Source: Elusimicrobiota bacterium
GTDB lineage: Bacteria > Elusimicrobiota > Elusimicrobia > Elusimicrobiales > UBA9959
Length of the DNA: 64,000 bases
Direction: 5' to 3'
Assembly: GCA_019135865.1 (NCBI GenBank)
Contig: JAGVVD010000037.1
Span: forward strand, 12,771-76,770
Both the position numbers and the translations under genes were made by a program. How positions within the stretch are numbered: position 1 is the stretch's first letter; each line of letters opens with the position of its first letter. The notes below the pieces were generated by a model. It saw only the letters and a list, made by a program, of their open reading frames with translations, was not told the DNA's origin and searched no databases. This document shows, piece by piece, positions 1 to 64,000 of this stretch.

Positions 1-175
1 CGGGCACGGCCAGGCGCTTCTGGCCCGGCTTGACCAGCCGCCTTATCTCCCAGTCGCTGAGGAAGACCTTTTTAGCCGGCGGGCCTTTCTTCGCCGGACG
101 CGCCGGCGCCTCCCCCGGGCGGTCCCGGAAGAGGCGCTCGTACAGCGCGTCGGCGATGTCTCCCCGTGTCAGCAT
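1..175 (-). CDS. Hypothetical protein, N-terminal part only (runs off the left window edge)
   Basis: Minus-strand ATG at 175-173, then an open frame to position 1: MLTRGDIADALYERLFRDRPGEAPARPAKKGPPAKKVFLSDWEIRRLVKPGQKRLAVP. It starts 24 nt after the BMC-H stop on the same strand. It is below the ORF-track length cutoff, and I recognise no family. Confidence 0.3.
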   Translation of the reverse strand, partial: MLTRGDIADALYERLFRDRPGEAPARPAKKGPPAKKVFLSDWEIRRLVKPGQKRLAVP

Positions 176-199
176 GAGAATGCGGCCTCAGCCGCGGTC

Positions 200-493
200 T
201 CAGGCCTTTACGGAGATCTTGGCCAGGTACTTGTCCAGGTCGTCGGCGGGGCGCGGTATCACGTGCACGGCGACCAGCTCGCCCACTTTCTGGGCGGCGG
301 CCGAACCGGCCTCTACGGCGGCGCGCACGGCGCCGACCTCGCCCACGCAGAGCGTGGTCACGTAGCCGGAGCCGATCTTCTCGTAGCCCAGCAGCCGCAC
401 CTTGGCGGCCTTGGCCATGGCGTCCGAGGCCTCTATCATGCCGATAAAGCCCTTCGTCTCTATCATTCCCAGCGCTTCTTTAGGTTCAGACAT
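200..493 (-). CDS. BMC-H shell protein (single BMC/Pfam00936-type domain, PduA/CcmK-like hexamer)
   Basis: Translation [58 protein letters not shown]...VHVIPRP is a canonical BMC domain. I moved the start from 514 to ATG 493, which has GGAG a few nt upstream. Confidence 0.93.
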
Positions 494-580
494 GTTCGCT
501 CCTTGACCCACCAAAAACCGGCCGCCGGAAGGAACCCAGCCTTTCGGCGCGCTTCCTCTCGGTCCCGTACAAAATCAACT

Positions 581-594
581 ATATAAAATTATAT
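581..594. promoter_or_regulatory. AT-rich perfect palindrome ATATAA-AA-TTATAT, containing a minus-strand TATAAT, ~90 nt upstream of the BMC-H gene
   Basis: Sequence atataaaattatat at 581-594 has 6-nt arms that are exact reverse complements. It stands out in an otherwise GC-rich intergenic region (515-615). On the minus strand TATAAT corresponds to 588-593. No convincing -35 box. Confidence 0.35.
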
Positions 595-615
595 GGCAGG
601 CACGAAATCCGACGG

Positions 616-1497
616 TCAAAACTTCTTCTTCAGGCTTATCCTCTGCGCGCTGCCCAGCTCGCCATAGGGCGTCAGCGCGTAATCGAGCGACGCCCCCGCC
701 AGGTTCACGCCCGCACCGGCCGAGAAGCCCCGGTTGTCGTCCTCCGCCGTGGTGCGCCCGGCCAGGTAACCCGCCCGCAGCGACAGCGCGGGCAGCAGCG
801 CGTACTCGCTGCCTACGCTCACCACCGTCCGGTCTTCGTGCGCCAGCCGCGTGACATCCGCGCTCACGCCGAAGCCGGGGATGATATGCGCCAGCGCGCC
901 GGCCGATACGGCCAGCGGCAGCGGGTCCGACTGCTCCAGGTACTTGAGCCCAGGCCCGATATTGCGCGCCGCCAGACCCACCGTAACGCGGCCCAGCCCC
1001 GCCGTCACGCCGATATCGGCCGCGAAAGTGGAGGCGTTCTCGCCGCCCAGCGAACTGGTGATATACTTAACCCCCGCGCCCAGCCCCAGCCCTCTCACCC
1101 GCCCCGCCAGGTTGAACGATACCGCCTGGTCGGTGTTGGAAAAACTGCCGACCGCCGCGCCGGAGGCGTCGCGCGCCGTCATCTCGCCGGCGGCGAAACG
1201 GCTGTAACCCACACCCGCGCGCAACCCCTTGAGCGGGAAGGCCGCGGCCGCGAAGTCGTGCGACGATTCCATCAGCCACCGCGTATGGCTCAGGGCCGCC
1301 TCCACGCCCCCGCCGCTCAGCAGGCCCGCCGGGTTATAGCCGATGGAACCCGCGCCGTCGGACGCGGCCGTATAGGCCGAACCCATACCCACCGCCCTGG
1401 CGGAGACGTCGATGTTAAGGAACTGCGCCCCGCTGGTCCCGGCATGAGCGCCGCCGGCCGGGAGGAGCATCGCTATGGTCAGTATGGTCTTTTTCAT
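616..1497 (-). CDS. PorV/PorQ-family-like outer membrane beta-barrel protein
   Basis: Signal peptide MKKTILTIAMLLPAGGAHA. N-terminal motif GAQFLNIDVSARAVGMGSAYTAASDGAGSIGYNPAGLL resembles the conserved PorV/PorQ (UPF0164-like) signature. The rest is Gly/Ala/Ser-rich with alternating strands and ends in ...ISLKKKF. An alternative GTG start at 1506 overlaps the upstream stop (GTGA). Confidence 0.65.
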   Translation of the reverse strand: MKKTILTIAMLLPAGGAHAGTSGAQFLNIDVSARAVGMGSAYTAASDGAGSIGYNPAGLLSGGGVEAALSHTRWLMESSHDFAAAAFPLKGLRAGVGYSRFAAGEMTARDASGAAVGSFSNTDQAVSFNLAGRVRGLGLGAGVKYITSSLGGENASTFAADIGVTAGLGRVTVGLAARNIGPGLKYLEQSDPLPLAVSAGALAHIIPGFGVSADVTRLAHEDRTVVSVGSEYALLPALSLRAGYLAGRTTAEDDNRGFSAGAGVNLAGASLDYALTPYGELGSAQRISLKKKF

Positions 1498-1502
1498 GGC
1501 GA

Positions 1503-4500
1503 TCACCTCACCACCGCGAATTTGCCGCGGGACTTGAGTTTAGAACCCGCGCGCTCCGCCTCGACGGTGAAGTAATACACCCCGCTCGCTATATGCCCTT
1601 CCCAGGCGTATTCATAGGCGTAGGCCGGACTGGTCACCTGCGGCGGACCCGTCAGCGTGCGTTCATGTACTAGCGTGCCCGCCACGCTGTAGACCTTCAG
1701 CTCTACCTTGTCGGCCAGGCCGAACTCCAGGTGGAAGACGGGGACCGCGCCGCCTTTGGCCGGATTGGGATAGACATACACCTCGCCCAGCCGGAACGCC
1801 GCCGACGGCGACAGCGGGGCCATGAACGAGGAGGGACTGTAGCCCCCGCCTTCGGGCACATATAACTCCAGCGGGTCCGACAGATACTGGCCCCTTGCCG
1901 CTATCACCGTATGCGTGCCGACTTCCAGGGCGTCGGGGATCTTCCCCTTTATGACCCCGTCGTTCCACAGCGTCAATTGCGCGGGCAAACCGCCGATGAG
2001 CACCCGCGCTATGGCCGCGTCGTAAGGCCCGAAGAAAGCGCCATAGATATTGAACGCTTCGCCACCGGTCCCCGCCGTAGGCGTCATGCTCGATACCGAC
2101 GGCTCCACTATCGTCATGGTGGAGGCCGCCGACTGCGATACGCCGCCGTTGAAGCTGCGCCGCACCAGCACGGGATAGTCGCCTTCGCCCAGCGCCGGCA
2201 GTTTGCCCTTTATCTGTGTGTCCGTCCAGAGGGTAAGCTGCGCCGTGGCGCCGCCGATGAGCGTCTCGGACTTGCCCGCCGCATAGTTGCCGAAGTTATA
2301 ACCTATCAGCGTGAACGGCGCGAGCACCGCCGCCGGCGACGGCGATACCGTTTCCAGCACCGGGTCGGCCAGTTCGAAGGATAATGCCTGCGAATGGGCG
2401 ACGCCGCCATTGAAGGCGCGCTCGACCAGCACTTCATGCGTGCCGGGCTCTATTGTGCCGGGCACAGTGCCCTTTATCTGCCCGTCCGTCCACAGTGTAA
2501 GCGGGGCAGTGGTTCCGCCGATAAGCACCTTCGCGTTATTGGCGGCATAGTTGCCGAAGCCGGAGCCCGTCAGCGTGAACGGCAGGCCGATAGGTCCTGA
2601 AGACGGCGTTATAGCCGCCAGGGCCGGCACGGTCAGCGTGAAGGGCAAAGGCTGCGATGATACCAGCCCGCCGTTGAGCTGACGCTCCACCACGACTTCA
2701 TACGCGCCGGGCGCTATTGTGCCCGGCACTGTCCCCTTTATCTGAGTGTCGTTCCACAAGGTAAGCGGGCAGGTGGTGCCGCCGATAAGTACACGGGTAT
2801 AGTTGGCCACATAATTGCCAAACCCCGTCCCGTTCAGCACGAATGGCAGGCCGATAGGCCCCGAAGACGGGGTTATCAGCTGCGCCGCTGGTGCGACCAC
2901 GTCGAAGTTCAGCGCCGAAGAGCGTATCAGCCCGCCATTGAGCTCGCGCTCGACTATGACCTCGTGCGGACCCGCGGCCAGAACACCCGGCACCGTGCCC
3001 TTTATCTGCGTATCGCTCCACAAGGTGAGCGGGGCCGTGGTCCCGCCTATCAGCACACGCGTCCAACCGGCCGAATAATTGCCGAAGCCGGCGCCGTGTA
3101 TCGTGAACGGCAGGCCGATAGGTCCCGCCACCGGCGTCATGCTGGCCGCGTCCACCGCCAGCACGGTGAAGGACATCTCGGGACTGTGCATCACGCCGCC
3201 GTCGGCCGTACGGCGCTCCACCAGCACCGGGTACTGCCCCGTCGCCAGCCCGCCCGGCACCGTCCCTTTTATCTGGCCGTCGGTCCACAGGGTAAGCGGA
3301 CAGGTTGCTCCGCCCATAAGCACCGTGGTGTAATTGGCGACATAGTTGCCGAACCCCGAGCCGGCTATCGTAAAGGGCATACCTATCGGCCCCGACGAGG
3401 GCGCTATCCAGTCCGCCTCCATGTTCCGCAGGTCGAACATGACGGTCGCCGACCGGACCAGCCCGCCATTGAGCGCGCGTTCGACCAACACTTCATGGAC
3501 GCCGGGCGTTATGGTACCGGGTATAGTCCCCTTTATCTGCGTATCGGTCCACAGGGTAAGTTGACAGGTAGTCCCGCCGATGAGCGCCCGCGTGTAATTA
3601 GCCACATAATTGCCGAAGCCGGACCCCGTCAGCGTGAAAGGCAGGCCTATCGGGCCGGACGAAGGCGATATCTCGGCCAATGCCGGTACGACGACGGTGA
3701 ACGAAGAGGTCTCGGCCAGCAGGCCGGCCCCGCGCATCACCAGAACCGGGTATTCCCCTGCCGCCAGCGAACCAGGCACCGTGCCCTTTATCTGCGTGTC
3801 GGTCCACAGCGTCAGCGGCGCGGTGGCCCCGCCTATCAGCGCCACCGTGGTACCGGCCGAATAAGCGCCGAACCCTTCGCCCGTTATAGTGAATGGCAGG
3901 CCTATAGGGCCGGAAGAGGGCGTGATGGAAGCCTCCGCCGCGCCCGACGAGGACCCCACCGTGAAATGAGCCGTTCTCACCGCCGAGGCGTTCATCACCA
4001 TATCATGCGCCAGGTAATAGACGGTATGCGTGCCGGGCGTCAGCGTGAACGGACCTTCGTAACGCGGATTCTCACAGGTGCCTGGTGGACCGGTGAAAGT
4101 CGGCTCACCTTCGGGGCACTCATCCCATGCGGCGCCCGTCAGGTAGTAAATATCGAGCAGGCCCGAGGCGACACCATTGGAAACAGGGTCGACACCTTCC
4201 AGCGTTATGGAGTCCCCTTCGACCAGATAGACCTCGCCGCCGTCAGGAACCGTGGAACCCGCTATTAAAAGCGTCACCAACGGCGCCGTGCCGTCTACCG
4301 TGACAGTTGTAGATTTAATGACCTCCGCATTACCCGCGTAGTCCCTGCTGGCGAAATAAATAAGGTGGATTCCTTCCGGCAGCGTGAACGGAGCCACGGC
4401 CGGTGTCATATCTCCGAAGGTAAGTGGAGGGGTGTTCAGTTGATATGCCGCAACAGAGGAACCGCTGATCTCACTGTCGACAAGATATGAGTCGCCGCTT

Positions 4501-5039
4501 ATGAAATCAAGAAAAGTATGGGTTGCAATGTATATCCGGTCCTCTTCATCAGCATACTCCGGTCCGTCCAGAAGAAGCATCGTGAATGGCGGATCCACAT
4601 CCGGCGAAAGGTATTCTCCGCAAAATACCCCGTCCGGCTCAAGACACTCTCCGCGCATACTGCGGAATAAATTCTGCGTGCGATAAACCCATTTTCTAGC
4701 GGACGGCAGAAAATCAGGGGAAGTGTGCGTCAGGTCGATGGTTATCGTGGCACTGCCGCTGGAGAGATCATATCCCTCCCCTATCTCGAAATCGATACGA
4801 AAATACGTCGTGCATCCCGGGAAAACAGAGACCGGCCCCAAAAAGGACGTTTCCAGAATATCGAGCGACGCGACACTGACTACGGCTGAAATGGCCGCTC
4901 CGTCTACCGGAGCGGTGCTCGCGGGATTATTGAAAAGGGGCACCGAAATACTGCCCCGATCACCGATCGACATCGGTCCCGCGGCAAAGCCCGGAATGGA
5001 AGACAGCAATAATGCTGTTACTGCCAGGACCCGGCTCAT
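1503..5039 (-). CDS. Large secreted surface protein: N-terminal Ig-like region, 8 tandem IPT/TIG-like repeats, C-terminal T9SS/FlgD-Ig-like sorting domain
   Basis: Signal peptide MSRVLAVTALLLSSIPGFAAG (start moved from 5069 to ATG 5039). There are eight ~87-aa repeats of the pattern I(T/S)PSSGPIGLPFT(L/I)TGSGFGNY...LIGGTT(A/C)PLTLWTDTQIKGTVPG...HEV(L/V)VER. The C-terminus, VYVYPNPAKGG...VELKVYSVAGTLVHERTL...YAWEGHIASGVYYFTVEAE...KFAVVR, matches the T9SS C-terminal/FlgD Ig-like pattern. Confidence 0.85.
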   Translation of the reverse strand: MSRVLAVTALLLSSIPGFAAGPMSIGDRGSISVPLFNNPASTAPVDGAAISAVVSVASLDILETSFLGPVSVFPGCTTYFRIDFEIGEGYDLSSGSATITIDLTHTSPDFLPSARKWVYRTQNLFRSMRGECLEPDGVFCGEYLSPDVDPPFTMLLLDGPEYADEEDRIYIATHTFLDFISGDSYLVDSEISGSSVAAYQLNTPPLTFGDMTPAVAPFTLPEGIHLIYFASRDYAGNAEVIKSTTVTVDGTAPLVTLLIAGSTVPDGGEVYLVEGDSITLEGVDPVSNGVASGLLDIYYLTGAAWDECPEGEPTFTGPPGTCENPRYEGPFTLTPGTHTVYYLAHDMVMNASAVRTAHFTVGSSSGAAEASITPSSGPIGLPFTITGEGFGAYSAGTTVALIGGATAPLTLWTDTQIKGTVPGSLAAGEYPVLVMRGAGLLAETSSFTVVVPALAEISPSSGPIGLPFTLTGSGFGNYVANYTRALIGGTTCQLTLWTDTQIKGTIPGTITPGVHEVLVERALNGGLVRSATVMFDLRNMEADWIAPSSGPIGMPFTIAGSGFGNYVANYTTVLMGGATCPLTLWTDGQIKGTVPGGLATGQYPVLVERRTADGGVMHSPEMSFTVLAVDAASMTPVAGPIGLPFTIHGAGFGNYSAGWTRVLIGGTTAPLTLWSDTQIKGTVPGVLAAGPHEVIVERELNGGLIRSSALNFDVVAPAAQLITPSSGPIGLPFVLNGTGFGNYVANYTRVLIGGTTCPLTLWNDTQIKGTVPGTIAPGAYEVVVERQLNGGLVSSQPLPFTLTVPALAAITPSSGPIGLPFTLTGSGFGNYAANNAKVLIGGTTAPLTLWTDGQIKGTVPGTIEPGTHEVLVERAFNGGVAHSQALSFELADPVLETVSPSPAAVLAPFTLIGYNFGNYAAGKSETLIGGATAQLTLWTDTQIKGKLPALGEGDYPVLVRRSFNGGVSQSAASTMTIVEPSVSSMTPTAGTGGEAFNIYGAFFGPYDAAIARVLIGGLPAQLTLWNDGVIKGKIPDALEVGTHTVIAARGQYLSDPLELYVPEGGGYSPSSFMAPLSPSAAFRLGEVYVYPNPAKGGAVPVFHLEFGLADKVELKVYSVAGTLVHERTLTGPPQVTSPAYAYEYAWEGHIASGVYYFTVEAERAGSKLKSRGKFAVVR
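1854..3935 (-). repeat. Eight in-frame tandem coding repeats, period ~261-267 nt (IPT/TIG-like modules)
   Basis: The DNA motif ggcaggccgataggncc recurs near 2581, 2843, 3109, 3640 and 3895. Antisense ORFs in the track start with near-identical peptides (MPNPVPFSTNGRPIGPEDG, MPKPAPCIVNGRPIGPATG, MPNPEPAIVKGIPIGPDEG, MPKPDPVSVKGRPIGPDEG) at 2815, 3079, 3346 and 3610, a spacing of 264-267 nt. Confidence 0.9.
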
Positions 5040-5091
5040 TCCAATATCCAATCGCTGATTTATACACATAAATCCGAATTTAACCCATTTT

Positions 5092-6045
5092 TTAAGGTTG
5101 CAAACCGCTCTCCTGTCGGCCCACGGAGTTCCTTTCCGCCGACTGCCCCGCCGGCTTGTCCCAGTTGTCCAGATATTCCTGCGCTTTCTTGGCGACGACC
5201 GGCCGTTTGTCTTTCAGGGCTTTCTCGACCATGAACCGGACTTTATGATTGCGGTAGTATTCTAGCGCTCCCAAAACTTTTTTCACATCGGCGCTGTAGA
5301 AATCCTCGTGCATCTGGACCGGAAGGGGCAAGGGTTTCGGTTTTACGGTCTTCGCCTTCTGTTTGATCTCCGTCCATTGTTCTAGAAAGGCCTGGTAATC
5401 CTCCGCTTCCTCTAGCCATTTCTCCACGCAGTCAGGGCCGGCATCGGTCCTCAGTCTGCATTCCGCGGCCGCATAACGCTTCCACCAGAATTCGTTATAG
5501 TCGGCGTAAAGGGCGTCCCATTCCTTGTACATGTCATAGTCGGAATAAAGCCCCACTATGCTGGAAAGGGGATGGCCATCCCCGCCGGGATGTTTCCACA
5601 GCGAAGGCTGGCCCAACTCGGATTTCTTCCACTCAAGGTAGTCTTTGTAATAGTATTCTGCAAGTTTGAGATGGTTTTCACAGAAGCCAGCCGCACGAGC
5701 ATAACTCATCACATCTTCCGCATAATGGGATACATCGCCCGACATTGATAAGTCATAGAGTATTGAGATGTCCAAGTCTTTTTGCTTTTTACCCAGATTC
5801 TTTATGGCATACTGGCAAGATTTCATGGTTTTTTCCCGATTTATTGCCGATCGGATCACTAAAGGCAATTTCAGGAATTCTTCGCGTGGGATGGCATATT
5901 CCGACGAATATGTCCCCATGATTACCGAAAAATTGCGTCGTCCTTCGTAGGACAAATTCAAAAACTCCTCTTTGGAAATTGCCTGTCCCGGCACCTCCAG
6001 GCCCATCAGCATGATGAGGAAAACAATCATTGTTTTCATATACAC
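5092..6045 (-). CDS. Hypothetical secreted, mostly alpha-helical protein (possible partner or immunity protein of the upstream peptidase)
   Basis: 317-aa ORF with a hydrophobic N-terminus (MKTMIVFLIMLMGLEVPGQA) and W/Y/E/K-rich composition. GC is visibly lower than the window average. Its start abuts the stop of the 800-aa gene (6045/6046). No family recognised. Confidence 0.6.
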   Translation of the reverse strand: MYMKTMIVFLIMLMGLEVPGQAISKEEFLNLSYEGRRNFSVIMGTYSSEYAIPREEFLKLPLVIRSAINREKTMKSCQYAIKNLGKKQKDLDISILYDLSMSGDVSHYAEDVMSYARAAGFCENHLKLAEYYYKDYLEWKKSELGQPSLWKHPGGDGHPLSSIVGLYSDYDMYKEWDALYADYNEFWWKRYAAAECRLRTDAGPDCVEKWLEEAEDYQAFLEQWTEIKQKAKTVKPKPLPLPVQMHEDFYSADVKKVLGALEYYRNHKVRFMVEKALKDKRPVVAKKAQEYLDNWDKPAGQSAERNSVGRQESGLQP

Positions 6046-8448
6046 TCAATCCCCAAGATGTATCACTCTCGCTTCATCGAAAATGTCCGCGATACCATTC
6101 CCGTTCAAGTCTTCAAGAACATCGTAAACTCCATTGTCGTTTGAGTCTTTCCTCCCTTTCGCCTTAATATCGAAATTGCTGGTAAAGACTCCCTCAATTA
6201 ACGCCCCGTTCCAATCTATTAATCCTGTCCCGTCACAGTTTCCGTACAGCATCTGCTCATATCGTTTTTTGCCGGAGACATATATCGTTCTTTCCAGTAT
6301 TTTAGGACATTCCGTGGCCAGCCACAGCTTTCTCATATTGGCGCCGTTTACCGGAGCCGCCTGTATGTCCACTGCCTCGCCGAACTGATGGACGCTGTTC
6401 CAGACGCCGCCTTCGCGTCTGTTGTGCCTGGCGCTGCGGTAGCCGCTTGTGACCCGCACCCCGAACTCACCCTGAAAGCCGGCCCTGAGCGAAAGCGCTT
6501 CCTGCGCACGTTCCCGCGGGTATATGTGCGCGGAACAGTCGCTGTATTTGACGAACTCCCCGTCGGTACCGGGGCTGAACAGGGGACGGGTATATCTGCT
6601 GAAGTAGCCGGGTGCTGTCAGGTCGTACTCCGGCGTGCTCAGGTCGAAATACTCTTGCCGGCATTTGTCAATCGTGTCCTGGCGGATAGAGCGCGGGTAA
6701 GCCTTTACCTTCCCTTTCGGGGTATCCACGCTCGCGTCGATCTTGTACTTCAGCGGGAACTGGCGGCCTGTGGGGGCCTCGGGGACGCGTGTTACATAAA
6801 AATACGTTGCCGGACCGGCGGCGGGATTATCCGGATCGCCGCTGTCCATGTCGTCGTCCTTCGAATCCTCCACCGTCCAGGCTATGCCGGCTGAAAGCGT
6901 GTTGTATTCCGGCGTGTCGGGCTTGAGGTCGGCCGCGAGGTCGACCTTGTTCTCGCCGAAAAGGGTGGTGAACGATACCCCGTCGTTGGGATAGCCGATA
7001 TTGCTAATACGCAGCATCGGCGTGACGTCGGGATTGCCGGCGACGGGCCCGACGTCTTCCGGTTCCGCCGCCATCGAGGGCGGCAACCCCGCCGAGACCG
7101 CGCATCCGGTGCTGGTCCTCTTCTGGCAGGAAGGACAGTACGCGGTATACATGTACGGACCGGTCTTATCCCCCGTCCATACGGAGACGAACGCTATGCC
7201 AAGGTCATTGGTCTGCACGGAACCGGGCATAGCCTGCTGCCCCGCCGCGCCGGGAGGCGCGCCCGCCGCGCTGAAGTTTATATCCAGTCCGGGCTCACCT
7301 TGATGCGTGAGTGTGTTAAATGCCCGCACGATAAAGGCGTTGTTGACCCGGCTGTTTATATCCGCGTATTTATCGCATTGGATAATGCTTAACTCCGTTA
7401 CCTCTTCATTCGTTTTTGCTGTCGCGGTAAAATTCACGGCGGACGCGGCCGTCACGCAGCCAGCGCAGGTCGCTTTCACCGCATACTGGCCTGAAACTGT
7501 CCCGAGCGTCAGGGTCGTCCGCGCTATGCCGTCGGCGTCAGTCGTGAACACCCCTCCGCTCAATGTCGCCCCGTTGACAGGATCCTGTATAGTAAAGGTC
7601 ACCGCTTCTCCAGCTACAGGCTGGCCGGTGTCATCCTGTGTAACCCTGACGGCGAACGGCGACGGAAGCGACTGGGCTGTAAACCAGGTCTGGCCGCCGC
7701 CTGATTCATATGTTAATACTTTGCCTTTGTAACGGACTTCGGCCAGCCCGACGGCGGCGTTGAAACTTATTGAAGGGCTAGGACTGCCCTGGGGGCGTAT
7801 CTGCGACTGCGCACTCATCGCCAGATAGCCGACGAGATAATAAGGCTCCCCTCCTATATCCACGGAAGAGCCGGAAGCCCGGCTCTCTACCGCAAGGATG
7901 GTATCTTTGCTCTCGCTGAAATTGGGGACGGAACTGTCGCTGGCGTATCCCAAGGATGTGACCGGGACCGTTGAAAGAGTACTGGTAAGCGAGGCGGAGA
8001 CGCTCACCGTAGCGATGGGGGCGTATTGCCCTGCGACAACACCCACCAATTTCATGTTCGTCCAACTTATATTCACTGTAGCCGGGACTTTGACTACAAC
8101 CGCTTCATTATTGGGGACTTTGGCGTAAATACGGGAGAGAGAATTAGCATTGGCGGACCCAAAGACGCTGTAGTCGTCAAGAAGTCGAGTCATATTTCCA
8201 TTAACGGATGATTTGGAGGCATTAGCACCGGCGATGTAATAACCGGTATTTAACCCCCGCGACACCGAACAGTCAGGGGTGTTGCAGGCACCGGAGCTGA
8301 CGGCATTGTAATAGACGCTGTACCAGTTCCGGACATAAACATCGGCTGATTCGGTCAGTACCGAGGTTGGGACCTGCGCGTGCACGGCGGGAGCCGGCAG
8401 CGCCGCAAGCGCCGCTAAGGTTATTGTCAATAGTCCTCTGGTAATCAT
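6046..8448 (-). CDS. Secreted multidomain protein: Big_1-like Ig domains plus a C-terminal peptidase M15A (YcbK/DUF882-type zinc peptidoglycan peptidase) domain and a Ca-binding-like tail
   Basis: Signal peptide MITRGLLTITLAALAALPAPAVHAQ. Invasin/Big_1-like segment VRVTQDDTGQPVAGEAVTFTIQDPVNGATLSGGVFTTDADGIARTTLTLGTVSGQYAVKATCAGC. M15A signature VTSGYRSARHNRREGGVWNSVHQFGEAVDI. Asp/Asn/Gly-rich tail DSNDNGVYDVLEDLNGNGIADIFDE. Confidence 0.75.
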   Translation of the reverse strand: MITRGLLTITLAALAALPAPAVHAQVPTSVLTESADVYVRNWYSVYYNAVSSGACNTPDCSVSRGLNTGYYIAGANASKSSVNGNMTRLLDDYSVFGSANANSLSRIYAKVPNNEAVVVKVPATVNISWTNMKLVGVVAGQYAPIATVSVSASLTSTLSTVPVTSLGYASDSSVPNFSESKDTILAVESRASGSSVDIGGEPYYLVGYLAMSAQSQIRPQGSPSPSISFNAAVGLAEVRYKGKVLTYESGGGQTWFTAQSLPSPFAVRVTQDDTGQPVAGEAVTFTIQDPVNGATLSGGVFTTDADGIARTTLTLGTVSGQYAVKATCAGCVTAASAVNFTATAKTNEEVTELSIIQCDKYADINSRVNNAFIVRAFNTLTHQGEPGLDINFSAAGAPPGAAGQQAMPGSVQTNDLGIAFVSVWTGDKTGPYMYTAYCPSCQKRTSTGCAVSAGLPPSMAAEPEDVGPVAGNPDVTPMLRISNIGYPNDGVSFTTLFGENKVDLAADLKPDTPEYNTLSAGIAWTVEDSKDDDMDSGDPDNPAAGPATYFYVTRVPEAPTGRQFPLKYKIDASVDTPKGKVKAYPRSIRQDTIDKCRQEYFDLSTPEYDLTAPGYFSRYTRPLFSPGTDGEFVKYSDCSAHIYPRERAQEALSLRAGFQGEFGVRVTSGYRSARHNRREGGVWNSVHQFGEAVDIQAAPVNGANMRKLWLATECPKILERTIYVSGKKRYEQMLYGNCDGTGLIDWNGALIEGVFTSNFDIKAKGRKDSNDNGVYDVLEDLNGNGIADIFDEARVIHLGD

Positions 8449-8816
8449 AAATCCACCGTGCCGCGTTTCACCCTGACCTGCTTGGGGACAGCTTAACGGG
8501 TAAACCCGCCTGAGGCCCTCCCTAGCTGTCGCCCCGGAAAAGACTTATTTTGCAGCACTTCCAGCCAGATCCAGGATTCCGAAGTGTAAAGCAGTTTTTT
8601 TCCTATCCGGAGAGGGATATGCGCTCATTTTGCCCCAATGCAGAACAAAGCCTTCCTTCCCTGAAAGGGCGGCTTTGAAAGTAAAATAGCTCAATGACTG
8701 GTGTCGTCCCCGAACTTCACTGGCACCCCCGCCCGCAGAGTTAGGCAACAAAATTATTGTGGCAAATAAATAACCGGCGCTCAATAGCCTTTTCGGGGTA
8801 TCCCGGAAGCGTCGTT

Positions 8817-9812
8817 TTAGTACTGTCCTTTGGCGGCCTCGCCGCCGGAAACTATGGCTATGCTGGCGCTGGTGCCCAGGCGGGTCGCGCCGGCCTTCAC
8901 CATCGCCGCGGCGACCTCGGCGTTCTTGATGCCGCCGGAGGCCTTCACTCCCATCTCGGGCCCGACGGTCTGGCGCATCAGCGCGACATCCTCTACGGTG
9001 GCCCCGCCGGAGCCGAAACCGGTCGAGGTCTTGACGAAGTCGGCCTGGGCCTGCTTGGACATGCGGCAGGCGCGGACCTTCTCGTCGTTGGTGAGGTACG
9101 AGGTCTCGAGGATGACCTTGAGGCACTTGCCGCGCGTGGCCTCGCGCACGGCCCGGATGTCGTCGAGGACCAGCGCGTCGTTGCCGGACTTGAGCGCGCC
9201 GATGTTTATGACCATGTCGATCTCGTCGGCGCCGTTGGCGATGGCGTCGCGGGCCTCGATGGCCTTGACGGTCGGGGTGGTGGAACCCAGCGGGAAGCCG
9301 ATGACGGTGCAGACCATCACGCCGCTGCCGCGCAGCAGGCGGGAGGCCATGGCAACGTAGCCGGGATTCACGCAGACGCTGGCGAACTTGTGCTTGCGCG
9401 CTTCCTCGCAGAGCTTGCCTATCTCCTCCTGCGTGGCGTTGGCCTTGAGCAGGGTGTGGTCTATCATGCCGGCGATGGAGGAACTGCCCGCTCCGGGGTT
9501 GCAGAAGCTGACGCGCTCCACGCCCATGCCTTTGACCTGCTGGGCGGTGAAATTGTTCAGCGGGTTGCAGCTCTGGCAGGTGCCGGAACAGGTGTTCTCC
9601 TCGAGCCGGCAGTCCGGGTTGCGCTTAGGCGCCGGGGACTGGGGACCGGTCTGTCCGCCGACGAGCGGGTTAGAGAAGACCTTGCCGGCGCTGCCCATGG
9701 TGACGCGGCCTTCCGGGGGAAGGCTCTTCTGGCCCCGCGGGGCGGCGTCCTCTTTCGCCCGCATTATCCTGGCGACTTCCTCGGCTATCTTCCTTATGTC
9801 TTCTTCACGCAT
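8817..9812 (-). CDS. deoC: Deoxyribose-phosphate aldolase (DERA) with a ~110-aa N-terminal extension (encapsulation-peptide-like helix plus Cys-rich linker)
   Basis: Core [38 protein letters not shown]...[12 protein letters not shown]...[17 protein letters not shown]...LKVILET...[39 protein letters not shown]...GATRLGTSA is a short-type DERA, and both catalytic Lys contexts are present. The N-terminus is [19 protein letters not shown]. The start overlaps the upstream BMC-P gene by 8 nt. Confidence 0.93.
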
Positions 9813-10104
9813 ATTTCTTTACCCCTTTCTCGCAGCTGACCTGGTCCACTATGCCGCAGATGACGGTGCGGACCGGCGCTTTCGGGTTCCTGAGTATCTT
9901 CCTGGCGCCGCCGCCCTCGTCCATGACGAGCACGACGTCGCCCGGGCCGGCGCCGACGCCGCCGTCGAGCGCCAGGGTGGCGTCGCCGGTGAACTCGCCG
10001 GAACCGGACGGATCGACGGGCCTCACCAGCAGCAGCGCGGGGCCTTCCAGCCCCTTGTGCTTGCGGGTAGCCCATACATTTCCAACGACTTTTCCTACGA
10101 ACAT
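9805..10104 (-). CDS. BMC-P vertex protein (EutN/CcmL family), paralog 1
   Basis: [31 protein letters not shown]...[22 protein letters not shown]...[13 protein letters not shown] is a typical EutN/CcmL pentamer sequence. Confidence 0.9.
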
Positions 10105-10108
10105 AAAT

Positions 10109-10405
10109 TCAGATAAGTTTCTTGCCGTCTATGATGCCCACTATGGCCGCGTCCACGGGCGGCAGGTTAGACTTCGAGGAAGTCTCTCCCTCCCAGCCCT
10201 CGAAGGCCACTATGGCCTCGCGCGAGGCCACGAAGAAGACCGTCTCGCCGGCGCCGGCGCCGACGGTGTCGGCGGCCACCAGAGGGTCGCCGGAAGGGGC
10301 GTCGGTGACCCAGTCGAGCGGCTGCACCAGCAACAGCGTCTTCCGGTCCATGCCGCAGCACTGCTGCGAGCAGAACACCCTTCCGATGACCTTGGCCTGC
10401 TTCAT
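10109..10405 (-). CDS. BMC-P vertex protein (EutN/CcmL family), paralog 2
   Basis: MKQAKVIGRVFCSQQCCGMDRKTLLLVQPLD...AADTVGAGAGETVFFVASREA...VDAAIVGIIDG. It shows the EutN/CcmL pattern but is more divergent, with an inserted WEGETSSKSN segment. Confidence 0.85.
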   Translation of the reverse strand: MKQAKVIGRVFCSQQCCGMDRKTLLLVQPLDWVTDAPSGDPLVAADTVGAGAGETVFFVASREAIVAFEGWEGETSSKSNLPPVDAAIVGIIDGKKLI

Positions 10406-10412
10406 TCAAATC

Positions 10413-10859
10413 CTAGCAGCAGCGCTGCTCTATCGCCGTGATCTTGTCCAGCCGCTTCTGGTACTTCCCCCCCTCGAAAGGGGTGGAGAGCCAGACGCGC
10501 AGCATCTCCTGCAGCGCCAGCTCGCCGTGGGTCTTGCCGCCCAGGCAGAGCACGTTGCAGTCCTCGTGCGCCGCCGCGAAGCGCGCCGAGATGACGTCGT
10601 AGGCGGCCACGGCCCTGATGCCGTGTATCTTGTTGGCGGCCAGCGGCATGGCGCCGTTGAAGCCGTCTATGAGAACGCCCTTCTCGAACTCGTGCTTGCG
10701 CACGGCGTCGCCGACGAGCATCGCTATATCCGGGAAATCGACCGACTCCGTGGAATAGCAGCCGAAATCCGTCACCTCGTGGCCGAGGGTCTGGAGGTAT
10801 TTCTTGAGCTTCTCCTTGGCCTCGAAGCCCGCGTGGTCGGCGCCTATGACGATCTTCAT
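10413..10859 (-). CDS. RpiB/LacAB-family sugar-phosphate isomerase with non-canonical active-site residues
   Basis: MKIVIGADHAGFEAKEKL...VLIDGFNGAMPLAANKIHGIRAVAAYD...AHEDCNVLCLGGK...FEGGKYQKRLDKITAIEQ aligns along its length with RpiB as I recall it. Where E. coli RpiB has ICGTGVGISIAANK, this protein has IDGFNGAMPLAANK. Confidence 0.85.
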   Translation of the reverse strand: MKIVIGADHAGFEAKEKLKKYLQTLGHEVTDFGCYSTESVDFPDIAMLVGDAVRKHEFEKGVLIDGFNGAMPLAANKIHGIRAVAAYDVISARFAAAHEDCNVLCLGGKTHGELALQEMLRVWLSTPFEGGKYQKRLDKITAIEQRCC

Positions 10860-10867
10860 ATCAGCTC

Positions 10868-11416
10868 CTATATCGCGCCCGCGAGATGTTCGTGCGCGTT
10901 CGGGATGACTATGCGGCTCACCACCGCGTCCTCGCCTACCGCCTTCACGCCCGCGGCCACGGCCGTGCGCACCGCGCCGACCTCGCCGTTGACGGTGAAG
11001 TAGCCCTTGCCGCCTATGCCCTTGCCGGTATTGACCTCGGCGACGTGGACGAAGGCCGCCTTGGCGGCCGCGTCGGCGGCGAACAGGGCGGGCAGCGCCT
11101 CTTTGGTCTCCACCATGCCGACGGCTTCCAGCGCGGCGGGCTTGACTTTCTTGTTGAGGGCGGCCAGCGCGCCCGCGTGGACATTGCGGATGATGTGGCG
11201 CGCGATAAGCGTATTGCCCGCGATCTCGGCGCCCTTGGAGAGCGAGGATTCCACCTCTCCGACGGGGCCGGCGATGACGATTATGTATTTGCCCTTGGAG
11301 ATGGCCTGGTGGAGTTTAGGCTCCACGCCGGCCGCCTTGCACATCGCGTCCAGCGCTTCGATGCCCTTGGCTATCGAGGAAGTTTCCATCATGCCTATCG
11401 AAATATTGGCCTGCAT
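10868..11416 (-). CDS. BMC-T shell protein (tandem BMC domains, PduT-like architecture, lacks the PduT cluster cysteine)
   Basis: Two BMC domains: IGMMETSSIAKGIEALDAMCKAA...KYIIVIAGPVGEVESSL and LEAVGMVETKEALPALFAADAAAKAA...GKGYFTVNGEVGAVRTAVAAG. Start moved to ATG 11416 (AAGGAG 6 nt upstream); the ORF track begins at 11473. The PduT ICPGK position reads ISKGK. Confidence 0.88.
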   Translation of the reverse strand: MQANISIGMMETSSIAKGIEALDAMCKAAGVEPKLHQAISKGKYIIVIAGPVGEVESSLSKGAEIAGNTLIARHIIRNVHAGALAALNKKVKPAALEAVGMVETKEALPALFAADAAAKAAFVHVAEVNTGKGIGGKGYFTVNGEVGAVRTAVAAGVKAVGEDAVVSRIVIPNAHEHLAGAI

Positions 11417-11439
11417 CTGTTTCTCCTTAAGAGTACGCC

Positions 11440-12864
11440 TTAAGCTATCCTGAGGTCGCCGACCACGCTGCACTGCAGCGGGCGGACGAAATGGCTGGTC
11501 TTGGTGATGCCGTCGCCGGTCGGGGTGCCGATGGACATCGAGGCGTAGCCCTCGCCCAGGCCCAGGCCGTGCAGCGTGCAGCCGTTCTTGACGAAGATGG
11601 AGCAGGCCATGCGCCGGCCCATCTTGGTCATGTTCTTCACATTGGTCGAGTACATCCCCGCGCTGTGATGGTTGTTGCCCTCGGCGCGGCGGGCCAGCTG
11701 TACCGCGGCGTCTATGTCGCGGGCCGCGGTCACAGGCAGCACCGGCATCAGCTGCTCGGCGTGGACCAGCGGGTGGTCGTTGGGCACCTCGGCCCAGAGC
11801 ACGCGTATATCGTCGGAGAGGTTCAGGCCGATGGACTTGGCTATAACGGAAGGATTCCTGCCGATGAAATCGCGGTTGATCCTGGGTTCGGGGCCGGGCT
11901 CCAGGATGATCAGCCGGGAAAGCTGGTCCATCTGCGCGCCGGTCAACTCATGGGCGCGGTGGTCCTTGCGCATCGCTTCCAGGAAGCGGGCCCGGGCGGC
12001 CTCCGTGACTATGACTTCCTTCTCGGCTATGCAGAGGACGTTATTGTCGAAACCGCAGCCGGTTATTATCTGCTCCGCGCAGTCCGGGAAGACAGCCGTC
12101 TCGTCGACGACGACCGGCGGGTTGCCGGGGCCGGCGGCTATGGTCTTGCAGGCCTTGCCGGCCGTCATGGCGACCTTCACTATCGCGGGGCCGCCGGTCA
12201 CCAGGTTCATATGCGTGTCCGGGTGGGAAAGCAGCTGCTTGGTGGCCTCCTGCGTCGGCTTGGCTATGGTCGAGACGAGGTTATGGGGCCCGCCGGCGGC
12301 GACTACGGCGGAGTCGAGCGTGCGCACCGCGTCGGCCACGCAGCCCTTGGCGGCCGGGTGCGGCGAGAAGACGGCGGCGTTGCCGGCAGAGAGTATACCG
12401 ATGGCGTTGCTGATGATGGTGGCGACGGGATTGGTGGAGGGCGTTATGGCGGCGACCACGCCGAAAGGCGCGTACTCGACGAGGGCCAGGCCCTTGTCGC
12501 CGGTATAGGCGACGGCGCGCAGGTCCTCGACGCCGGGCGTCTTGTCGGCGCAGACCAGGTTCTTGAGGACTTTGTCGGAGACGCGGCCCATGCCGGTCTC
12601 GGCCACGGCCATCTCCGCCCAGCGGCGGGCGTTGGCGCGGGAGACCTCGCGTATGGCGGAGATCATCTTCTCGCGGGCTTCGAGGCCCATGTCCTGGAAG
12701 CCGGGCTGGGCGCGGTTGGCGGCGGCCACGGCCTGGTCGACGGTATCGAAGACCGGCCCGCCGGAGACGGAGGCGGAAGAAGCGGACGGCGCCGGGCCGG
12801 CGGCTTCGAGGTTCTTCACCACCTCCGCGACTATCTTCCTGAGTTCTTCCTCGTTTATGGACAT
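11440..12864 (-). CDS. CoA-acylating aldehyde dehydrogenase (PduP/EutE-like) with an N-terminal encapsulation-peptide-like helix
   Basis: 474 aa. ALDH fold with the catalytic-Cys context GFDNNVLCIAEKE and a PduP/EutE-like length and organisation. The N-terminus MSINEEELRKIVAEVVKNLEAAG is followed by a Pro/Ser/Ala linker. Confidence 0.9.
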   Translation of the reverse strand: MSINEEELRKIVAEVVKNLEAAGPAPSASSASVSGGPVFDTVDQAVAAANRAQPGFQDMGLEAREKMISAIREVSRANARRWAEMAVAETGMGRVSDKVLKNLVCADKTPGVEDLRAVAYTGDKGLALVEYAPFGVVAAITPSTNPVATIISNAIGILSAGNAAVFSPHPAAKGCVADAVRTLDSAVVAAGGPHNLVSTIAKPTQEATKQLLSHPDTHMNLVTGGPAIVKVAMTAGKACKTIAAGPGNPPVVVDETAVFPDCAEQIITGCGFDNNVLCIAEKEVIVTEAARARFLEAMRKDHRAHELTGAQMDQLSRLIILEPGPEPRINRDFIGRNPSVIAKSIGLNLSDDIRVLWAEVPNDHPLVHAEQLMPVLPVTAARDIDAAVQLARRAEGNNHHSAGMYSTNVKNMTKMGRRMACSIFVKNGCTLHGLGLGEGYASMSIGTPTGDGITKTSHFVRPLQCSVVGDLRIA

Positions 12865-12874
12865 AACGGCTCCG

Positions 12875-13180
12875 TCACTGCATCTTGTTCACGGACTTCT
12901 TGAAGACTATCTTCCCTTCTTTCTCTATGGTGTCGACGATGGCGAAGATGGTGCAGTCGACCGGGGTGCTCTCGGTCTTGGAGGTCTGGCGGGCCGAGGA
13001 GCCCTGCACGAGCAGGACCAGTTCGCCCATGCCCGCGCCGACCGAGTCGACGCCGACGAGCGGGTTGCCCTTGGGCTTGTCGTCCAGGCCCACGGGCTGG
13101 ACCATCAGGAGCTTGGTGCCGACGAGTTTGTCGTCCTTGCGGGTGCAGACTACGTTGCCCACTACTCTGGCGAATAACAT
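12875..13180 (-). CDS. BMC-P vertex protein (EutN/CcmL family), paralog 3
   Basis: MLFARVVGNVVCTRKDDKLVGTKLLMVQPVG...GVDSVGAGMGELVLLVQGSSAR...VDCTIFAIVDTIE. Start moved to ATG 13180 (GGAGGA upstream); the ORF-track start at 13270 would read through a repeat element. Confidence 0.88.
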   Translation of the reverse strand: MLFARVVGNVVCTRKDDKLVGTKLLMVQPVGLDDKPKGNPLVGVDSVGAGMGELVLLVQGSSARQTSKTESTPVDCTIFAIVDTIEKEGKIVFKKSVNKMQ

Positions 13181-13214
13181 ATATCGGTCCTCCGTGAGGG
13201 GCTTCCGGCCGTCG

Positions 13215-13362
13215 AGAACTATGCGGGGTCCTGTCGGCGATCCGCCCGTAAAAAACGCGGTCTCGCACACCGTGCTCGCCGCTCCCTCTCTCGCCGCTCG
13301 CGCTTACGCAAGCTCGCGGCTCCGGAAGGTTTTTCCGGGCGGATCCGCCGCCACCCCCGCTA
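13215..13362 (+). repeat. Intergenic structured repeat, A-type unit (copy 1)
   Basis: gagaactatgcggggtcctgtcggcgatccgcccgtaaaaaacgcggtctcgcacaccgtgctcgcc...cgctcgcgcttacgcaagctcgcggctccggaaggtttttccgggcggatccgccgccaccccc. By eye it is ~85% identical to 27048-27190. The 5-prime arm (13236-13254) can pair with the 3-prime arm (13330-13349). It lies between BMC-H (13406) and BMC-P (13180). Confidence 0.85.
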
Positions 13363-13405
13363 TCCCCTTATCCGGCCGGAAGCGGGGGCGGCGCAGGGAT
13401 CCGTT

Positions 13406-13690
13406 TTATTTCTTCCTGATGTCGGCTATCGGGAGCTTGCCTTCGAGGTCGCCGTGCGGCTGCGGTATGACGTGCACGCTGACCAGTTCGCCGACCTTCT
13501 GGGCGGCGGCGGCGCCGGAGTCGCAGGCGGCGCGGCAGGCGGCGACTTCGCCCCTGAAAAGTATGGTGACCAGGCCGGAGCCGATCTTCTCGTAGGCGAC
13601 CAGCTTGACGTTGGCGGCCTTGACGGCGGCGTCGGCCGCTTCCACGCAGGCGACGAGGCCCTTGGTCTCTATCATTCCGAGTGCTTCCAT
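13406..13690 (-). CDS. BMC-H shell protein (single BMC domain hexamer), second copy
   Basis: [79 protein letters not shown] is a canonical BMC domain. AGGAGGA lies upstream of the ATG. Confidence 0.93.
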
Positions 13691-13744
13691 TGTGTCCTCC
13701 TGTGAACGGGTACCGCGAAATCGGGATACCGCTTATTGAATCAT

Positions 13745-13781
13745 TATATATTTTTATGCCACCCGCAAGGGTCCATGGGCT
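13745..13781 (-). promoter_or_regulatory. Candidate internal promoter (AT-rich box with TATAAT) upstream of the second BMC-H gene
   Basis: The minus strand reads cccTTGCGGgtggcataaaaataTATAATgattcaataagc. TATAAT corresponds to plus 13753-13758, ~63 nt upstream of ATG 13690. The spacing to TTGCGG is only 14 nt, so the -35 assignment is weak. Confidence 0.35.
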
Positions 13782-13840
13782 CCGTATCGCATGGGCCCGG
13801 GAGGCGGGCCCCGGGAACGGGCGCTCTTTACGGGGAAGGT

Positions 13841-14443
13841 TCAGGGCCCGGGAGGAGGCGGCCTTTTGATCGCGCCCGTCTTGGCGGCTTTCCCCGCCGG
13901 CAGGGCCTTGACTTCCACCCCCACCCCGAAAGCCCTGGCGCAGGACTCCGGCCCGGAGTCGCCGCGCCGCAGGATATCCCGGAGAACGAGCGTGCGCGCG
14001 TCCAGCCAGCCATGCAGGACTTCGCCCTTGCTGTCGCCATAGCCGGAAGTTATCCGGCTCAGGTAGCAAAAAAGAGTGTCCGCGTTCGTGGAGACCGAGA
14101 CCATGTAGAGCGAATGACCCGAGGCGCATTGAGCCGGGATGCTCCTGGTGCAGGAGGTGGCCCCCCACGGCTTGACCAGCTCGTAGACGAAACGGCTGCT
14201 GTCGGGAGACCAGGCCAGCGCCGCGAACCTCATTCCCCCGAACCCCGGCGTCAGCGGCCTGGCGGAATCCCGGCCGACGAGGTGCATCGCCCCGGCGCCC
14301 GGCCAGGCCGCCCAGTTGCCGTCGGGCGACACATAGCAGGCCTCCGCGCCGGGAGGGCAGGAGACCGGCTCCGGAACGCCGGCGGCGGATGAAAGAACGG
14401 AGCAGGCCAGGATGCAGGCGGATATTCGGAAAAGGCTGCGCAT
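13841..14443 (-). CDS. Hypothetical secreted protein or lipoprotein embedded in the BMC locus
   Basis: MRSLFRISACILACSVLSSAAG is a signal or lipobox-like N-terminus (start moved to ATG 14443). Composition is normal, with short PD40/WD40-like motifs (SPDGNWAA, WSPDSSRFVY), unlike the Arg/Gly/Pro-rich junk in the overlapping alternative frames. No family recognised. Confidence 0.55.
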   Translation of the reverse strand: MRSLFRISACILACSVLSSAAGVPEPVSCPPGAEACYVSPDGNWAAWPGAGAMHLVGRDSARPLTPGFGGMRFAALAWSPDSSRFVYELVKPWGATSCTRSIPAQCASGHSLYMVSVSTNADTLFCYLSRITSGYGDSKGEVLHGWLDARTLVLRDILRRGDSGPESCARAFGVGVEVKALPAGKAAKTGAIKRPPPPGP

Positions 14444-14483
14444 CGGTTCCCTCCCGGGCGCTGTCATGAGGCGGTCCGCCGCC

Positions 14484-15122
14484 TCAGACGATATAGGCCG
14501 GGTCGTTGTTGCGCAACCCGGCGGCGTTGGCTTCCTCGGTGTCGAGGTGGAGTTCCAGCGCGTACTTGTCGGAAACCCGGCAGAGCACGGCCTCGTAGAC
14601 GGCGGCGCGGTCGCCGCGGCCGCAGCGGATGCGCACTTCCATGCCGTCCTTTATCTTCATCTTTTCCGCGTCCTTGGGGTGGAAATGTATGTGGCGCTTG
14701 GAAAGTATCACGCCGCGGTCGATGGTCACGGAGCCTTTGGGGCCGATGAGCTTCACGCCGGGCGAATTGTCGAGCTTGCCGGAATCCCGTATGGGAGGAT
14801 CGATGCCCAGGGTCCTGGCGTCGGCCAGCGAGACCTCGATCTGGGTGTAGGGCCGGTAGGGGCCGATGAGGCGGACGTTCTTGAGCGAGCCCTTGGGACC
14901 TTCGACGGTGATGAGCTCGTTGCAGGCGTAAAAGCCGGGCTGGCGGAGCTGGCGGAACTGGCAGGGTTCGGCGTCGGCGCCGAACAGGGCCTTGAAATGC
15001 TCTTTGGTGATGTGGAAGTGGCGGTTGGAGATGCCGACGGGCACGGGCATGGAGCTGCGCTCCTGCCTGAGTTTCAGGTCCTCGATTATTTCCTTCACCA
15101 GTTTCTCGTCCATAATATACAC
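14484..15122 (-). CDS. pduL: Phosphate acyltransferase PduL (phosphotransacylase of BMC metabolosomes) with an N-terminal encapsulation-peptide-like helix
   Basis: Two PduL repeats with His motifs (VGISNRHFHITKEHFKALFG and VILSKRHIHFHPKDAEKM), ...GPKGSLKNVRLIGP...QIEVSLADARTLGI..., and LELHLDTEEANAAGL. N-terminus MYIMDEKLVKEIIEDLKL. Confidence 0.92.
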   Translation of the reverse strand: MYIMDEKLVKEIIEDLKLRQERSSMPVPVGISNRHFHITKEHFKALFGADAEPCQFRQLRQPGFYACNELITVEGPKGSLKNVRLIGPYRPYTQIEVSLADARTLGIDPPIRDSGKLDNSPGVKLIGPKGSVTIDRGVILSKRHIHFHPKDAEKMKIKDGMEVRIRCGRGDRAAVYEAVLCRVSDKYALELHLDTEEANAAGLRNNDPAYIV

Positions 15123-15145
15123 CTTCTGTTGCCCCCCTTAAGGGA

Positions 15146-15299
15146 ACAGCCGGGGGAGGCGGGGCGGCAGCTTAGCAAAACCTTCACGGAGGCCGGAGCA
15201 TCGTAAGCGCGGAGGCCGAGTGAGGAGGGCCGAGCGCTATGCGCGAGAGCCCGTGTTTTGCGGGCTGCCGCCCCGACATGCCCCCGGCATAGTTATTCC
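15146..15299 (-). repeat. Intergenic structured repeat, B-type unit (copy 2), in inverse orientation relative to A-type
   Basis: 154 nt that differ from 27225-27378 at only 3 positions by my count. An internal long-range stem is possible (ggcggcagc at ~15163-15171 with gctgccgcc at ~15265-15273). The reverse complement is ~65% similar to the A-type units. Confidence 0.9.
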
Positions 15300-15300
15300 G

Positions 15301-15388
15301 ATCGCCGGACCGAGGTCGGAGCGCGAGCACGGTGTGCGAGCGGCGTTTTTTCGTGGTGAGCCCCCGCCGGCCCCCGGCATAGTTCTCC
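15301..15388 (-). repeat. Intergenic repeat, truncated A-type half unit in inverse orientation (copy 3)
   Basis: The reverse complement, ggagaactatgccgggggccggcgggggctcaccacgaaaaaacgccgctcgcacaccgtgctcgcgctccgacctcgg, matches the 5-prime half of the A-type unit at 13215. It ends 5 nt from the tpiA stop codon. Confidence 0.75.
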
Positions 15389-15393
15389 TTACC

Positions 15394-16170
15394 CTACTTC
15401 GCCAGCACGGGCTGGAAATGTATCACGCGCAGGAACTTGTCGGCCTTGAGGCTCTCGCCCCCGACCAGCGCGCCGTCTATATCGGGCTGCGCCATCAGCT
15501 CGTCCACGTTATCGGCCTTCACCGAGCCGCCGTAGAGTATCCGCACGGCCGCGGCGAAGTCCCTGCCGTAAAGCCTTTCCATCTGCTTGCGCACGAAGGT
15601 GTGGGCGTCCTGCGCCTGCTCGGGGGTGGCGGTCTTGCCGGTGCCTATCGCCCAGACGGGCTCGTAGGCGATGACGACCTTGGCGGCGTCGGCCGCGGGG
15701 ATGCCGGCGTAGGCGCCGGTCAGCTGGGTCTCGAGCACGCGGTAGGTCCGCTGGGACTCGCGCTCCTCCAGCGTCTCGCCGATGCAGAGCACCGGCAGCA
15801 GGCGCGCCTTGAGGGCGGCCTTGACCTTCTTGTTTATCACCTCGTCGGTCTCGAGGAAGATCTTGCGGCGCTCGCTGTGGCCGACGATGGCGTGCGAGCA
15901 GCCGGCGTCGAGCAGCTGCGACGGGGCGACCGCGCCGGTGAAAGCGCCTTTCTCCTCCCAGCAGACGTCCTGCGACGAGAGGAATATCCTGGAGCCGCCC
16001 AGGGCGGCCTTTACGGCGTGCAGGCCGGTGAACGACGGGGCCAGCAGCACGTCGTGCTTCAGGTCCGGGTCCAGGCCCTTGTTTATGGCGGCGGCCAGAT
16101 CGGCGGCCTCCTTCGCGGTCATGTGCATCTTCCAGTTGCCGGCGATAAGGGGTCTGCGGTTCGGGTTCAT
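15394..16170 (-). CDS. tpiA: Triosephosphate isomerase
   Basis: PLIAGNWKMH, VGHSERR and IAYEPVWAIGTGKTATPEQA are the canonical TIM catalytic motifs. 258 aa, with GAGGAG upstream of the ATG. Confidence 0.95.
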   Translation of the reverse strand: MNPNRRPLIAGNWKMHMTAKEAADLAAAINKGLDPDLKHDVLLAPSFTGLHAVKAALGGSRIFLSSQDVCWEEKGAFTGAVAPSQLLDAGCSHAIVGHSERRKIFLETDEVINKKVKAALKARLLPVLCIGETLEERESQRTYRVLETQLTGAYAGIPAADAAKVVIAYEPVWAIGTGKTATPEQAQDAHTFVRKQMERLYGRDFAAAVRILYGGSVKADNVDELMAQPDIDGALVGGESLKADKFLRVIHFQPVLAK

Positions 16171-16186
16171 TTCGGGTCTCCTCGTT

Positions 16187-16744
16187 TCAGATCAACTCGT
16201 TCAAAAGTTCTTTGCGCGGCTGCGGTATGACGACCTTCTCGACCAGCAGCCCGCGGCGCGCCACCACGGCGGCGCCCGCCTCCACGGCCGTCCCGGCCGC
16301 GGCCACGCTGCCGGTCAGCGTCACGAACGCCTTGCCGCCCAGCGCCATCGCCAGGCGTATCTCGATGAGCCGCACGTCGGCGGCCTTGACCGCGGCGTCG
16401 GCCGCTTCTATCAGCGCCGAGACCGAGAAAGCCTCTATAACGCCCAGGGATTCCAGCTCGCCGGCCGGGCCTGTACCCTCGATGGCCGGGAAGACCTGCG
16501 GGTGTATGTTCGGGATGACGAACTGGTCCACCAGCGCGTGCGCCGCCTTCGAGGCGCCCGCTTCGACGGCGGCGTTGACCGCGCCCACCTCGCCCGAGAC
16601 CAGTATCACGTACTTGCCGGGACAGATGGAGCGCGAGACCAGGATCCGCACGTCGGAAGTCTTGAGCATCGCGTCGGCCGTCTCGAGCCCCTTCGCTATG
16701 CTCGAAAGTTCCACTCCGCCTATGGCGTTAAGGTTGTTGGCCAT
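16187..16744 (-). CDS. BMC-T shell protein, PduT-like (tandem BMC domains, retains the [4Fe-4S]-ligand cysteine context)
   Basis: IGGVELSSIAKGLETADAMLKTSDVRILVSRSICPGKYVILVSGEVGAV... closely parallels Salmonella PduT as I recall it ([46 protein letters not shown]). Cys41 codon at 16622-16624. The second domain is [25 protein letters not shown]...GGKAFVTLTGSVAAAGTAVEAG. 185 aa, against ~184 aa for PduT. Confidence 0.88.
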   Translation of the reverse strand: MANNLNAIGGVELSSIAKGLETADAMLKTSDVRILVSRSICPGKYVILVSGEVGAVNAAVEAGASKAAHALVDQFVIPNIHPQVFPAIEGTGPAGELESLGVIEAFSVSALIEAADAAVKAADVRLIEIRLAMALGGKAFVTLTGSVAAAGTAVEAGAAVVARRGLLVEKVVIPQPRKELLNELI

Positions 16745-16745
16745 G

Positions 16746-18092
16746 TCAGTCCGCCTTGATCTCCACGTAAATATGGTTCACCTTCGTCACCACGCCGTCC
16801 ACGCTGGCGTGCACGGGGCAGCCCAGCTTGTCGGCCGGCAGGTCGCCCACGACCTCCCCCCGCCGTACGCGCTGTCCCTCTTTCACGGAAGGGGAGCAGG
16901 GCGCGCCTATATGCTGCGACATCTGTATGCGCACCGAACCGGGCCGGTACTTGAGGTCCTGATAGGGGGCGTCCGTGAGATGATCCTCGAGGCCCAGCCT
17001 TTTTACCAGCCGCGAGACCGGGACCTTGCGGAAATCGCGCAGCGGATGGGCCTGGTTGGACGAGCGGCCGGCCAGCGAAGAGTTCTTGAGCCCGGTCTTC
17101 AGCTCCCGCAGGTCGCCCTTGGCGGCGACGCAGGCCTCGCGCGGATGCAGGTTCTCGGGGCAGGAGTAGAGGCTGCAGAGAGAACATTCGCAGCAGGCCA
17201 GGGCGTATTCGCTGTGCAGTTTCTTATCGGGACCGCCGGAAAAAAGCAGGCTGCGCATGACGCGGTGAGGCTGCACCTGGTGGCCCAGCAGGTAGCGCGG
17301 GCAGAACTCGGTGCAGAAAGAGCACTGGTCGCAGGCCGACTTGCCGATGCGCGAGAACACCGGCCGCGGCTGGGCCTTCTTCTGTATCAGGGGATGGTCC
17401 TTGGGCAGCACTATGAGCCCGCCGGAGGCCCTGTTCACTATGGTCGAGAAATCGGGGATGACCTTGCCCATCATGGGGCCGCCGTCTATGCCGGCGGGGT
17501 CCTTGACCGTCGCGCCGCCGCACAGTTCCACGGCCTCGGCGTAGGTCACGCCTATCGGCACCTTGAAAGTGGACGGCTGCTTCACCGCTCCGGCCACCGT
17601 TATCCATTTCTCGGTCACGGGCGTCTCTTCCGCGCGGGCGGCGTTGTAAAGGGTCTCGACATTGCTGACCACGCAGCCCACGTCGAGCGGTATGCCGCCG
17701 GCGGGAACGATCCTGCCGGTCAGTTCGGCGACCAGGCACTGCTCGTCGCCCGCGGGATAATAATCGCCCATGGGCCCGACGGAGATATTGCGGCGGCTCC
17801 GTGCTATCTCCTCCAGCCGCTTCACCAGCTTTTCGTGCTTGCGCTTGATGCCGAAAATGCCGGCGGAGGCGCCGACTGCCCGCATCATCAGCTCCAGGCC
17901 GTCGAAAACTTTTTCCGCGTGCAGCTCCAGCAGCTTCTGGTCCTTTTTCAGCAGCGGCTCGCATTCGGCCGCGTTGACCAGCACGAACTCCGCTTTCCCC
18001 CCCGCCTTGACATAGGCGGGAAAGCCGGCGCCGCCGGCCCCTACCACTCCGGCGGCGCGCAGCTTGGCGGCGAATTCCTGCTGGAAGGACAT
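16746..18092 (-). CDS. PduS/RnfC-like NADH-binding flavo-iron-sulfur oxidoreductase
   Basis: AAGVVGAGGAGFPAYVK...VLVNAAECEPLL is the Complex1_51K/RnfC-type nucleotide-binding region. There are two ferredoxin-type Cys clusters (CDQCSFCTEFCP and CCECSLCSLYSCP). The C-terminal segment QHIGAPCSPSVKEGQRVRRGEVVG...PVHASVDGVV resembles the RnfC barrel-sandwich domain. It starts 1 nt after the PduT-like gene ends. Confidence 0.85.
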   Translation of the reverse strand: MSFQQEFAAKLRAAGVVGAGGAGFPAYVKAGGKAEFVLVNAAECEPLLKKDQKLLELHAEKVFDGLELMMRAVGASAGIFGIKRKHEKLVKRLEEIARSRRNISVGPMGDYYPAGDEQCLVAELTGRIVPAGGIPLDVGCVVSNVETLYNAARAEETPVTEKWITVAGAVKQPSTFKVPIGVTYAEAVELCGGATVKDPAGIDGGPMMGKVIPDFSTIVNRASGGLIVLPKDHPLIQKKAQPRPVFSRIGKSACDQCSFCTEFCPRYLLGHQVQPHRVMRSLLFSGGPDKKLHSEYALACCECSLCSLYSCPENLHPREACVAAKGDLRELKTGLKNSSLAGRSSNQAHPLRDFRKVPVSRLVKRLGLEDHLTDAPYQDLKYRPGSVRIQMSQHIGAPCSPSVKEGQRVRRGEVVGDLPADKLGCPVHASVDGVVTKVNHIYVEIKAD

Positions 18093-18097
18093 CCTTT

Positions 18098-19327
18098 TTA
18101 TCTGGCGGCGACCATGCGCTTCTTGACGGCGGCGGCGAGGCGCTTGATGCCTTCGTCTATCTTTTCCGGGGAGGCGAAGGAGAAGTTCAGGCGCATCGTG
18201 TTCTTGCCGGACCCGTCGGTATGGAAAGCGGAGCCTATGACATAGGCCACGTTCTCCTTGAGCGCGTCCTGGAACATATCGTCGGCGCTCATCTGCTCGG
18301 GCAGGCGCACCCAGAGGAAGAGGCCGCCCTCGGGGTTGGTCCAGGTGACGCCTTCGGGCATGTTCTTCTCGAGCGCGGCTATCATCGTGTTCTTCTTGAT
18401 CCGGTAATCCTTCTTGATTATCTCGATATGCTTCTCGAAATAGCCGGTGCGCAGGAACTCGGCGGCTATGAGCTGGTTGAGGCTGGAGGTGCAGAGGTCC
18501 AGCGACTGCTTGAGTATCTCCAGCTTCTTGATGATCTGCTCGTGGGCCAGTATTATCCCCAGGCGCAGGCCCGGAGCGAAGGTCTTGGAGAGGGTGAACA
18601 GCGAGACGATATTGTCGGTCTTCCTGGTCTCCTTGTCGAGGCGGTAGAGCATCTTCGGCTCCTTGCCCTCGAAGCGGATCTGCCGGTAAGGCGAATCCTC
18701 TATGACGGCGACATTGTACTTGTCGGAAAGTTCGATGACCTTGGCCCGCTTCTCCTCGGAGAGCGTAACGCCGCTGGGGTTCTGGAAGTCGGGCACCAGG
18801 TAGACGAACTTGTAATGCTCGTCCTGCGATCTGAGCCAGGAGAGCTTCTCCTCCAGCTCCTCCGTGGAGACGCCGTCGTCCTCCAGTTTCACGCCGATGA
18901 ACTCGGCGCCGTAGGACTTGAAGACCTGCAGCGCTCCCATGTAGCTGGGCTTCTCGACCAGGACCGGATCGGCGGCGTCGATGAAAAGGCGGCCGACCAT
19001 GTCCAGCGCCTGCTGGCTGGCCGTGGTGATGATGAGGTTCTCCGGCCTGGCGTCTATCCCTTCGTACTTTTTCAGGAATTTAACGAACTCTTCTTTGAGC
19101 TCCGGCAGGCCGTCGGTCGGACCGTACTGGAGGGCGACCTTCCCCTTCTTGGCCATTATCTCCTTGACGGCATCCGCGACGAAATCGTAGGGAAAGTGAT
19201 CGGGCGACGGCAGGCCGCCGGCGAAAGAGATGATACCGGGCTGGTTGGTGGTCTTGAGCAGTTCCCTGATAACGGACGCTTTGGTGCGGCGGGGTGCGGT
19301 TGCGATGTTCTTGGCTATGTCTATCAT
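18098..19327 (-). CDS. PLP-dependent aminotransferase, class I/II (2-aminoadipate/aromatic aminotransferase-like)
   Basis: 409 aa. ...ISFAGGLPSPDHFP..., QYGPTDGLPELKEEF, SLFTLSKTFAPGLRLG (PLP-Lys context) and NPEGGLFLWVRLP. Its stop lies 5 nt before the PduS-like start. GC is visibly lower and the protein is Lys-rich. Confidence 0.85.
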   Translation of the reverse strand: MIDIAKNIATAPRRTKASVIRELLKTTNQPGIISFAGGLPSPDHFPYDFVADAVKEIMAKKGKVALQYGPTDGLPELKEEFVKFLKKYEGIDARPENLIITTASQQALDMVGRLFIDAADPVLVEKPSYMGALQVFKSYGAEFIGVKLEDDGVSTEELEEKLSWLRSQDEHYKFVYLVPDFQNPSGVTLSEEKRAKVIELSDKYNVAVIEDSPYRQIRFEGKEPKMLYRLDKETRKTDNIVSLFTLSKTFAPGLRLGIILAHEQIIKKLEILKQSLDLCTSSLNQLIAAEFLRTGYFEKHIEIIKKDYRIKKNTMIAALEKNMPEGVTWTNPEGGLFLWVRLPEQMSADDMFQDALKENVAYVIGSAFHTDGSGKNTMRLNFSFASPEKIDEGIKRLAAAVKKRMVAAR

Positions 19328-19417
19328 TGCGGCCTCCGGCTTTATATTCGGCGGACCGGTCCGGGCGTCCGCCGCGAGACTTATCAGGGAATAATCTACT
19401 TATTTATAGAGCCCCGT

Positions 19418-20710
19418 TCAAGGAGAATCTGGCGCGCCCGGAGCAGTCCCCAGCGCGGCCGAAAGATAGTCGGCGTTCTCGCGGTAGAACGCCCTCTTCT
19501 CCGGGTCCCGCGCCGAGGAAGCCAGGCGGGAGAAGCTTTTCAGGGCCTTCAGGTAGGCAGAGCGCCGGACCGGGAGCAGGTCCGCCGGGAAAGGCCTGCG
19601 CGTCCTGGCGGAGGCTTCCTCCAGGGAACGCAGCAGCAGGGCCAGGTCCGACACCGGCAGCCCGGAGCCTTTGTCCCGGACATGGGCCGCGGCCTCCAGT
19701 ATCGCCAGCGCCCCCTTGGTGCGCAGTTCCCTGGCGGCCGGGGACCGTTCCCCGGGAGGCAGGGTCTCCTCCGCCTGGGCCAGGCAGTCCAGGGCGAGGA
19801 TATAATCCCCGGCCTCCAGACCGGCGGAACCCAGCGTCAACAGCGCTTCCGCGCTGAAAGAAGGCCAGCGCGAGGAGTAGAAATTCTCCAGGAAGCGGTC
19901 GTAGGCGGCCTTTTCCTTCGCGGACTCCGCCGCCGCCCTCCGGCCGGCCTCGTACTCCGCGTCGTCGCCGGTGGCCAGCGCGGCGATCCTGCCCCCTTCG
20001 GCGCGCGCGCGGGCCCGCGCCTCGGCCCCGGCGAGTTCCGTGTAGCCCATGGCTTCGTCGCGCAGGTAGCGCGACCTGATGTATTCCCGGTACCTGTCCG
20101 CGTCCAGGGAAAGTTCTATGTAGCCGGCCAGGGAATGGGAGGTGTAGACGTCCTGCTCCTCCCCCCGCAGGAAAGCCCGCAGCAGGCCCGGTGAATCGGC
20201 CAGCTTCTCGTGGAAATACAGGTCCTCCGTGAAATACGCCTCGTATTCGAACTCCACGGGATTGGCGTCGGCCGCGCCGGCGCGGTAGCGCGGGTAGAGA
20301 TAGGACTGGAGCGCGTGGACCAGCTCGTGCAGGAAGAGCGCGTCGGCCCTTCCGACGAATTCCGCCCTGGCGGGTTTTCCCGCGTTGAGGATCTCGATCA
20401 TGCGCGAATCGCGGTAACCTTTGACCGCGAAGAACTCCTGCATATGCCGGGTGTTGAAGTATACGGCGTTCCCGACCGGGTCGTACCAGGCCAGCCGCTC
20501 GGCGGGAGCGCGGCGGAGCAGGAGGCGCAGTCCTTCGGACTCGGGCCTGGCGTCCAGCCTGGAAAAGAACTCGCGGCCCGACGGCCGGGCCTCTATGACC
20601 GCCCGGAACTCGCGCAGCAGCTTCGCGCTCAGCGGGTCGTCGTACCGGTAGGCGGCGGCGGGCCGGCAGAGGGAAAAAAGGGCCAGCAGGGCGAGGAGTG
20701 TCTGCCGCAT
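19418..20710 (-). CDS. Hypothetical secreted protein with an HExxH zinc-metallopeptidase-like motif
   Basis: Signal peptide MRQTLLALLALFSLCRPAAA (start moved to ATG 20710). Single motif LFLHELVHALQSY, with an alpha-helical, TPR-like C-terminal half. No family recognised. Confidence 0.55.
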   Translation of the reverse strand: MRQTLLALLALFSLCRPAAAYRYDDPLSAKLLREFRAVIEARPSGREFFSRLDARPESEGLRLLLRRAPAERLAWYDPVGNAVYFNTRHMQEFFAVKGYRDSRMIEILNAGKPARAEFVGRADALFLHELVHALQSYLYPRYRAGAADANPVEFEYEAYFTEDLYFHEKLADSPGLLRAFLRGEEQDVYTSHSLAGYIELSLDADRYREYIRSRYLRDEAMGYTELAGAEARARARAEGGRIAALATGDDAEYEAGRRAAAESAKEKAAYDRFLENFYSSRWPSFSAEALLTLGSAGLEAGDYILALDCLAQAEETLPPGERSPAARELRTKGALAILEAAAHVRDKGSGLPVSDLALLLRSLEEASARTRRPFPADLLPVRRSAYLKALKSFSRLASSARDPEKRAFYRENADYLSAALGTAPGAPDSP

Positions 20711-20808
20711 CCGGATATTATATAGGATTTGACAAGGCCGGGATAATAACATAAATTGGCTCCTGCGGCGGTAGCGCCGCCGATTTGAAAGTTGACAGGG
20801 AGGCGATC

Positions 20809-21021
20809 ATGTCCGACAGGAGCGGAGAAGTAGTTTCCTCTTTCCTTCTGGGCGCGGTGCTCGGCGCGGTGGCCGGGGTGCTGCTGGCCCCCTCTTCCGG
20901 CAAAGTGACGCGGGAGAAGCTCGGCGACTGGCTCGACGAGACGGCCGAGGGCGCCAAGGAGAAGCTCGAAAAGATGGAGGAGGAGATAAAGAAGCGCAAG
21001 GAGCAGCTGCTCAAGGATTGA
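20809..21021 (+). CDS. YtxH-like small membrane-anchored protein
   Basis: MSDRSGEVVSSFLLGAVLGAVAGVLLAPSSGKVTREKL...EGAKEKLEKMEEEIKKRKEQL is the typical YtxH pattern: a Gly-zipper TM segment, APxSG and a charged helix. GGGAGG lies upstream of ATG 20809. Confidence 0.75.
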   Translation: MSDRSGEVVSSFLLGAVLGAVAGVLLAPSSGKVTREKLGDWLDETAEGAKEKLEKMEEEIKKRKEQLLKD

Positions 21022-21039
21022 GCCGCGGCTCTCCGCGCG

Positions 21040-21072
21040 AAAAGGCCCGGCGCCGGAGCGCCGGGCTTTTTT
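21040..21072. terminator. Bidirectional intrinsic terminator between convergent genes
   Basis: Stem gcccggcg (21045-21052) pairs with cgccgggc (21059-21066) across the loop ccggag. It is followed by tttttt (21067-21072) and preceded by aaaa (21040-21043). Confidence 0.8.
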
Positions 21073-21084
21073 CATTGCCGGGGC

Positions 21085-22686
21085 TCAGAACTCGGAGGCG
21101 GAGGAGAAGATGCGGAAATCCAGGCGCGGAAAAAGGGCGTGGTCCCGCTCCAGCGCGGCGAGGTTCCGCTCGTCCACGCGGCGCTCCAGGACCTGCGTCA
21201 GCAGTTCCTCGGCGTTGCGGCAATGCCCGCGCACGCGCTCGCCGGCGTAGCGGGAGTGCGAATCGATGTAGAGCAGGAAAGGCCAGTCGGAGGCCTGCGA
21301 CAGCAGCACCTCGCGCGCGGCCTGGTTCAGCGCGCGGCTGGAGACGTGCGTCAGGTCGTGGCTGCGGAAGCGGTTCGCCATCTCCACCATCCGTTCGGTC
21401 GCGCCCAGTATCGGCGCGTAGATGGAATCGTTGGCCTGGTTGAGCCAGGGGTCGAAGTAGCCCTTCTCCCCCCACGAGGAGAGGTCGGGCTCCAGCTCGG
21501 GGGGCTCCTGGCAGGAATTCAGGTACTCGGAAGGGGTCACCAGCTGCAGCGGCAGACGGTCCTGCCGTATGCGGCGTATGACCGATTCCAGGAAGGCCGG
21601 ACCCTCGAACCACCAATGGCCGAACAGTTCGGCGTCGTAACAGCCGGTGATGACCGGCCTGTTCCCGCCGTTGGCGGCGCTGATGGCCTCCACCTGCGCC
21701 AGCCGCTTGGCCAGGAAATCCGCCGCGTGTTCCTCGACGCGGGCGAGCGCGGCGTCGGGATCGTAAAGTTCCTTCTTCGCCAGGTCCACCTCGCCGGTGA
21801 TGCGGTGGTATTTCAGCCCCAGCGGCCGGCGCTGGCCGCCCAGCCAGGGGTTCAGATACCCTTCCTCCCCGTCGTAGCCGAGGTCGCGGTAGAACTCGCG
21901 GTAGACCGGGTCGCCCGGGTAGCCGTAGCGGGAGCTCCAGACCTCGCGCGAAGATTCGCAGTCCCGGCCGAAGAGGGAGAGCCCGTTGGCCGTCCGGTAG
22001 GGAGAGTAGACCCCGCGCGGGGCGGACGGCGAACCGAACTGTACGCCGTGGGACTCCAGGAAGACGAAATTAAAGCCCGAGAGCTTCAGATAGGTCTGCA
22101 GGCGCCTGTCGTAGGCGCATTCCGGCAGCCAGAAACCCGAGGATTTGCGGTTGAAGCGGTCCTCGTAATCCTCCGCCGCCACGGCTATCTGCGCGCGCAG
22201 CGCCTCCGGCCGCGGCAGCAGGGGCAGCACCGCGTGCGTGGCCGAGGTCGTGATGATCTCTATGTGGCCGGCGGCCTGGAACTGCTTCAGCGGCGTGATG
22301 ATGTCGCCGCTGTACTTGTGCAGCAGTTCGGCGGCCTGCTCGTAGACCCGCTGATAGAGCCGCACGGTCTTCGCCAGCGGCTCCCGGTCCCCGGCGCGCT
22401 CGGCCTCTTTCTCCAGCAGCGCCAGCCGCGACTCCACGTAGGAGATCAGTTTCTTTTCCAGGTTCTCGTTCTCGAGCATCGCGCCCAGCGTGGGCGAGAT
22501 GGAAAGAGTGAGGCCGGCCTTGATGCCGTCCTTCGCCAGGCTTTCCAGCATCGTTATCAGCGGGATATAGGTCTCTACCACCCCTTCGAAGAACCAGTTC
22601 TCCTCCAGGAAATCCGGGCTGGAGGGGTGGTTCACGTACGGGAGATGCGCGTGCAGGACCAGGACGAGGGAGCCCTTGGCGCTCAT
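21085..22686 (-). CDS. GH57-family glycoside hydrolase, probable alpha-1,4-glucan branching enzyme
   Basis: MSAKGSLVLVLHAHLPYVNHP...FLEENWFFEGVVETYIPLI... is a GH57 N-terminal signature. 533 aa with a helical C-terminal region. Start moved to ATG 22686, because the ORF-track N-terminal 99 aa are Arg-rich junk and this ATG overlaps the upstream gene stop (ATGA). Confidence 0.85.
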   Translation of the reverse strand: MSAKGSLVLVLHAHLPYVNHPSSPDFLEENWFFEGVVETYIPLITMLESLAKDGIKAGLTLSISPTLGAMLENENLEKKLISYVESRLALLEKEAERAGDREPLAKTVRLYQRVYEQAAELLHKYSGDIITPLKQFQAAGHIEIITTSATHAVLPLLPRPEALRAQIAVAAEDYEDRFNRKSSGFWLPECAYDRRLQTYLKLSGFNFVFLESHGVQFGSPSAPRGVYSPYRTANGLSLFGRDCESSREVWSSRYGYPGDPVYREFYRDLGYDGEEGYLNPWLGGQRRPLGLKYHRITGEVDLAKKELYDPDAALARVEEHAADFLAKRLAQVEAISAANGGNRPVITGCYDAELFGHWWFEGPAFLESVIRRIRQDRLPLQLVTPSEYLNSCQEPPELEPDLSSWGEKGYFDPWLNQANDSIYAPILGATERMVEMANRFRSHDLTHVSSRALNQAAREVLLSQASDWPFLLYIDSHSRYAGERVRGHCRNAEELLTQVLERRVDERNLAALERDHALFPRLDFRIFSSASEF

Positions 22687-23105
22687 AGGCTCTTCCTGTA
22701 GAACTCGCCGCTGGTCGAAGCGGGCCCGCAGGGAGCGGAGCCGGCCGGCGTGGCCGCCGGTTCGCTGGAGAGCAGCAGTTCGCGTCGCCCTTCGGAAGTA
22801 TCGGCCCGCAGTTCCACGAAGAAAGCCCCCCCGCCGGGCGGCACCGAGACGTAGAGCCGCTGGGAGTCCCAGCGGCAGCGGTATTCCCCGACCGGCTCTC
22901 CGCCGGGATGGCGCAGGACGGCGACCGAGATCTCGGGAGCGAAGAAACCGGAGCCGAAATCCTCTATCTTGGCCGCGGTCCACTGCCAGCAGGCGAACAT
23001 TTCCGAAGGGTTCTTGGGCAGCAGGAAAAGACGGTCCACCGAAGCTTTCGCCGGCGCGCTGTCGCTCGTCCGTTCAGCGGTCTCCATACGCATATAATTT
23101 ACCAA
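22683..23105 (-). CDS. Small protein co-transcribed with GH57 (DUF4912-like)
   Basis: The segment DRLFLLPKNPSEMFACWQW...RCRWDSQRLYVSVPPGGGAFFVELR resembles the DUF4912 proteins that I recall preceding GH57 genes. The start is uncertain (ATG at 23105, 23093 or 23087). Confidence 0.5.
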   Translation of the reverse strand: MVNYMRMETAERTSDSAPAKASVDRLFLLPKNPSEMFACWQWTAAKIEDFGSGFFAPEISVAVLRHPGGEPVGEYRCRWDSQRLYVSVPPGGGAFFVELRADTSEGRRELLLSSEPAATPAGSAPCGPASTSGEFYRKSL

Positions 23106-23184
23106 AAAAACCGTCCCGTGGGAACAAGTTTAATTTTGTAGAATTACAGGCGACGGTCACGAGTTCTTCCAAGGAGATCCCGTA

Positions 23185-24225
23185 ATGATGAAAGCGATAG
23201 TCAAAGCCTCCCGTTCCGCCGGGGCCAGGCTCGCGCAGGTGCCGATACCGCAGATAGCCCCCGACGAGCTGCTGGTGCGCGTGCACAGCGCCTCGCTCTC
23301 CCCGGCCGACCTGGCCGCCTGGTCCTGGAAAGGCTGGATCAAGGAGCGCATGAAGCTCCCCCGGGTGCTCGGCCGGGAGTTCTGCGGCGAGGTGGTGGAG
23401 ATAGGCGAACAGGCCAGGGGCTTCGCCAAGGGAGATTTCGTCTCGGCCGAATCCCACGTTTTCTGCGGCCAGTGCTACCAGTGCCGCAACGACCAGCGCC
23501 ACGTCTGCTCCAACCTGAAGGTGCTGGGCCTGGACGTGGACGGCGGCCTGGCCGAGTACGCCCGCGTCCCGGCGCGCTGCGCCTGGAAGCACAACGACGA
23601 GACGCTCAAGGAGATGGGCGCCCTGCTGGAACCCTTCGGCAACGCCGTGCACGCGGTGCAGGTCGAGGACGTGGTGGGCAGGTCGGTCCTGGTCACCAGC
23701 TGCTGCCCCCAGGGCCTCTTCGCCATAGCCGTGGCCAAGGCCGGCGGCGCCAAGCCGGTGATAGCCCTGGAAAGTTCGGCCTACCGCCGTTCGCTGGCTA
23801 AGAAGATGGGGGCCGACACCATCATAGACCCGTCGGCCAAAGGCGCGCTGGAGAAAGTGCTCAAGGCCGCCGGCGGCCGCGGCGGCGTGGACGCCGTGCT
23901 GGAGATGTCCGGCGAGCACCGCGCGATAGACCTGGGGCTCAAGGCGCTGCGCCCCGGCGGCCGCTTCACGGCCTTCGGCATCCCCGAGACCGCCCCGTCG
24001 CTGGACTACGCCGGCGGCCTGGCCTTCAAGGGCGCGCGCCTCTACGGCATTTCCGGCCGCGAGATCTTCGCGACCTGGTACCGCGTGGAGAACCTGCTCC
24101 GGTCGGGCGCCGTCGACATCCGGCCGGTCGTCACGCACACGCTGCCTTTCGCCGACCACCGCAAAGCTTTCGCCATGATACTTTCCCGGGAGAAGAAATG
24201 CGGGAAGGTGATACTCAAACCGTGA
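23185..24225 (+). CDS. L-threonine 3-dehydrogenase homolog (MDR family) with degenerate catalytic-zinc and NAD-binding motifs
   Basis: Collinear with E. coli Tdh as I recall it (EPFGNAVHAV, GREIFATWYRVENLLRSG, THTLPF, GKVILKP). The structural-zinc Cys cluster CGQCYQCRNDQRHVC is present. However AICGTD reads SLSPAD, GHEY reads GREF and GAGPIG reads SCCPQG. AAGGAG lies upstream of the ATG. Confidence 0.8.
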   Translation: MMKAIVKASRSAGARLAQVPIPQIAPDELLVRVHSASLSPADLAAWSWKGWIKERMKLPRVLGREFCGEVVEIGEQARGFAKGDFVSAESHVFCGQCYQCRNDQRHVCSNLKVLGLDVDGGLAEYARVPARCAWKHNDETLKEMGALLEPFGNAVHAVQVEDVVGRSVLVTSCCPQGLFAIAVAKAGGAKPVIALESSAYRRSLAKKMGADTIIDPSAKGALEKVLKAAGGRGGVDAVLEMSGEHRAIDLGLKALRPGGRFTAFGIPETAPSLDYAGGLAFKGARLYGISGREIFATWYRVENLLRSGAVDIRPVVTHTLPFADHRKAFAMILSREKKCGKVILKP

Positions 24226-24260
24226 ACGGAGGACGCTCGCATATGCTCAAGGAGGGAACT

Positions 24261-25451
24261 ATGGGCTTCGAAACTCTCAAATTCGCCGGGGAGGAGGTGG
24301 CCGCTCTTAAAAAGGAGAACCGCTTCCTGCGGCCGCGCGTGCTGGAATCGGCCCAGGAGCCGGTCTCGGTCATCGACGGCAAGAAGGTGGTCAACCTGAC
24401 CTCCAACAATTATCTCGCGCTGGCCAACGACCCCAAGGTCAAGAAGGCCGCCATAGAAGCCATAGAGAAGTACGGCGTGGGCTCGGCCGCCGTGCGCACC
24501 ATCATCGGCACGATGTCGCTGCACAAGGAGCTCGAGGAGAAATTCGCCGCCTTCAAGCACGCCGAGGCGTCGATACTGTTCCAGAGCGGCTTCACCTCCA
24601 ACGTGGCCGTCTGCCAGTCGCTGATGTCCACCGACCAGGACCTGCTGATCTCCGACGAGCTCAACCACGCCTCCATCATAGACGGCGCGCGGCTGGCCAG
24701 GTCCCCGCGGAAGATCTACCGCCACAAGGACGTGAAGCACCTGACGGAGATCCTCGAATCCCCCGAGGCGCGCAAGGCCCGCCGCAAGATGGTGGTCACC
24801 GACGGCGTCTTCTCGATGGACGGCGACGTGGCCAACCTCGACGAGATCGTGGACGTCTGCCACCGCTACGGCGCCTTCGTCATGGTGGACGACGCGCACG
24901 CCAGCGGCGTCATCGGCAAGGAGGGCCGCGGCACGGTCAGCCACTTCGGCCTCGACGGCAAGGTCGAGATACAGATCGGCACGCTGTCCAAGGCCTTCGC
25001 CGCCGTCGGCGGCTACGCCGCCACCACGCGGGACCTGCGCGACTACCTGGGCTCGGTGGCCCGGCCTTTCCTGTTCTCGAGCTCCCAGCCGCCGTCGGTG
25101 GCGGCCTCCTGCCTGGCCGTGCTCGACATACTGCTCAGCGACCCGTCGTACCTCAAGCGGCTCTGGGACAATACCGCTTTCTTCAAGGAGGAGATGAAGA
25201 AGGCGGGCTTCGACACCGGCGAGTCGGTCACGCCGATAACGCCGGTCATGATCGGCGACATGGACAAGGCAAAGGCCCTCTCGGCCAGGCTCTTCGACGA
25301 GGGCGTCTTCGCCCTGCCGCTGGGCTTCCCGACGGTACCCAAGGGCAAGGAGCGGCTGCGCACCATCGTCACGGCCGGTCACACGGTCAAGGACCTGGAA
25401 TTCGCCGTGGAAAAGTTCAGGAAATGCGGGAAGGAACTGGGCGTGATCTGA
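24261..25451 (+). CDS. kbl: 2-amino-3-ketobutyrate CoA ligase (glycine C-acetyltransferase)
   Basis: LTSNNYLALANDP, VRTIIGT...LHKELE, MVDDAHASGVIGKEGRG and QIGTLSKAFAAVGGY (PLP-Lys). 396 aa, start at ATG 24261 with AAGGAGGG upstream. It sits directly downstream of the tdh-like gene. Confidence 0.92.
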   Translation: MGFETLKFAGEEVAALKKENRFLRPRVLESAQEPVSVIDGKKVVNLTSNNYLALANDPKVKKAAIEAIEKYGVGSAAVRTIIGTMSLHKELEEKFAAFKHAEASILFQSGFTSNVAVCQSLMSTDQDLLISDELNHASIIDGARLARSPRKIYRHKDVKHLTEILESPEARKARRKMVVTDGVFSMDGDVANLDEIVDVCHRYGAFVMVDDAHASGVIGKEGRGTVSHFGLDGKVEIQIGTLSKAFAAVGGYAATTRDLRDYLGSVARPFLFSSSQPPSVAASCLAVLDILLSDPSYLKRLWDNTAFFKEEMKKAGFDTGESVTPITPVMIGDMDKAKALSARLFDEGVFALPLGFPTVPKGKERLRTIVTAGHTVKDLEFAVEKFRKCGKELGVI

Positions 25452-25468
25452 GCCCGGCGTCTTAAACT

Positions 25469-25502
25469 AAAAAGAGCCGCGGCAACGCGGCTCTTTTATT
25501 TT
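25469..25502. terminator. Bidirectional intrinsic terminator
   Basis: Stem agagccgcg (25473-25481) pairs with cgcggctct (25486-25494) across the loop gcaa. It is flanked by an A-run (25469-25473) and tttatttt (25495-25502), between convergent kbl and the purH-like gene. Confidence 0.8.
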
Positions 25503-25514
25503 CCGGAAAAACCC

Positions 25515-26996
25515 TCAGTGTCGCACGTGGCGCAGGCCGGTGAAGACCATGGCCGCGCCTTTGGAGTCGCAAAGTTCGACGCAGGCCGCGTCCTCCACCC
25601 AGCCGCCGGGCTGCATTATCGCCTTCACCCCGAAGTTGAGCGCCTCCGCCACCGTATTGAGCGGCAGGGGAGCGTCGGCCGCCAGGACCACCGGGTCATG
25701 GGGGTCTATTATCGGGTGCTTTTCCTTCGCCTTCATGGCGGCCAGCCGGAAGCTGTCCAGCGTGGACGGCTGGCCCGAACCTATGGCCACCGTGGCCTGG
25801 CCCTGCGCCAGCGTTATGGCGTAAGTCCTGGCGTGTTTCGCCGCCCGCCAGGCCAGCGACAGCGAGGCGTATTCGATGGCCGAAGGCTTGCGCTTCGACG
25901 CGATCCTGGGCGCCGGGGGTTCGGTGACCGAATCGCTCTCTTCTATCAGCAGGCCGCCCGAGATCTTGTGAATGCCGGCCTCGCCCGCCGAGAGCAGGGC
26001 CGAGGGCATGGAGGTGATGCGCAGGTCCTCCCTGAGGCGCAGTATCTCCAGCGCTTCTTTGGAGTATTCGGGAGCGATGACGCTCTCCACCAGTTCGCCC
26101 GAGATGGCCTGGGCCGCCTCGGCGTCCACGGGGCGGTTGAAGGCCGCGGTGCCGCCGAAAGCGCCGCGCGGATCGGCGCGGAAAGCGGCCCGGAAGGCCT
26201 CGGCCGGGTTCGCCGCGCAGGCGACGGCGCAGGGCGAGCGATGCTTGACCACCGCGCAGGCCGGTTCCTCGAATTCGGCCGCCAGCTCGAAGGCGCAGTC
26301 GAGGTCGAGATAATGGTTGAGATTGAGAGGGAAGCCCTGGAGGATACTGGCGGCGTTGAGCCCCCAGGGGCGCGCGCCGCTGAGCGAATAGAAGGCGGCC
26401 CGCTGATGCCTGTTCTCGCCGTAGGACAGGGCGCAGACCTTCTTCAGCGCCATGGAGAGTTCCGGCGGCAGCGCCGCGGCGGCCGAAGGGCTCAGGTACT
26501 GGGCGACCGTGGCGTCGTAATAGGCGCAGTAGCCCCAGGCCTTGGCGGCCAGAGCGCGCAGCCGCTCCTCCGGCAGGCCGCCGAACTCGCGCAGCGCGTC
26601 GAGCACGGCGCCGTAGTCGGAGGGATCGCAGACGACCGCGGTATCGCGGAACGAGCGCGCGGCGGCGCGCATCACGGCGGAATTGGAAACGTCCAGGTAA
26701 TCGGGCAGCTCCTCCAGCGTGAAGGCGTCCTGGCGGACTATCTTGGCTATGGGGTAGAGGTTGCAGGCCACGAGATACGGCTTTTCCACCGCCGCGCCGC
26801 CGCCGGAGAGGGCTTTGATGACCTCGGAAGCCAGCGGAGCCGAATCGGGAACCTCTTCGGCGTCCACCTCGGCCTGCCGCAGCAGCTTCAGCGTGGAGCC
26901 CGACGACCAGACCTCGTAGCCCAGTTCCGTCAGCCCGTGCGCGAACTCGGCTATCCCGGTCTTATCGTGCACGCTTATATACGCGATCTTTTCCAT
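25515..26996 (-). CDS. purH: PurH-like protein (AICAR transformylase domain conserved; IMP cyclohydrolase/MGS-like domain degenerate)
   Basis: N-terminus YISVHDKTGIAEFAHGL (MGS-like). ACAVVKHRSPCAVA corresponds to VKHANPCG. Also FGGTAAFNRPVD, IMQPGG, and the C-terminal FTGLRHVRH corresponding to FTxMRHFRH. The GRVKTLHPKVHGGIL segment of canonical PurH is absent. Confidence 0.8.
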   Translation of the reverse strand: MEKIAYISVHDKTGIAEFAHGLTELGYEVWSSGSTLKLLRQAEVDAEEVPDSAPLASEVIKALSGGGAAVEKPYLVACNLYPIAKIVRQDAFTLEELPDYLDVSNSAVMRAAARSFRDTAVVCDPSDYGAVLDALREFGGLPEERLRALAAKAWGYCAYYDATVAQYLSPSAAAALPPELSMALKKVCALSYGENRHQRAAFYSLSGARPWGLNAASILQGFPLNLNHYLDLDCAFELAAEFEEPACAVVKHRSPCAVACAANPAEAFRAAFRADPRGAFGGTAAFNRPVDAEAAQAISGELVESVIAPEYSKEALEILRLREDLRITSMPSALLSAGEAGIHKISGGLLIEESDSVTEPPAPRIASKRKPSAIEYASLSLAWRAAKHARTYAITLAQGQATVAIGSGQPSTLDSFRLAAMKAKEKHPIIDPHDPVVLAADAPLPLNTVAEALNFGVKAIMQPGGWVEDAACVELCDSKGAAMVFTGLRHVRH

Positions 26997-27047
26997 AATA
27001 AAATGCGAATTATTCCGGTCCGCCGTAACGGCCCCGCTTTAAGGAAA

Positions 27048-27190
27048 AACTACCGGGGTCCTGTCGGCGGTTCGCTCCGAAAAAGCAGGGTCTCGCACAC
27101 CGTGCTCGCCCTTCCGACCCTCGCCGCTCGCGCTTACGCAAGCTCGCGGCTCCGGACGGTTTTTCTCCGCGAATCCGCCGCCACCCCCAT
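27048..27190 (+). repeat. Intergenic structured repeat, A-type unit (copy 4)
   Basis: aactaccggggtcctgtcggcggttcgctccgaaaaagcagggtctcgcacaccgtgctcgcccttccgaccctcgccgctcgcgcttacgcaagctcgcggctccggacggtttttctccgcgaatccgccgccaccccc. By eye ~85% identical to 13215-13362. Its internal arms can pair (27065-27075 with 27169-27180). Confidence 0.85.
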
Positions 27191-27224
27191 TGTTTCCCGA
27201 TTTGCGCGGGGCCGCCATAAAGAG

Positions 27225-29832
<2,608 letters not shown>

Positions 29833-30016
29833 AAAAGGCGTCCGCGCTCTCCCTGCCCCGAAACTCTGGTAAAGAACCCGTCTGGACCGTCCGGGGCTGC
29901 GCCTCCGTCGGCCCGTTGCGCATATAATGATAGCAAATAAAGACAAAATGTTATAAACTTGCGGGGATGGGCCGGGGGACCCTCAGGCCAAAGCCCCGGC
30001 GGACAGGAGGAGAACA

Positions 30017-30766
30017 ATGTACGGATATCTTCCGCTTATAGTCATTCTCGTGGTGGTGCTGATAAGCAGCATCAAGGTGCTCAACGAATACGAACGCGGC
30101 GTGATGCTGACGTTCGGCCGCTTCACCGGGGTGAAGGGCCCCGGCATCATCATCGTTATCCCGATGGTACAGGAGATCTTCAGGATCAGCACCCGCGTCG
30201 TGGTGCTCGACGTGCCCCCGCAGGACGTGATCACCCGCGACAACATCTCGGTCAAGGTCAACGCCGTGGTCTACTTCCGCGTCGTCAACCCCCAGTCCGC
30301 GGTGCTCAACGTCGAGAACTTCATGTACGCCACCAGCCAGCTCTCGCAGACGACCCTGCGCAGCGTGCTCGGCCAGCAGGAGCTCGACGACCTCCTGGCT
30401 CAGCGCGACAAGATCAACCAGAACCTGCAGCAGATACTCGACCAGCACACCGAGCCCTGGGGCATAAAGGTCTCCAGCGTCGAAGTGAAGAACGTGGACC
30501 TGCCGCAGGAGATGCAGCGCGCCATAGCCCGCCAGGCCGAGGCCGAGCGCGAACGCCGCGCCAAGGTCATACACGCGGAAGGCGAATTCCAGGCCGCGCA
30601 GAAGCTCTCGGACGCCGCGTCCATCATAGGGCAGAACCCCGCGGCCATACAGCTGCGCTACCTGCAGACGCTGACGGAGGTGGCCACCGAGCGCAACTCG
30701 ACCACCATCTTCCCGATACCGATAGACATCATAACCCAGTTCCTCAACAAGAAGAGCCAGAACTGA
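30017..30766 (+). CDS. SPFH/band-7 (stomatin/prohibitin-like) membrane protein
   Basis: An N-terminal TM segment followed by [29 protein letters not shown]...[25 protein letters not shown]...[23 protein letters not shown]. Confidence 0.92.
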
Positions 30767-30835
30767 ACAATGACCGCATGAAGCCGGGGCAGGGAGCCGC
30801 GACGGCGGACCCTGCCCCCTGTTTTTAGGGACCTT

Positions 30836-31915
30836 ATGCCGGGACTGTATATACACGTGCCCTTCTGCCGCTCCAAGTGCGGCTACTGCGACTTCTATTC
30901 CGTGCCTGGCGCCGGAGAGGAGTCCATGGACCGCTGGCTGGACGCGCTGGAGGCCGAGGCCTCCTTCTACCGGGGCTTCAGGGCGGACACTCTTTTCATA
31001 GGCGGCGGCACGCCCAGCGTCCTGCCGCCCGACAGGCTGGCCAGGCTGCTCTCGCTGACCCGCTCCTTCGCGGCCGGCGGGACCTTCGCGGAGGCGACGA
31101 TGGAAGTGAACCCCGGCAGTCTCGACAGGGATAAGGCGGACGCCATGGCCGAAGGAGGCCTGAACAGGGTCAGCATGGGGATGCAGAGCGATTCCCCCCG
31201 CGTCCTCGGGGTCCTGCGCAGGGAACCCGGCGACGTGAAGGCCGCTTTCAGGACGCTGAGGGAGGCCGGTTTCGGCAATATCAGCCTGGACCTTATGACC
31301 GGCATCCCGTCACAGACGGGCGGGGAACTGCGCTCTTCCCTCGGGGCGGCGCTGGAACTCGGACCGGAACATATTTCGGTATATCCGCTGGAGATACACG
31401 GCGGCACCCCGCTCGGGGAGGCGGGCCTGGCCGAGGAGCCCGACGGCGCCGAGGAGGGCTGGCGCCTCGCCTCGGCGGAGCTGGGGAAGGCCGGTTACGC
31501 CCGCTACGAGATCTCCAATTTCGCCAGGCCCGGCCGCGAGTGCCTCCACAATCTGAACTACTGGAAAGGGGGCGATTACCTGGGACTGGGGCCCGCGGCC
31601 GCGTCGCATTTCTCCGGGCTTAGATACACGACGGTCCCGGACCTCGGCTCCTATTGTTCCGCCCTGGAAGCGGGGAACCAGCCCCCCAGGTCGGCGCTGG
31701 AGCTGCTCTCTCCCCGCCAGCGGGCGGGCGAACGCATAATGCTGGGTCTGAGGCTGGCGGAGGGAATTGAAGCGTCGGACCCTATATTTATAGAATTCAG
31801 GGAGGAGCTGGAGGAGCTCCTCTCCGCCGGACGCCTGGAAGCGCGGGGAGGAAGGATAGCGCTCCCCGAAAACGACCTTTATGTCTGCAATTCCGCGCTC
31901 GCCAGATTCGTCTGA
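30836..31915 (+). CDS. hemW: Radical SAM heme chaperone HemW / HemN-like coproporphyrinogen oxidase family
   Basis: LYIHVPFCRSKCGYCDFYS (CxxxCxxC), TLFIGGGTPS, NRVSMGMQS and a C-terminal HemN_C-like region. Confidence 0.88.
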   Translation: MPGLYIHVPFCRSKCGYCDFYSVPGAGEESMDRWLDALEAEASFYRGFRADTLFIGGGTPSVLPPDRLARLLSLTRSFAAGGTFAEATMEVNPGSLDRDKADAMAEGGLNRVSMGMQSDSPRVLGVLRREPGDVKAAFRTLREAGFGNISLDLMTGIPSQTGGELRSSLGAALELGPEHISVYPLEIHGGTPLGEAGLAEEPDGAEEGWRLASAELGKAGYARYEISNFARPGRECLHNLNYWKGGDYLGLGPAAASHFSGLRYTTVPDLGSYCSALEAGNQPPRSALELLSPRQRAGERIMLGLRLAEGIEASDPIFIEFREELEELLSAGRLEARGGRIALPENDLYVCNSALARFV

Positions 31916-31933
31916 ACGGCCGCGCGGTCTGAA

Positions 31934-32242
31934 ATGAAGATAAAACTGGACAGGGCCCGTTTCTGGATACGCAAGGACAGGGAGACTTACTTCCTGCCCG
32001 GCGTCATCCTGGCTTCGGTCATAGGCAGTTTCGTCTCCTCCTACTGGCATTTTACCGATATCATCAGCATCCGCCCCAAGATAGAAAGATCGGCCACCGC
32101 CCCTCCCCCCAGATCGGCGGAGCGCATCAAGGACGCCCAGCTCTACACCCCCCCTACGCTGGGCACCACCCGTTACTACCAGGTGGAGGAATACCTGCCT
32201 CATATCCCCGACCTCCCCGAGGACGAGTATGAGGACGATTAG
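31934..32242 (+). CDS. Hypothetical small membrane protein
   Basis: 102-aa ORF with one predicted TM segment (FLPGVILASVIGSFVSSYW) and an acidic tail. It overlaps the next ORF by 14 nt. No family recognised. Confidence 0.45.
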   Translation: MKIKLDRARFWIRKDRETYFLPGVILASVIGSFVSSYWHFTDIISIRPKIERSATAPPPRSAERIKDAQLYTPPTLGTTRYYQVEEYLPHIPDLPEDEYEDD

Positions 32243-32840
32243 CCTTCTGCTCCTCCTCTTCTGCGCCGCCGCCCCCGAAGCGTCGGCCCAGCGCGGACGC
32301 CTGGGCGAGGCCCTTCCCAAGGTGGAGGAACTGGAGCCGGAGCAGGCCGAGATAGCCGCCAGGCAGATAGAGCTCAGTTACGAGGACGCCGTGATGCTGG
32401 AGGACCCGATGCACGGCACCATAATGGTCTCCAAGCACCGCTGGAAAGGCTGGGTCGCGAGATCGGTCTACCTCCTGCTCGTCAGCATAGCCCTTACCGT
32501 CATTATCCTTTCCCTGCCCAAGAACGAGGAGCAGAACATCATCATCGCCTATTTCCTTTCCGGCTCCAGTTTTACCCTGGCCATCTGGGTCCTTTTCTGC
32601 GCTCTCCTGCTCCTGAAATGGCGCAACGCGGCCGCGGCGATGATCTTTCCCCTTTCCCTCACGATGTTCGCGGTCTCCTACGCGGTGCTCATGAGGATAA
32701 AGAAGTTCGACATTTCCCTGGCCGAGATCCGGGAGTCTTTCCAGAAGATGGCCAGGTCGAAGAGCGACGACCCGCGCCTGGCCTCCGTCTACGGGAAGCC
32801 CGGCGACTGGCCCGACGAGGACTTCATCAGGCAGCCCTGA
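32229..32840 (+). CDS. Hypothetical integral membrane protein
   Basis: Signal-like N-terminus MRTISLLLLLFCAAAPEASA and about four hydrophobic segments. GC is visibly lower. Its stop directly abuts the stop of the convergent 1032-aa gene (32840/32841). Confidence 0.55.
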   Translation: MRTISLLLLLFCAAAPEASAQRGRLGEALPKVEELEPEQAEIAARQIELSYEDAVMLEDPMHGTIMVSKHRWKGWVARSVYLLLVSIALTVIILSLPKNEEQNIIIAYFLSGSSFTLAIWVLFCALLLLKWRNAAAAMIFPLSLTMFAVSYAVLMRIKKFDISLAEIRESFQKMARSKSDDPRLASVYGKPGDWPDEDFIRQP

Positions 32841-35800
32841 TCATCGTCCGACGCCGCGCAGATAATCCTCTATTTCCTTCTTGCGCTCCTCGGGATAGCG
32901 TTCGCGCAGGGATTCCAGGACGCGGCGGCGCAGTTCGTCGGGAGGGACATAATCCCCCCCGCCCGGGATGCGGGCCCGGCCCCCGGACGGATCCGCCGGA
33001 GAACGGCCCGCGGCGGCGCCGGGCCGGGACAGTGCGGAGGCGGACGCGGAGTAGTCCGAGAGGTCCCGCCCGCCCTTCTCCAGCTCTTTCAGCGCGGCCT
33101 CCTGCGCCCGCAGGGCCGCCTCGAACTCCCGTTCCTTCAGCGCGGCCGCCGCGGTACGCATATGTCCCGCGGCCGCCGCGAATTTCTCCGCGGGACCGCC
33201 GCCCAGCGAAGGGAAGTCCCGTGCCGCCGCTTCCGCCCCGGAGGCCAGGCCGTCCGCGCGGACGGCGAGCTCCTCCTGCCTGGACGCGGCGGAAACCAGG
33301 AAAGCCGCGTCGCCGGGCTCCAGCAGACTCAAGGCGCCGAGCGCTTTCTCCAGCGCGGCCGCCTGCCGCTCCAGGCTGTCCATGAAAGGCTCCGCCGCGG
33401 CCGTAGTGGAGACCGAAAGAAGGCGGCCGGCTTCCTTTAATTTCGCCAGCGCCTCGGAAGGCAGCGCCGAGGACGAGAAAGCGACGGCGGACCGCACCTC
33501 CGCCGCGCCCGGGGCCGAGGGTCCCGCCGCGGAAAGCCATTGCGCGCCCAGCTCCGCGGCGAGGGCCAGATGAGGCCCGGCCCCGGCCGCGCGGCGGGAG
33601 AGCAGCGAATCGTGCCGGGAGCGGGTGTCCTCCAGGAGGGCGGCCTGGTCGGAGGCCAGTTCCGCGGCGGCCGCCGCCAGGGCCCCGGCTTCCGCCGAAG
33701 CCCGCCCCTGCGGCGAAGAGGCCGCCAGTTCCTCCATGCGCTCGGCCGCGACCCGGCGCGCCACGGCCAGTTTTTCCAGCAGCCTCCCCGCCTTCTCGAT
33801 GGCGGCGTCCAGGTCGCCGGCGGCCAGGTCCCCCGCCAGCGCCGAGGCCAGCTCCACCGCCGAGCCCAGCGGCAGGCGGTAGACGCGTCCTTCCGCCGGC
33901 GGCGCCGCGGGGACGCCGTCCAGCGCGGCCAGCAGCGCCGACAGCTCGGCGTTTATCCTCTCCAGCAGATTGTCGAGTTTTTCGCGCTTGAGGCTTCCCC
34001 CCTCCCTGGCGGAGAGCAGGTCCCGCTCCAGCTCCCTGGCGGCCGCTTCCGCATCCTCCAGCGAACCGGAGAGCTCGCCGGCGAAGAGCGCGCCGGCCGC
34101 CGCGTCCGCCTCCGCCGAGGCCTTCTCGAGGAAAGCCCTCAGCTGCGCGCCGAGCGAAGCGGTCCCGGCGGCGTCGCCGGCGGCCGCCGCCCGTTCGCGG
34201 GCGGGCACCCTTACGGAGGCTTCCTTTCCGGCGGGGCCGGCGAGCCCCGCCAGGGCCTTCCCCGCCGCCGCCGCGGCCGGGTCGCCGCCGCCCGCCGCGC
34301 CGGCTTCGCGCAGTGTCCCCGGCAGTTCCCGCCAGGCCGGACCGAGCTCCCCGAGCCCCCCGAAACCGCCGTCCGACTCCAGCCGCCCGGCGAAGTTCTC
34401 TTCGGCCAGACGCAGTTCCTCCAGCGCCGCCCTGGCGCGATAGACCGCGCCGGCCCCGCCGTCCGGCGCGGCCCCCGCCTTCAGTTCCAGCGGGGCGCTC
34501 AGTGCCCAGCCGGCGGAGGGATCGAAGTCGCGCGCCTTCACGCGGAAAGAAACGGCGGAGCCGGGCGCCGCGTCGTGCAGCGACAGGAATTCCTCCGCCA
34601 TGACGGAGCGCGGCCCCGGGGGAGAGGAGAGGAATACCGTGTACTCTTTTTCCGGGCCCGCGCCCCCGCGTACCAGCCTTATCTCCGCCACGCCGAGGTC
34701 GTCCGAGACTTCGTAGAGCAGCGCGACCGAGGCGCCGCCGCGCCCCCCGGCAGCGCCCAGCAGCGCCGGGACCGGGGCTGCGTCGGCCTCGAGTTCCAGG
34801 CTGATGATCACGCCCAGCGGGCTGCGGCGGCCGTCCTTTTCCGTGAACACGGCCTCGTAGGTGCCCGCAGCAGAGGGACGCAGCTCCAGTTCCCACTCGC
34901 CGCCGGGGGTCCTGGAGAAGGAGGAGCGTACCCCGCCCGGACCCGAGAGGAAGATACCGGCCGGCTCATAGGAGGGGACGGCTTCGAGCCTGAGCCGGCC
35001 GCCGGTCTTGAGGGAGGCGGAGGCGGGACAGTAGCCCGGCGAAGAAGAGGGCAGGCCCGAATAAAGCGGAGGGAAGAACTCGCAGGTCAGGGAGGAGAAG
35101 GACGGCGCCGGGACATGTTCCAGACGGTAGGTCCGCGTCCTGCGGCCCCTGAATTCCATGCGGTACTCCAGCCCGCTTGGGCCGGTCCTCACCTCCCTGC
35201 CGCAGGACCCGCCCGCGCAGGCGGACCACTCCCTGCGCCGCCAGCCGGAGCCTTCCCGGACGGACAGGGAGGGCTCGCCCGCCGAACCGTCGAGCCAGGA
35301 GGCGCGTATCGTCACGATCTCCCCTTCGCGCACGCGCGCGTCGCCCGGGCTGACGGCCAGAGAGAGTTCCAGCGGACCGTCGGCCGAAGGCAGCGCGACC
35401 CTCCTGAGCGAGGCGGGGACGAAGGCGGCGGAGAGCAGCAGCGCGGCGGCGGCCGCGGCCGCGCGGCCGCGGAGCGGCCGGTCCGCGGGCGGCAGCCGGA
35501 ACCCGTGCGCGGCCAGCAGCGCCGCGGTCTGGCGCAGGTGCTCGGCCCCGAAGGGGCCGGGCCGGCGCGCGCCGAGGGCGGCCAGGTCGGCCGCCGGGCC
35601 GATATGCAGCCGCAGCGGCGGCGAGGCGGAGGCTATCTCCGCGGCCAGCCGCGCGCGGTCCAGGGCGGCCAGGGGGCGCAGCAGGTCCGCGTAGAGCCGG
35701 AACAGCGCCCAGGCCAGGCAGAGCCCCAGGCCGGACAGGCGCAGCCGCCCGTCGAGGAAAAAGACGCGGTCGACCAGGGCGGCGGCGGAAAGGTAAAAGA

Positions 35801-35939
35801 AAACCGGCACGGCGGCGCAGGCCAGCGCCGCGGCGCCGCGCGACAACAGCCAGTCCAGGCGGGCCTTCAGCAGGGCCCGCCTCACGGCGCGCGCGGCTTC
35901 CTCCGCGCCGCCAGGAACGTTTTTCCCTTCTCTCATCAC
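32841..35939 (-). CDS. Large membrane-anchored Ala-rich protein (DUF4175-like architecture)
   Basis: 1032 aa. N-terminal TM helices (ALACAAVPVFFYLSAAALV, LSGLGLCLAWALF), a central beta-rich region, ~500 aa of Ala/Glu/Leu/Arg-rich predicted coiled coil, and a conserved-looking tail PPDELRRRVLESLRERYPEERKKEIEDYLRGV. The family assignment is from memory only. Confidence 0.6.
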   Translation of the reverse strand: MMREGKNVPGGAEEAARAVRRALLKARLDWLLSRGAAALACAAVPVFFYLSAAALVDRVFFLDGRLRLSGLGLCLAWALFRLYADLLRPLAALDRARLAAEIASASPPLRLHIGPAADLAALGARRPGPFGAEHLRQTAALLAAHGFRLPPADRPLRGRAAAAAAALLLSAAFVPASLRRVALPSADGPLELSLAVSPGDARVREGEIVTIRASWLDGSAGEPSLSVREGSGWRRREWSACAGGSCGREVRTGPSGLEYRMEFRGRRTRTYRLEHVPAPSFSSLTCEFFPPLYSGLPSSSPGYCPASASLKTGGRLRLEAVPSYEPAGIFLSGPGGVRSSFSRTPGGEWELELRPSAAGTYEAVFTEKDGRRSPLGVIISLELEADAAPVPALLGAAGGRGGASVALLYEVSDDLGVAEIRLVRGGAGPEKEYTVFLSSPPGPRSVMAEEFLSLHDAAPGSAVSFRVKARDFDPSAGWALSAPLELKAGAAPDGGAGAVYRARAALEELRLAEENFAGRLESDGGFGGLGELGPAWRELPGTLREAGAAGGGDPAAAAAGKALAGLAGPAGKEASVRVPARERAAAAGDAAGTASLGAQLRAFLEKASAEADAAAGALFAGELSGSLEDAEAAARELERDLLSAREGGSLKREKLDNLLERINAELSALLAALDGVPAAPPAEGRVYRLPLGSAVELASALAGDLAAGDLDAAIEKAGRLLEKLAVARRVAAERMEELAASSPQGRASAEAGALAAAAAELASDQAALLEDTRSRHDSLLSRRAAGAGPHLALAAELGAQWLSAAGPSAPGAAEVRSAVAFSSSALPSEALAKLKEAGRLLSVSTTAAAEPFMDSLERQAAALEKALGALSLLEPGDAAFLVSAASRQEELAVRADGLASGAEAAARDFPSLGGGPAEKFAAAAGHMRTAAAALKEREFEAALRAQEAALKELEKGGRDLSDYSASASALSRPGAAAGRSPADPSGGRARIPGGGDYVPPDELRRRVLESLRERYPEERKKEIEDYLRGVGR

Positions 35940-35998
35940 ACAGGAGGCAAGTATATAAAATACCGGCGGCGCATATTTTGGTAGAATTTCACCTCGAT

Positions 35999-36956
<958 letters not shown>

Positions 36957-36964
<8 letters not shown>

Positions 36965-37838
36965 GACGCCGACGCGTCTTTCCGCGGCGCGCAGGGCGGC
37001 GATAGTCTTCCGCGCCTACTCCTGGCCCGCCTCGCTGGTCCCCGTCTGCGTCGGCACCGCGGCCGCGGCGCGCGAAGCGCCCGTTTCCCCGGCGCTCTTC
37101 GTCCTGACGCTGGCGGCGGCCCTCCTCACCCATTCGGCCGCCAACCTGGCCAACACCTACTTCGACTGGCGCAACGGCGTGGACAGGCCGGGGACGGCCG
37201 ACGACCGCGGCATACTGGACGGCCTTGTCTCCGGCCGCGCCGCGCCTTACATCTCCCTCTCCATGTTCGCGGCGGCGGGGCTCATCGGCCTGTGGCTGGC
37301 CTGGAGCCGCTCCGTGCCGGAACTGCTCGCGTTCGGCGCGGCCGGTTTCGCGCTGGCCTGGTTCTACACCGCCGACGGGGCGGCCTACAAGTACAGGGCC
37401 CTCGGCGAACTCGGCATCTTCCTGGCCTTCGGGCCCCTCATCACCGGCGGCACGGCCCTGATACAGACCGGCCGCCTGACGGCCGCGCCTTTCCTGCTCT
37501 CCGTTCCCGTCGGCCTGCTGATAACGGCGATACTGCACGCCAACAACATGCGCGACGCGGCCGAGGACCGCGCCGCCGGCATCAGGACGCTGGCGATGAA
37601 AGCGGGGCCGGCCGCCTCGCTGGCCGTCTACCGGGCGCTCATCCTCTCCCCTTTCGCCCTGGCGCCGCTCTGCGGCCCGGGACGGGCCCCGCTCCTGCCC
37701 CTGCTCTCGCTGCCTCTCGCCGTAAAACTGCTGCGGCTGTCCAGGTCGGGCCGCTTCTCCGAACTGGTGCCGGCCACGGCCGCCCTGGTCGCGGTTTTCG
37801 GCCTCCTATTTGCCACGGGCCTGTATTTATCTATATAA
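36957..37838 (+). CDS. menA: UbiA-family prenyltransferase, 1,4-dihydroxy-2-naphthoate polyprenyltransferase-like
   Basis: Multi-TM protein with NLANTYFDWRNGVDRPGTADDR (MenA-type NxxxDxxxGxD) and a second motif NNMRDAAEDRAAGIRTLA. It overlaps the polyprenyl synthase gene by 8 nt. Confidence 0.8.
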
Positions 37839-37899
37839 TGGACTTCGCGGGGCGCGTTTTTCATATCCCGCGGCCGCGTATACTCAGTAAGGAGACTCG

Positions 37900-38448
37900 A
37901 TGACCATGAGGAGAATAACAGCGATCATAGTATCCTTCGCTTTCCTGGGCGCCCTATCGTCCTGCGCCGGCAAGAAGGTCAAGAGCGACACCGCCGACAG
38001 CCCCGAGTTCGTAAGCGACACCGCCACCATCCCGTCGATAGACGTCACCGACGCCACCGGCGACGAGGCCAGCACCGAGGGCGGGATCCGCGGCCCTGAG
38101 TTCTCCTCGCAGTCCGGCCTCAAGACCGTGAACTTCGAATTCGACCGCTACGCGCTCTCGGAAAAGACCCGCGAAACGCTCAAGGCGAACGCGGAGCTCA
38201 TCAAGTCCCGCAAGGAGTGGGTCGTGGTCGTGGAGGGGCACTGCGACAACCGGGGCACCGTGGAGTACAACCTGGCCCTCGGCCAGAAACGCGCCAAGGA
38301 AGTCCGCGACTATTACGTCATGCTCGGCGTCCCGGAAAGCTCGGTCGGCACCATCTCCTACGGAGAGGAGCAGCCGGCCTGCCCCGAGGAGACCGAGGTC
38401 TGCTGGACGGCGAACCGCCGCGCCGAGACCAAGGTGAGGAACCGCTGA
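37900..38448 (+). CDS. pal: Peptidoglycan-associated lipoprotein Pal (OmpA-family C-terminal domain)
   Basis: Lipobox FLGALSSCAG. OmpA-like domain VNFEFDRYALSEKTRETLKANAELIK...VVVEGHCDNRGTVEYNLALGQKRAKEVRDYYVMLGV...ISYGEEQP...NRRAE. TAAGGAG lies upstream. Confidence 0.92.
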   Translation: MTMRRITAIIVSFAFLGALSSCAGKKVKSDTADSPEFVSDTATIPSIDVTDATGDEASTEGGIRGPEFSSQSGLKTVNFEFDRYALSEKTRETLKANAELIKSRKEWVVVVEGHCDNRGTVEYNLALGQKRAKEVRDYYVMLGVPESSVGTISYGEEQPACPEETEVCWTANRRAETKVRNR

Positions 38449-38449
38449 G

Positions 38450-39232
38450 ATGACGCTGAGCCGGCTGCCCGTTCTCGCCGCGGCCCTGCTGCTGCAGGGC
38501 TGCATAGCCACGCAGCGCGACATGCTGCAGATGCAGAGCCAGATGGACGACCTGAACATGAACCTCTCCACGATGCAGAAGAACCAGGCCGACCTCGCGG
38601 TGAAGATAGACAGCCTTTCGCGCGACCTCAACGTCTTCTCGGAGAACATCAAGGGCGTTTCGTCGCAGATGGAGCGCCTCACCGCCCGGCTCGACCAGAT
38701 GGAGTCCGGCCTGGACAAGCGCGTCAACGCCATAGGCAAGACGATACAGAAGCAGCAGGAGCAGGTCGAGAGCGCGCTGCTGCCGTCCAAGCTCTACAAC
38801 GACTCCTACGCCGCCTTCTCGGCGAAGAATTACGACAACGCGGCGGCCGGCTTCAAGTCCTACATCTCCAAGTACCCCTCCGGCGAGATGGCCGAGGTCG
38901 CCTGCTTCTACCTGGGAGAATCCTACTACCAGAAGGGCGCCTGGCAGGACGCGGCGCTGGCCTATGCCACGCTGCTGGACAAATACCCTTCCTCCAGCAA
39001 GGCGCCGGCCGCCAGGCTCAAGTACGCGCAGTCGATACTCAAGTTCCCGCAGGACAAGAAGGCCGAAGCCGTGAGTTTCCTGGAATCCGTGGTCAAGGAC
39101 TTCCCGGGCTCGCCCGAGGCGAAGACCGCCGCGGAGCAGCTCTCGAAGCTCAAGCCGGCCCCGAAGCCGGCCCCTAAGCCGGCGGCCAAGCCGGCAGCCA
39201 AACCCGCCCCCAAAGCCCCGGCCGGCAAGTAA
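38450..39232 (+). CDS. cpoB: Tol-Pal system protein CpoB/YbgF (coiled coil plus TPR) with a Lys/Pro/Ala repeat tail
   Basis: N-terminal coiled coil (LQMQSQMDDLNMNLSTMQKNQADL...). TPR region YNDSYAAFSAKNYDNAAAGFKSYISKYPSGEMAEVACFYLGESYYQKGAWQDAALAY. Tail KPAPKPAPKPAAKPAAKPAPKAPAGK. Confidence 0.85.
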   Translation: MTLSRLPVLAAALLLQGCIATQRDMLQMQSQMDDLNMNLSTMQKNQADLAVKIDSLSRDLNVFSENIKGVSSQMERLTARLDQMESGLDKRVNAIGKTIQKQQEQVESALLPSKLYNDSYAAFSAKNYDNAAAGFKSYISKYPSGEMAEVACFYLGESYYQKGAWQDAALAYATLLDKYPSSSKAPAARLKYAQSILKFPQDKKAEAVSFLESVVKDFPGSPEAKTAAEQLSKLKPAPKPAPKPAAKPAAKPAPKAPAGK

Positions 39233-39270
39233 GCCGGGGCGCGGCGGGCGGCGCTTTTCAGCAGCGAACC

Positions 39271-40593
39271 ATGCCCCGTTATCTCATCCTCCCTCCCCAC
39301 CTCCTCCGCGCCGCGGCGGCCGGCCTGTTCCTGTCCGCCGCCCTGGCCGCGCCCTCGGCGGCGGAGACCGAGATCTACATAGGCGTGAGCGGGGCCCCGG
39401 AAACGCCCCGGGCGCCGCTGGCCCTCGCCCAGTTCCTCCCCGAGGACCCCTCCAGGCCCCAGGACATCGAGCTCGCCTCCGAGTTCCGCGAAGTGGTAAG
39501 GGCCGACCTCCTCTACTCGCGCTATTTCTCGGTGATGGAAGACCAGATGAGCCCTTTCAACCTCAAGGAGGACAAGAAAGCGTTCAAGTTCTGGAAGACG
39601 CTCGGGGACGCTCTCGTGACGGCGACGGCCGGCGACCACGACAAGGTCTGGACCTTCAGGGGGCGCCTGCGGGACCTGAAGGAGAACGAGCTCCTCCTGG
39701 AGAAGTTCTACCAGGGCGAGAAGCGGGGCCTTCGGCGGGCCGCCCATCTTTTCTCCGACGAGATAGTGTTCCGGCTCACCGGCCGCCGCGGCATAGCCCG
39801 CTCCAAGATCGCCTTCTCCAACGATTCCACCGGCCGCAAGGAGATCTACGTCGCCGATTACGACGGGGGAAATCTCACCCGCCTGACCGATCACGGCAGC
39901 ATCTCGCTGCTGCCGCGCTGGTCGCGCGACGGCCTGCGCATCTACTACACGACCTACAGGTACGGCAACCCCGACATGTTCGAGATAGACCTGAGGGCCG
40001 GCAAGATAAAGCCCTTCACCACTTTCCAGGGCCTCAACATCGCCGGCGGCGCCTCGCCGGACGGGAACTCGATGGTCATGACGCTCTCCCGCGGCGGGGA
40101 CCCCAGCGTCTACGCGCTGGACCTCAAGACCAAGGAACTGAGCAAACTGCTCAAGCGTTTCGGCGTCAGCTCGTCGGCCTCGTTCTCTCCCGACGGCAGG
40201 GAGGTGACCTTCATCTCCGACCGGGCCGGCAACCCGCAGGTCTACGTGCTCGAGCTGGCGACGGGCCGGACGAGGAAGCTCACGAACATGCTCTGGTGCG
40301 ACACGCCGTCCTGGTCGCCCGCCGGCGACTGGCTGGTCTTCTCCGGGCGCGAGGACCGCAGCGAGCGGATGAACATCTTCCTGGTGGACCCGACCGGCGC
40401 GCAGCTGAGGCGCCTGACGAAGAGCGCGGGCGACAACGAGGACCCGTCCTGGTCGCCCGACGGCCGCTTCATCGCTTTCTCCTCCACCCGCCGCGGACGG
40501 CGGGAGATCTTCGTGATGGACGCCGACGGCAGCGCGCCGCACCCGCTGGCCGAACTGCCCGGGAACTCCTTCACGCCCAGCTGGGGGCCCTGA
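39271..40593 (+). CDS. tolB: Tol-Pal system beta-propeller protein TolB
   Basis: Signal peptide, TolB N-terminal domain, then repeated PD40 motifs (PRWSRDGLRIYYT, ASPDGNSMVMT, FSPDGREVTFISDRAGNPQVYV, PSWSPAGDWLVF, PSWSPDGRFIAFSS). Confidence 0.92.
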   Translation: MPRYLILPPHLLRAAAAGLFLSAALAAPSAAETEIYIGVSGAPETPRAPLALAQFLPEDPSRPQDIELASEFREVVRADLLYSRYFSVMEDQMSPFNLKEDKKAFKFWKTLGDALVTATAGDHDKVWTFRGRLRDLKENELLLEKFYQGEKRGLRRAAHLFSDEIVFRLTGRRGIARSKIAFSNDSTGRKEIYVADYDGGNLTRLTDHGSISLLPRWSRDGLRIYYTTYRYGNPDMFEIDLRAGKIKPFTTFQGLNIAGGASPDGNSMVMTLSRGGDPSVYALDLKTKELSKLLKRFGVSSSASFSPDGREVTFISDRAGNPQVYVLELATGRTRKLTNMLWCDTPSWSPAGDWLVFSGREDRSERMNIFLVDPTGAQLRRLTKSAGDNEDPSWSPDGRFIAFSSTRRGRREIFVMDADGSAPHPLAELPGNSFTPSWGP

Positions 40594-40596
40594 ACC

Positions 40597-41097
40597 ATGT
40601 ACATAAACAACGAGAACACCCCGAAACTTTTCCCGGATTTCTTCCATCTCGGCGCGGAGCTCGACCCCGAGAACCGCTGGCTCAGGCTCTCCGCCCTGAT
40701 CCCCTGGGACAGGCTGGCCGGGACCTACGGCGCCTATTTCGCCGAAACGGGCAGGCCCGCCATGGACGCGCGCCTGGTCTGCGGCCTGTTCATCATAAAA
40801 CAGCTCAGGAACCTCAGCGACGAGGACGCCGTCGCCGAGCTGCGCGAGAGCCCGTACCTGCAGGCCTTCTGCGGCTACGATTCCTTCATGCGCGACGGCC
40901 TGCCCTCGCCCAGCCTGCTCTCGGAACGACGGCGGAGGCTGGGAGAGGACTTCTTCGCCCTGCTCGAGGGCGAGGTGGGACAGATACTGCGGAAGCAGAA
41001 ATACGTCAGGCCCCGCCGGGAGCAGGTCCCCGACGGCTGGCTCTGCAACCTCTACGTCTCCGTCCAGGCCTTCCTGCGCGGCCTGTTCGGCAGGTGA
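40597..41097 (+). pseudogene. IS5/IS1182-family transposase N-terminal fragment (DUF772-type domain only; no DDE domain)
   Basis: LDPENRWLRLSALIPWDRLAGTYGAYFAETGRPAMDARLVCGLFIIKQLRNLSDEDAVAELRESPYLQAFCGY is the InsH/DUF772 N-terminal domain pattern. The ORF ends at 166 aa and nothing downstream encodes a catalytic domain. It starts 3 nt after the tolB stop. Confidence 0.7.
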
Positions 41098-41110
41098 ACG
41101 TCCCCCCCGT

Positions 41111-41145
41111 AAAAGGAGAGAGCCGCCGCGGCGGCTCTTTTTCTT
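41111..41145. terminator. Bidirectional intrinsic terminator
   Basis: The perfect 20-nt palindrome agagccgccgcggcggctct (41119-41138) is flanked by aaaa (41111-41114) and tttttctt (41138-41145). It lies between convergent genes. Confidence 0.8.
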
Positions 41146-41160
41146 CGTCCCGGAACGGCG

Positions 41161-41724
41161 CTATTTCTCCGGCGTGAAACACTTGCGGCAGCGGGCCTCG
41201 TACTTGTCCGCCGCGCCCACCTCTATGCGGCGGCCGCTCTCGCTGAGCCGCTGGCTGAAATTGGCCGGCGCGCCGCAGACCATGCAGATCGCCAGGTTCT
41301 TGGTGACGAATTCGGACACGGCCATCAGCCGGGCCATGTTCAGGAAAGGTTCGCCCCTGTAATCCTTGTCCAGCCCCGCGGCTATGACGCGGCGGCCGGA
41401 ATCCGCCAGCTTCTGGCATACGCCGACGATGTCGGGATCGAAGAAGTGGACCTCGTCCACGCCCACGACCTGCGTGTCCTTGTCCACGGCCTTAAGTATG
41501 TCCCTGGAATTCTTCACCGCCTTGCAGGCTATCATCGCCTTGTCGTGCGAAACGATATGCTGCTTCGCGTAGCGGACGTCGAGGTGGGAGTTGAACACCT
41601 GCACCTTCTGCCGCGCTATCGTGGCCAGCTTGAGCCGGCGTATCAGTTCCTGGGTCTTGCCCGAGAACATGCTGCCGCAGACCACCTCTATCCAGCCGTG
41701 CGACGCCGCCATGTGCAGTATCAT
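41161..41724 (-). CDS. tdk: Thymidine kinase
   Basis: VVCGSMFSGKTQELIRR (P-loop), VVGVDEVHFF, and C-terminal Zn-ribbon cysteines (CMVCG...CRKCF). ATG 41724 overlaps the upstream stop (ATGA). Confidence 0.92.
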   Translation of the reverse strand: MILHMAASHGWIEVVCGSMFSGKTQELIRRLKLATIARQKVQVFNSHLDVRYAKQHIVSHDKAMIACKAVKNSRDILKAVDKDTQVVGVDEVHFFDPDIVGVCQKLADSGRRVIAAGLDKDYRGEPFLNMARLMAVSEFVTKNLAICMVCGAPANFSQRLSESGRRIEVGAADKYEARCRKCFTPEK

Positions 41725-42716
41725 TTCCCCCCCTTGCCGCAGGAACAGCGGCCGCAGGCGCACTCCGGTTCCCCGAACCTGCCCTTGAAATATTCCCAGG
41801 TCAGTTCCAGCCCCTTGGGGAAGCTCACGAGGGGCTTGTAGTTCAGGACCTTGCGCGCCAGCGAGATGTCGGAATAGGTCTTGCGCACGTCCCCCTTGCG
41901 CATCGGCGAGTGGACGCGCGGCAGTTTCCTGCCGAGGATGCGCTCCAGTTCGCGGATGATGTCCAGCAGGGAGATATTGGTCCCGGTGGCGACGTTTATC
42001 GTCAGGCCGGAGACCGAGGACGGGGCCAGCGCGGCCTTTATATTGCCGTCCACCACGTTGGCGATATAGGTGAAATCGCGCGACTGCCGCCCGTCCCAGT
42101 GCACCTCGAGCGGCTCGCCCTGCACGGCCAGCTCCATGAAACGCGGGATGACGGCGGAATAGAGCGACTCGGGGTTCTGGCGCGGGCCGAAGACGTTAAA
42201 GTAGCGCAGCGTGACGGCTTCGAGGCCGTAGGTGCGGGCGAAGACGCGGCAGTAATGCTCGCCGGCCAGCTTGCTGACGGCGTAGGGCGAGACCGGGGCG
42301 GCGGGGAGGTCCTCCTTCTGCGGGAAGACCTTGCAGTCGCCGTAAGCCGAACTGGTGCCGGCGTAGACGAAGCGCTTCACGCCGGCTTTTTTGGCGGCCA
42401 TCAGGGCGTTGAGCGTGCCGGTGGCGTTGTTCTCGTGGGCGTCGAAAGGATTGTCCACGGACTTGGGCACCGAGCGCAGGGCGGCCTGGTGCAGGACGTA
42501 GGTCGCGCCCTTCATGGCCTTGGCGAGGTCCGCCGGGCGCTTCAGGTCGCCGCGCACCAGTTCGAACCCGCCCTTGAACGGCGCCAGGTTCTCCATGCTG
42601 CCCGTCGAGAAATTGTCGAACACGCGCACGCGGTACCCGCGCCGCACCAGCTCCTCCGTGATATTGGAGCCTATGAACCCGGCCCCGCCGGTCACCAGCC
42701 AAAGAGGTTTGCTCAT
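41721..42716 (-). CDS. NAD-dependent nucleotide-sugar epimerase/dehydratase (SDR, UDP-sugar 4-epimerase-like)
   Basis: LVTGGAGFIGSNITEELVRRGYRVRVFDNFSTG and SPYAVSKLAGE (YxxxK). 331 aa, with an unusual Cys-rich C-terminal tail GEPECACGRCSCGKGGK. Confidence 0.88.
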   Translation of the reverse strand: MSKPLWLVTGGAGFIGSNITEELVRRGYRVRVFDNFSTGSMENLAPFKGGFELVRGDLKRPADLAKAMKGATYVLHQAALRSVPKSVDNPFDAHENNATGTLNALMAAKKAGVKRFVYAGTSSAYGDCKVFPQKEDLPAAPVSPYAVSKLAGEHYCRVFARTYGLEAVTLRYFNVFGPRQNPESLYSAVIPRFMELAVQGEPLEVHWDGRQSRDFTYIANVVDGNIKAALAPSSVSGLTINVATGTNISLLDIIRELERILGRKLPRVHSPMRKGDVRKTYSDISLARKVLNYKPLVSFPKGLELTWEYFKGRFGEPECACGRCSCGKGGK

Positions 42717-42806
42717 CGTTTATCTCCCTTTTCCCGCTGAAATTCTATCATTTTGCGGACAGACCTTCGCCGGCCCCGCGACATTTTCGCCCCCGCGCTA
42801 TCTAAC

Positions 42807-43161
42807 AACTATCGGGGTCCTGTCGCGGTTCGCTCCGAAAAACACGACTTAGTCTCCCTCGCCGGGCCTTCACTCCGCCACGGGTTCGGCTTTCGGGAAT
42901 ACACCCTGCGCTGCGCTCGGCCGGGCACGAACTCGGCCCGGGCGCATAGCGCCTCGGGCCTCAGACATTCATGCCCGTCCGGCAGTGCCGGTTCCCTCGC
43001 TCCGCTTGGGGAAAGCCTCCGATGTGGCGCAGCTGACGGTGCTTTGCTTCTCGCGGAGCGGAGGCGCATACGAGCGCGAGGGCCGAGGTCGGAGCGCGAG
43101 TACGGTGTACGAGCGCGTCTTTGCGGAGTGATGCCCCGTCAGCACCCGGGATAGTTATTCC
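42807..43161. repeat. Composite ~355-nt member of the intergenic repeat family with inverted family termini (MITE-like)
   Basis: The left end, aactatcggggtcctgtcgcggttcgctccgaaaaacacg, is A-type. The right end, ...ccgaggtcggagcgcgagtacggtgtacgagcgcgtctttgcggagtgatgccccgtcagcacccgggatagttattcc, is an inverted family terminus similar to 15301-15388. The ~200-nt centre is not shared with the other copies. It ends 2 nt from the lptD stop. Confidence 0.75.
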
Positions 43162-43163
43162 GC

Positions 43164-45227
43164 TCAGTCGCGGATCTGGCCGGGCTTGCGCCAGTGGGTC
43201 CAGAAGCGGCGGGACTCCTCGTCGAGCGGCTCGTTGCGCGGCGCGTCGTTTATCTTCATGCTGACCAGGAAAAAGAACTCCCTGACCCCGCCGGGCCTGA
43301 ACCGGAAATTCCAGGTGCTGCGGAAATCGTGGAACTCCTTGTAGAGCACCGCGCTCTTCTCGAAGAAGGAGAACTTCTCCACGCCGCCCCTGTCCGCCGG
43401 GGTCAGCCGGTAGCGCAGCGTCAGGTCAGCGCTCCAGCCCTTCCAGCCCGGCCTTATCCCTATAGTATTGTTCACCACGTATTCCGGCGAATCGCCGTAC
43501 TTGGTGACGCCGAGCCCGACCTGGCTCTTATCCACCGCGAAATCGGCCTGCGCTATGATGGACCGGTGCCCCTCCGCGAAAGAATAGTTGTCCTGCAGGA
43601 AAAGGCCGATCCCCGGCCGCGGCTCGACGACCAGTTCGGCCGTCATCGCCGAGAGGCGGCTGGCGAAATCGCCCACCGCGGTGTCGCGCAGGTCGTAGGT
43701 GGTGGAGGCGCGCAGGTAATACTTCCTCGAAGGCCTGACGAAAAGCGTCGGCGTGAGGCTCTCCTCCTCCACGCCGCCGTCGGGCGCGGAGCCGTCCTCC
43801 TTGAGAGTGTTGGCCCTGAACCGCTGCCGGTAGGCGTAAGCCAGGTCGAAGGAGCCCCACAGCCCGTCCAGGCGGAGGTTCAGCCCGTTGGAATAACGCC
43901 CCACCCAGACATCCTCCGTGGCGGAGGAGGTGGACAGGAACACGGACTGCCTGTAAGCGACGTGCGGATAGAGACTGACCGCGCGCGAGAGCGGGACGTT
44001 CCTGGAGACCGTCCAGGAGGCGTCTCCCTTGTTCTGGTAGAAAGCGTCCCCCTCCGCCTTTGAGCGCTCCAGTATGGCGCTGAAGGAATTGAGCACCGGC
44101 ACGCCGGCCAGTTTCAGCGGCACCGTCTGGAAATCCAGCCTCGGCGCCGAATCGTAGGCCTGGCGGAAACCCGTCCCGGCCGCGTCGCGGTCGTAGCGCG
44201 TGGCCGCGCTGAGGCGCGTGACCGTATTGTTGGACTGCCGCGTGAACGCGGCGCTGGCCTGCATGTCCGGGCTTACGGCGAAGGGATTGGAACGGAAATA
44301 ATGGTTGTTGAAATCCGGATCGGAAAGGAGCCTGAAATAGGACTGGCTGTAAAAGTTCGCCCCGCCCGCGGGGCCGAGGCCGCGCCAATAGCCGCCGCTG
44401 AGGGCCCAGCGGTCCTCCCGCGTCCCGTACTCGCGTATCCGGTAGGCGGAGAGATGCGTCCTGGCACTGTCGGCCGAATCATGGTTCATCTCGGCGCCGG
44501 TGCCGAGGCCCAGGCGCGAGAAATAATCGATGAACAGCTTGCCTTTCAGCGTCGGGGTGAAACGGTATAGGTAACTGGTCTTGAGGTAGGCGCCGCTGCG
44601 CTCGTCGTAGCCGGGATAGATGCTGGTTATGAAAGGAGTGCCCTCGCCGAGGGGACGGTAGATGACGGGAAAATAGAAGAGCGGGACCTTGCCCAGGAAG
44701 AACACCGTGTTGTAGGCGAGGAAATGGCTGTCCGGCTTCAGGTAGAGCCGGGACGCCCTGACCTGGTAATGCGGCGGCAGCAGGTCGCAGGAAGTGAACC
44801 GCGCGCCGTGATAGGCGTATTCGCCGTCGTCCACCCGTATCTCCCTGCCGCGGAAGACCAGGTTGCCGTAGCTGAAACGTCCCTCGCGTATGATCCCCGT
44901 ATTATCGGCGTAACTCATCTCGCCGCTGCGGCCGTAGAAGAAGCTGCCTTTCTCCTCCATCACGAAAGGGCCATCGGAGATAATGGTGCGGCTGGACATG
45001 TCTATCCGCAGCCTGTCCGCCTTGAGCGTTCTGACCAGCTCGTCGTCCGCGCCGAACTCGCGGACCACCGCCTCGCGGCGCAGGCCGATCACGCGGTCGT
45101 ACTCGTTGAAGTCGGCCTCCTCGGCGGTGAACTCCACCCTGTGGGTCCCCGTGGCCGCCGGAAGGTCGTAAGCCGCCGCCGCGCCGTGCAGCGCGAAGAG
45201 GGACGCTATGGCGGCGGCCCTGAACAT
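43164..45227 (-). CDS. lptD: LPS-assembly outer membrane protein LptD (OstA family)
   Basis: Signal peptide MFRAAAIASLFALHGAAAA. OstA-like N-terminal domain (...LKADRLRIDMSSRTIISDGPFVMEE...) followed by ARFTSCDLLPPHYQVRASRLYLKPDSHFLAYNTVFFLGKVPLFYFPV and a large beta-barrel. Start moved to ATG 45227 (TAATG overlap with the glk stop), because the ORF-track N-terminal 135 aa are Arg-rich junk. Confidence 0.82.
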   Translation of the reverse strand: MFRAAAIASLFALHGAAAAYDLPAATGTHRVEFTAEEADFNEYDRVIGLRREAVVREFGADDELVRTLKADRLRIDMSSRTIISDGPFVMEEKGSFFYGRSGEMSYADNTGIIREGRFSYGNLVFRGREIRVDDGEYAYHGARFTSCDLLPPHYQVRASRLYLKPDSHFLAYNTVFFLGKVPLFYFPVIYRPLGEGTPFITSIYPGYDERSGAYLKTSYLYRFTPTLKGKLFIDYFSRLGLGTGAEMNHDSADSARTHLSAYRIREYGTREDRWALSGGYWRGLGPAGGANFYSQSYFRLLSDPDFNNHYFRSNPFAVSPDMQASAAFTRQSNNTVTRLSAATRYDRDAAGTGFRQAYDSAPRLDFQTVPLKLAGVPVLNSFSAILERSKAEGDAFYQNKGDASWTVSRNVPLSRAVSLYPHVAYRQSVFLSTSSATEDVWVGRYSNGLNLRLDGLWGSFDLAYAYRQRFRANTLKEDGSAPDGGVEEESLTPTLFVRPSRKYYLRASTTYDLRDTAVGDFASRLSAMTAELVVEPRPGIGLFLQDNYSFAEGHRSIIAQADFAVDKSQVGLGVTKYGDSPEYVVNNTIGIRPGWKGWSADLTLRYRLTPADRGGVEKFSFFEKSAVLYKEFHDFRSTWNFRFRPGGVREFFFLVSMKINDAPRNEPLDEESRRFWTHWRKPGQIRD

Positions 45228-46195
45228 TATCTGCCGGCCGCCCGGTGCAGGCCGTAGAGGGCCGCTCCCATCACGCCCAGGTCCGCGCTGCGCGAGACCT
45301 TCACTTTGACCCTTTTGAAAGGCGTCGCTATGGACTGGGCGGCGAAGACCTTCTTCATGGCCGGCAGGAAGCAGTCCGCCGCGCGCGACACGCCGCCGGT
45401 GAGGATTATGCGCTCCGGGTCGAAGAGCAGCACGGCGCCGGCCAGGCCCATGCCAAGGCTCTCCCCCATGTCGCGCCACACCTTCTTCGCCGCGGCGTTG
45501 CCGGCCCTGGCGGCGCGCGCCAGGCAGACCGTGTTGAACCTGGGCCGGGCGGGGTCGGCGTATTTCCTGACGAAAGCCTCTTCGTTCTTCACCCGGGCGC
45601 GCGCGGCGGCCATGACCGCCCCGCTGCCGCAATAGGCCTCCAGGCAGCCCCTCCGTCCGCAGCCGCAGCGCGCGCCGCCCGGCCTGATGATGAAATGGCC
45701 TATCTCGCCGGCCGAACCGTGGGAGCCGTGATAGAGTTTCCCGTTCAGGATCATGCCGCCGCCGATGCCGGTGCCCAGCGTGACGGCTATGGCGTTGCCG
45801 CCGGCGCCGGGTTCGGCCGCGTAGGCGCCCCAGGCCGCCATATTGGCGTCGTTCTCGATGAAACAGGGCAGTTTCAGCGCCTTCTCCAGCGGGCCGGCTA
45901 CCGGCAGATCGCGCCAGCCGCAGAGATTGGGCGAGAACCTGGCGACCCCGGCGTCGGGGTCTATGTCGCCGGCCATGCCAATACCCACGGAAACGGCCTT
46001 TCCGGCCAGCGAGCCCTTCAGCGCCCGCGCGGCCTCGGTCAGACGGCGCAGGAAATCCGCGCGGCCGCGCCCGCTCTCGGTCTTGAACCTCGACTCGGCC
46101 AGCTGCCGCCCCTCGGCGGTAAAAGCCGCCAGCTTGACGTTAGTGCCGCCTATATCTATGCCGATTCCTATCACGATGTCCTCCGTGAGCTTCAA
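45227..46195 (-). CDS. glk: ROK-family glucokinase
   Basis: IGIDIGGTNVKLAAF, a ROK Zn motif (GHFIIRPGGARCGCGRRGCLEAYCG) and an ATPase fold. Confidence 0.88.
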   Translation of the reverse strand: MKLTEDIVIGIGIDIGGTNVKLAAFTAEGRQLAESRFKTESGRGRADFLRRLTEAARALKGSLAGKAVSVGIGMAGDIDPDAGVARFSPNLCGWRDLPVAGPLEKALKLPCFIENDANMAAWGAYAAEPGAGGNAIAVTLGTGIGGGMILNGKLYHGSHGSAGEIGHFIIRPGGARCGCGRRGCLEAYCGSGAVMAAARARVKNEEAFVRKYADPARPRFNTVCLARAARAGNAAAKKVWRDMGESLGMGLAGAVLLFDPERIILTGGVSRAADCFLPAMKKVFAAQSIATPFKRVKVKVSRSADLGVMGAALYGLHRAAGR

Positions 46196-47487
46196 CTTAC
46201 CCCGGCCGTGTCCTTGAGCCCCGCCTTCCCGAGGATCTTCAGCGCGGCCCCCGCCAGATAAAAGGAACCCAGCACCGCCGCGGTGCCGCGCCGCGCGGCC
46301 GAGACCAGCGCGGCCTCGGCGTCCTCCTCCACCTCCACCGCCGCGTCCGGCCTGAGCCGCTGCAGCTCCTCGGCCAGCAGCCCGGGCGGTATGGCCTTGT
46401 CGGAGGCCGGGGCGGTGAAGACGAAATCGTCGGCTAGCGGCGCCAGCACCGACAGGATGGCGCGGTAGTCCTTGTCGTTGAGGAAGCCGCAGACGAAGGC
46501 GTGCGGGCGCGCGGCGAAAGGCGAGGCGCGGAAGGTGCGCATGAAGGCGCGCACCGCCTCCGGGTTGTGGGCGCCGTCCAGGATGAAGCAGCAGTCGCGG
46601 CCGCGCGGGGCCGCGCGCAGGACCTGGAAGCGGGCCTCCCAGCGCACGCTCTCCAGACCGGCCCGGAAGCCCTCCGGCGCGCGCGGGAAGCCGCGCCGGG
46701 CGAGTTCCTCCAGGGCGCGCAGGACCAGGCCGGCGTTGACGCCCTGCCTGTCGCCGATTATACCCAGTTCGAATTTGCCGCCGGGGCCGGCCAGCAGCGT
46801 CCGGTTGCGCTCCCAGTCGTAACCTTCCACCTTGAAAGAGTCCGGCAGGAAGACGGCCGAACCTCCGCCCTTGGCCGCGGTCTTTTCCACGACCGACGAA
46901 ACTTCCGCCGGCAGCGGCGGACAGAGGCAGAGCGAGCCCTTCTTTATTATCCCGGCCTTGTGCGCGGCGACTTCCGTCACCGTGCGGCCGAGGTACTTGT
47001 CGTGGTCGAGGTCCACCGAGGTTATCAGGCAGAGTTCCGGCGGCGGTATGACGTTGGTCGTGTCCCAGGTGCCGCCGATACCGACCTCCAGCACGGCCAG
47101 GTCCAGGCCCGACCGGGCGAAGTGGAGGAAGGCCATGCAGGTGATCGTCTCGAAGAAGCTGAGGTCGGGGCCGGCCTCGGCCACTTCGGCGCAGAGCGCG
47201 GCGAAATCCTCCCGGCTTATGTTCTCCCCGCCGACGCTGATCCGCTCGCGCATCTCCACCAGGTGCGGGGAGACGAAAAGCCCGGTCCTGCAGCCCGCCG
47301 CGCGCAGCGACGATTCCAGCAGCGCGCAGACCGAGCCCTTGCCGTTGGTGCCGGTAACGTGGACGGCGCGGAACTTCTCCTGCGGGTCGCCCAGCTTTTC
47401 CAGGCAGGACAGCACGCGCGCGAAGCCGTCCTTCTTGTCGAAGGTCTGCCGCGAGAGCAGGTATCGCTCGGCCTCTTCGCAGGTCAT
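46192..47487 (-). CDS. folC: Bifunctional folylpolyglutamate synthase/dihydrofolate synthase
   Basis: VHVTGTNGKGSVCALLES (P-loop) and a Mur-ligase-like middle and C-terminal region. It overlaps the glk start by 4 nt. Confidence 0.9.
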   Translation of the reverse strand: MTCEEAERYLLSRQTFDKKDGFARVLSCLEKLGDPQEKFRAVHVTGTNGKGSVCALLESSLRAAGCRTGLFVSPHLVEMRERISVGGENISREDFAALCAEVAEAGPDLSFFETITCMAFLHFARSGLDLAVLEVGIGGTWDTTNVIPPPELCLITSVDLDHDKYLGRTVTEVAAHKAGIIKKGSLCLCPPLPAEVSSVVEKTAAKGGGSAVFLPDSFKVEGYDWERNRTLLAGPGGKFELGIIGDRQGVNAGLVLRALEELARRGFPRAPEGFRAGLESVRWEARFQVLRAAPRGRDCCFILDGAHNPEAVRAFMRTFRASPFAARPHAFVCGFLNDKDYRAILSVLAPLADDFVFTAPASDKAIPPGLLAEELQRLRPDAAVEVEEDAEAALVSAARRGTAAVLGSFYLAGAALKILGKAGLKDTAGVS

Positions 47488-47491
47488 GGCG

Positions 47492-48748
47492 TCAGGCCTT
47501 CACCCGTTCTATCTTCATGCCCAGCGCGCGCAGCTTCTGCTCGACGCGCTCGTAGCCGCGGTCTATGTGGTAGGTGCGGCGTATCAGCGAGCGGCCCTTG
47601 GCTGCCCCGGCCGCCACCAGCAGCGCGGCGCCGGCGCGGATGTCTGAGGCCATGATCGGCGCGCCGTTGAGCTCTTCGACGCCGTGCACGTAGGCCTTGT
47701 TGCCCGAGATATAGACGCTGGCGCCCATGCGCAGCAGTTCGGCGGCGTGCATGAACCGGTTCTCGAAGATGTTCTCCTGCACCGAGGCGTTGCCGCGGCA
47801 GCGGGCCATGTAGGACATCCACGGCGCCTGCAGGTCGGTGGGGAAGCCGGGATGCGGCGCGGTGCTCACGTTGACCGGCTTCGGGCGGCCGCCGGAGGAC
47901 TCGACGGTTATGGAATCGCGGCCGCAGGTCACTTTCGCGCCCGAACGCTCCATCGCCTTTATCAGGGCGCCCAGCGGTTTCGGATCGGCGGCCGTCAGGC
48001 GGACCCTGCCGCCCGCGGCGGCCGCGGCCAGCATATAGGTGCCGGTCTCTATGCGGTCCGGGATGACGGTATGGCGTAAAGCCTTCAGCTTGGACCGCCC
48101 GCGGATGACTATGCGGGGGCCGCCGGCGCCCTCCACCTCGGCGCCCATCGAGCGCAGCGCGGCGGCGAGGTCCTCTATCTCCGGCTCGCGCGCGCAGTTC
48201 TCCAGCGTGGTCCTGCCTTCCAGCAGGGCGGCGCACATCATCAGGTTCTCCGTGGCGCCGACGCTGGGAAAACGGAAGCGCAGGCGCCCGGGTCTGAGTT
48301 TGGCGCCGGTCAGGACTATATCGCCCTTCTCGTAGCAGGCCTCGGCCCCGAGTTTTTTGAAAGCCTCTATGTGTATGTCGATGGGGCGCACGCCTATGGA
48401 GCAGCCGCCCGGCATGGAAACGCGCACCTTCTTGAGGCGCGCGAGCAGCGGGCCCGCGGCCAGCACCGAGGCGCGCATACGGCGCACCAGCTCGTACGGC
48501 GCGTCGTGCTTCAGCCGTCCGGGCTCGGCGGTCGTGAAGGAGCCGGCCTCGAAGAAGCATTTCTTGCCCAGGTGGTTGAGCAGGTCGAAAGTGGACTTGA
48601 TGTCCCGCAGGTCGGGCACATTGCGCACCACGCATTTTTCCTTCGTGAGCAGCGTGGCCGCCAGTATGGGCAGCGCGGCGTTCTTGGAACCGCTTATCCG
48701 CACCTCCCCGCCGAGTTTTTTGCCGCCGTGTATGACGAAATTATCCAT
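47492..48748 (-). CDS. murA: UDP-N-acetylglucosamine 1-carboxyvinyltransferase
   Basis: MDNFVIHGGKKLGGEVRISGSKNAALPILAATLL and MPGGCSIGVRPIDIH (catalytic Cys). 418 aa with an EPSP-synthase fold. Confidence 0.96.
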   Translation of the reverse strand: MDNFVIHGGKKLGGEVRISGSKNAALPILAATLLTKEKCVVRNVPDLRDIKSTFDLLNHLGKKCFFEAGSFTTAEPGRLKHDAPYELVRRMRASVLAAGPLLARLKKVRVSMPGGCSIGVRPIDIHIEAFKKLGAEACYEKGDIVLTGAKLRPGRLRFRFPSVGATENLMMCAALLEGRTTLENCAREPEIEDLAAALRSMGAEVEGAGGPRIVIRGRSKLKALRHTVIPDRIETGTYMLAAAAAGGRVRLTAADPKPLGALIKAMERSGAKVTCGRDSITVESSGGRPKPVNVSTAPHPGFPTDLQAPWMSYMARCRGNASVQENIFENRFMHAAELLRMGASVYISGNKAYVHGVEELNGAPIMASDIRAGAALLVAAGAAKGRSLIRRTYHIDRGYERVEQKLRALGMKIERVKA

Positions 48749-48759
48749 TCATTCTCCCA

Positions 48760-49638
48760 TTACCCGCGCAGGTGCCGCGAACGAGAGCTATGCTCCACGA
48801 CGCGACCGTAAACGAACCGTTCCTTTCCGCTGAAATCCCTGTAAGCCGCCCGCTCCGCCCAGGCCGGTCCCGAGAGGAGGTCCAGCGCCGCGGGAGCCTG
48901 CCCGTCGCAGACCTCCATCAGCAGGAAGCCGCCGGGCCCCAGCGCCGCCGGCGCGTCGGCCGCTATCATGCGGACGACCTTCAGCCCGTCCCCGCCGCCG
49001 TCGAGCGCCACGCGGGGCTCCCTCAGCACCTCCGGGTCCAGGCCCGGGATGGCGCCGGCCGGGATATAGGGCGGGTTCGCGGCTATGGCGCCGAAGGGGC
49101 CGAGGCCCCTGAAATTGTCGCCGCGCAGCACGCGCACCCTGCCGCCGCCGTGGGCCGCCGCGTTGGCCTCGGCGTAGCGGACCGCCCGGGCCGACTTTTC
49201 CACGGCCGTCACCCGGGCCGCCGGCAGCCGGGCCGCCAGGCCGACGGCCACGCAGCCGGAGCCGGCGCAGAAATCGAGCACCTCGGCCGGGCCGCCGCCG
49301 AGCCGCTCTCCAAGCAGGCGCGCGCAGAGTTCGGTCAGTTCCTCGGTCTCGGGCCGCGGCACCAGCACACCCGGCCCCACCTTCAGCCGCAGGCCCATGA
49401 AATCGTGCCAGCCCAGCGCGTAGGAGAGCGGCATCCCCGAGGCCTTCTTCCGGGCCAGGCGCATGAACTTCCGCTCGGCGGCGGGCGGCACCGCCGCCGC
49501 CGGCTCGGCCAGCGGCTCCAGCCTGCCCGTGCCCAGCGCCTCGGCCAGCAGCCACTGCGCGCAGGCCTCCGGCTCCTGCGAGCCGGCGCGCTCCAGGAGC
49601 TCCCGCCCACGGGACAGCAGTTCAGCCCTGCTCGCCAT
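48760..49638 (-). CDS. prmC: Release factor glutamine methyltransferase
   Basis: SAM motif [11 protein letters not shown] and catalytic IAANPPYIP. It overlaps the prfA stop by 17 nt. Confidence 0.9.
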
Positions 49639-50695
49639 CTTTCTCCGGGGAGAAGAAAAGCCGCAGCTCTTCCAGCATCGGCTTTATCTCCCCCTCCATG
49701 ACCGCGTCGATATTATGCCAGGAGCGCTGCGCCCTGTGATCGGTGACGCGGCTCTGCGGGAAATTGTAGGTGCGTATCTTCTCGGAGCGGTCGCCGGAAC
49801 CGACCTGGCGGCGGCGCTCGCCGGCCAGCGACTCGGTGCGGCTCTCGTCCGCGGCCGAGCTCAGCCGCGCGTAGAGCTGGGCCATGGCCTTCTGCTTGTT
49901 CTGCCCCTGCGAGCGCTCCTGCTGGCAGGCCACCACTATGCCCGTCGGGAGATGCGTGATGCGCACGGCGGTCTCCACCTTGTTGACGTTCTGCCCGCCC
50001 GCCCCGCCGGCCCGGTAGGTGTCCACCTTGAGGTCCTTAGGATCTATCTTTATCTCCTCGGCCTCGTCGGGCTCCGGGAGCACCGCGACGGTGACGGTGG
50101 AGGTGTGTATGCGGCCCGAGGCCTCGGTCTGCGGCACGCGCTGCACGCGGTGCACGCCGCCCTCGTATTTCAGCCAGGAATAGACGCCGGTCCCCTTCAC
50201 GTTCATGACCCCGTTCTTGAGGCCCTTGAGTCCGGTGGTGCCGAGTTCGTGGACCTCTACGGTCCAGCCCATCGACTGGGCGAACTTGAGGTACATGCGG
50301 AAGATGTCGGCGGCGAAAAGCGCGGATTCCTCCCCGCCCACTCCGGCGCGGACCTCCAGGAACACGTCCTTGGCGTCCAGCGGGTCGGGAGGCAGCAGGG
50401 CGAGCTTCAGGGCCTGCTCGGTCTCCGCCAGCCTGGCCTCCACGAGCGGAAGCTCCGACGAGGCCATCTCCGCCATCTCGGGGTCGTTGCCGGAGGCCAG
50501 CGCGCGCAGGCCGGCCGCCTCTTTCCCGAGGGCGGCCAGCGAATCGGAAAGTACGGTTATGGACTTGAGCGAGGCGTGTTTGCGGGAAAGGGACTCTATC
50601 TCGGACGGGGCGAGCCCCGGCTCGGCGAGCCGCCTCTCGGTCTCGGCCAGCTCCTCGCGTATCTTACCGATATCCGCGGCTTGTTCCGGGCTCAT
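49622..50695 (-). CDS. prfA: Peptide chain release factor 1
   Basis: [28 protein letters not shown] (GGQ) and a PxT-type RF1 decoding region ([17 protein letters not shown]). No frameshift site. Confidence 0.96.
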
Positions 50696-50721
50696 ATCAG
50701 GCCTTTGGCGGCCCCCCTATA

Positions 50722-50760
50722 ATGAAAGGGCAGGGCGGCCCGTGAAGGCGCGCCCTGCCC
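50722..50760 (-). terminator. Stem-loop between rpmE and prfA (candidate attenuator or weak terminator)
   Basis: 10-bp perfect stem: gggcagggcg (50728-50737) with cgccctgccc (50751-50760), 13-nt loop. In the minus-strand sense it is followed only by TTTCATTAT, so termination is probably partial. Confidence 0.45.
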
Positions 50761-50773
50761 TGCCCCGCGGAAG

Positions 50774-51142
50774 CTACTTGCTCTCGGGAGCTTTCTTCTC
50801 CGCCGGCTTGGCGGCCTTCTTGGCCGGCTTGGCCTCGGCGGCCTTCTTGGGGGCGGAGGAAAGGACTTTCTTGCCGTGCTTGGGCGCCAGCGAGGTCTTG
50901 GCGGCCACGACCTTCTTGGGCTTGCGCTCGACGGTCTTGCCGCCGGTGGCGGCGAATTTCTTCTGGAACTTCTCCACGCGGCCGGCGGTGTCGAGGAACT
51001 TGTGCTTGCCGGTATAGAAGGGGTGGCAGGCGTAGCAGATCTCGACCTTGATCGGGGCCCTGGTGGACCTGGTCGTGAAGGCGTTGCCGCAGGCGCAGGT
51101 GACCTCGCAGAGAGAATACTTGGGGTGTATGTCGGTTTTCAT
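50774..51142 (-). CDS. rpmE: 50S ribosomal protein L31 (Zn-ribbon type) with a ~50-aa Lys/Ala-rich C-terminal extension
   Basis: [27 protein letters not shown]...[31 protein letters not shown] is canonical L31. It continues with ...[49 protein letters not shown]. Confidence 0.93.
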
Positions 51143-51209
51143 TGTTCCGTCCTGGATCTAACCGCGAATATATCGATATTTTAGCATATTGAGGGGACGT
51201 TGTTTCCCC

Positions 51210-52136
51210 TTATTTCCGGCCGAATTTGGCGGTCGGGTTGACGGACCGGCCGGCATTGGTGAGGATCTCGAAATGCAGGTGCGGACCGGTGGAGGTGCCG
51301 GTGGAGCCGACCCGGCCCAGCAGGCTGCGCCCTTTCTGCACTTTGGCCCCTTTGGTCGTGGTCACTTTGGAGAGGTGGCCGTAGCGGGTGATGTAACCGT
51401 CCGAGTGCTTCACGTCCACCACGTAGCCGTAGCCGCCCAGCCAGCCGGCGAAGACCACGGTGCCGGAACGCGACGGGTAGACCGGGGTGCCTATCCTCAT
51501 CGGTATGTCTATGCCGTTGTGGAACATCATCTTCTTGTGTATCGGATGGTAGCGGTTGCCGTAGCGGGAGCTGATGCGCGGCAGATAAGGCAGCGGCACG
51601 CGGTAGGTGTCCAGGTCCAGGTAGACCCCGGGCAGCAGCACGCGGTCGCCATTTTTGAAGACATGGTTCGAGAGCAGCGAAGAGGGAGGCAGGCGGTTGG
51701 CCCGCACCACTTCGGCGCGGAACTCCTTCAGGTCCGTCCCCTTGCGCCGGTGGCGGGAAGTCACGCCGTTGAGCGTCTCGCCGTCCTGCGAGACCTCGTA
51801 GAGATAGCCGTCGCCGTTGTGCACGCGGATATAGCCGCCGCGGCGCATGAAGATGAACTCGTTGTGATTGGTGCTCTTGAGCGCGCGCACGTCGGCGCCG
51901 TACATCCCGGCGATGCCGCTTATGGTATCGGAGGGCCCTATGCGGTGCCGCGCGTGGACGAGACGGTCCAGGGCCTTGAAGGCCTCCGGGTCCGGGGCCG
52001 CCGGACCCGCGGGGGTCAGCACGGAGAACCGGGCGCGGTCGGGCGGGGCCTGCCTGGGAACGCTGGCCACCGCGATCACACCGGTGGCCAGCAGCCCGGC
52101 CGCGGCGGCCGGCAGTATCCCGCGCCCGGGCTTCAC
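51210..52136 (-). CDS. LysM-domain M23-family peptidoglycan metalloendopeptidase
   Basis: LysM segment ([21 protein letters not shown]). M23 motifs: [45 protein letters not shown] and [15 protein letters not shown]. Confidence 0.9.
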
Positions 52137-53542
52137 CGGCCGCCCATCTCCATGGACTTGAGGAAGTCCTTGTTGGACTTGGTGGCGCCCAGCTTGGTAA
52201 GCAGCAGTTCCATCGCGTCGACCGGCGAGAGCGGAGCCAGCACTTTGCGCAGGATCCAGACCTTATTGAGCTCGTCCTCGCTCATCAGCAGCTCTTCCTT
52301 GCGGGTGGAGGTGCGGTTGATGTCGATGGCGGGGAAGATGCGGCGGTCGGCCAGCTTGCGGTCGAGGTAAATTTCCGAATTGCCGGTGCCCTTGAACTCC
52401 TCGAAGATGACGTCGTCCATGCGGCTGCCGGTCTCGACCAGCGCCGTGGCGATGATGGTCAGCGAGCCGCCTTCCTCGATGTTGCGGGCCGCGCCGAAGA
52501 AGCGCTTGGGCCGCTGCAGGGAGGTGGACTCGAGGCCGCCGGAGAGCACGCGGCCCGACGACGGGGTGACCGTGTTGTAGGCGCGCGCCAGGCGGGTGAT
52601 GGAGTCGAGCAGGACCACGACGTTCTTGCCCAGCTCGGTCATGCGCTTGGCCTTCTCCAGCACGATCTCGGAGACCTGCACGTGGCGGTCGGCCGGCTCG
52701 TCGAAGGTGGAGGCGATGACTTCGCCGCGCACCGATCTCTTCATATCCGTGACTTCCTCGGGGCGCTCGTCGATGAGCAGAACTATCAGCTCGATGTCCG
52801 GGTGGTTGGTGGTCAGCGAATTGGCGAGGCGCTGCAGGATCATCGTCTTACCGGTCTTGGGCGCGGCCACGATGAGCTGGCGCTGGCCCTGGCCGACCGG
52901 CACCATCAGGTCTATGGTCCTGCCGATCAGGTCCGTCTTGACGGTCTCCAGCGTGAAGCGCTGGTTGGGATGCAGCGGGGTCAGGTTGTCGAAGAGCGGG
53001 CGGCGGGCGATCTTCTCTATCTCGACGCCGTTGACGGTCTTGACCTGCAGCAGCGCGAAGAAGCGCTCGCCGTCCTTGGGCGGGCGGATCAGGCCGGAGA
53101 TGGTGTCGCCCTTGCGCAGGCCGAGCTTCTTGATCTGCGAGGGGGAGACGTAGATGTCCTCGTGGCTGGAGAGGTAGTTGTACTCCTCGGAGCGGAGGAA
53201 GCCGAAACCGTCGGGCAGGATCTCCAGGACGCCGTCGCCGGCGACCAGGCCGTTCTGCTTGGCCTGCGCCTCCATGATCTTGCCGATGAGCTCCTGCTTG
53301 CGCAGGCCGGCCACGCCTTCCAGGTTGAACTTCTCGGCCATCTTGAGGATGTCGGAGACGGTCATCTTTGTCAGTTCGGAGATGTCCAGCTTGGGGACCT
53401 CCCGGCCGTTGCCCTGCACCTGCGGCTGGCCGTTATTGCCGTTATGGCCGTTATGGCCCTGGTCCTGGCGATGGTCCTGGCGCCCCCCGCGCCTGTCATT
53501 GTAAGCCTGGGGCCTGCCTTCCTGGTTGTTCGTCGAATTCAT
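52133..53542 (-). CDS. rho: Transcription termination factor Rho with a Gln/Asn/Gly/His-rich N-terminal extension
   Basis: Rho_N ([23 protein letters not shown]), an RNA-binding CSD-like domain, Walker A ([15 protein letters not shown]) and the RecA-type core ([15 protein letters not shown]). The N-terminal ~45 aa are [46 protein letters not shown]. Confidence 0.95.
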
Positions 53543-53543
53543 T

Positions 53544-54185
53544 TTACCTCTCCGAAGTTATTTTAAGGAAACCGTACAGCGTTCTCACGCGGGCCCTCAG
53601 GTCCGCCCTGGAGCCGGAATTGTCCAGCGTTATATCCGCTCTTTCCGCTTTCTCCCCCGCGGACAGCTGGGCCCTTTCCCTGGCCTCGAACTCCCCCCGG
53701 GGCCATCCCCTGCCGGAACAGCGCCTTTTCCTTATCTCCCCCGGGGCCGTGACGCAGATGCTCAGGTGTAAATGCCTCTCCAGTCGGGTCTCGAAAAGCA
53801 GAGGCGCGTCTACTATGGCGGTCTTTTTGGGGGATCTTGAAATTAGGGCTATCGCTTCTTCGATTATCAGTGGATGGAGCAGCGACTCGAGCTTCTTCCT
53901 GGCGGTCCTGTCGCGGAAAACCTTCTCCGCGAGCTTTTTTCTGTCCAGGGAACCGTCCGGTAGGAAGACGCGTGGGCCGAACTGCCTGAAAATTCTACTA
54001 TAGCGGGCGGGGGAAGTCAATATGGACCGGGCCAGGGCGTCGGCCGAGACCGTGAAAGCCCCGGCCCGGGCGAACTCCTCCAGCGCCGCGCTCTTGCCGG
54101 CGCCGATGGGGCCGGTGAGCCCGGCCAAGAGCTTGCGCCGGCGCAGGGCGGCGAAGGCTTTGACGGCTTTCGGGGACAGCTTCAC
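53544..54185 (-). CDS. coaE: Dephospho-CoA kinase
   Basis: [19 protein letters not shown] (P-loop). ~200 aa with typical CoaE length and layout. It ends 1 nt before the rho start. Confidence 0.85.
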
Positions 54186-54937
54186 GCCCGCCCCCCCCTC
54201 TCGCGCGAGAGCCGCTCCAGCGCCTCGCGCTCGCGGCGGCTGAGCGACTCCATGCCCGAGGACGAGATCTTGTCCAGCAGTCGGTCCAGCTCGGCCTGCG
54301 GGTCATAAGCGGGGCGCGGGGCCGGCCGGGCCCGGTCCGCGAACCTGGTCAAAAAAATGGGCGGGCGCGCGATGACCCAGCCGGCCGCCAGGCCCCCGAG
54401 ATGAGCCGTGCTGGCTATCCCCGGGTTTGAACCCGACAGGCTCATGGCCAGCTCGACCACCGCCAGCAGTATGACCAGCGCCCGGGCGGACATCGGGAAA
54501 AGAAAATAGAGCCGCACTACGGCGTCGGGGTTCAGGGCGGCGAAGGCGCCCAGCAGGCCGAAGACGGCCCCGGAGGCCCCGATGACCGGTATGCGCGACT
54601 GCGGGGCGACGGCCACGGTCAGGAAAGCCGCCGCCAGGGCGCACCAGAAGAGCAGCCTGCCGTAGCGGAAGGACCCCATTCCCTCCTCCATCATGCCGCC
54701 CAGCGTCCATATAAGGAAACAATTGAAGACCAGGTGCAGGACGCCGCCATGCGGGAAGACATAGGTAAGCAGCCGCCAGAGTTCCCCCTTCATGACCATG
54801 GCGGGAATAAGGCCGAACCAGCCGTTCACAAAATAGGGAGCGAAAAGTCCGGCCAGGTAGAAGGCGAAGCAGGCGGCCAACAGGTAACGGGTTACCGGCG
54901 GGAGCGAACGGAAGCGCGAGGGACCGAGCAGCAGCAT
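54182..54937 (-). CDS. Rhomboid-family intramembrane serine protease
   Basis: Six TM segments. WRLLTYVFPHGGVLHLVFN, the catalytic Ser in GASGAVFGLLGA and the catalytic His in AHLGGLAAG. Helical C-terminal tail. Confidence 0.88.
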   Translation of the reverse strand: MLLLGPSRFRSLPPVTRYLLAACFAFYLAGLFAPYFVNGWFGLIPAMVMKGELWRLLTYVFPHGGVLHLVFNCFLIWTLGGMMEEGMGSFRYGRLLFWCALAAAFLTVAVAPQSRIPVIGASGAVFGLLGAFAALNPDAVVRLYFLFPMSARALVILLAVVELAMSLSGSNPGIASTAHLGGLAAGWVIARPPIFLTRFADRARPAPRPAYDPQAELDRLLDKISSSGMESLSRREREALERLSRERGGRA

Positions 54938-57501
54938 TAACCGAGTTTCTCCATCTCCAGCCAGTCGGGACCGGCCTTAACGTCGGCGCGCAGCGGCACG
55001 TCCAGCCGCCAGGCGCCCTCCATCTCTTTTTTGACCAAAGCGGCCAGCCAGGAGGAGTCGACTTTCTTAACCTCAAAGATGAGCTCGTCGTGGACCTGGA
55101 GGAGCATCCTGGCCCTGGCCGCTTCCCCGCGCAGGCGGGCGTGCACGGCCAGCATGGCTTTCTTTATTATCTCGGCCGAGCCTCCCTGCACCGGCGTATT
55201 GACGGCCGAGCGCTCGGCGAAGGCGCGCAGGTTGGGATTGGAGGCCTTTATGTCCGGGATAAGCCGGCGGCGGCCGGCGAAAGTGGCCACATAGCCGTCG
55301 CGGCGGGCGGCTTCCAGCACCCGTTCCGTCCAGGTCCTCACCCCGGAATAGACGCCGAAATACCGCTCTATATAATCGGCGGCCTCGCGGCGGCTTATGC
55401 CCAGCTCGCGCGAGAGGCCCTGCGCCGTCTGGCCGTAGACGATGCCGAAATTGACGGCCTTGGCCACGCGCCGCTGGTCGGCCGTGACCAGCTCCGGCAT
55501 GCAGCCGAAGACCTCGGCGGCGGTGCGGGAATGGATGTCCTCGCCCGCGCGGAAAGCGGCGCAGAGGGCCGGATCGCCGCTGAGATGGGCAAGCACCCGC
55601 AGGTCTATCTGCGAATAGTCGGCCGAGAGCAGGACATGCCCCTCCGAGGCGGCGAAGGCGCGGCGGACCTCGCGGCCCTGCGCCGTGCGCACCGGGATAT
55701 TCTGGAGATTGGGGCGGGAGCTCGAGAAGCGGCCGGTGGCCGCGCCGGCCTGGTCGAAACTGGTATGGACGCGGCCCTCCGCGTCGGCCAGCTCCCTCAG
55801 GTTGTCCACGAAAGAGGATTTCAGCTTGGCCGCCTCGCGGTGGGCGAGTATGCGGGCGATGGCGGGATGGGCCGCGGACAGCGCGGTCAGCGCCTCTTCA
55901 CCGGTCGAATAGCCGCCGCTCTTGGTCTTGAACATCCGCTTCTGCGTCTTATCCAGCTGGATATTGAACTTGCCGTAGATGAGTTCGGAGAGCTGCTTGG
56001 GGGAATTGAGGTTGACGTCGTAACCCGCGGCCTGGCGCACGTCGGCCTCGGCGGCGGCCATCTCGGCCTCCAGGAGCCCGCTGAGCTTCTCCAGCGCGCC
56101 GCGGTCCACCTTTATGCCGAAAGCCTCCATCGAGTGGACGGCCTCGACCAGCGGCAGTTCGGTCTCCGAATAGAGCGGGCCCATGCCCGCGGCTTCCAGC
56201 TCTTTCAGGAGTTCTTTCGCGGCCGCGGGCAGTGCCGCGCAGCAGACCGGCAGGCCGCCGGGGCCCTCGGCCGCGTGCACCCCGGCCTTCTCCATGACCA
56301 GCCGCGAAAGGACGCTGGCGCGGGAACCGGAGGCCGCCAACTGGTAGGCCAGCCCGGCCTCGGTGAAGTTCCCTAGACGGGCGTCCGGCGGAGCGCCCAG
56401 CAGGCGCAGCAGGTCCTTGAAGAAAAAAGCGGTCTTATGCCGGGCCGGGTCGAGCAGGGCGGAGAGGAGTTTCCGCTTCTCCTCCGCTCCCAGCAGGCCG
56501 GCCTCGGAGAGGAAGAACTTCCCCCCGCCTCCGGCGCAGACCCAGTCCTCCTCCAGCGCGGCGCAAAGTTCTTTGCCCGCCGCCTCCAGGGCCTCTTCCA
56601 GGCCGGCGGTCTCGGCCGCCGGAGCGGGGACCGACGACTGCGGGCCGGCCAGCGCCAGCAGGTCCTTGAATTCGAGACGCTCCCCGAGCTCCGCGGCCAG
56701 GGCCGCGTCGGGCGGCGACACTTTGAGCGCCTCCGCCGATATTTCCACCGGGACCCCTGTCTCGAGAGTCACCAGCTTTTTGGAAAGCCTGGCCATATCG
56801 GCCGAAGCCGCGGCCTTGGCGAGGGTCTTGTCGGCCGCCGTCTTCTCCGGGTCGGCCGCGGCCGCGAGTATCCCCTCCAGGCCGCCGTAGGACGCGATAA
56901 GCTTGAGGGCGCCTTTGGGCCCGATGCCGGCGGCGCCGGGCACATTATCGGAGGAATCGCCCACCAGCGCGAAATAATCGGTTATCAGGGAGGGAGGCAC
57001 GCCGAACTTCTTCTCCACATCGGCCGGGCCTTTTAATTCCCCGGCGGAGCCGTCCCAGAGGCTGACGTCGGGGCCGACCAGCTGGGCGGCGTCCTTGTCG
57101 GTGGTGACCAGCACGCAGTGATAGCCCGCGGCCCCGAGCTTAGCCGCGGCGGCGGCCAGCAGGTCGTCCGCCTCGTAGCCGTCCGCGAAGAGCACCGGCA
57201 GGCCCGCCGCGCGCGCCAGGTCGCGGGCCAGCGCCAGCTGCGCCTTGAGCGCCGGTTCGGTCGGGGGCCTGTTGGCCTTGTACTCGGGGTAGGACTCCTC
57301 CCTCAGCGTTTTGGCGGGGGAGTCGAAACAGACGCAGGCGGCGGCGGGCTTCTTCTCGCGCATTATCTTGAGGAGCAGGCGCAGGAAACCGTAAAGCGCG
57401 CCGACCTCCTCGCCTTTGGAGGTGGAGAGCTTGGGCAGCGCGTGGTAGCTCCTGTGCAGAAAGCCGTGCGCGTCTATCAGGTAGGCCTGTTTTTTCTGCA
57501 T
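54937..57501 (-). CDS. polA: DNA polymerase I
   Basis: 5-prime nuclease domain (YLIDAHGFLHRSYHALP, SDNVPGAAGIGPKGA). Polymerase motifs (LLSADYSQIDLRVLAH, RRVAKAVNFGIVYG, LLQVHDELIFEV). 854 aa. Confidence 0.95.
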   Translation of the reverse strand: MQKKQAYLIDAHGFLHRSYHALPKLSTSKGEEVGALYGFLRLLLKIMREKKPAAACVCFDSPAKTLREESYPEYKANRPPTEPALKAQLALARDLARAAGLPVLFADGYEADDLLAAAAAKLGAAGYHCVLVTTDKDAAQLVGPDVSLWDGSAGELKGPADVEKKFGVPPSLITDYFALVGDSSDNVPGAAGIGPKGALKLIASYGGLEGILAAAADPEKTAADKTLAKAAASADMARLSKKLVTLETGVPVEISAEALKVSPPDAALAAELGERLEFKDLLALAGPQSSVPAPAAETAGLEEALEAAGKELCAALEEDWVCAGGGGKFFLSEAGLLGAEEKRKLLSALLDPARHKTAFFFKDLLRLLGAPPDARLGNFTEAGLAYQLAASGSRASVLSRLVMEKAGVHAAEGPGGLPVCCAALPAAAKELLKELEAAGMGPLYSETELPLVEAVHSMEAFGIKVDRGALEKLSGLLEAEMAAAEADVRQAAGYDVNLNSPKQLSELIYGKFNIQLDKTQKRMFKTKSGGYSTGEEALTALSAAHPAIARILAHREAAKLKSSFVDNLRELADAEGRVHTSFDQAGAATGRFSSSRPNLQNIPVRTAQGREVRRAFAASEGHVLLSADYSQIDLRVLAHLSGDPALCAAFRAGEDIHSRTAAEVFGCMPELVTADQRRVAKAVNFGIVYGQTAQGLSRELGISRREAADYIERYFGVYSGVRTWTERVLEAARRDGYVATFAGRRRLIPDIKASNPNLRAFAERSAVNTPVQGGSAEIIKKAMLAVHARLRGEAARARMLLQVHDELIFEVKKVDSSWLAALVKKEMEGAWRLDVPLRADVKAGPDWLEMEKLG

Positions 57502-57524
57502 TAAAGAAAAGGGAACGGGAGGAG

Positions 57525-57565
57525 AAAGGAAAAGACCGGCCCCCGCCCGCCCCCCGGGCGGGCGG
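57525..57565 (-). terminator. Candidate intrinsic terminator after trxA
   Basis: Stem ccgcccgcc (57543-57551) pairs with ggcgggcgg (57557-57565). In the minus-strand sense it is followed, after 7 nt, by TCTTTTCCTTTCTCC. Confidence 0.5.
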
Positions 57566-57580
57566 AGGCCTTACGGACGC

Positions 57581-57904
57581 TCAGAGCAGCGAGTCCATGA
57601 TCTTCTTGAGCTCTTCCCTGGGCTGCAGGCCAACGGCGTCCTTGACCATCTTGCCGCCCTTGAAGAAAAGTATCGTCGGGATGGCCGAGATCTGGAACCT
57701 GGAGGCGGTCTCGGGGTTCTCGTCGGTGTTGAGCTTGCACACCTTGATCCTGCCGTCGTATTCCTTGGCCAGTTCCTCTATGACGGGGCCGATCATGCGG
57801 CACGGGCCGCACCAGGGAGCCCAGAAATCCACCAGCACCGGGATGCCGCTTTTCACTACCTCCTGCTCGAAATTGGCGTCGGTCAGCTGTATCTCGTTCG
57901 ACAT
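57581..57904 (-). CDS. trxA: Thioredoxin
   Basis: VLVDFWAPWCGPCRMIGPVIEELA, 107 aa. Confidence 0.96.
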   Translation of the reverse strand: MSNEIQLTDANFEQEVVKSGIPVLVDFWAPWCGPCRMIGPVIEELAKEYDGRIKVCKLNTDENPETASRFQISAIPTILFFKGGKMVKDAVGLQPREELKKIMDSLL

Positions 57905-57978
57905 ATGATCGTCTCCTTTGCTTCCGGTCTACTCTAGATAACTGTTTTCCGCTTTTCCTGTCAAGCCGGGGCGCCCGC

Positions 57979-58374
57979 TCAGGGTTTCCCGCCGCCGCTG
58001 CGGTCCAGCAGGTACTTTATCTCCTTCCAGAGCTCGTCGATGTCTATCGGCTTGGAGAAGAAGGACGCCGCGCCGCCCAGGACGGCCTCGGCCCGGTCGG
58101 CGGGCTCGGTGTACTTGGCCGAGATGAAGATCACCGGCACGTCCTTGAGCCTGTCGGAGTCCTTGATGATCTTCATGAACTCGATGCCGTGCATGTCGGG
58201 CAGCTGGACGTCCAGGATGATCAGCGAGGGCTTGGTCCCGGCCAGCGCGTCCAGGCCCTCCCTGGCGGACTTGGCGACCTTTATCTCGGCGTCGACCTGC
58301 TTGAGGCGCAGGCCGTCCTCCAGCGTCTCGATGAAGTTCCTGTCGTCGTCCACTATCAGCAGTTTTATGGGCAT
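57979..58374 (-). CDS. Stand-alone response regulator receiver domain (CheY-like)
   Basis: MPIKLLIVDDDRNF...LIILDVQLPDMHG...VIFISAK. 131 aa, no output domain. Confidence 0.9.
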   Translation of the reverse strand: MPIKLLIVDDDRNFIETLEDGLRLKQVDAEIKVAKSAREGLDALAGTKPSLIILDVQLPDMHGIEFMKIIKDSDRLKDVPVIFISAKYTEPADRAEAVLGGAASFFSKPIDIDELWKEIKYLLDRSGGGKP

Positions 58375-58378
58375 AAAT

Positions 58379-59119
58379 TCAGAACCCCAGGCTCAGGCGC
58401 TCCACCAGCATCGGCGGCAGGCCGGCCTCGCGCATGACGCGCTTGGTCTTCTCCACGTCGTACTCCAGGCGGAACAGCTCGAAAGTGCGCGCCTCGGAGT
58501 CGTAGAGACCGCAGGACGCCAGCGGGTTGCTGTCGCGGGGCTGGCCGACCGAACCGGGATTGATGATGTAGCGGGCCTCCGGCTCGAGGCGCACCGTGTG
58601 CATGGGCCTGAGGAAATCGGTGGCGGGGAGAGCGTTCTCCCCCTCCAGCGAGAAATAGACGGGCATATGCGAATGCCCGATGAAGCAGGGCGAGACCTTC
58701 CAGTAGCTCAGGTTCTCCATGAACTGCAGTTCGCTGAGCAGGTATTCCTTGAGATGGCTCTTGGGCGAGCCGTGGACCAGCGTGAAATCCCCCCGCTCCA
58801 CCATCTCCGGCAGGTCCGCTATGAACTGCAATTGATCGCCGCGCAGGAAATGGCGGTTGTAGAGTATGGCGGCCGTGGCGGTGGGGTTGAACCATTTCAG
58901 GTCCATGCGGCCCACCAGCGCCGCGTCGTGGTTGCCCATGACGCAGTGCAGATCTGGCAGCGGCGTGATGGCGTCCACGCACTCGGAGGCCTGGGCCCCG
59001 TAGCCGGCTATGTCGCCGCAGCAGATATGGCCCCCGACGCCGCTCTTGCGAAAGAACGCCAGCACGGCCTTGAGGGCCTCGTAGTTGCCGTGCACGTCGG
59101 AGAAGACGCCGTAGAGCAT
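58379..59119 (-). CDS. Calcineurin-like metallophosphoesterase (YfcE/MJ0936-like)
   Basis: MLYGVFSDVHGNYEAL, CCGDIAGYG, VMGNHD, LVHGSP, GHSHMP and INPGSVGQPRD. Start moved to ATG 59119, because the ORF-track 753-aa form runs out of frame through smc. Confidence 0.88.
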   Translation of the reverse strand: MLYGVFSDVHGNYEALKAVLAFFRKSGVGGHICCGDIAGYGAQASECVDAITPLPDLHCVMGNHDAALVGRMDLKWFNPTATAAILYNRHFLRGDQLQFIADLPEMVERGDFTLVHGSPKSHLKEYLLSELQFMENLSYWKVSPCFIGHSHMPVYFSLEGENALPATDFLRPMHTVRLEPEARYIINPGSVGQPRDSNPLASCGLYDSEARTFELFRLEYDVEKTKRVMREAGLPPMLVERLSLGF

Positions 59120-59130
59120 CGCTTCGCGGC

Positions 59131-62100
59131 TCAGGCCGCCGCCGGCTCCTTTTCTGCCGGCGGGTTCTCGGCCAGGGCCTCGGCCTTGCGCAGGTCCACC
59201 GAAATGACCTTGGAGACGCCGGCCTCCTCCATCGTCACGCCGTAAAGCACGTCGGCGGCCTCCATCGTGCGCTTGTTGTGGGTTATGACCACGAACTGCG
59301 TGCCGGAGGCGAATTCCTTGATCAGGCGCACGAAGCGCTCCACGTTGGCGTCGTCGAGCGGGGCGTCGGCCTCGTCCATGATGCAGAAAGGCGAGGGATT
59401 CACGCAGAAGAAACTGAAGAGGAGCGCCAGCGCGGTCAGCGCCTGCTCGCCGCCCGAGAGCTGCGAGATGCTGATGAGCTTCTTGCCGGGCGGGTGCGCC
59501 ACTATCTCCACGCCGGTCTCCAGCAGGTTGTCCGGCTGGGTCAGGATCAGGCTGGCCTCGCCGCCGTTGAAGAGCAGCGCGTAGATCTGCTTGAAGTGCA
59601 GCTGCACCTTGTCGAAGGTGGTCTTGAAGTTCTCGCGGGTGGTCTCGTTGATCTTGGAGATGGCCGAGCGCAGGTCGGCCTTGGCCTTGTTGAGGTCCTC
59701 CACCTGCGAGTTCATGAAATTGTGGCGGCTGGTCAGCGCCTCGTACTCCTCGGGCGCGGTCATGTTGATGGGGCCCATGTTCTCCAGGCGGCGGCGCAGG
59801 TTCTTCACCCGTTCCGGGTCCACTTCCACGGCGCCGTACTTCTCCTTGGCCTCCAGGTAGCTGGTGGTCCAGTCGTCGGCCAGCCGGCGGCCCAGGTCGT
59901 CGACGCGGGTGGCGGCCGTGTTGACGCGCAGGTCTATCTCGTGGCGCTTCTGCTCGTTCTCCGAGAGCAGCTGCTTCTGCTCGTTGATGCGGGCGCGGTA
60001 ACTTTCGAGCTGGTTCTTCATCTCGTTGAGCTCGGCGCCCAGCTGTTCCAGCACCACCTCGCGCTCTTTGAGCCGGCCGCGCAGGTTCTCCGCGGAGGCG
60101 CGTGCCTCCTGGGCCCCGCGTGTCAGGCGCTCGGCGCGCTCCGTCAGCTCGGCCTTGCGGGCGCCCAGCTCGGCCAGCTGCCCGGCGATGCGCTCGCGCT
60201 GCGCGGCGAGGGTCGCGAGCTGCCGCCGCATGAAATCGACGTTCTGGCCGTGGCTCTCCAGGCCGGCCTTGCGCCGGCCCGATTCGAGGCGCATCTCGTC
60301 GGCCTGCGCCTGCAGCCCGGACTTGCGCGCGGTAAGGCCGGCTATCTCGGCGCGGGCGGCCTCCGAGGCGGCGCGCGCGGCCTCTATCCTGCCGTCGAGC
60401 TCGGCCGAACGGGCCAGGGACTGCTCCAGGGCGGCGCGCTTCTTCTCCAGGTCGGAGCGCGCTCCTTCCTCGTTCCTGACCCTTACCTCCAGCAGTTCCT
60501 TCTCCTGCTCGGCCTCCTTCTCCAGGCCGTGGCGGGCTATCCGCCGAGAATTTATCCTCTCGGAGAGGGAGCCGATGGTCCCGGCCAGGCCGGACAGACG
60601 GGCGCCCAGTCCCTCCTTTTTGGCGGAAAGGGAGGAGCACTCCTCCTGCAGCGAGGCGATGCGGGCCTTGAGCTCGTCGGCCTCGCCCCAGTAGGGCTCG
60701 TTGGAGGAGACCTCCTCCACGCCGCCGGACAGCCAGAAGGAGCCGTGCACGGAACCGCCGGAGAGGTAGACGCCGGAGAAAAGATGGTCCAGCAGCGGGG
60801 CCAGCTCGGGGGCGGAAGCCACGCGCTCGCGCAGGCGCTGCGCGCCGCCGGCATCCAGCGGCCGCGCGGCCCCGGCGGGAACGCGGTCCAGCGCGATGAA
60901 ACGGCAGCGGCCCTTGCCCAGGTGGCGCAGGTACTCGATGGCCTCGCCCGCCTTCTCGGCGGAATCGACGACCACGGCGTCCATGAAGCGGCCCAGGGCC
61001 TCTTCGGCCGCGAGCTTGTCCTCTTTGCGCACCTCGAGCAGGTGGCGCAGCGTGCCGCGCACGCCCTGTATGCCGGAATTGACCACGGCGTTGATGCCGA
61101 CCCAGTAGGAATCCTTTTCGCCCTGGGCCAGTATGGCCTCCAGGCGGGACGAGGCGCCGGACAGTTCCTCGCGGGCGGCGCCCAGGCGGGTCTCGGCGGC
61201 GGCCAGTTCGGCGGCGGCGGCGTCCCGCTCGGTCCCGGCGGCGGCCAGCGCGGCCCCGTCGGCCTCCAGCGCGGCGGCGGCCTCGGCGAGGCCGGCCGAG
61301 AGCCCGGCGAGCTTCGCCTCGTGCTCCGCCTTCTGCCGGGCGAGCTCCTCCAGGTCCTTCTCCAGGCCCGCGAGGTCCTCGCGCAAATGCGTGATATCGG
61401 ATTCGGCGGCGGCCTTGTCGCGCGAGAGCCCCATCTCCTCCTGGTAGGCGGCGGTGACCCTGGCCTCCACGGCCGCGGCCTCGCCGGAAATGCGCGAAAA
61501 TTCCTGCTCCTGGGCGGCGAGGCGGCCGTTGAGCGCGTCGTATTCGGCCTTGAGACCCTCGAAGCCGGCCTCCAGCTCCGACAGCTTCGCGGAGGTCCCG
61601 GCGGATTCGGCCTCCAGCTTCGCGTCGTCCTCGCGGTCGATCCGCTCCTGCCTCTCCGCGGAGGAGAAGGCGGCGCGGCTCTCCTCGGCCAGTTTAAGAT
61701 CGTTTATGGACCTGCCCTCGAGCTGGGTGACCTCGGAGCGCAGCGAATAGACGGCCTCCATGGCCAGGCGCTCGTCGTTCTGCTTCTGCACGGCGGCCAG
61801 GTTGAGCGCGCCCTGCTCGCCCTCCAGGGCCGTGACCGCGGCGGAAAGTTCCTTCGTCTCGGCCTCGACCGGCTCGAGCGCCCGCTTCTCCTCGTCCATC
61901 TGCGCCCGCAGCGCGCCTATCTCGCGCACCAGCAGCGCTATCTCGCCCGCGGAGAGCTCTTCCTTGTACTTCTGCTGCAGCTTGGCCTTGCGGGCCTCGC
62001 TCTCGAGCTTCTTGATCTGTTCGTCGATGAGGGTCATCGAGTCGGCCAGCCGCGCCAGGTCCTGGTCCACTTTCTCCAGGCGCCTTATGGCCTCCTCGCG

Positions 62101-62619
62101 CTTGGCCTTGTACTTGGAGACGCCGGCGGCCTCCTCGAAGAGCTCGCGCCGGGCCTCGGGATTGGCCTTGAGCACGGCGTTGACGCCGCCCTGGTCGATG
62201 ATGGCGTAGCCGTCGGCGCCGATGCCGGTGTCCAGGAACATCTCGCGGATGTCCTTGAGGCGGCACTGCACGCGGTTGATGAAGTACTCGGACTCGTCCG
62301 AGCGGTAGATCTTGCGGGTGGTGGTGACCTCGCTGAAGTCCAGCGGCAGCTTGCGGCCCTCGTTATCGAAGGTCATCGAGACCTCGGCCACGTTGAGCGG
62401 CTGGCGCTTCTCGGTGCCCGCGAAGATGACGTCCATCATGGACGGCAGGCGCAGCTGCTTCCAGGACATCTCGCCTATGCACCAGCGTATGGCGTCCACC
62501 ACGTTGGACTTGCCGCAGCCGTTGGGGCCGACTATGCAGGTCACGCCGGGCTTGAGCGGTATCTTGACGCGGTTGGCGAAGGATTTGAAACCGTAGACTT
62601 CCAGGGCTTTAAGGTACAT
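59131..62619 (-). CDS. smc: Chromosome partition protein Smc
   Basis: N-terminal Walker A (IVGPNGCGKSNVVDAIRW), long coiled coils, a hinge (GVRGTLRHLLEV...ALGRFMDAVVVDS...CRFIALDRV) and a C-terminal signature/Walker B (LSGGEQALTALALLFS...PFCIMDEADAPLD). Confidence 0.96.
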   Translation of the reverse strand: MYLKALEVYGFKSFANRVKIPLKPGVTCIVGPNGCGKSNVVDAIRWCIGEMSWKQLRLPSMMDVIFAGTEKRQPLNVAEVSMTFDNEGRKLPLDFSEVTTTRKIYRSDESEYFINRVQCRLKDIREMFLDTGIGADGYAIIDQGGVNAVLKANPEARRELFEEAAGVSKYKAKREEAIRRLEKVDQDLARLADSMTLIDEQIKKLESEARKAKLQQKYKEELSAGEIALLVREIGALRAQMDEEKRALEPVEAETKELSAAVTALEGEQGALNLAAVQKQNDERLAMEAVYSLRSEVTQLEGRSINDLKLAEESRAAFSSAERQERIDREDDAKLEAESAGTSAKLSELEAGFEGLKAEYDALNGRLAAQEQEFSRISGEAAAVEARVTAAYQEEMGLSRDKAAAESDITHLREDLAGLEKDLEELARQKAEHEAKLAGLSAGLAEAAAALEADGAALAAAGTERDAAAAELAAAETRLGAAREELSGASSRLEAILAQGEKDSYWVGINAVVNSGIQGVRGTLRHLLEVRKEDKLAAEEALGRFMDAVVVDSAEKAGEAIEYLRHLGKGRCRFIALDRVPAGAARPLDAGGAQRLRERVASAPELAPLLDHLFSGVYLSGGSVHGSFWLSGGVEEVSSNEPYWGEADELKARIASLQEECSSLSAKKEGLGARLSGLAGTIGSLSERINSRRIARHGLEKEAEQEKELLEVRVRNEEGARSDLEKKRAALEQSLARSAELDGRIEAARAASEAARAEIAGLTARKSGLQAQADEMRLESGRRKAGLESHGQNVDFMRRQLATLAAQRERIAGQLAELGARKAELTERAERLTRGAQEARASAENLRGRLKEREVVLEQLGAELNEMKNQLESYRARINEQKQLLSENEQKRHEIDLRVNTAATRVDDLGRRLADDWTTSYLEAKEKYGAVEVDPERVKNLRRRLENMGPINMTAPEEYEALTSRHNFMNSQVEDLNKAKADLRSAISKINETTRENFKTTFDKVQLHFKQIYALLFNGGEASLILTQPDNLLETGVEIVAHPPGKKLISISQLSGGEQALTALALLFSFFCVNPSPFCIMDEADAPLDDANVERFVRLIKEFASGTQFVVITHNKRTMEAADVLYGVTMEEAGVSKVISVDLRKAEALAENPPAEKEPAAA

Positions 62620-62709
62620 TCAGGGGACCTCTTAAAACGGGCATGGCGACGAACGGCCGGCTTCCGGACCGGCCAATCATATGATTATATCATTATTGCC
62701 CGCCCGGTG

Positions 62710-62736
62710 AAAAAGGCCCGGGCGCGGGCCCGGGCC
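62710..62736 (-). terminator. Intrinsic terminator after the outer membrane protein gene
   Basis: Stem ggcccgggc (62715-62723) pairs with gcccgggcc (62728-62736) across the loop gcgg. In the minus-strand sense it is followed by TTTTT (plus-strand a-run 62710-62714). Confidence 0.8.
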
Positions 62737-62759
62737 TTCCATAGGGACGGCCTGAACCG

Positions 62760-63980
62760 TCAGTACGACAGCTGGTAGGCGATGCCGAAGCTGTTGCCCG
62801 TGTAATTGTAGGGCATGTACTGCTCGAACTCGTTGTTGGAGCTGGCCACCACCAGCGAATAGGACAGGCGCACCATGGCCACGTCGTTTATCCGCTTGCG
62901 GATGGAGCCGGTCAGCGTGGTCATCGTGTTCTCCTGCTTCTCGCCGGCGACGTAATTGTTGAACTTGTCGCGGCGCAGGCGGCTCTCGTAATTGCGCTTC
63001 ACCACGCTCATCGCGCCGCCCACGGCCCACTTGCTGGTGATGTTGAGGTCCAGCGGCACGCTGAACGAGAGCTCCTTGTAGGAGTAGTTGTCGGCCATGA
63101 AGTAGGGCGAGACGTCGCCGATGGACTTGTAGCGGATATAGTTCTGGTTGGAATCGTGCACGCTGTAGGCGATCACCGGGTAGAGCTCGAAGATCCAGAG
63201 CTTGTGATGGAAGCCGAAGTCCAGCGTGGTGGTGGTGTCCTCCTGTTTCTCGGAGGTATCGCCGTAGGTGGCGACCCCGGTCGCCCCCACCACTTTCTGG
63301 TTCTTGTACTTCTGCATGGTATAGGTCACGCCGCCGAAGAACTTGTTCCAGTTGGGGCGCAGCGAGACCTGCGTAAGCCGCTGGTCCTGCTGCCCGCCGG
63401 AAAGCTCGGAAGTGACGCTGGGGTTCATGAATTCCTGGAACAGGTCCGTGTAGTTGGGGAACTCGATGCTCCGCGTCAGGAACTGGGCCGTTATGAAGCC
63501 GTTGTGCGCGGCGTCGAAACTATAGTCCACCGCCAGCTGGAAGCCCTTGGACTCCGTGTTATAGAGGCCCTGGTCCCAGGTCTCGTTGGCGCCCGAGCGG
63601 GTATAATCCTTCGAGAGGCTTATACCGGGCCGCACCCGCCAGTGTCCGCCGAGCGAACGCCGGTACTCGAAGTTGAAGCCGTGCGTCAGCGTGCGGTCCG
63701 TGAACTGCTTGGTGTCCTGCGGGGCGAAGCCGGGACCGCCGTAGTTGAAGTTGTAGAGGCCGAAGACCTGGTCCTTCTCCGTTATCTTCGCCAGCAGGCC
63801 GACCTGCGTGTTGATGTTGCCGCCGCTGAAGATATTGCCCTCGCTGGGCATATAGCCGTTCTCGGCCAGCGTCATGTCGAAGAACGGCGTGAAGATCTTG
63901 GAACTTTCGGCCGTCGCGGCCGAAAGCCTGCCGGCCAGCCCCGCCGTTATCGCCAGAATAAGAGTGAGTTTTTTCATCAT
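62760..63980 (-). CDS. Hypothetical outer membrane beta-barrel protein (porin-like)
   Basis: Signal peptide MMKKLTLILAITAGLAGRLSAA. Alternating aromatic/Gly-rich strands throughout, with a C-terminus ...NSFGIAYQLSY that ends in an aromatic residue. No specific family recognised. Confidence 0.65.
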   Translation of the reverse strand: MMKKLTLILAITAGLAGRLSAATAESSKIFTPFFDMTLAENGYMPSEGNIFSGGNINTQVGLLAKITEKDQVFGLYNFNYGGPGFAPQDTKQFTDRTLTHGFNFEYRRSLGGHWRVRPGISLSKDYTRSGANETWDQGLYNTESKGFQLAVDYSFDAAHNGFITAQFLTRSIEFPNYTDLFQEFMNPSVTSELSGGQQDQRLTQVSLRPNWNKFFGGVTYTMQKYKNQKVVGATGVATYGDTSEKQEDTTTTLDFGFHHKLWIFELYPVIAYSVHDSNQNYIRYKSIGDVSPYFMADNYSYKELSFSVPLDLNITSKWAVGGAMSVVKRNYESRLRRDKFNNYVAGEKQENTMTTLTGSIRKRINDVAMVRLSYSLVVASSNNEFEQYMPYNYTGNSFGIAYQLSY

Positions 63981-64000
63981 ATTCCTCAGAAATTAAGGTG

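Follow-up and report, generated by a model that had tools for sequence, protein, structure and literature searches.

The 64,000-nucleotide stretch of DNA analysed here (the window) carries, at 8817-18092 and in a detached BMC-H gene, what its sequence indicates to be a complete gene cluster for a protein-shelled organelle. What it encodes is very probably a metabolosome of the SPU1 type, from a bacterium of the Elusimicrobia, working by the deoxyribose-5-phosphate model with export of electrons through an MNdh/BMC-T^SE module. The locus is not new, as the SPU1 subtype is already part of the 2021 catalogue of Sutter et al., which includes a near-identical locus (Elusimicrobia GWA2_64_40), and biochemistry of SPU enzymes was published in 2024.

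Shell genes and assignment to SPU1

Seven shell genes and a set of enzymes had been placed here by the original prediction, and the Pfam search found matches for all of them at the predicted coordinates, always on the minus strand, with E-values of 1e-20 to 1e-92 and gathering thresholds exceeded by wide margins. The BMC and EutN models (PF00936 and PF03319) were matched by 7 of 7 shell ORFs, which are as follows.

200-493, minus strand: BMC-H paralog 2, 97 aa, edge motifs KAAK ... PRPA (PF00936, 4.5e-27)
9805-10104, minus strand: BMC-P, pentamer, first of an adjacent pair (PF03319, 3e-23)
10109-10405, minus strand: BMC-P, pentamer, second of the adjacent pair (PF03319, 1e-20)
10868-11416, minus strand: BMC-T with tandem BMC domains, 182 aa, pore AISKGK without cysteine (PF00936 twice)
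12875-13180, minus strand: BMC-P, third pentamer paralog, 101 aa (PF03319, 6e-31; orthologs 101-104 aa)
13406-13690, minus strand: BMC-H paralog 1, 94 aa, edge motifs KAAN ... PQPH (PF00936, 2e-28)
16187-16744, minus strand: BMC-T^SE, PduT-type, pore motif CPGK (PF00936 twice; best NCBIfam match eut_PduT)

The predicted shell is made of two BMC-H paralogs, two BMC-T trimers and three BMC-P pentamers, and a tblastn search of the entire window with each of the shell proteins gave no further shell genes. With the shorter starts at 11416, 13180 and 493, the proteins are as long as their orthologs from related contigs (182, 101 and 97-98 aa, respectively).

The SPU1 subtype was described by Sutter et al. 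(2021) from 62 loci, all from Elusimicrobia. Its enzymes are DERA, RpiB, AldDh, a PduL-type PTAC and TPI, with DERA and RpiB beside two BMC-P, and its shell has a BMC-P triplet, two BMC-H paralogs and two BMC-T, of which the one of PduT type, having a cysteine in its pore, lies beside a PduS homolog and the second lacks the cysteine. The locus agrees with this description feature by feature in the enzymes, the placement of BMC-P, the triplet, the edge motifs of BMC-H (KAAN/PQPH and KAAK/PRPx) and the two BMC-Ts; the protein at 16187-16744 carries SICPGKY, within which CPGK is the pore motif defined for BMC-T^SE in PMC11626177, and the protein at 10868-11416 fits the second BMC-T of the catalogue. 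The earlier assignment to the SPU type is thus narrowed by gene content to SPU1, and the present analysis establishes what the genes are, that their motifs are conserved and that the locus belongs to the subtype. At 90% identity the AldDh clusters together with A2X29_05465 of Elusimicrobia GWA2_64_40, the genome whose A2X29_05490 is entered as "SPU1 (main)" in the catalogue. DERA homologs with 60-98% identity over the full length carry the names Elusimicrobia or Elusimicrobiales, and the gene order TPI-PduL-H-P-AldDh-T-RPI-P-P-DERA-H is repeated in the related contigs L002-L005, L084 and L085. The locus had also been judged not to be PDU, EUT or GRM, which agrees with the ORFs scanned: none of them is a diol dehydratase, an ethanolamine lyase, a glycyl-radical enzyme or an aldolase of class II.

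The detached BMC-H was rightly called a shell gene, and its reading is now refined. It has 78-94% identity to the BMC-H located 20-350 bp after DERA in L002-L005, L084 and L085 (94% to the L084 ortholog). This gene canonically comes last among the shell genes of an SPU1 locus; here an inserted cassette has displaced it.

Enzymes and proposed pathway

The enzymes of the cluster and the gene next to them are listed below.

8817-9812, minus strand: DERA, the signature enzyme, 331 aa (PF01791, 5e-20; NCBIfam deoC equivalog)
10413-10859, minus strand: RpiB-family protein, 148 aa, LIDGFNG, without N-terminal extension (PF02502, 4.5e-45)
11440-12864, minus strand: CoA-acylating AldDh, 474 aa, whose N-terminal helix EELRKIVAEVVKNL is encapsulation-peptide-like and which has an Ala/Pro/Ser linker (PF00171)
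14484-15122, minus strand: PduL-type phosphotransacylase with an N-terminal helix DEKLVKEIIEDLK (PF06130, 4e-69)
15394-16170, minus strand: TPI, 258 aa, without terminal extension (PF00121, 2e-92, residues 7-251)
16746-18092, minus strand: PduS homolog or MNdh (metabolosome NADH dehydrogenase), 448 aa (PF01512, PF10531, PF13534, PF13375)
18098-19327, minus strand: class I/II aminotransferase, immediately upstream (PF00155, 7e-41)

DERA scores 296 bits against the cutoff of 117 of the deoC equivalog, and its layout comprises an N-terminal amphipathic helix (3-21), a low-complexity linker, a GxAGKVF motif, a Cys module (C75, C79, C82, C104) and a TIM barrel (110-331). The barrel was aligned end to end with solved DERAs (E 1e-82) with GVKASGG and another stretch intact, and in the AlphaFold2 model pLDDT is about 90 for the helix and above 90 for the barrel. 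Over 112 homologs the GxAGKVF motif is invariant and the Cys module is conserved; no mention of this module was found in the SPU literature searched. AldDh has 564 bits against the cutoff of 403 of PRK15398 (NCBIfam), and among solved structures it matches 5jfl best (2e-111), in an alignment that takes in the FDNN.LC.AEKE stretch with its Cys. PduL was aligned with the solved PduL 5cuo (2e-56), including both RH(I/F)H motifs; its start may be ATG 15113 and not GTG 15122 because the orthologs are called at 209-210 aa. The TPI translation shows the motifs NWKMH, GHSERR and AYEPVWAIGTG.

The PduS homolog was left unnamed in the original prediction, in which the span ended at 18092, the start of this gene. 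Its boundary is one base from the neighbouring BMC-T^SE gene, and its four-domain make-up is equal to that of MNdh in PMC11626177 (PNAS 2024), where NAD+ recycling by PduS/MNdh with the Fe-S BMC-T was demonstrated in vitro. The route of cofactor recycling, earlier considered open, would be provided for by this pair, which corresponds to the NAD+ module of that study. The aminotransferase adjoins PduS in L082 and L084 and adjoins TPI-DERA in L007, a contig without shell genes, and it is a conserved neighbour that probably does not belong to the organelle.

The earlier reading as a metabolosome with DERA as signature enzyme and an AldDh and PduL core is retained, and the chemistry proposed with it is that of the published SPU model. 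Deoxyribose-5-phosphate from the breakdown of DNA or nucleosides would enter the shell, where DERA would convert it to glyceraldehyde-3-P and acetaldehyde, and the acylating AldDh would turn acetaldehyde, CoA and NAD+ into acetyl-CoA and NADH. PduL would regenerate CoA and make acetyl-phosphate, which would exit the shell and give ATP. There is no alcohol dehydrogenase in the locus; NADH would be re-oxidised inside by the flavo-iron-sulfur protein PduS/MNdh, and its electrons would pass to the outside via the Fe-S cluster that the neighbouring CPGK-type BMC-T would carry in its pore. The activity of DERA on deoxyribose-5-P and the electron transfer by MNdh/BMC-T have been demonstrated for homologs in other organisms only, and they are presumed here by analogy. 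The window has no phosphopentomutase or nucleoside phosphorylase for the supply of deoxyribose-5-P and no acetate kinase, so these genes would have to sit elsewhere in the genome.

We infer encapsulation and the physiological substrate in the source organism, the likeliest substrate being deoxyribose-5-phosphate from DNA. The N-terminal amphipathic helices of DERA, AldDh and PduL are probably encapsulation peptides, with hydrophobic moments of 0.87, 0.63 (AldDh) and 0.52 against internal means of 0.23-0.29. The RpiB-like protein, which is without such a helix, might ride in bound to DERA as in the SPU6 pair, and TPI, without extension, may act in the cytosol on exported triose phosphate.

Insertions, locus edges and alternative readings

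Three features outside this set lie between the organelle genes or at their edge.

1-176, minus strand: 5' part of a small conserved gene after the last BMC-H, cut by the window edge (orthologous ORFs)
616-8448, minus strand: four-gene cell-surface cassette (Pfam)
13841-14467, minus strand: ORF of 208 aa with a signal-peptide/lipoprotein-like N-terminus, between PduL and BMC-H1

The product of the first gene is helix-like at its N-terminus (MLTRGDIADALYERLF); a Pro/Ala/Lys linker and FLSDWEIRRL follow in this order. Its orthologs are ORFs of 80-90 aa directly after BMC-H in L084, L085, L086, L087, L003 and L005; it has no Pfam match, and TIGR02536 (eut_hyp) aligns by its positions 156-206 with the C-terminal ~50 aa (E ~1e-5), at a score that falls far short of the cutoff. 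The cassette (7.8 kb), between the last BMC-H and DERA, is an insertion and no part of the organelle. Its genes encode proteins of 800 aa (Big_1/Peptidase_M15), 317 aa (unknown), 1188 aa (eight IPT/TIG repeats with a 264-nt period) and 296 aa (outer-membrane-like), GC is 44-58% over 4000-8800 against ~65% in the flanks, and the cassette is missing at the corresponding position in L084-L087. The ORF at 13841-14467 falls in no family of Pfam or NCBIfam, apart from a weak match to PD40 (E 0.006). It was found in L082, the 98%-identity relative (88% identity), and not in L084 or L085, and L086 and L088 have DUF2238 and glycosyltransferase genes in its place; this ORF is lineage-specific and not a conserved SPU1 component. 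As the cassette and the extra ORF break into the cluster, it is not certain that all shell genes are expressed together. Consensus scans yielded no distinct operon boundaries: terminator-like sites were no commoner than in shuffled sequence, and promoter-like sites were above the shuffle mean, but all were weak 9-of-12 matches.

These insertions, at two sites and one of them partly of lower GC, could mean that the locus is breaking up in the source genome and the organelle no longer works, the last BMC-H and the small gene being uncoupled; the contig of the closest relative stops ~300 bp past DERA, a sign that strains may vary at that site. We consider such decay very improbable, since all shell and enzyme genes are intact, with high native-type third-position GC and conserved motifs retained, the displaced BMC-H included, and since SPU1 loci that are split or have satellites are described as a normal occurrence (Sutter et al. 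2021). L088 has a similar cassette after DERA, with its contig ending inside the cassette and the SPU genes upstream of DERA intact, and this arrangement has therefore persisted through speciation. Another aldolase-type metabolosome (PVM, PVM-like, HO, MIC4 or MUF), with a class II aldolase acting on fuculose or rhamnulose phosphate, would share the BMC-P triplet, AldDh, PduL and the PduS/PduT module with the locus. This identity is already refuted, as the defining class II aldolase (PF00596) is absent from the window, as is a double-stacking BMC-T gene, and the aldolase that the locus does have is of class I, a DeoC equivalog.

The proposed pathway offers no evident step for the RpiB-like protein. 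In an alternative reading, a different or additional sugar phosphate is processed. The protein would then be catalytically active as an isomerase, with Asp serving as the base, and would use another substrate or open the furanose ring so that DERA can act, and deoxyribose-5-P would not be the sole or main physiological substrate. Compared with 3he8, CGTG is changed to DGFN, so that Asp replaces the catalytic Cys, and this change is invariant in 18 of 18 RPI homologs (33-100% identity) beside extension-bearing DERAs, all of which also keep the adjacent His and the C-terminal Arg; such retention resembles selection on an active or binding site and not decay. The protein scores 136.1 with the rpiB equivalog, slightly below the cutoff of 138.65, and has weak NCBIfam similarity to erythrulose-4-P and galactose-6-P isomerases, and Dwyer et al. 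(PMC11585597) note that RpiB of M. tuberculosis is functional with Glu at the catalytic Cys position and that rare sugar phosphates are untried. Against this stand the negligible ribose-5-P activity of the SPU6 RPI and the DERA kinetics unaltered by the complex (PMC11585597), the score of DERA well over the deoC cutoff, and the lack of a transketolase or other locus enzyme tying pentose phosphate to the aldehyde core. We regard this alternative as unlikely and retain the deoxyribose-5-phosphate model.

Comparison with known systems

SPU1 loci such as that of Elusimicrobia bacterium GWA2_64_40 resemble the window in enzymes, shell set, phylum and gene order. Shared features include the N-terminal peptide of AldDh, two BMC-H paralogs of complementary charge and, next to PduS, the PduT-type BMC-T whose pore has the Cys; the AldDh of GWA2_64_40 has at least 90% identity to that of the window. 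The window differs in its terminal BMC-H, which lies 8.3 kb from DERA owing to the inserted cassette, in the extra 208-aa ORF, and in the PRPA of BMC-H2 where the catalogue has PRPH.

No SPU-type locus had been thought to be characterised biochemically or structurally, which does not hold. The DERA of SPU6 was purified and is active on deoxyribose-5-P, its RPI was assayed and found inactive on ribose-5-P, and a DERA-RPI complex was isolated (Dwyer, Sutter & Kerfeld 2024, PMC11585597); for a Hodarchaeales SPU-type system, shell assembly and peptide-dependent cargo recruitment are reported in a 2025 preprint (PMC12747264). SPU6 (Chloroflexi bacterium GWB2_54_36) is like the window in its DERA with N-terminal extension, Cys-to-Asp change in the RpiB-like protein, acylating AldDh and BMC-P triplet. 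It includes a double-stacking BMC-T but neither PTAC nor PduS, whereas PTAC, TPI and MNdh/BMC-T^SE are present in the window; its AldDh peptide is C-terminal and not N-terminal, and its RPI has its own N-terminal peptide and a linker of ~75 residues, unlike the extension-free RPI of the window.

The MNdh (PduS)/BMC-T^SE (PduT) module of PMC11626177 likewise has a four-domain PduS homolog adjoining a CPGK tandem-BMC protein, and AldDh without alcohol dehydrogenase, as in the window, is the situation which it was proposed to explain. That pair is from Clostridium botulinum, whereas the Elusimicrobia pair is a predicted counterpart, and some SPU1 genomes carry the module in a satellite locus or lack it in the main one. 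The Hodarchaeales system shares with the window DERA and AldDh, PTAC, RPI, TPI, MNdh with a CPGK BMC-T and three BMC-P, and differs from it by a DERA-flavoprotein fusion, a PTAC-citrate synthase fusion and a BMC-P with a DNA-binding tail.

Gene content of the locus

The microcompartment genes of the window all lie on the minus strand and were identified by Pfam searches of the open reading frames (ORFs).

Microcompartment genes of the window, with Pfam families
200-493, minus strand, BMC-H2, the detached or terminal BMC-H shell protein (PF00936)
8817-9812, minus strand, DERA, deoxyribose-5-P aldolase (PF01791)
9805-10104, minus strand, BMC-P, pentamer shell protein (PF03319)
10109-10405, minus strand, BMC-P (PF03319)
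10413-10859, minus strand, RPI, RpiB-family protein (PF02502)
10868-11416, minus strand, BMC-T, tandem-domain shell protein (PF00936 x2)
11440-12864, minus strand, AldDh, acylating aldehyde dehydrogenase (PF00171)
12875-13180, minus strand, BMC-P (PF03319)
13406-13690, minus strand, BMC-H1 (PF00936)
14484-15122, minus strand, PduL, phosphotransacylase or PTAC (PF06130)
15394-16170, minus strand, TPI, triosephosphate isomerase (PF00121)
16187-16744, minus strand, BMC-T^SE, PduT-type BMC-T (PF00936 x2)
16746-18092, minus strand, four-domain PduS homolog, MNdh (PF01512, PF10531, PF13534, PF13375)

All the products listed exceeded their Pfam thresholds by wide margins, which bears out the shell and enzyme reading frames of the original prediction. 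The third-codon-position GC of 0.81-0.93, in a sequence of about 65% GC, identifies these as the coding frames, and the start codons chosen in that prediction give protein lengths equal to the gene calls on related contigs. Seven shell genes had been claimed, and a tblastn search of the whole window with the shell proteins gave exactly these seven; neither a double-stacking BMC-T nor any further BMC-domain gene was found in the window. The span proposed earlier ended at 18092, which is the start of the PduS homolog, a gene that was left unnamed there.

Other aldehyde-processing microcompartments were weighed by their signature enzymes. A PDU, EUT or GRM metabolosome was rejected, as the original prediction had done, since no diol dehydratase, ethanolamine ammonia-lyase or glycyl-radical enzyme was found among the ORFs scanned in the window, and an aldolase metabolosome of the PVM, PVM-like, HO, MIC4 or MUF kind was rejected since the class II aldolase family PF00596 had no match in any ORF scanned. 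The features of a sugar phosphate utilisation (SPU) microcompartment are present: a DeoC-type class I aldolase (PF01791, deoC equivalog) with an N-terminal extension of about 110 residues is encoded with the shell genes, along with an acylating AldDh and an RpiB-type protein (PF02502) in which the catalytic Cys is replaced by Asp.

Enzymes, targeting and candidate core modules

Over its full length the DERA barrel (residues 110-331) can be aligned to DERAs of solved structure (E 1e-82), its conserved active-site stretches being intact; against the deoC equivalog model, which has a cutoff of 117, the protein reaches 296 bits. AldDh aligns to the microcompartment-type acylating enzyme 5jfl, the Cys-bearing stretch FDNN.LC.AEKE included, and PduL aligns to 5cuo with both RH(I/F)H motifs. 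These three enzymes begin with an amphipathic helix followed by a low-complexity linker. The hydrophobic moments of the helices are 0.87 (DERA), 0.63 (AldDh) and 0.52 (PduL) against internal means near 0.26, and the DERA helix (residues 3-21) was modelled by AlphaFold2 at a pLDDT of about 90. An N-terminal extension has been reported on all SPU DERAs (PMC11585597). TPI is without an extension, and RPI of the window also lacks one, since only 8 nt separate it from the end of the preceding gene.

The window holds no iron-type alcohol dehydrogenase; the nearest dehydrogenase is of the zinc type and lies on the opposite strand at 23185-24225. MNdh directly adjoins the BMC-T with the CPGK pore motif. 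The PduS homolog was renamed MNdh when it was characterised together with its adjacent BMC-T, whose pore has a CP(G/S)K Fe-S motif; the two make up an NAD+ regeneration module exporting electrons through the shell, and 361 loci have this module and no alcohol dehydrogenase (PMC11626177). Following the published SPU model, deoxyribose-5-P would enter the shell and be cleaved by DERA to acetaldehyde and glyceraldehyde-3-P. On the SPU and MNdh models, AldDh would then form acetyl-CoA and NADH, and PduL would recycle CoA, with acetyl-phosphate being exported; the MNdh and BMC-T^SE pair would return NAD+. By analogy with the DERA-RPI complex of about 131 kDa isolated from SPU6 (PMC11585597), RPI would have to reach the shell interior bound to DERA.

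A conserved cysteine module, C75-x3-C79-x2-C82 ... R100 ... C104, lies after the targeting helix and ahead of the aldolase barrel of DERA (window 9468-9812, residues 1-115). In an alignment of 113 full-length DERA sequences G43, K44, F46, R100 and C104 never vary, and conservation is 97% for C79 and C82 and 82% for C75. In L003-L005, contigs of a sister SPU1 clade, C75 is replaced by Gly and a His stands two residues earlier (EHTGG..CPxC...CHP), and C-x8-CxxCxxC stands in the corresponding region of the extension-bearing DERAs of Sumerlaeota, Myxococcota, Cytophagia and others. The extension alone matched no Pfam family, and in the AlphaFold2 model of full-length DERA, built with the 113 sequences, the module reaches a pLDDT of only about 40-70, with helix and barrel modelled confidently. 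The cysteine pattern and the Cys-to-His exchange suggest a putative metal site, Fe-S or Zn, in the extension.

Among the DERA loci fetched from genome assemblies, 77 of 80 could be scored for this module and for shell genes. At least three Cys in a real extension were found in 14 of the 77, all of them with nearby shell genes or from lineages with satellite DERAs according to Sutter et al.; carriers besides the window are L002-L006, L010-L013, L016, L022, L047, L049 and L055. Sixty of the 77 have neither shell genes nor the motif and show no Cys-rich extension, save for a spurious upstream reading in L030. The shell-linked DERAs of L057, L063 and L072 are extended by no more than a short helix free of Cys, and the module is therefore common and not universal among shell-linked DERAs; DERAs that have no extension do not carry it. 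A search of the running text of both SPU papers and the preprint found no mention of the DERA cysteines.

The shell-linked DERA genes of L006, L010, L011 and L012 code for 145-240 extra N-terminal residues, and the domains so fused are weakly similar (E 4e-5 to 3e-3) to the core of eut_hyp TIGR02536. This arrangement resembles the flavoprotein-DERA fusion reported for Hodarchaeales, with the cysteine module lying between both domains.

The Cys-to-Asp exchange of RPI (xxDGxGx) is present in 18 of 18 homologs encoded beside extension-bearing DERAs, at identities of 33-100%, and all 18 keep the His and the last Arg; the RPI of L006 is divergent and retains the Cys. Asp at this position has been described "in all SPU RPIs" (PMC11585597). 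Judged from the alignment, the invariant Asp looks like selection on a site and not decay, and such conservation would leave room for a role in catalysis or ligand binding, even though the SPU6 RPI was almost inactive on ribose-5-P (PMC11585597). The candidate Fe-S or zinc module and the Asp-substituted RPI could together form a metal- or redox-dependent unit for assembly or regulation of the organelle core, a proposal which we regard as tentative and rather doubtful.

Bases 176-1 (minus strand, cut at the window edge) begin a small conserved gene, found likewise directly after the terminal BMC-H of other SPU1 loci, with orthologs of 80-90 aa at 11351-11593 in L084, 11344-11616 in L085 and 9225-9470 in L086. 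Its product starts with a helix-like N-terminus, which a Pro/Ala/Lys linker joins to a C-terminal FLSDWE..ISPLA.DW..GIEI domain. No Pfam family was matched; the similarity of the C-terminal domain to TIGR02536, over the last 50 positions of that family, is weak. TIGR02536 is reported in the SPU literature as a full-length flavoprotein-like gene of SPU4 loci. The small protein is probably an undescribed cargo or adaptor.

Insertions and surrounding genes

Two sites of the locus vary among the related contigs. The second BMC-H lies 20-350 bp after DERA in L002-L005 and L084-L087, and 8.3 kb away in the window, where the following feature intervenes.

616-8448, surface-protein cassette of four genes, between DERA and BMC-H2 (Pfam)

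Its products are a Big_1/Peptidase_M15 protein, an unknown protein of 317 aa, a protein of 1188 aa containing eight IPT/TIG repeats, and an outer-membrane-like protein; the GC content drops to 44-58% in part of it. A similar cassette occupies the same site after DERA in L088, preceded there by a gene with a phage tail-collar domain; the contig of the 98%-identity relative (L082) ends about 300 bp past DERA. Neither flanking direct or inverted repeats nor a transposase were found around the cassette, only its internal TIG repeats.

The second site is the gap between PduL and BMC-H1 (13691-14483). In the window it holds a lipoprotein-like ORF of 208 aa belonging to no family; in L086 (673-3868) and L088 (689-4649) it holds a DUF2238 gene and three glycosyltransferase genes, in L084 518 bp of non-coding DNA and in L085 nothing. 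The 208-aa ORF was rejected as a new organelle component, since it has a secretion-type N-terminus, is missing in most relatives and is replaced by glycosyltransferase genes in others.

The aminotransferase gene upstream of the locus was considered as a pathway member and is unsupported as such, since it also adjoins TPI-DERA on L007, a contig without any shell genes. On this contig (Elusimicrobium sp. DYLH01000030.1, 7834-10699) the order is aminotransferase-TPI-DERA, and the DERA is without the N-terminal extension; the same is seen in L068. The L007 DERA barrel is 69% identical to that of the window, closer than some SPU1 DERAs. The arrangement points to a secondary loss of the organelle genes or else to a shell and core block lying between an older TPI-DERA pair, and the aminotransferase, and perhaps TPI, would on this evidence be neighbours and not organelle parts. 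Further upstream of the aminotransferase lie a secreted 444-aa protein of no family (19418-20752; ortholog in L084 at 45% identity) and a GH57 branching-enzyme-like gene (21085-22983), and for neither gene is a link to the organelle apparent.

Within 1-20000 terminator-like sites were no commoner than in shuffled sequence and promoter-like sites were weak, and Rfam at the gathering threshold gave no riboswitch or other RNA family within 1-24000. Genes for deoxyribose-5-P supply, acetate kinase or an obvious regulator were not found in the rest of the window, which is of housekeeping character (purH, ligA, nusB, polA, rho, prfA, smc and others). The thymidine kinase at 41161-41763 was dismissed as a supply gene, being an enzyme of salvage and not of catabolism. 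Beside it lies a fragment of an ORF with a DUF772 transposase domain (40597-41097), the only mobile-element signature in the window and far from the locus.

Comparison with catalogued and published SPU systems

The SPU1 subtype of Sutter et al. 2021 (Supplementary Data 2) comprises 62 loci "found exclusively in Elusimicrobia". Its enzymes are a pfam01791 and a pfam02502 protein encoded next to two BMC-P genes, AldDh, PTAC and a pfam00121 isomerase; its shell has a BMC-P triplet, two BMC-H paralogs with the edge motifs KAAK/PRPH and KAA(N/D)/PQPH, a PduT-type BMC-T that has a pore cysteine and is encoded next to PduS, and a second BMC-T without the pore cysteine (Sutter et al. 2021). Every item of this description is found in the window. 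PduL-type PTAC and TPI are both in the main locus, and of the three BMC-P genes, with pairwise identities of 33-38%, that at 9805-10104 adjoins that at 10109-10405, the third being at 12875-13180. BMC-H1 has KAAN and PQPH, and BMC-H2 has KAAK and PRPA, one residue different from the catalogued PRPH. The BMC-T beside the PduS homolog (16187-16744) reads SICPGKY and the other (10868-11416) reads AISKGKY.

DERA homologs covering all 331 residues at 60-98% identity are numerous, and those carrying names are named Elusimicrobia or Elusimicrobiales, as are the closest full-length AldDh homologs; these names make an elusimicrobial origin of the window likely. The gene order TPI-PduL-H-P-AldDh-T-RPI-P-P-DERA-H is repeated in six related contigs. 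The window AldDh falls into one 90%-identity cluster with A2X29_05465 of Elusimicrobia bacterium GWA2_64_40, and a BMC-T of the same genome, A2X29_05490, is marked "bmcType=SPU1 (main)" in the catalogue tree file. The full match to the SPU1 description, the gene order and the clustering with GWA2_64_40 therefore place the locus in the catalogued subtype. The original prediction was right on the kind of organelle, SPU-type, and overstated its novelty.

Its further claim, that characterised SPU loci are lacking, no longer holds. A curated set of 206 SPU loci, divided into seven subtypes, was published by Dwyer, Sutter & Kerfeld 2024 (PMC11585597), who also purified an SPU6 DERA without its extension and measured its activity on deoxyribose-5-P; the MNdh study (PMC11626177) covers the electron module, and a 2025 preprint (PMC12747264) describes shell assembly and peptide-dependent cargo recruitment in an SPU-type system of Hodarchaeales. 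Cleavage of deoxyribose-5-P has been demonstrated only for the SPU6 DERA in vitro (PMC11585597), and cargo in closed shells only for the archaeal SPU-type shell (PMC12747264).

SPU organelles rank among the most widespread kinds of microcompartment and are thought to permit bacteria to feed on DNA debris with the acetaldehyde contained. One more SPU1 locus is nothing new in kind. It is a complete and intact example on one contig, with all seven shell genes, the three enzymes bearing a peptide tag and the electron-export module of MNdh and BMC-T, which makes it a usable source of constructs for a first SPU1 shell study, and the DERA cysteine module and the invariant RPI Asp could inform experimental work on the building of the SPU core. 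A near-identical locus is already in the catalogue, and the window carries a known SPU1 locus, with insertions specific to the lineage at two sites.

Follow-up and report, generated by a model that had tools for sequence, protein, structure and literature searches.

The window analysed here is a stretch of 64,000 nucleotides from an Elusimicrobiota bacterium, and it carries a bacterial microcompartment (BMC) locus encoded on the minus strand. The DERA gene (8817–9812; 331 amino acids plus the stop codon), which encodes the signature enzyme of SPU-type microcompartments, is preceded on its 5' side by a BMC-P (EutN) gene (9805–10104) whose stop codon overlaps the DERA ATG by 8 nt. The rest of the locus (10109–18092, all on the minus strand) comprises genes for another BMC-P (10109–10405), an RpiB-like protein (10413–10859), a BMC-T (10868–11473), an acylating AldDh (11440–12864), a third BMC-P (within 12875–13270), a BMC-H (13406–13690), PduL (14484–15122), TIM (15394–16170), a BMC-T with a CPGK pore motif (16187–16744), and a PduS/MNdh-like flavoprotein (16746–18092). 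An ORF at 13368–14168 was rejected as a gene, being an out-of-frame echo of the BMC-H gene.

The cargo and shell complement of the SPU microcompartment type (Axen 2014; Sutter 2021) is accordingly present on one strand, namely DERA, RpiB, AldDh, three EutN, one BMC-H, two BMC-T, PduL, TIM, and PduS. By gene composition the locus fits an SPU1-like type, because PduL, TIM, and PduS are present and BMC-T(dp) is absent, as in SPU1 (PMC11585597). It is syntenic, at ~80% nucleotide identity, with loci of Elusimicrobia bacterium GWC2_64_44 (locus L002) and another MAG. SPU compartments are among the most widespread BMCs, occurring in 26 phyla (PMC8217296).

A DERA with a long N-terminal extension

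Translation of the window gives a DERA of 331 residues from the minus-strand ORF at 8817–9812, and a genome search identified it as the sole DeoC-family gene of the genome. Its TIM barrel occupies residues 116–331 (8817–9467), with the catalytic motifs intact. The Pfam DeoC match (PF01791; 72.5 bits against a cut-off of 23.8) is restricted to residues 116–308, the best match among solved DERAs is 5dbu (E = 9e-82), and the earliest query residue aligned to any of 27 matching solved DERAs is residue 102. In an AF2 model built from a 149-sequence alignment, pLDDT exceeds 93 for most residues of the barrel. D199 and K232 never vary across the 149 aligned sequences and K261 hardly does, and in the alignment to 5dbu IDMVIN, KVI, and VKTSTGF match exactly; the three residues correspond, by motif rather than by direct alignment, to the catalytic D102, K167, and K201 of Escherichia coli DERA (PMC11585597).

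The IDHTLLK motif begins at residue 117, leaving an N-terminal extension of 115 residues, while short DERAs among 50%-identity representatives begin just 6–12 residues before this motif. A reading of the DNA made from the sequence alone (hereafter the sequence-only reading) had put the extension at ~110 residues before a MIDHTLLK motif at about residue 116, in agreement with both the Pfam domain, which starts at residue 116, and the solved DERAs, which align from residue 102 at the earliest.

The G+C content of the window is 65%, so open frames alone carry little weight, and comparative evidence is decisive for whether the extension is translated. The ATG at 9812 is the first start following an in-frame stop, and the 8-nt overlap previously cited in favour of the long form does exist between this ATG and the TGA of the EutN/BMC-P gene. 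In all six related loci (L002–L007), the methionine opening the helix described below lies 4–11 codons past an in-frame stop and immediately follows BMC-P; the BMC-P/DERA junction ranges from −33 to +8 nt, counting overlaps and gaps, and two of these loci share the identical 8-nt ATGCGTGA overlap. Purine-rich stretches of the GGAG or GAAAGG type occur upstream of the start in L002, L003, L005, and L006, and inspection by eye revealed no Shine-Dalgarno-like sequence close before Met116. Conservation of the helix and recurrence of this start arrangement in six of six related loci bear out the long form that had been proposed, and initiation downstream of the ATG at 9812 appears very unlikely. 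The opposing reading, that translation starts at Met116 (or Met96) and that the upstream frame is an accident of a genome with 65% G+C, can point to a deposited truncated form of 236 aa (P0063) and to the frequent placement of the start of such DERAs downstream by automated annotation (PMC11585597), but it is already refuted by the comparative evidence and can hardly be maintained, as protein-level conservation spans the whole extension in 62 orthologues and across several phyla, and the start arrangement behind BMC-P is conserved.

Predicted targeting helix, linker, and cysteine cluster

The three-part anatomy proposed for the extension (an amphipathic helix, a linker, and a cysteine cluster) holds in both the AF2 model and the orthologue alignment. 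The helix spans residues 3–22 (9747–9806), with a pLDDT of ~90. I6, I9, A10, V13, and I16 are invariant in the orthologue alignment, and the hydrophobic moment of the helix is 1.71, versus a shuffle mean of 0.78 (p ~0.02). A likeness of this helix to those of AldDh and PduL had also been suggested, and its pattern (acidic residues, I/L, R/K, K, I, then E-V) indeed recurs at the N-terminus of AldDh and, more loosely, at that of PduL. The Pro/Gly/Ser linker that follows (residues 23–65; 9618–9746) is predicted to be disordered, with pLDDT below 50 over residues 24–65, and varies in length and sequence among orthologues. Within it lies a conserved island (residues 37–46; 9675–9704) with the pattern V-T-x-G-S/T-A-G-K-V-F, of which G40, G43, K44, and F46 are invariant, and which is present in a sister subgroup too.

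A short terminal amphipathic helix joined to a domain by a poorly conserved linker is the form taken by encapsulation peptides, and helix 3–22 is predicted to be one. This is known biology for SPU DERAs, for all of which an encapsulation peptide has been reported; taking this peptide off made the SPU6 enzyme soluble (PMC11585597). When residues 1–115 were compared with a protein atlas, scores were at most 0.67 and the nearest named clusters were N-terminal pieces of EutC, PduD/E, and EutQ, a lead consistent with an encapsulation peptide and nothing more.

The SPU6 DERA of Chloroflexi bacterium GWB2_54_36 resembles the protein described here in several respects (PMC11585597). Its extension is absent from non-BMC DERAs and begins with an amphipathic helix, read as an encapsulation peptide, after which a poorly modelled stretch leads up to the barrel. 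Its locus likewise contains DERA, an RpiB-like protein (with a Cys to Asp change), and AldDh, and start sites of such extended DERAs are often mis-annotated. The SPU6 extension differs in being ~70 aa long, as opposed to 115 aa here, where it bears a Cx3Cx2C...C pattern and belongs to an SPU1-like locus with PduL, TIM, and PduS. The second part of the SPU6 extension is described only as low-confidence "two beta strands" (PMC11585597). Thus, the extension and its targeting role are already published, and the cysteine module is not mentioned in that paper: there, no cysteine, metal, or Fe-S cluster is tied to DERA, "cysteine" refers to RpiB and to a mass-spectrometry setting, "zinc", "Fe-S", and "iron-sulfur" do not occur, and both occurrences of "metal" are unrelated. 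More widely, the module is not discussed in the searchable literature that combines DERA and microcompartments with cysteines or iron-sulfur.

The third part of the extension is the cluster C68-x6-C75-x3-C79-x2-C82 (9567–9611). Codon arithmetic from the ATG at 9812 confirms the five extension cysteines at residues 68, 75, 79, 82, and 104, with Cys104 at 9501–9503. An orthologue search scored on residues 1–120 alone returned 62 DERAs of 310–359 aa and one truncated deposit; the 62 are 49%–96% identical over the extension (mostly 50%–62%), and the named matches are Elusimicrobia MAGs. Every one of the 62 retains the helix together with the pattern N-T-C-x3-C-x2-C and a further cysteine 21–22 residues later, so that the cysteine spacing, the feature singled out for checking among orthologues, is kept throughout. 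A cysteine at −7 relative to this core (position 68) is found in 50/62, at −8 in 5/62, and in neither place in 7/62, and C68 is absent or displaced in 6 of 22 aligned sequences. The invariant block reads E71-x-N-T-C75-x3-C79-Q-x-C82-N-P-L ... R100-V-x-F-C104-N-P, and the residues in between vary in sequence and length. Of the C-x6-C-x3-C-x2-C motif first described, the last three cysteines therefore stand as invariant, while C68 is the least conserved and dispensable, and C104, which had been treated as an addition to the cluster, belongs to the core; the conserved pattern is C-x3-C-x2-C-x21-C. Judged by these alignments, conservation of the cysteines is far beyond chance, because 62 of 62 orthologues keep the motif while the linker varies freely.

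Elusimicrobia-type DERAs form one clade with a support of 86 in a barrel tree whose backbone leaves 92 of 224 branches open. C79, C82, and C104 are kept in a sister group (P0064, P0066, P0115, and L007), which gains a cysteine at position 110 together with a C-H-P motif; position 75 in this group is His (L007) or Gly, and P0066 has only three cysteines. C75 and C110 are both present in loci L004–L006. This pattern suggests a core of C79, C82, and C104 with a migrating fourth ligand, behaviour that is common in metal sites but difficult to square with disulfides.

Cysteine modules across the wider DERA family

To place the module in the wider family, we used 139 DERA representatives, each standing for one 50%-identity cluster, of which 89 carry 60 residues or more ahead of IDHT, and counted cysteines in the last 75 residues of the extension. 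At least four cysteines are present in 45 of the 89 extended DERAs and three in another 9, whereas every one of the 50 short DERAs has fewer than three. The remaining 35/89 extended DERAs lack the cysteines, indicating that encapsulation can do without the module. The compact motif classes have their last cysteine 31–37 residues before IDHT. BMC-type DERAs from six or more further phyla have four cysteines at the same place, with lineage-specific spacings, and on this comparison the module is a recurrent feature of the family rather than peculiar to this window.

Spacings by lineage were drawn from 80 genomic loci. The pattern is C-x3-C-x2-C...C in Elusimicrobia, C-x4-9-C-x2-C-G-x-C in Myxococcota and in flavoprotein fusions (from Bacillota and "Rickettsiales"-labelled MAGs), C-x3-C-x4-C-x3-C in SPU6-like Anaerolineae, C-x-C-x6-C-C in Vicinamibacterales, and C-C-x4-C-x4-C in Bacteroidota and Ignavibacteria, with C-x2-C-x5-C-x3-C in several other lineages (representative clusters). 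The CxxxCxxC spacing on which the sequence-only reading had dwelt is thus invariant in the Elusimicrobia clade but peculiar to it, the other lineages being spaced differently. The class with C-x2-C-G-x-C and a conserved Gly is the largest; within it the three clustered cysteines are invariant and the upstream cysteine is at least 90% conserved, at pairwise identities of 27%–41%. A profile comparison (E = 3e-5) pairs C79 with the second and C82 with the third cysteine of C-x2-C-G-x-C, pointing to homology between the two classes, and C68 would correspond, by position, to the upstream cysteine of the latter class.

In many relatives a flavoprotein-like domain (PF02441, by Pfam) is fused directly before the module. 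Relatives of 420–516 aa were also considered as RpiB-DERA fusions, which proved wrong for most of them, as Pfam identifies the added domain as flavoprotein-like, and P0169 alone is an RpiB-DERA fusion. Such fusions from SPU-type compartments, namely the "Flav+DERA" proteins of Hodarchaeales (PMC12747264) and the bacterial representatives P0065, P0068, and P0072, share with the DERA described here the position of the four cysteines and a G-A-x-R-[IV] segment directly before the barrel. They differ in that a PF02441 domain of ~200 aa precedes the module, whereas here only the helix and linker do so. The cysteines of Flav+DERA are not discussed in that preprint (PMC12747264).

The cysteine module is associated with microcompartments. 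Where a DERA with four cysteines is encoded away from shell genes, the genome still has BMC shell proteins (5/5, versus 2/14 control genomes). Two lineages that are presumably aerobic, Vicinamibacterales and Myxococcota, have the four-cysteine module as well, and so do SPU6-like loci of Anaerolineae that have no PduS within 10 kb. Strict coupling of the module to PduS/MNdh was rejected on the basis of these SPU6-like loci.

A putative metal site and its possible roles

Four conserved positions, exchange of Cys for His, and migration of a ligand among relatives are all features of generic Cys4 metal sites. The combination of ligand-like substitutions, phylogenetic breadth, and clade-specific spacings at one site makes a metal site of some kind the best reading of the module, and we consider it probable from these comparisons. 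Of the possible metals, an Fe-S cluster is slightly favoured over Zn, and our tentative choice is [4Fe-4S], an identification that could well prove wrong. CxxCGxC and Cx3Cx2C triplets with a distal cysteine are classic cubane spacings and ligation patterns, and in FNR and single-cluster ferredoxins an N-terminal cysteine triplet (Cx3Cx2C or CxxCxxC) plus a distal cysteine holds one cubane on an appendage to an unrelated fold. The DERA module has a similar triplet and distal cysteine; nonetheless, no sequence homology to FNR or ferredoxins was detected, and Fer4 matches stayed below threshold.

The sequence-only reading had called the spacing typical of [4Fe-4S] binding, an identity for which the Pfam and PDB searches gave sub-threshold or non-significant matches. 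Pfam returned no Fer4 match for the query segment, and matches in 3 of 10 variant segments (E = 0.005–0.04) all fell below the cut-off; no Pfam metal-binding family passed threshold on the isolated modules. Outside the DERAs, a PDB profile search returned ferredoxin-type chains more often than any others, though none of these matches was significant and zinc-binding chains were interspersed among them, amid noise that included netrin, laminin, eS26, and C2H2 fingers (the last two at E ≥ 0.14). Both the Fer4 and the ferredoxin-type matches were counted toward the Fe-S reading. Ligand docking, with a tool that gives no ligand verdict, scored Fe(II) at 0.44, Mn at 0.31, and 4Fe-4S at 0.23. All three were placed at the cysteine cluster, with 4Fe-4S at residues 64–82, using C68 and not C104. 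The AF2 model has pLDDT of 45–52 over the cysteine cluster and therefore offers no usable fold there for a fold search.

A structural Zn(Cys)4 (or Cys3His) knuckle, which would fold the region into a cap without a redox role and serve as a rigid adaptor joining targeting helix and barrel or as a docking knob for some other core protein, is a possible though rather unlikely alternative to the Fe-S cluster. It would suit the retention of exactly four cysteines at widely differing and often very compact spacings, the Cys-to-His swap at position 75 in L007, the C-H-P motif after C104 in the sister group, the scoring of mononuclear metals above the 4Fe-4S cluster in docking (again, by a tool without a ligand verdict), and the hairpin-like "two beta strands" at this place in the published SPU6 AF2 model (PMC11585597). 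Occurrence of the module in presumably aerobic lineages also fits Zn, and was counted against the Fe-S reading. However, CxxCxxC and Cx3Cx2C triplets rarely supply three ligands to one Zn, no zinc-finger family rose above noise in Pfam (the best was zf-NPL4, E = 0.14), and the frequent fusion to a flavoprotein-like PF02441 domain, which was counted toward the Fe-S reading, hints at a redox function. In several clades, the four cysteines fall within 11–14 residues (CxCx6CC and CCx4Cx4C), an arrangement more like that of Zn or mononuclear sites than of a cubane.

We regard as very doubtful a module that binds no metal, in which the cysteines would instead pair as disulfides or act as a thiol redox switch, cross-linking or releasing cargo with the redox state of the microcompartment lumen, as proposed for carboxysomal CcmM. 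In its favour, cysteine numbers are even in most clades, CC and CxC arrangements exist, and the protein that bears the module is cargo and has to aggregate. Yet replacement of a conserved cysteine by His in L007 is unlike a disulfide, P0066 has just three cysteines, the largest class is the ferredoxin-like CxxCGxC with its conserved Gly, and Elusimicrobia are generally regarded as anaerobes, in which a reducing cytoplasm is expected.

A radical-SAM-like catalytic cluster using the DERA TIM barrel as its scaffold, which the invariant Cx3Cx2C of the clade (62/62), the barrel fold, and a Radical_SAM Pfam match in P0065 (E = 0.0038, with no stretch passing alone) might bring to mind, can practically be dismissed, as the sequence-only reading had already held: PF04055 does not match the query, DERAs beyond the clade are spaced differently, a conserved fourth cysteine suggests no open Fe site, the motif lies 35 residues before strand beta1 rather than after it, and the catalytic Asp and Lys of DERA are intact.

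Returning to the Fe-S reading, we propose that the amphipathic encapsulation peptide (residues 3–22) would target DERA to the microcompartment core or shell, and that the flexible linker with its conserved motif at residues 37–46 would give it reach. C75, C79, C82, and C104 would then bind the metal, with C68 in reserve as a spare or alternative ligand; in the favoured form the metal would be a [4Fe-4S] cluster ligated by cysteines alone. Metal binding would fold the cysteine module and the helix-strand segment behind it into a small cap just before beta1, probably on the N-terminal, non-catalytic face of the barrel, judging from where beta1 begins. Such a cap might stabilise or switch a protein-protein contact used in core assembly, and if the metal is Fe-S, this contact could be sensitive to oxygen or redox state. 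The sequence-only reading had offered redox sensing, shell docking, and electron relay as candidate roles. Prediction of a complex between DERA and RpiB gave a score of 0.00, which counts neither for nor against docking.

Schiff-base aldol chemistry needs no metal, which points to a structural or regulatory module; as the Schiff-base machinery is intact and sufficient in itself, the module is unlikely to take part in catalysis. Cys-ligated clusters on BMC components are known from PduS/MNdh and from BMC-T(SE)/PduT with a CP(G/S)K pore cluster (PMC11626177), and both types are encoded in this locus (16187–18092). PduS and BMC-T form a characterised electron path from NADH to the outside (PMC11626177), whereas the DERA module is unrelated to them in sequence and occurs without PduS. 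A strict role for the module in the path from PduS/MNdh to BMC-T is unlikely, given that SPU6-like loci without PduS carry it.

The SPU signature enzyme has been characterised only after deletion of its N-terminal extension (PMC11585597). A conserved four-cysteine site in the deleted part would mean that the native enzyme has an unrecognised cofactor or structural metal, which could explain the insolubility of the full-length protein when made aerobically in E. coli and would help in rebuilding the compartment correctly. Were the metal Fe-S, redox state or oxygen would feed into a pathway regarded as redox-neutral at the DERA step.

The post-cysteine segment, which would complete the cap, comprises residues 83–106 (9495–9566; N-P-L ... 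R100-V-S-F-C104-N-P). It has pLDDT of 69–76 in the AF2 model, with short helices at residues 84–87 and 90–95, and its family consensus, v..iv.aGA.RVg, corresponds to Q91–C104 here. Its matches in the PDB profile search lay in the C-terminal region of solved DERAs. When the segment from 60 diverse BMC-type DERAs was compared with their own barrels (hhalign), it aligned with the alpha7-beta8 unit (A..Mi.AGATRIGAS, residues 301–315) at E = 1.8e-6 and a score of 33.8, against a maximum of 17.0 for 150 column shuffles and 13.8 for the reversed profile. The Elusimicrobia clade alone gave the same register as its best match, at a non-significant E of 0.15–0.2. The cap may accordingly be a relic or mimic of the last helix-strand unit of the barrel, going by this resemblance.

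A bolder version of the Fe-S reading, which we regard as speculative and rather improbable, is that a redox-active [4Fe-4S] cluster makes assembly or activity responsive to oxygen or redox state as in FNR, or links DERA to the flavoprotein/MNdh electron path, with the adjoining segment a relic copy of the alpha7-beta8 unit mediating cluster-dependent contacts between DERA subunits. Cluster loss in FNR changes its oligomeric state, whereas DERA is not known to have a DNA-binding or sensing output. If the bolder version is true, DERA would become the first aldolase under Fe-S control, and a new principle would apply to the assembly of microcompartment cores. In sequence, the cap precedes beta1, just as beta8 adjoins beta1 in space.

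Fusion partners and remote copies of the Cys4 module

The Cys4 module, the four conserved cysteines ahead of the DERA barrel, recurs in larger proteins among the relatives of this aldolase. In many relatives of 420–516 aa, a PF02441 flavoprotein-like domain is followed by the Cys4 module and then by DERA, and one representative, P0169, carries the order RpiB, Cys module, DERA (the flavoprotein fusions are represented by P0065, P0068, P0072, P0074, and P0085). Some flavoprotein-DERA fusions, such as P0085, are missing the cysteines; these are also missing from P0080, a protein of similar length to P0085 for which no PF02441 match was obtained.

Cys4-bearing DERAs with helix-like N-termini were additionally found with no shell gene within 10 kb, both in Myxococcota loci (L008, L009, L011, L022, and L034) and in Vicinamibacterales/Acidobacteriota loci (L013, L014, L017, and others), with those of Acidobacteriota adjoining RpiB. 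BMC shell proteins were encoded elsewhere in the genome in all five genomes tested, and the distant Cys4 DERA genes therefore look like satellite cargo genes.

Further conserved segments of the DERA

Within the variable linker of the extension lies an island, V-T-x-G-[ST]-A-G-K-[VI]-F (residues 37–46, mid-linker; window 9675–9704, minus strand), which is invariant in DERAs of the Elusimicrobia type and of the sister group. Over these residues, which AF2 models with low confidence, the sequence could constitute a short docking motif.

The conserved segment that follows the cysteines (residues 83–106; 9495–9566, minus strand) resembles the helix alpha7/strand beta8 unit of DERA itself (residues 301–316; 8865–8912, minus strand). 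Across the broad DERA family, hhalign matched the two with an E-value of 1.8e-6, and none of 150 column shuffles came near this match, which is weak in the Elusimicrobia clade taken alone. The segment may be a partial-duplication relic or a structural mimic of the alpha7/beta8 unit. At the opposite end, the protein terminates in G-x-Y (last residue 331; 8820–8822, minus strand), matching the family consensus, and because the C-terminal Tyr of E. coli DERA participates in catalysis, the tail looks functional here as well.

Neighboring genes in and beside the BMC locus

The 148-aa RpiB-like protein (10413–10859, minus strand) has Asp at the catalytic Cys position (L-I-D-G-F-N-G), an exchange reported to occur in all SPU RPIs (PMC11585597). 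Its Pfam match spans residues 3–140, and it lacks the N-terminal extension present in the published SPU6 RPI. A BMC-T with an S-I-C-P-G-K pore motif (16187–16744) and the adjoining PduS-like gene (16746–18092), both on the minus strand, agree with the published MNdh/BMC-T(SE) electron-export pair (PMC11626177); the locus holds no alcohol dehydrogenase gene.

The BMC-H/PduL gap measures ~790 nt here (about 13700–14480) and ~170 nt in the syntenic loci L002 and L003. Its sole sizeable ORF (208 aa; 13841–14467, minus strand) has a signal-peptide-like start, a below-threshold PD40 match, and no homologue among 80 related loci. This may represent an inserted segment, or a gene confined to the lineage, within the BMC operon. 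Two further minus-strand genes lie directly 3′ of the locus: one (1503–5069) encodes 1188 aa and contains eight IPT/TIG repeats, and the other (6046–8448) encodes 800 aa and combines Big_1/invasin-like with Peptidase_M15 domains. Both products are probably surface proteins that have no connection to the compartment.

Follow-up and report, generated by a model that had tools for sequence, protein, structure and literature searches.

Two adjacent minus-strand genes, at positions 16187 to 18092 of the 64,000-nucleotide stretch of DNA that was analysed (the window), probably encode an electron-export module of the MNdh/BMC-T^SE type, serving a microcompartment for sugar-phosphate utilisation (SPU) in an uncultured member of the Elusimicrobiaceae; we put the probability of this reading at roughly 80%. 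The initial annotation had proposed that a PduS-like enzyme oxidises NADH and that electrons exit through an iron-sulfur cluster in a BMC-T shell protein's pore, and this electron-export reading is supported, resting on homology and genomic context. The mechanism itself is already known, having been published with experiments in 2024: NADH oxidation, cluster reduction and complex formation were shown for a homologous pair from Clostridium botulinum, studied with EPR, voltammetry, X-ray footprinting and activity assays (Sutter et al., PNAS 2024, PMC11626177). We infer that the pair in the window works like this characterised homologous pair.

In the proposed mechanism, an acylating aldehyde dehydrogenase (AldDH) would convert acetaldehyde, CoA and NAD+ into acetyl-CoA and NADH, with CoA being recycled by PduL. 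MNdh (a PduS-like metabolosome NADH dehydrogenase) would bind the BMC-T trimer on the side facing the lumen and oxidise NADH at its FMN site. The electrons would then pass through the two [4Fe-4S] clusters of MNdh to a third cluster in the BMC-T pore, with three Cys41 residues as its ligands, and from this pore cluster to a soluble acceptor outside the shell. NAD+ would be regenerated without an alcohol dehydrogenase (ADH) and without half of the aldehyde being lost as alcohol.

The MNdh homolog is a 448-residue protein (16746..18092, minus strand) assigned from its Pfam domains and from matches to RnfC structures and PduS. The domains are, in order, Complex1_51K (PF01512, 1.2e-42), SLBB (PF10531), Fer4_17 (PF13534) and a C-terminal RnfC_N (PF13375), located at residues 12-151, 164-209, 253-316 and 384-444, respectively. 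Comparison with RnfC structures produced two swapped pieces, in which residues 6-318 of the query corresponded to RnfC 122-421 and residues 382-439 to RnfC 27-84. The C-terminal location of PF13375, permuted relative to RnfC and NuoF, indicates a circular permutation relative to RnfC, which is the defining trait of MNdh. An identity as RnfC was rejected because the domains are permuted and because Pfam and profile scans of the called genes detected no rnf partners in the window. The protein scored 223.9 bits against TIGR01945 (RnfC), below the cut-off of 245.95 bits.

Residues expected to bind the cofactors were strongly conserved, and the GAGGAGFP motif and the two ferredoxin-type cysteine clusters described in the initial annotation were all present. 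The glycine-rich GAGGAGFP motif of the FMN/NADH site (residues 18-25; 18018..18041, minus strand, from the translation) retained each of its positions in 74-84 of 85 MNdh homologs, and the NAAECEP and YPAGDE motifs were likewise conserved across the 85. A regex scan located the first [4Fe-4S] motif, CDQCSFCTEFCP (Cys254, 257, 260 and 264; 17298..17333, minus strand), whose cysteines align to those of PduS CEQCRLCTDLCP, and the second, CCECSLCSLYSCP (Cys300, 303, 306 and 311; 17157..17195, minus strand), which has the spacing Cx2Cx2Cx4CP found also in Salmonella PduS. All eight iron-sulfur cysteines were invariant (85/85 sequences). With Salmonella PduS the enzyme shares 40% identity (E 2e-108), and the eight cysteines and the FMN/NADH-site motifs all align between the two. 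MNdh carries no encapsulation peptide.

The same 40% identity to a protein annotated as 'cobalamin reductase PduS' would suit a different reading, namely that the 448-residue protein is a cobalamin reductase restoring B12 for an encapsulated B12-dependent enzyme, with the BMC-T cluster passing electrons inward. This is extremely improbable and was rejected because the window holds no B12-related gene: a B12-dependent diol or ethanolamine lyase, a PduO/EutT adenosyltransferase and cob genes are all absent from both the locus and the 64-kb window. Moreover, the signature enzyme of the locus, deoxyribose-5-phosphate aldolase (DERA), is a class I aldolase and needs no cofactor, and the same argument against cobalamin reduction has been published for all non-PDU/EUT loci (PMC11626177).

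The partner of MNdh, BMC-T^SE, is a PduT-like tandem shell protein of 185 residues (16187..16744, minus strand). Its two PF00936 domains and single-layer architecture place it within the BMC-T^S fold, with matches in the PDB to 3nwg (2.5e-54) and to PduT itself (3pac, 1.1e-46). An AF2 model of the monomer (pLDDT 90.8) superimposed on these structures with TM scores of 0.92 and 0.90, respectively, and the protein aligned to Salmonella PduT without gaps at 43% identity. Against TIGR02526 (the PduT equivalog) it scored 128.7 bits compared to a cut-off of 250.3 bits. The sub-cut-off scores of the BMC-T against the PduT model and of the enzyme against the RnfC model indicate that the two are relatives of these named proteins rather than equivalogs.

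Within the first BMC domain, the sequence SRSICPGKY contains a CPGK motif matching the published pattern CP(G/S)K, and Cys41 (codon TGT at 16622..16624, minus strand, read from the sequence) is the predicted ligand of the pore [4Fe-4S] cluster. The resemblance to the PduT motif SKTICPGKF, pointed out in the initial annotation, was borne out by alignment, as Cys41 coincides with PduT Cys38 without gaps in both PDB 3pac and Salmonella PduT. Because the alignment to the crystal structures of PduT is free of gaps, we infer that the three Cys41 residues converge at the pore of the BMC-T trimer. Conservation of the residue among orthologs, which the initial annotation had named as a check on its proposal, was complete in the database homologs of BMC-T^SE (32/32), and of the 79 BMC-T sequences closest to an MNdh gene, 78 had the pore cysteine and the remaining one was cut by a contig end. 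Among these relatives the motif takes the form C(P/S/A)GK. Conversely, the pore cysteine was absent from all 23 second BMC-Ts of MNdh loci; the second BMC-T^S in the window (10868..11416, minus strand, two PF00936 domains) has the cysteine replaced (AISKGKY). The same contrast between MNdh-linked and paralogous BMC-Ts has been published (PMC11626177).

The two genes are tightly coupled. The TGA stop codon of the MNdh gene (16746-16748) is followed, after one base, by the ATG of BMC-T^SE at 16744, confirming the 1-nt gap to the tandem-domain shell protein reported initially. Across 84 related loci and the window, a BMC-T gene was found within 200 nt of the MNdh gene in 78 loci. In the window the MNdh gene adjoins a BMC-T^S with the pore cysteine within a locus bearing an AldDH, as is characteristic of MNdh.

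With respect to the orientation of the pair, the published AlphaFold models of the complex put MNdh on the BMC-T's concave outer face in half of the solutions (PMC11626177), and therefore the lumenal placement rests on indirect arguments. It is conceivable, if very unlikely, that MNdh sits on the outer (cytosolic) face and feeds electrons inward, or that the role of Cys41 is to gate the pore or to bind another metal, and not to form part of a [4Fe-4S] relay; mutants of the PduT pore cysteine do show altered shell permeability (PMC11626177). However, the sole redox enzyme predicted to lie inside the organelle makes NADH, so that electrons must leave rather than enter. Additionally, MNdh homologs co-purify with intact organelles, MNdh-linked BMC-Ts are more conserved on their lumen-facing surface, and NADH-dependent reduction of the BMC-T cluster has been observed by EPR (PMC11626177).

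The MNdh and BMC-T^SE genes form the head of an SPU microcompartment locus (SPU context described in PMC11585597 and PMC4207490), which also encodes DERA, an RpiB-like protein, AldDH, PduL, triosephosphate isomerase (TIM), three BMC-P, two BMC-H and the second, Cys-less BMC-T. Genes in the window were called by codon-position GC (55 in total) and nearly all were scanned against Pfam, the scan leaving out about six short ORFs of 79-250 aa. All of the following genes of the locus lie on the minus strand. Downstream of BMC-T^SE are TIM (15394..16170; PF00121, 2.1e-92), which is syntenic in Elusimicrobia loci, and a PduL-type phosphotransacylase (14484..15122; PF06130, 4.3e-69) in which the PF06130 domain begins at residue 28, preceded by an N-terminal amphipathic helix that is a putative encapsulation peptide. 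These are followed by a BMC-H shell hexamer protein (13406..13690; PF00936), the first of three BMC-P pentamer proteins (12875..13180; PF03319) and the NADH-producing CoA-acylating AldDH (11440..12864; PF00171). The AldDH scored 564.5 bits against NF011927 (cut-off 403) and carries an N-terminal helix resembling an encapsulation peptide.

The remaining genes identify the organelle type. An RpiB-like protein (10413..10859; PF02502) has Asp65 at the position of the catalytic cysteine (E. coli Cys66) in an alignment to five RpiB structures, and this Cys-to-Asp substitution has been reported for all SPU RPIs (Dwyer et al. 2024, PMC11585597). Two more BMC-P genes (10109-10405 and 9805-10104; PF03319) complete the triplet, consistent with the three stretches of PF03319 in the concatenated query. 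The SPU signature enzyme DERA (8817..9812; TIGR00126, 296 bits compared to a cut-off of 117) is encoded alongside the shell genes and has a conserved N-terminal extension of ~110 aa; an amphipathic helix and a linker precede its catalytic domain, which starts at residue 113. Together with the AldDH, the BMC-P triplet, BMC-H and BMC-T^s, these features place the locus among the SPU loci, and its content (PTAC, TPI, PduS and no BMC-T^dp) fits the published description of SPU1/SPU4/SPU7.

Synteny comparison showed the same gene order in over 20 Elusimicrobia loci. In the window, a 208-aa ORF breaks the locus between PduL and BMC-H, and the terminal BMC-H (200..493, minus strand; PF00936, recognised by synteny), which directly follows DERA in relatives, is displaced by ~8.3 kb of surface-protein genes. 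At the other end, a class I/II aminotransferase gene (18098..19327, minus strand; PF00155) lies 5 nt upstream of MNdh and is a conserved neighbour there in about 30 Elusimicrobia loci. A promoter and terminator scan of positions 8000-21500 returned terminator-like sites at chance level and promoter-like sites that were uninformative on operon boundaries.

The DERA extension contains a conserved Cys-rich block, usually CX3CX2C with one or two further cysteines, which lies after the encapsulation helix and ahead of the aldolase domain. No description of this block was found in the SPU literature. One could imagine that it binds a metal or Fe-S cluster tied to redox state or to the MNdh/BMC-T relay, in an SPU organelle running wholly on electron export within an ADH-free genome, a combined proposal that we hold to be decidedly unlikely.

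No candidate for the external electron acceptor (ferredoxin, flavodoxin or hydrogenase) is encoded in the 64-kb window. A six-frame regex search for Fe-S and CxxC...CxxC motifs recovered only the two MNdh motifs and a thymidine kinase zinc site in the window; with no candidate returned, a small ferredoxin or rubredoxin encoded there was rejected as the acceptor.

The absence of an ADH from the locus and its immediate surroundings, noted initially, proved essentially correct. No scanned called gene of the 64-kb window matched Fe-ADH (PF00465), such that the locus lacks the ADH that is part of the core of a canonical metabolosome. The survey of homologous loci recommended in the initial annotation used probes that had been validated against Pfam and detected no Fe-ADH in the ±10 kb around 84 related loci. 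Likewise, no ADH was found in the Pfam-annotated contexts of three relatives, nor within ±10 kb of Elusimicrobia SPU loci (about 30 loci, 22 reaching DERA). The sole ADH-superfamily gene found by the window scan was a Tdh-like zinc-ADH-superfamily gene (23185-24225, plus strand; TIGR00692, 359 bits) outside the locus, about 5 kb upstream, which overlaps a kbl gene whose NF005394 score of 481 bits exceeds the cut-off. It was rejected as the organelle ADH because it lies on the opposite strand with four genes between, lacks any terminal extension and shows no synteny, the window and its 97% relative being the only places where it occurs.

These results bear on whether electron export is the main route of NAD+ recycling. 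The genome view covers 64 kb, and so another part of the genome could encode a packaged ADH bearing an encapsulation peptide; NAD+ might then be recycled mainly by such an enzyme, or by NAD+/NADH exchange via larger pores, leaving MNdh/BMC-T an auxiliary or conditional role. Both systems are present in 1,725 loci of the published survey, Salmonella pduS or pduT knock-outs merely slow growth (PMC11626177), and some SPU2/4/6 loci contain an Fe-ADH (PMC11585597). Nevertheless we consider this arrangement unlikely here: the ±10 kb surroundings of about 30 Elusimicrobia SPU loci are ADH-free despite their conserved BMC gene order, the locus lacks the double-layer BMC-T^dp with its large gated pore, and the lone ADH-superfamily gene nearby is the Tdh-like one, in an operon with kbl, lacking an extension and not syntenic.

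The initial annotation regarded such a route as an 'unusual cofactor-recycling solution', a view not supported by the published survey, which covers more than 7,000 BMC loci, counts MNdh in 2,172 of them (361 of the 2,172 without an ADH) and names SPU explicitly (PMC11626177). MNdh has also been cited as an alternative NAD+ recycler in the SPU paper (PMC11585597). SPU loci, Elusimicrobia ones included, are already in published surveys, and the window supplies one more clean ADH-less example. The 84-locus survey independently reproduces the published gene adjacency, the strict presence of the cysteine in the partner BMC-T and its lack in paralogous BMC-Ts. A literature search joining microcompartment, deoxyribose-phosphate aldolase and RnfC gave no match. 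Under this mechanism the protein shell acts as a redox-separating barrier that contains its own conduit for electrons; the mechanism also explains how aldehyde-oxidising organelles can run without substrate wasted as alcohol. The example in the window could be a useful test case for an organelle's possible complete dependence on electron export.

Among known systems, RnfC (PDB 7zc6_C, 9eri_C) matches MNdh in its FMN/NADH, SLBB, two 4Fe-4S and barrel-sandwich domains (E 2e-49). However, the barrel-sandwich domain is N-terminal in RnfC and C-terminal in MNdh, and RnfC partners a membrane complex whereas MNdh, with no rnfABDEG nearby, partners a shell protein. The PduS/PduT pair of Salmonella enterica shares with the window pair the adjacency and order of the genes, the Fe-S cysteines and PduT Cys38. 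The Salmonella genes lie after pduQ (ADH), and the Pdu organelle serves a B12-dependent pathway, whereas the window pair has the aminotransferase gene upstream instead and its locus has neither an ADH nor a B12 enzyme. Published SPU loci (PMC4207490, PMC8217296, PMC11585597) correspond to the window in the DERA extension, the Asp-substituted RpiB-like protein, AldDH, PduL, TIM, the PduS homolog, the BMC-P triplet and the presence of BMC-T^s only, with no BMC-T^dp; the window copy differs in its 208-aa ORF interruption and in the ~8.3 kb separating DERA from the last BMC-H. The MNdh/BMC-T^SE module of the C. botulinum GRM1 locus, compared through its published description, differs in that the window belongs to the phylum Elusimicrobiota and to an SPU rather than a GRM1 organelle, and in its reported motif CP(G/S)K as opposed to C(P/S/A)GK in the relatives of the window protein. 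Taken together, the two pairs share the four domains in permuted order, the two 4Fe-4S motifs, an adjoining PduT-like BMC-T with the pore cysteine, an AldDH and the lack of an ADH, and their proposed function is identical.

The pair formed by the PduS-like enzyme and its shell-protein partner lies at the head of a microcompartment locus in which all genes are on the minus strand. An aminotransferase (18098-19327) is followed by the PduS-like enzyme (16746-18092), a BMC-T with the pore cysteine (16187-16744), triosephosphate isomerase (15394-16170), PduL (14484-15122), an unrelated 208-residue ORF (13841-14467), BMC-H (13406-13690), BMC-P (12875-13180), a CoA-acylating aldehyde dehydrogenase (11440-12864), a second BMC-T with serine at the pore position (10868-11416), an RpiB-like protein (10413-10859), two further BMC-P (9805-10405) and deoxyribose-5-phosphate aldolase (DERA; 8817-9812) with an N-terminal extension of ~110 residues. 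Together these genes make up the sugar-phosphate-utilisation (SPU) microcompartment described by Axen 2014 (PMC4207490), Sutter 2021 (PMC8217296) and Dwyer 2024 (PMC11585597). Alignment placed Asp65 of the RpiB-like protein at the catalytic Cys of RpiB structures, and a Cys to Asp substitution has been described for all SPU RPIs (Dwyer et al., PMC11585597).

The enzyme is encoded by the upstream of two ORFs on the minus strand in 16187-18092, and its 448 residues contain GAGGAGFP (residues 18-25) together with a pair of ferredoxin-type motifs, CDQCSFCTEFCP (17298-17333) and CCECSLCSLYSCP (17157-17195). Pfam domains were Complex1_51K (12-151), SLBB (164-209), a 4Fe-4S dicluster (253-316) and a C-terminal RnfC barrel-sandwich (384-444). 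Among solved structures it matched RnfC (7zc6_C, E 2e-49) as two segments in swapped order, with residues 6-318 aligning to RnfC 122-421 and residues 382-439 to RnfC 27-84, indicating that the enzyme is a circular permutation. Salmonella PduS aligned at 40% identity (E 2e-108) with all eight cluster cysteines matched, and both proteins share the spacing Cx2Cx2Cx4CP in the second motif. These eight cysteines were invariant in 85 of 85 sequences, and the nucleotide-site motifs nearly so. The nearest database relatives were all Elusimicrobia, the top genome match (97% identity) being an uncultured Elusimicrobiaceae MAG. A reading of the enzyme as a cobalamin reductase is unsupported, as the window holds neither a B12-dependent enzyme nor an adenosyltransferase or cob gene.

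A single base separates the TGA stop of the enzyme from the ATG (16744) of the shell protein, which has 185 residues and two BMC domains (Pfam). Cys41 (codon TGT, 16622-16624) lies in the context SRSICPGKY and aligns with Cys38, the cluster ligand of PduT; on direct reading, everything the initial annotation had stated about the enzyme, its motifs, the 1-nt gap and this cysteine was correct. The protein shares 43% identity with Salmonella PduT with zero gaps and matched the structures of PduT-like 3nwg (2.5e-54) and PduT 3pac (1.1e-46). An AlphaFold2 model built with 32 homologues (mean pLDDT 90.8) had the same top PDB matches (3nwg, TM 0.92; 3pac, TM 0.90). The BMC-T scored under the equivalog cut-off for enterobacterial PduT and the enzyme under that for RnfC, as would be expected of a distant member.

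Conservation of Cys41 among orthologs had been set as a test beforehand. The survey covered the window and 84 loci fetched around homologues of the enzyme gene (L001-L084). A pore Cys of the form C(P/S/A)GK(Y/F) was kept in 78 of the 79 BMC-Ts nearest that gene, the remaining one being cut by a contig end, and was absent from all 23 second BMC-Ts in those loci. In 78 loci the partner BMC-T and the enzyme gene were no more than 200 nt apart, and in one the distance was 9 kb; three loci with sufficient flank had no BMC-T beside it.

To search for an alcohol dehydrogenase (ADH), genes were called over the whole 64 kb and nearly all were scanned against Pfam, which found no Fe-ADH domain. The single ADH-superfamily gene of the window is of the zinc-ADH type (23185-24225, plus strand) and has four genes between it and the locus, in agreement with the earlier statement that none lies in or next to it. 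Its best NCBIfam matches were two L-threonine 3-dehydrogenase models (359 and 355 bits, slightly below cut-offs), and it covers the profile end to end without extension. It overlaps kbl (glycine C-acetyltransferase, above cut-off), the pair spanning 23185-25451 (plus strand). Apart from the window, only the 97% relative has the Tdh-like gene near the microcompartment locus, with no synteny in other genomes. As a candidate organelle ADH it was rejected, being read as part of a tdh-kbl operon that has no connection with the organelle; such a pair yields acetyl-CoA from threonine. Three relatives (91%, 73% and 69% identity) had no ADH within ±10 kb in their Pfam-annotated contexts. The initial annotation had also proposed surveying homologous loci for an anticorrelation between ADH and the pair. 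Here phmmer probing with two Fe-ADH sequences, first validated against Pfam, gave zero matches in the 84 loci. An ADH encoded beyond the 64 kb may be packaged in the organelle, but a dedicated one is made less likely by the gene order, which is conserved and lacks a neighbouring ADH across the Elusimicrobia loci surveyed.

About 30 Elusimicrobia loci share the order aminotransferase, enzyme, BMC-T, triosephosphate isomerase, PduL, BMC-H, BMC-P, aldehyde dehydrogenase, BMC-T, RpiB, BMC-P, BMC-P, DERA, BMC-H. The aminotransferase, which occupies the slot upstream of the enzyme in about 30 such loci, is of class I/II with a MocR-like catalytic domain lacking the HTH; in the window it ends 5 nt before the enzyme start codon, and no obvious encapsulation peptide was seen on it. 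Further upstream (19418-20752, minus strand) lies a 444-residue protein with a signal peptide and HELVH (HExxH) but no Pfam or NCBIfam match; relatives have a family-less protein of 424-430 residues at the matching position. Break points in this otherwise rigid locus vary between genomes. In the window the 208-residue ORF, which has a signal peptide and no family, sits between PduL and BMC-H, where L001 has three glycosyltransferase genes (13542-16757); in L004 a Peptidase_S8 gene (12015-13349) separates BMC-T from triosephosphate isomerase. The terminal BMC-H, directly after DERA in relatives, is at 200-493 (minus strand) in the window, ~8.3 kb from DERA. The intervening minus-strand genes (616-8448) encode a porin-like protein, a 1188-residue IPT/TIG-repeat protein, a 317-residue protein without family and an 800-residue Big_1/Peptidase_M15 protein, and because part of the stretch has a G+C of 52-57% against ~65%, an insertion is suggested. 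Elsewhere, a DUF772 transposase-domain fragment (166 residues; 40597-41097, plus strand) is flanked by tolB-like and thymidine kinase genes.

The DERA extension (about 9480-9812, minus strand) carries, after the encapsulation helix and ahead of the aldolase domain, a conserved Cys-rich block that includes RVSF-C-NP. CX3CX2C was found in 87 of 98 full-length database homologues, usually with 5-6 Cys per extension, and more distant homologues have CPxC ... CHPxxxC in its place. This pattern suggests a putative metal or Fe-S site, of which the available portion of the SPU paper's text makes no mention (PMC11585597).

SPU loci without an alcohol dehydrogenase yet with PduS were already noted by Axen et al. 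2014 (PMC4207490). A PduS homologue was reported in every SPU subtype but SPU6, with MNdh cited as the alternative NAD+ recycler (PMC11585597). MNdh is the name given by Sutter et al. 2024 (PMC11626177) to the non-canonical PduS, its partner being BMC-T^SE. In that study MNdh occurred in 2,172 of >7,000 loci, with a BMC-T immediately adjacent in 97% and the pore-Cys motif universally conserved in the adjacent BMC-T; 361 loci lacked ADH, SPU being among the listed types. For a C. botulinum pair, EPR revealed NADH-dependent reduction of the BMC-T cluster, voltammetry gave suitable potentials and X-ray footprinting showed complex formation (PMC11626177). An outward-facing enzyme, or a role for Cys41 other than in a cluster, is possible in principle but is contradicted by these published homologue data (PMC11626177). 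The proposal that electrons are exported across the shell is the same as the model of Sutter et al. 2024 and is supported. No external electron acceptor is encoded in the window. In more distant phyla, among them Planctomycetota, Ignavibacteriota, Bryobacterales, Omnitrophota and others (L036-L084), the pair mostly stood by itself, the surrounding ±10 kb holding no further recognisable BMC gene, fitting the "satellite" occurrences of the literature (PMC11626177). The pore motif in relatives is often CSGK or CAGK, in contrast to the published CP(G/S)K of BMC-T^SE. The window pair itself showed every sequence-level feature of the MNdh/BMC-T^SE module and, rather than the unusual cofactor-recycling solution first envisaged, is an ordinary member of an already described and experimentally characterised system.
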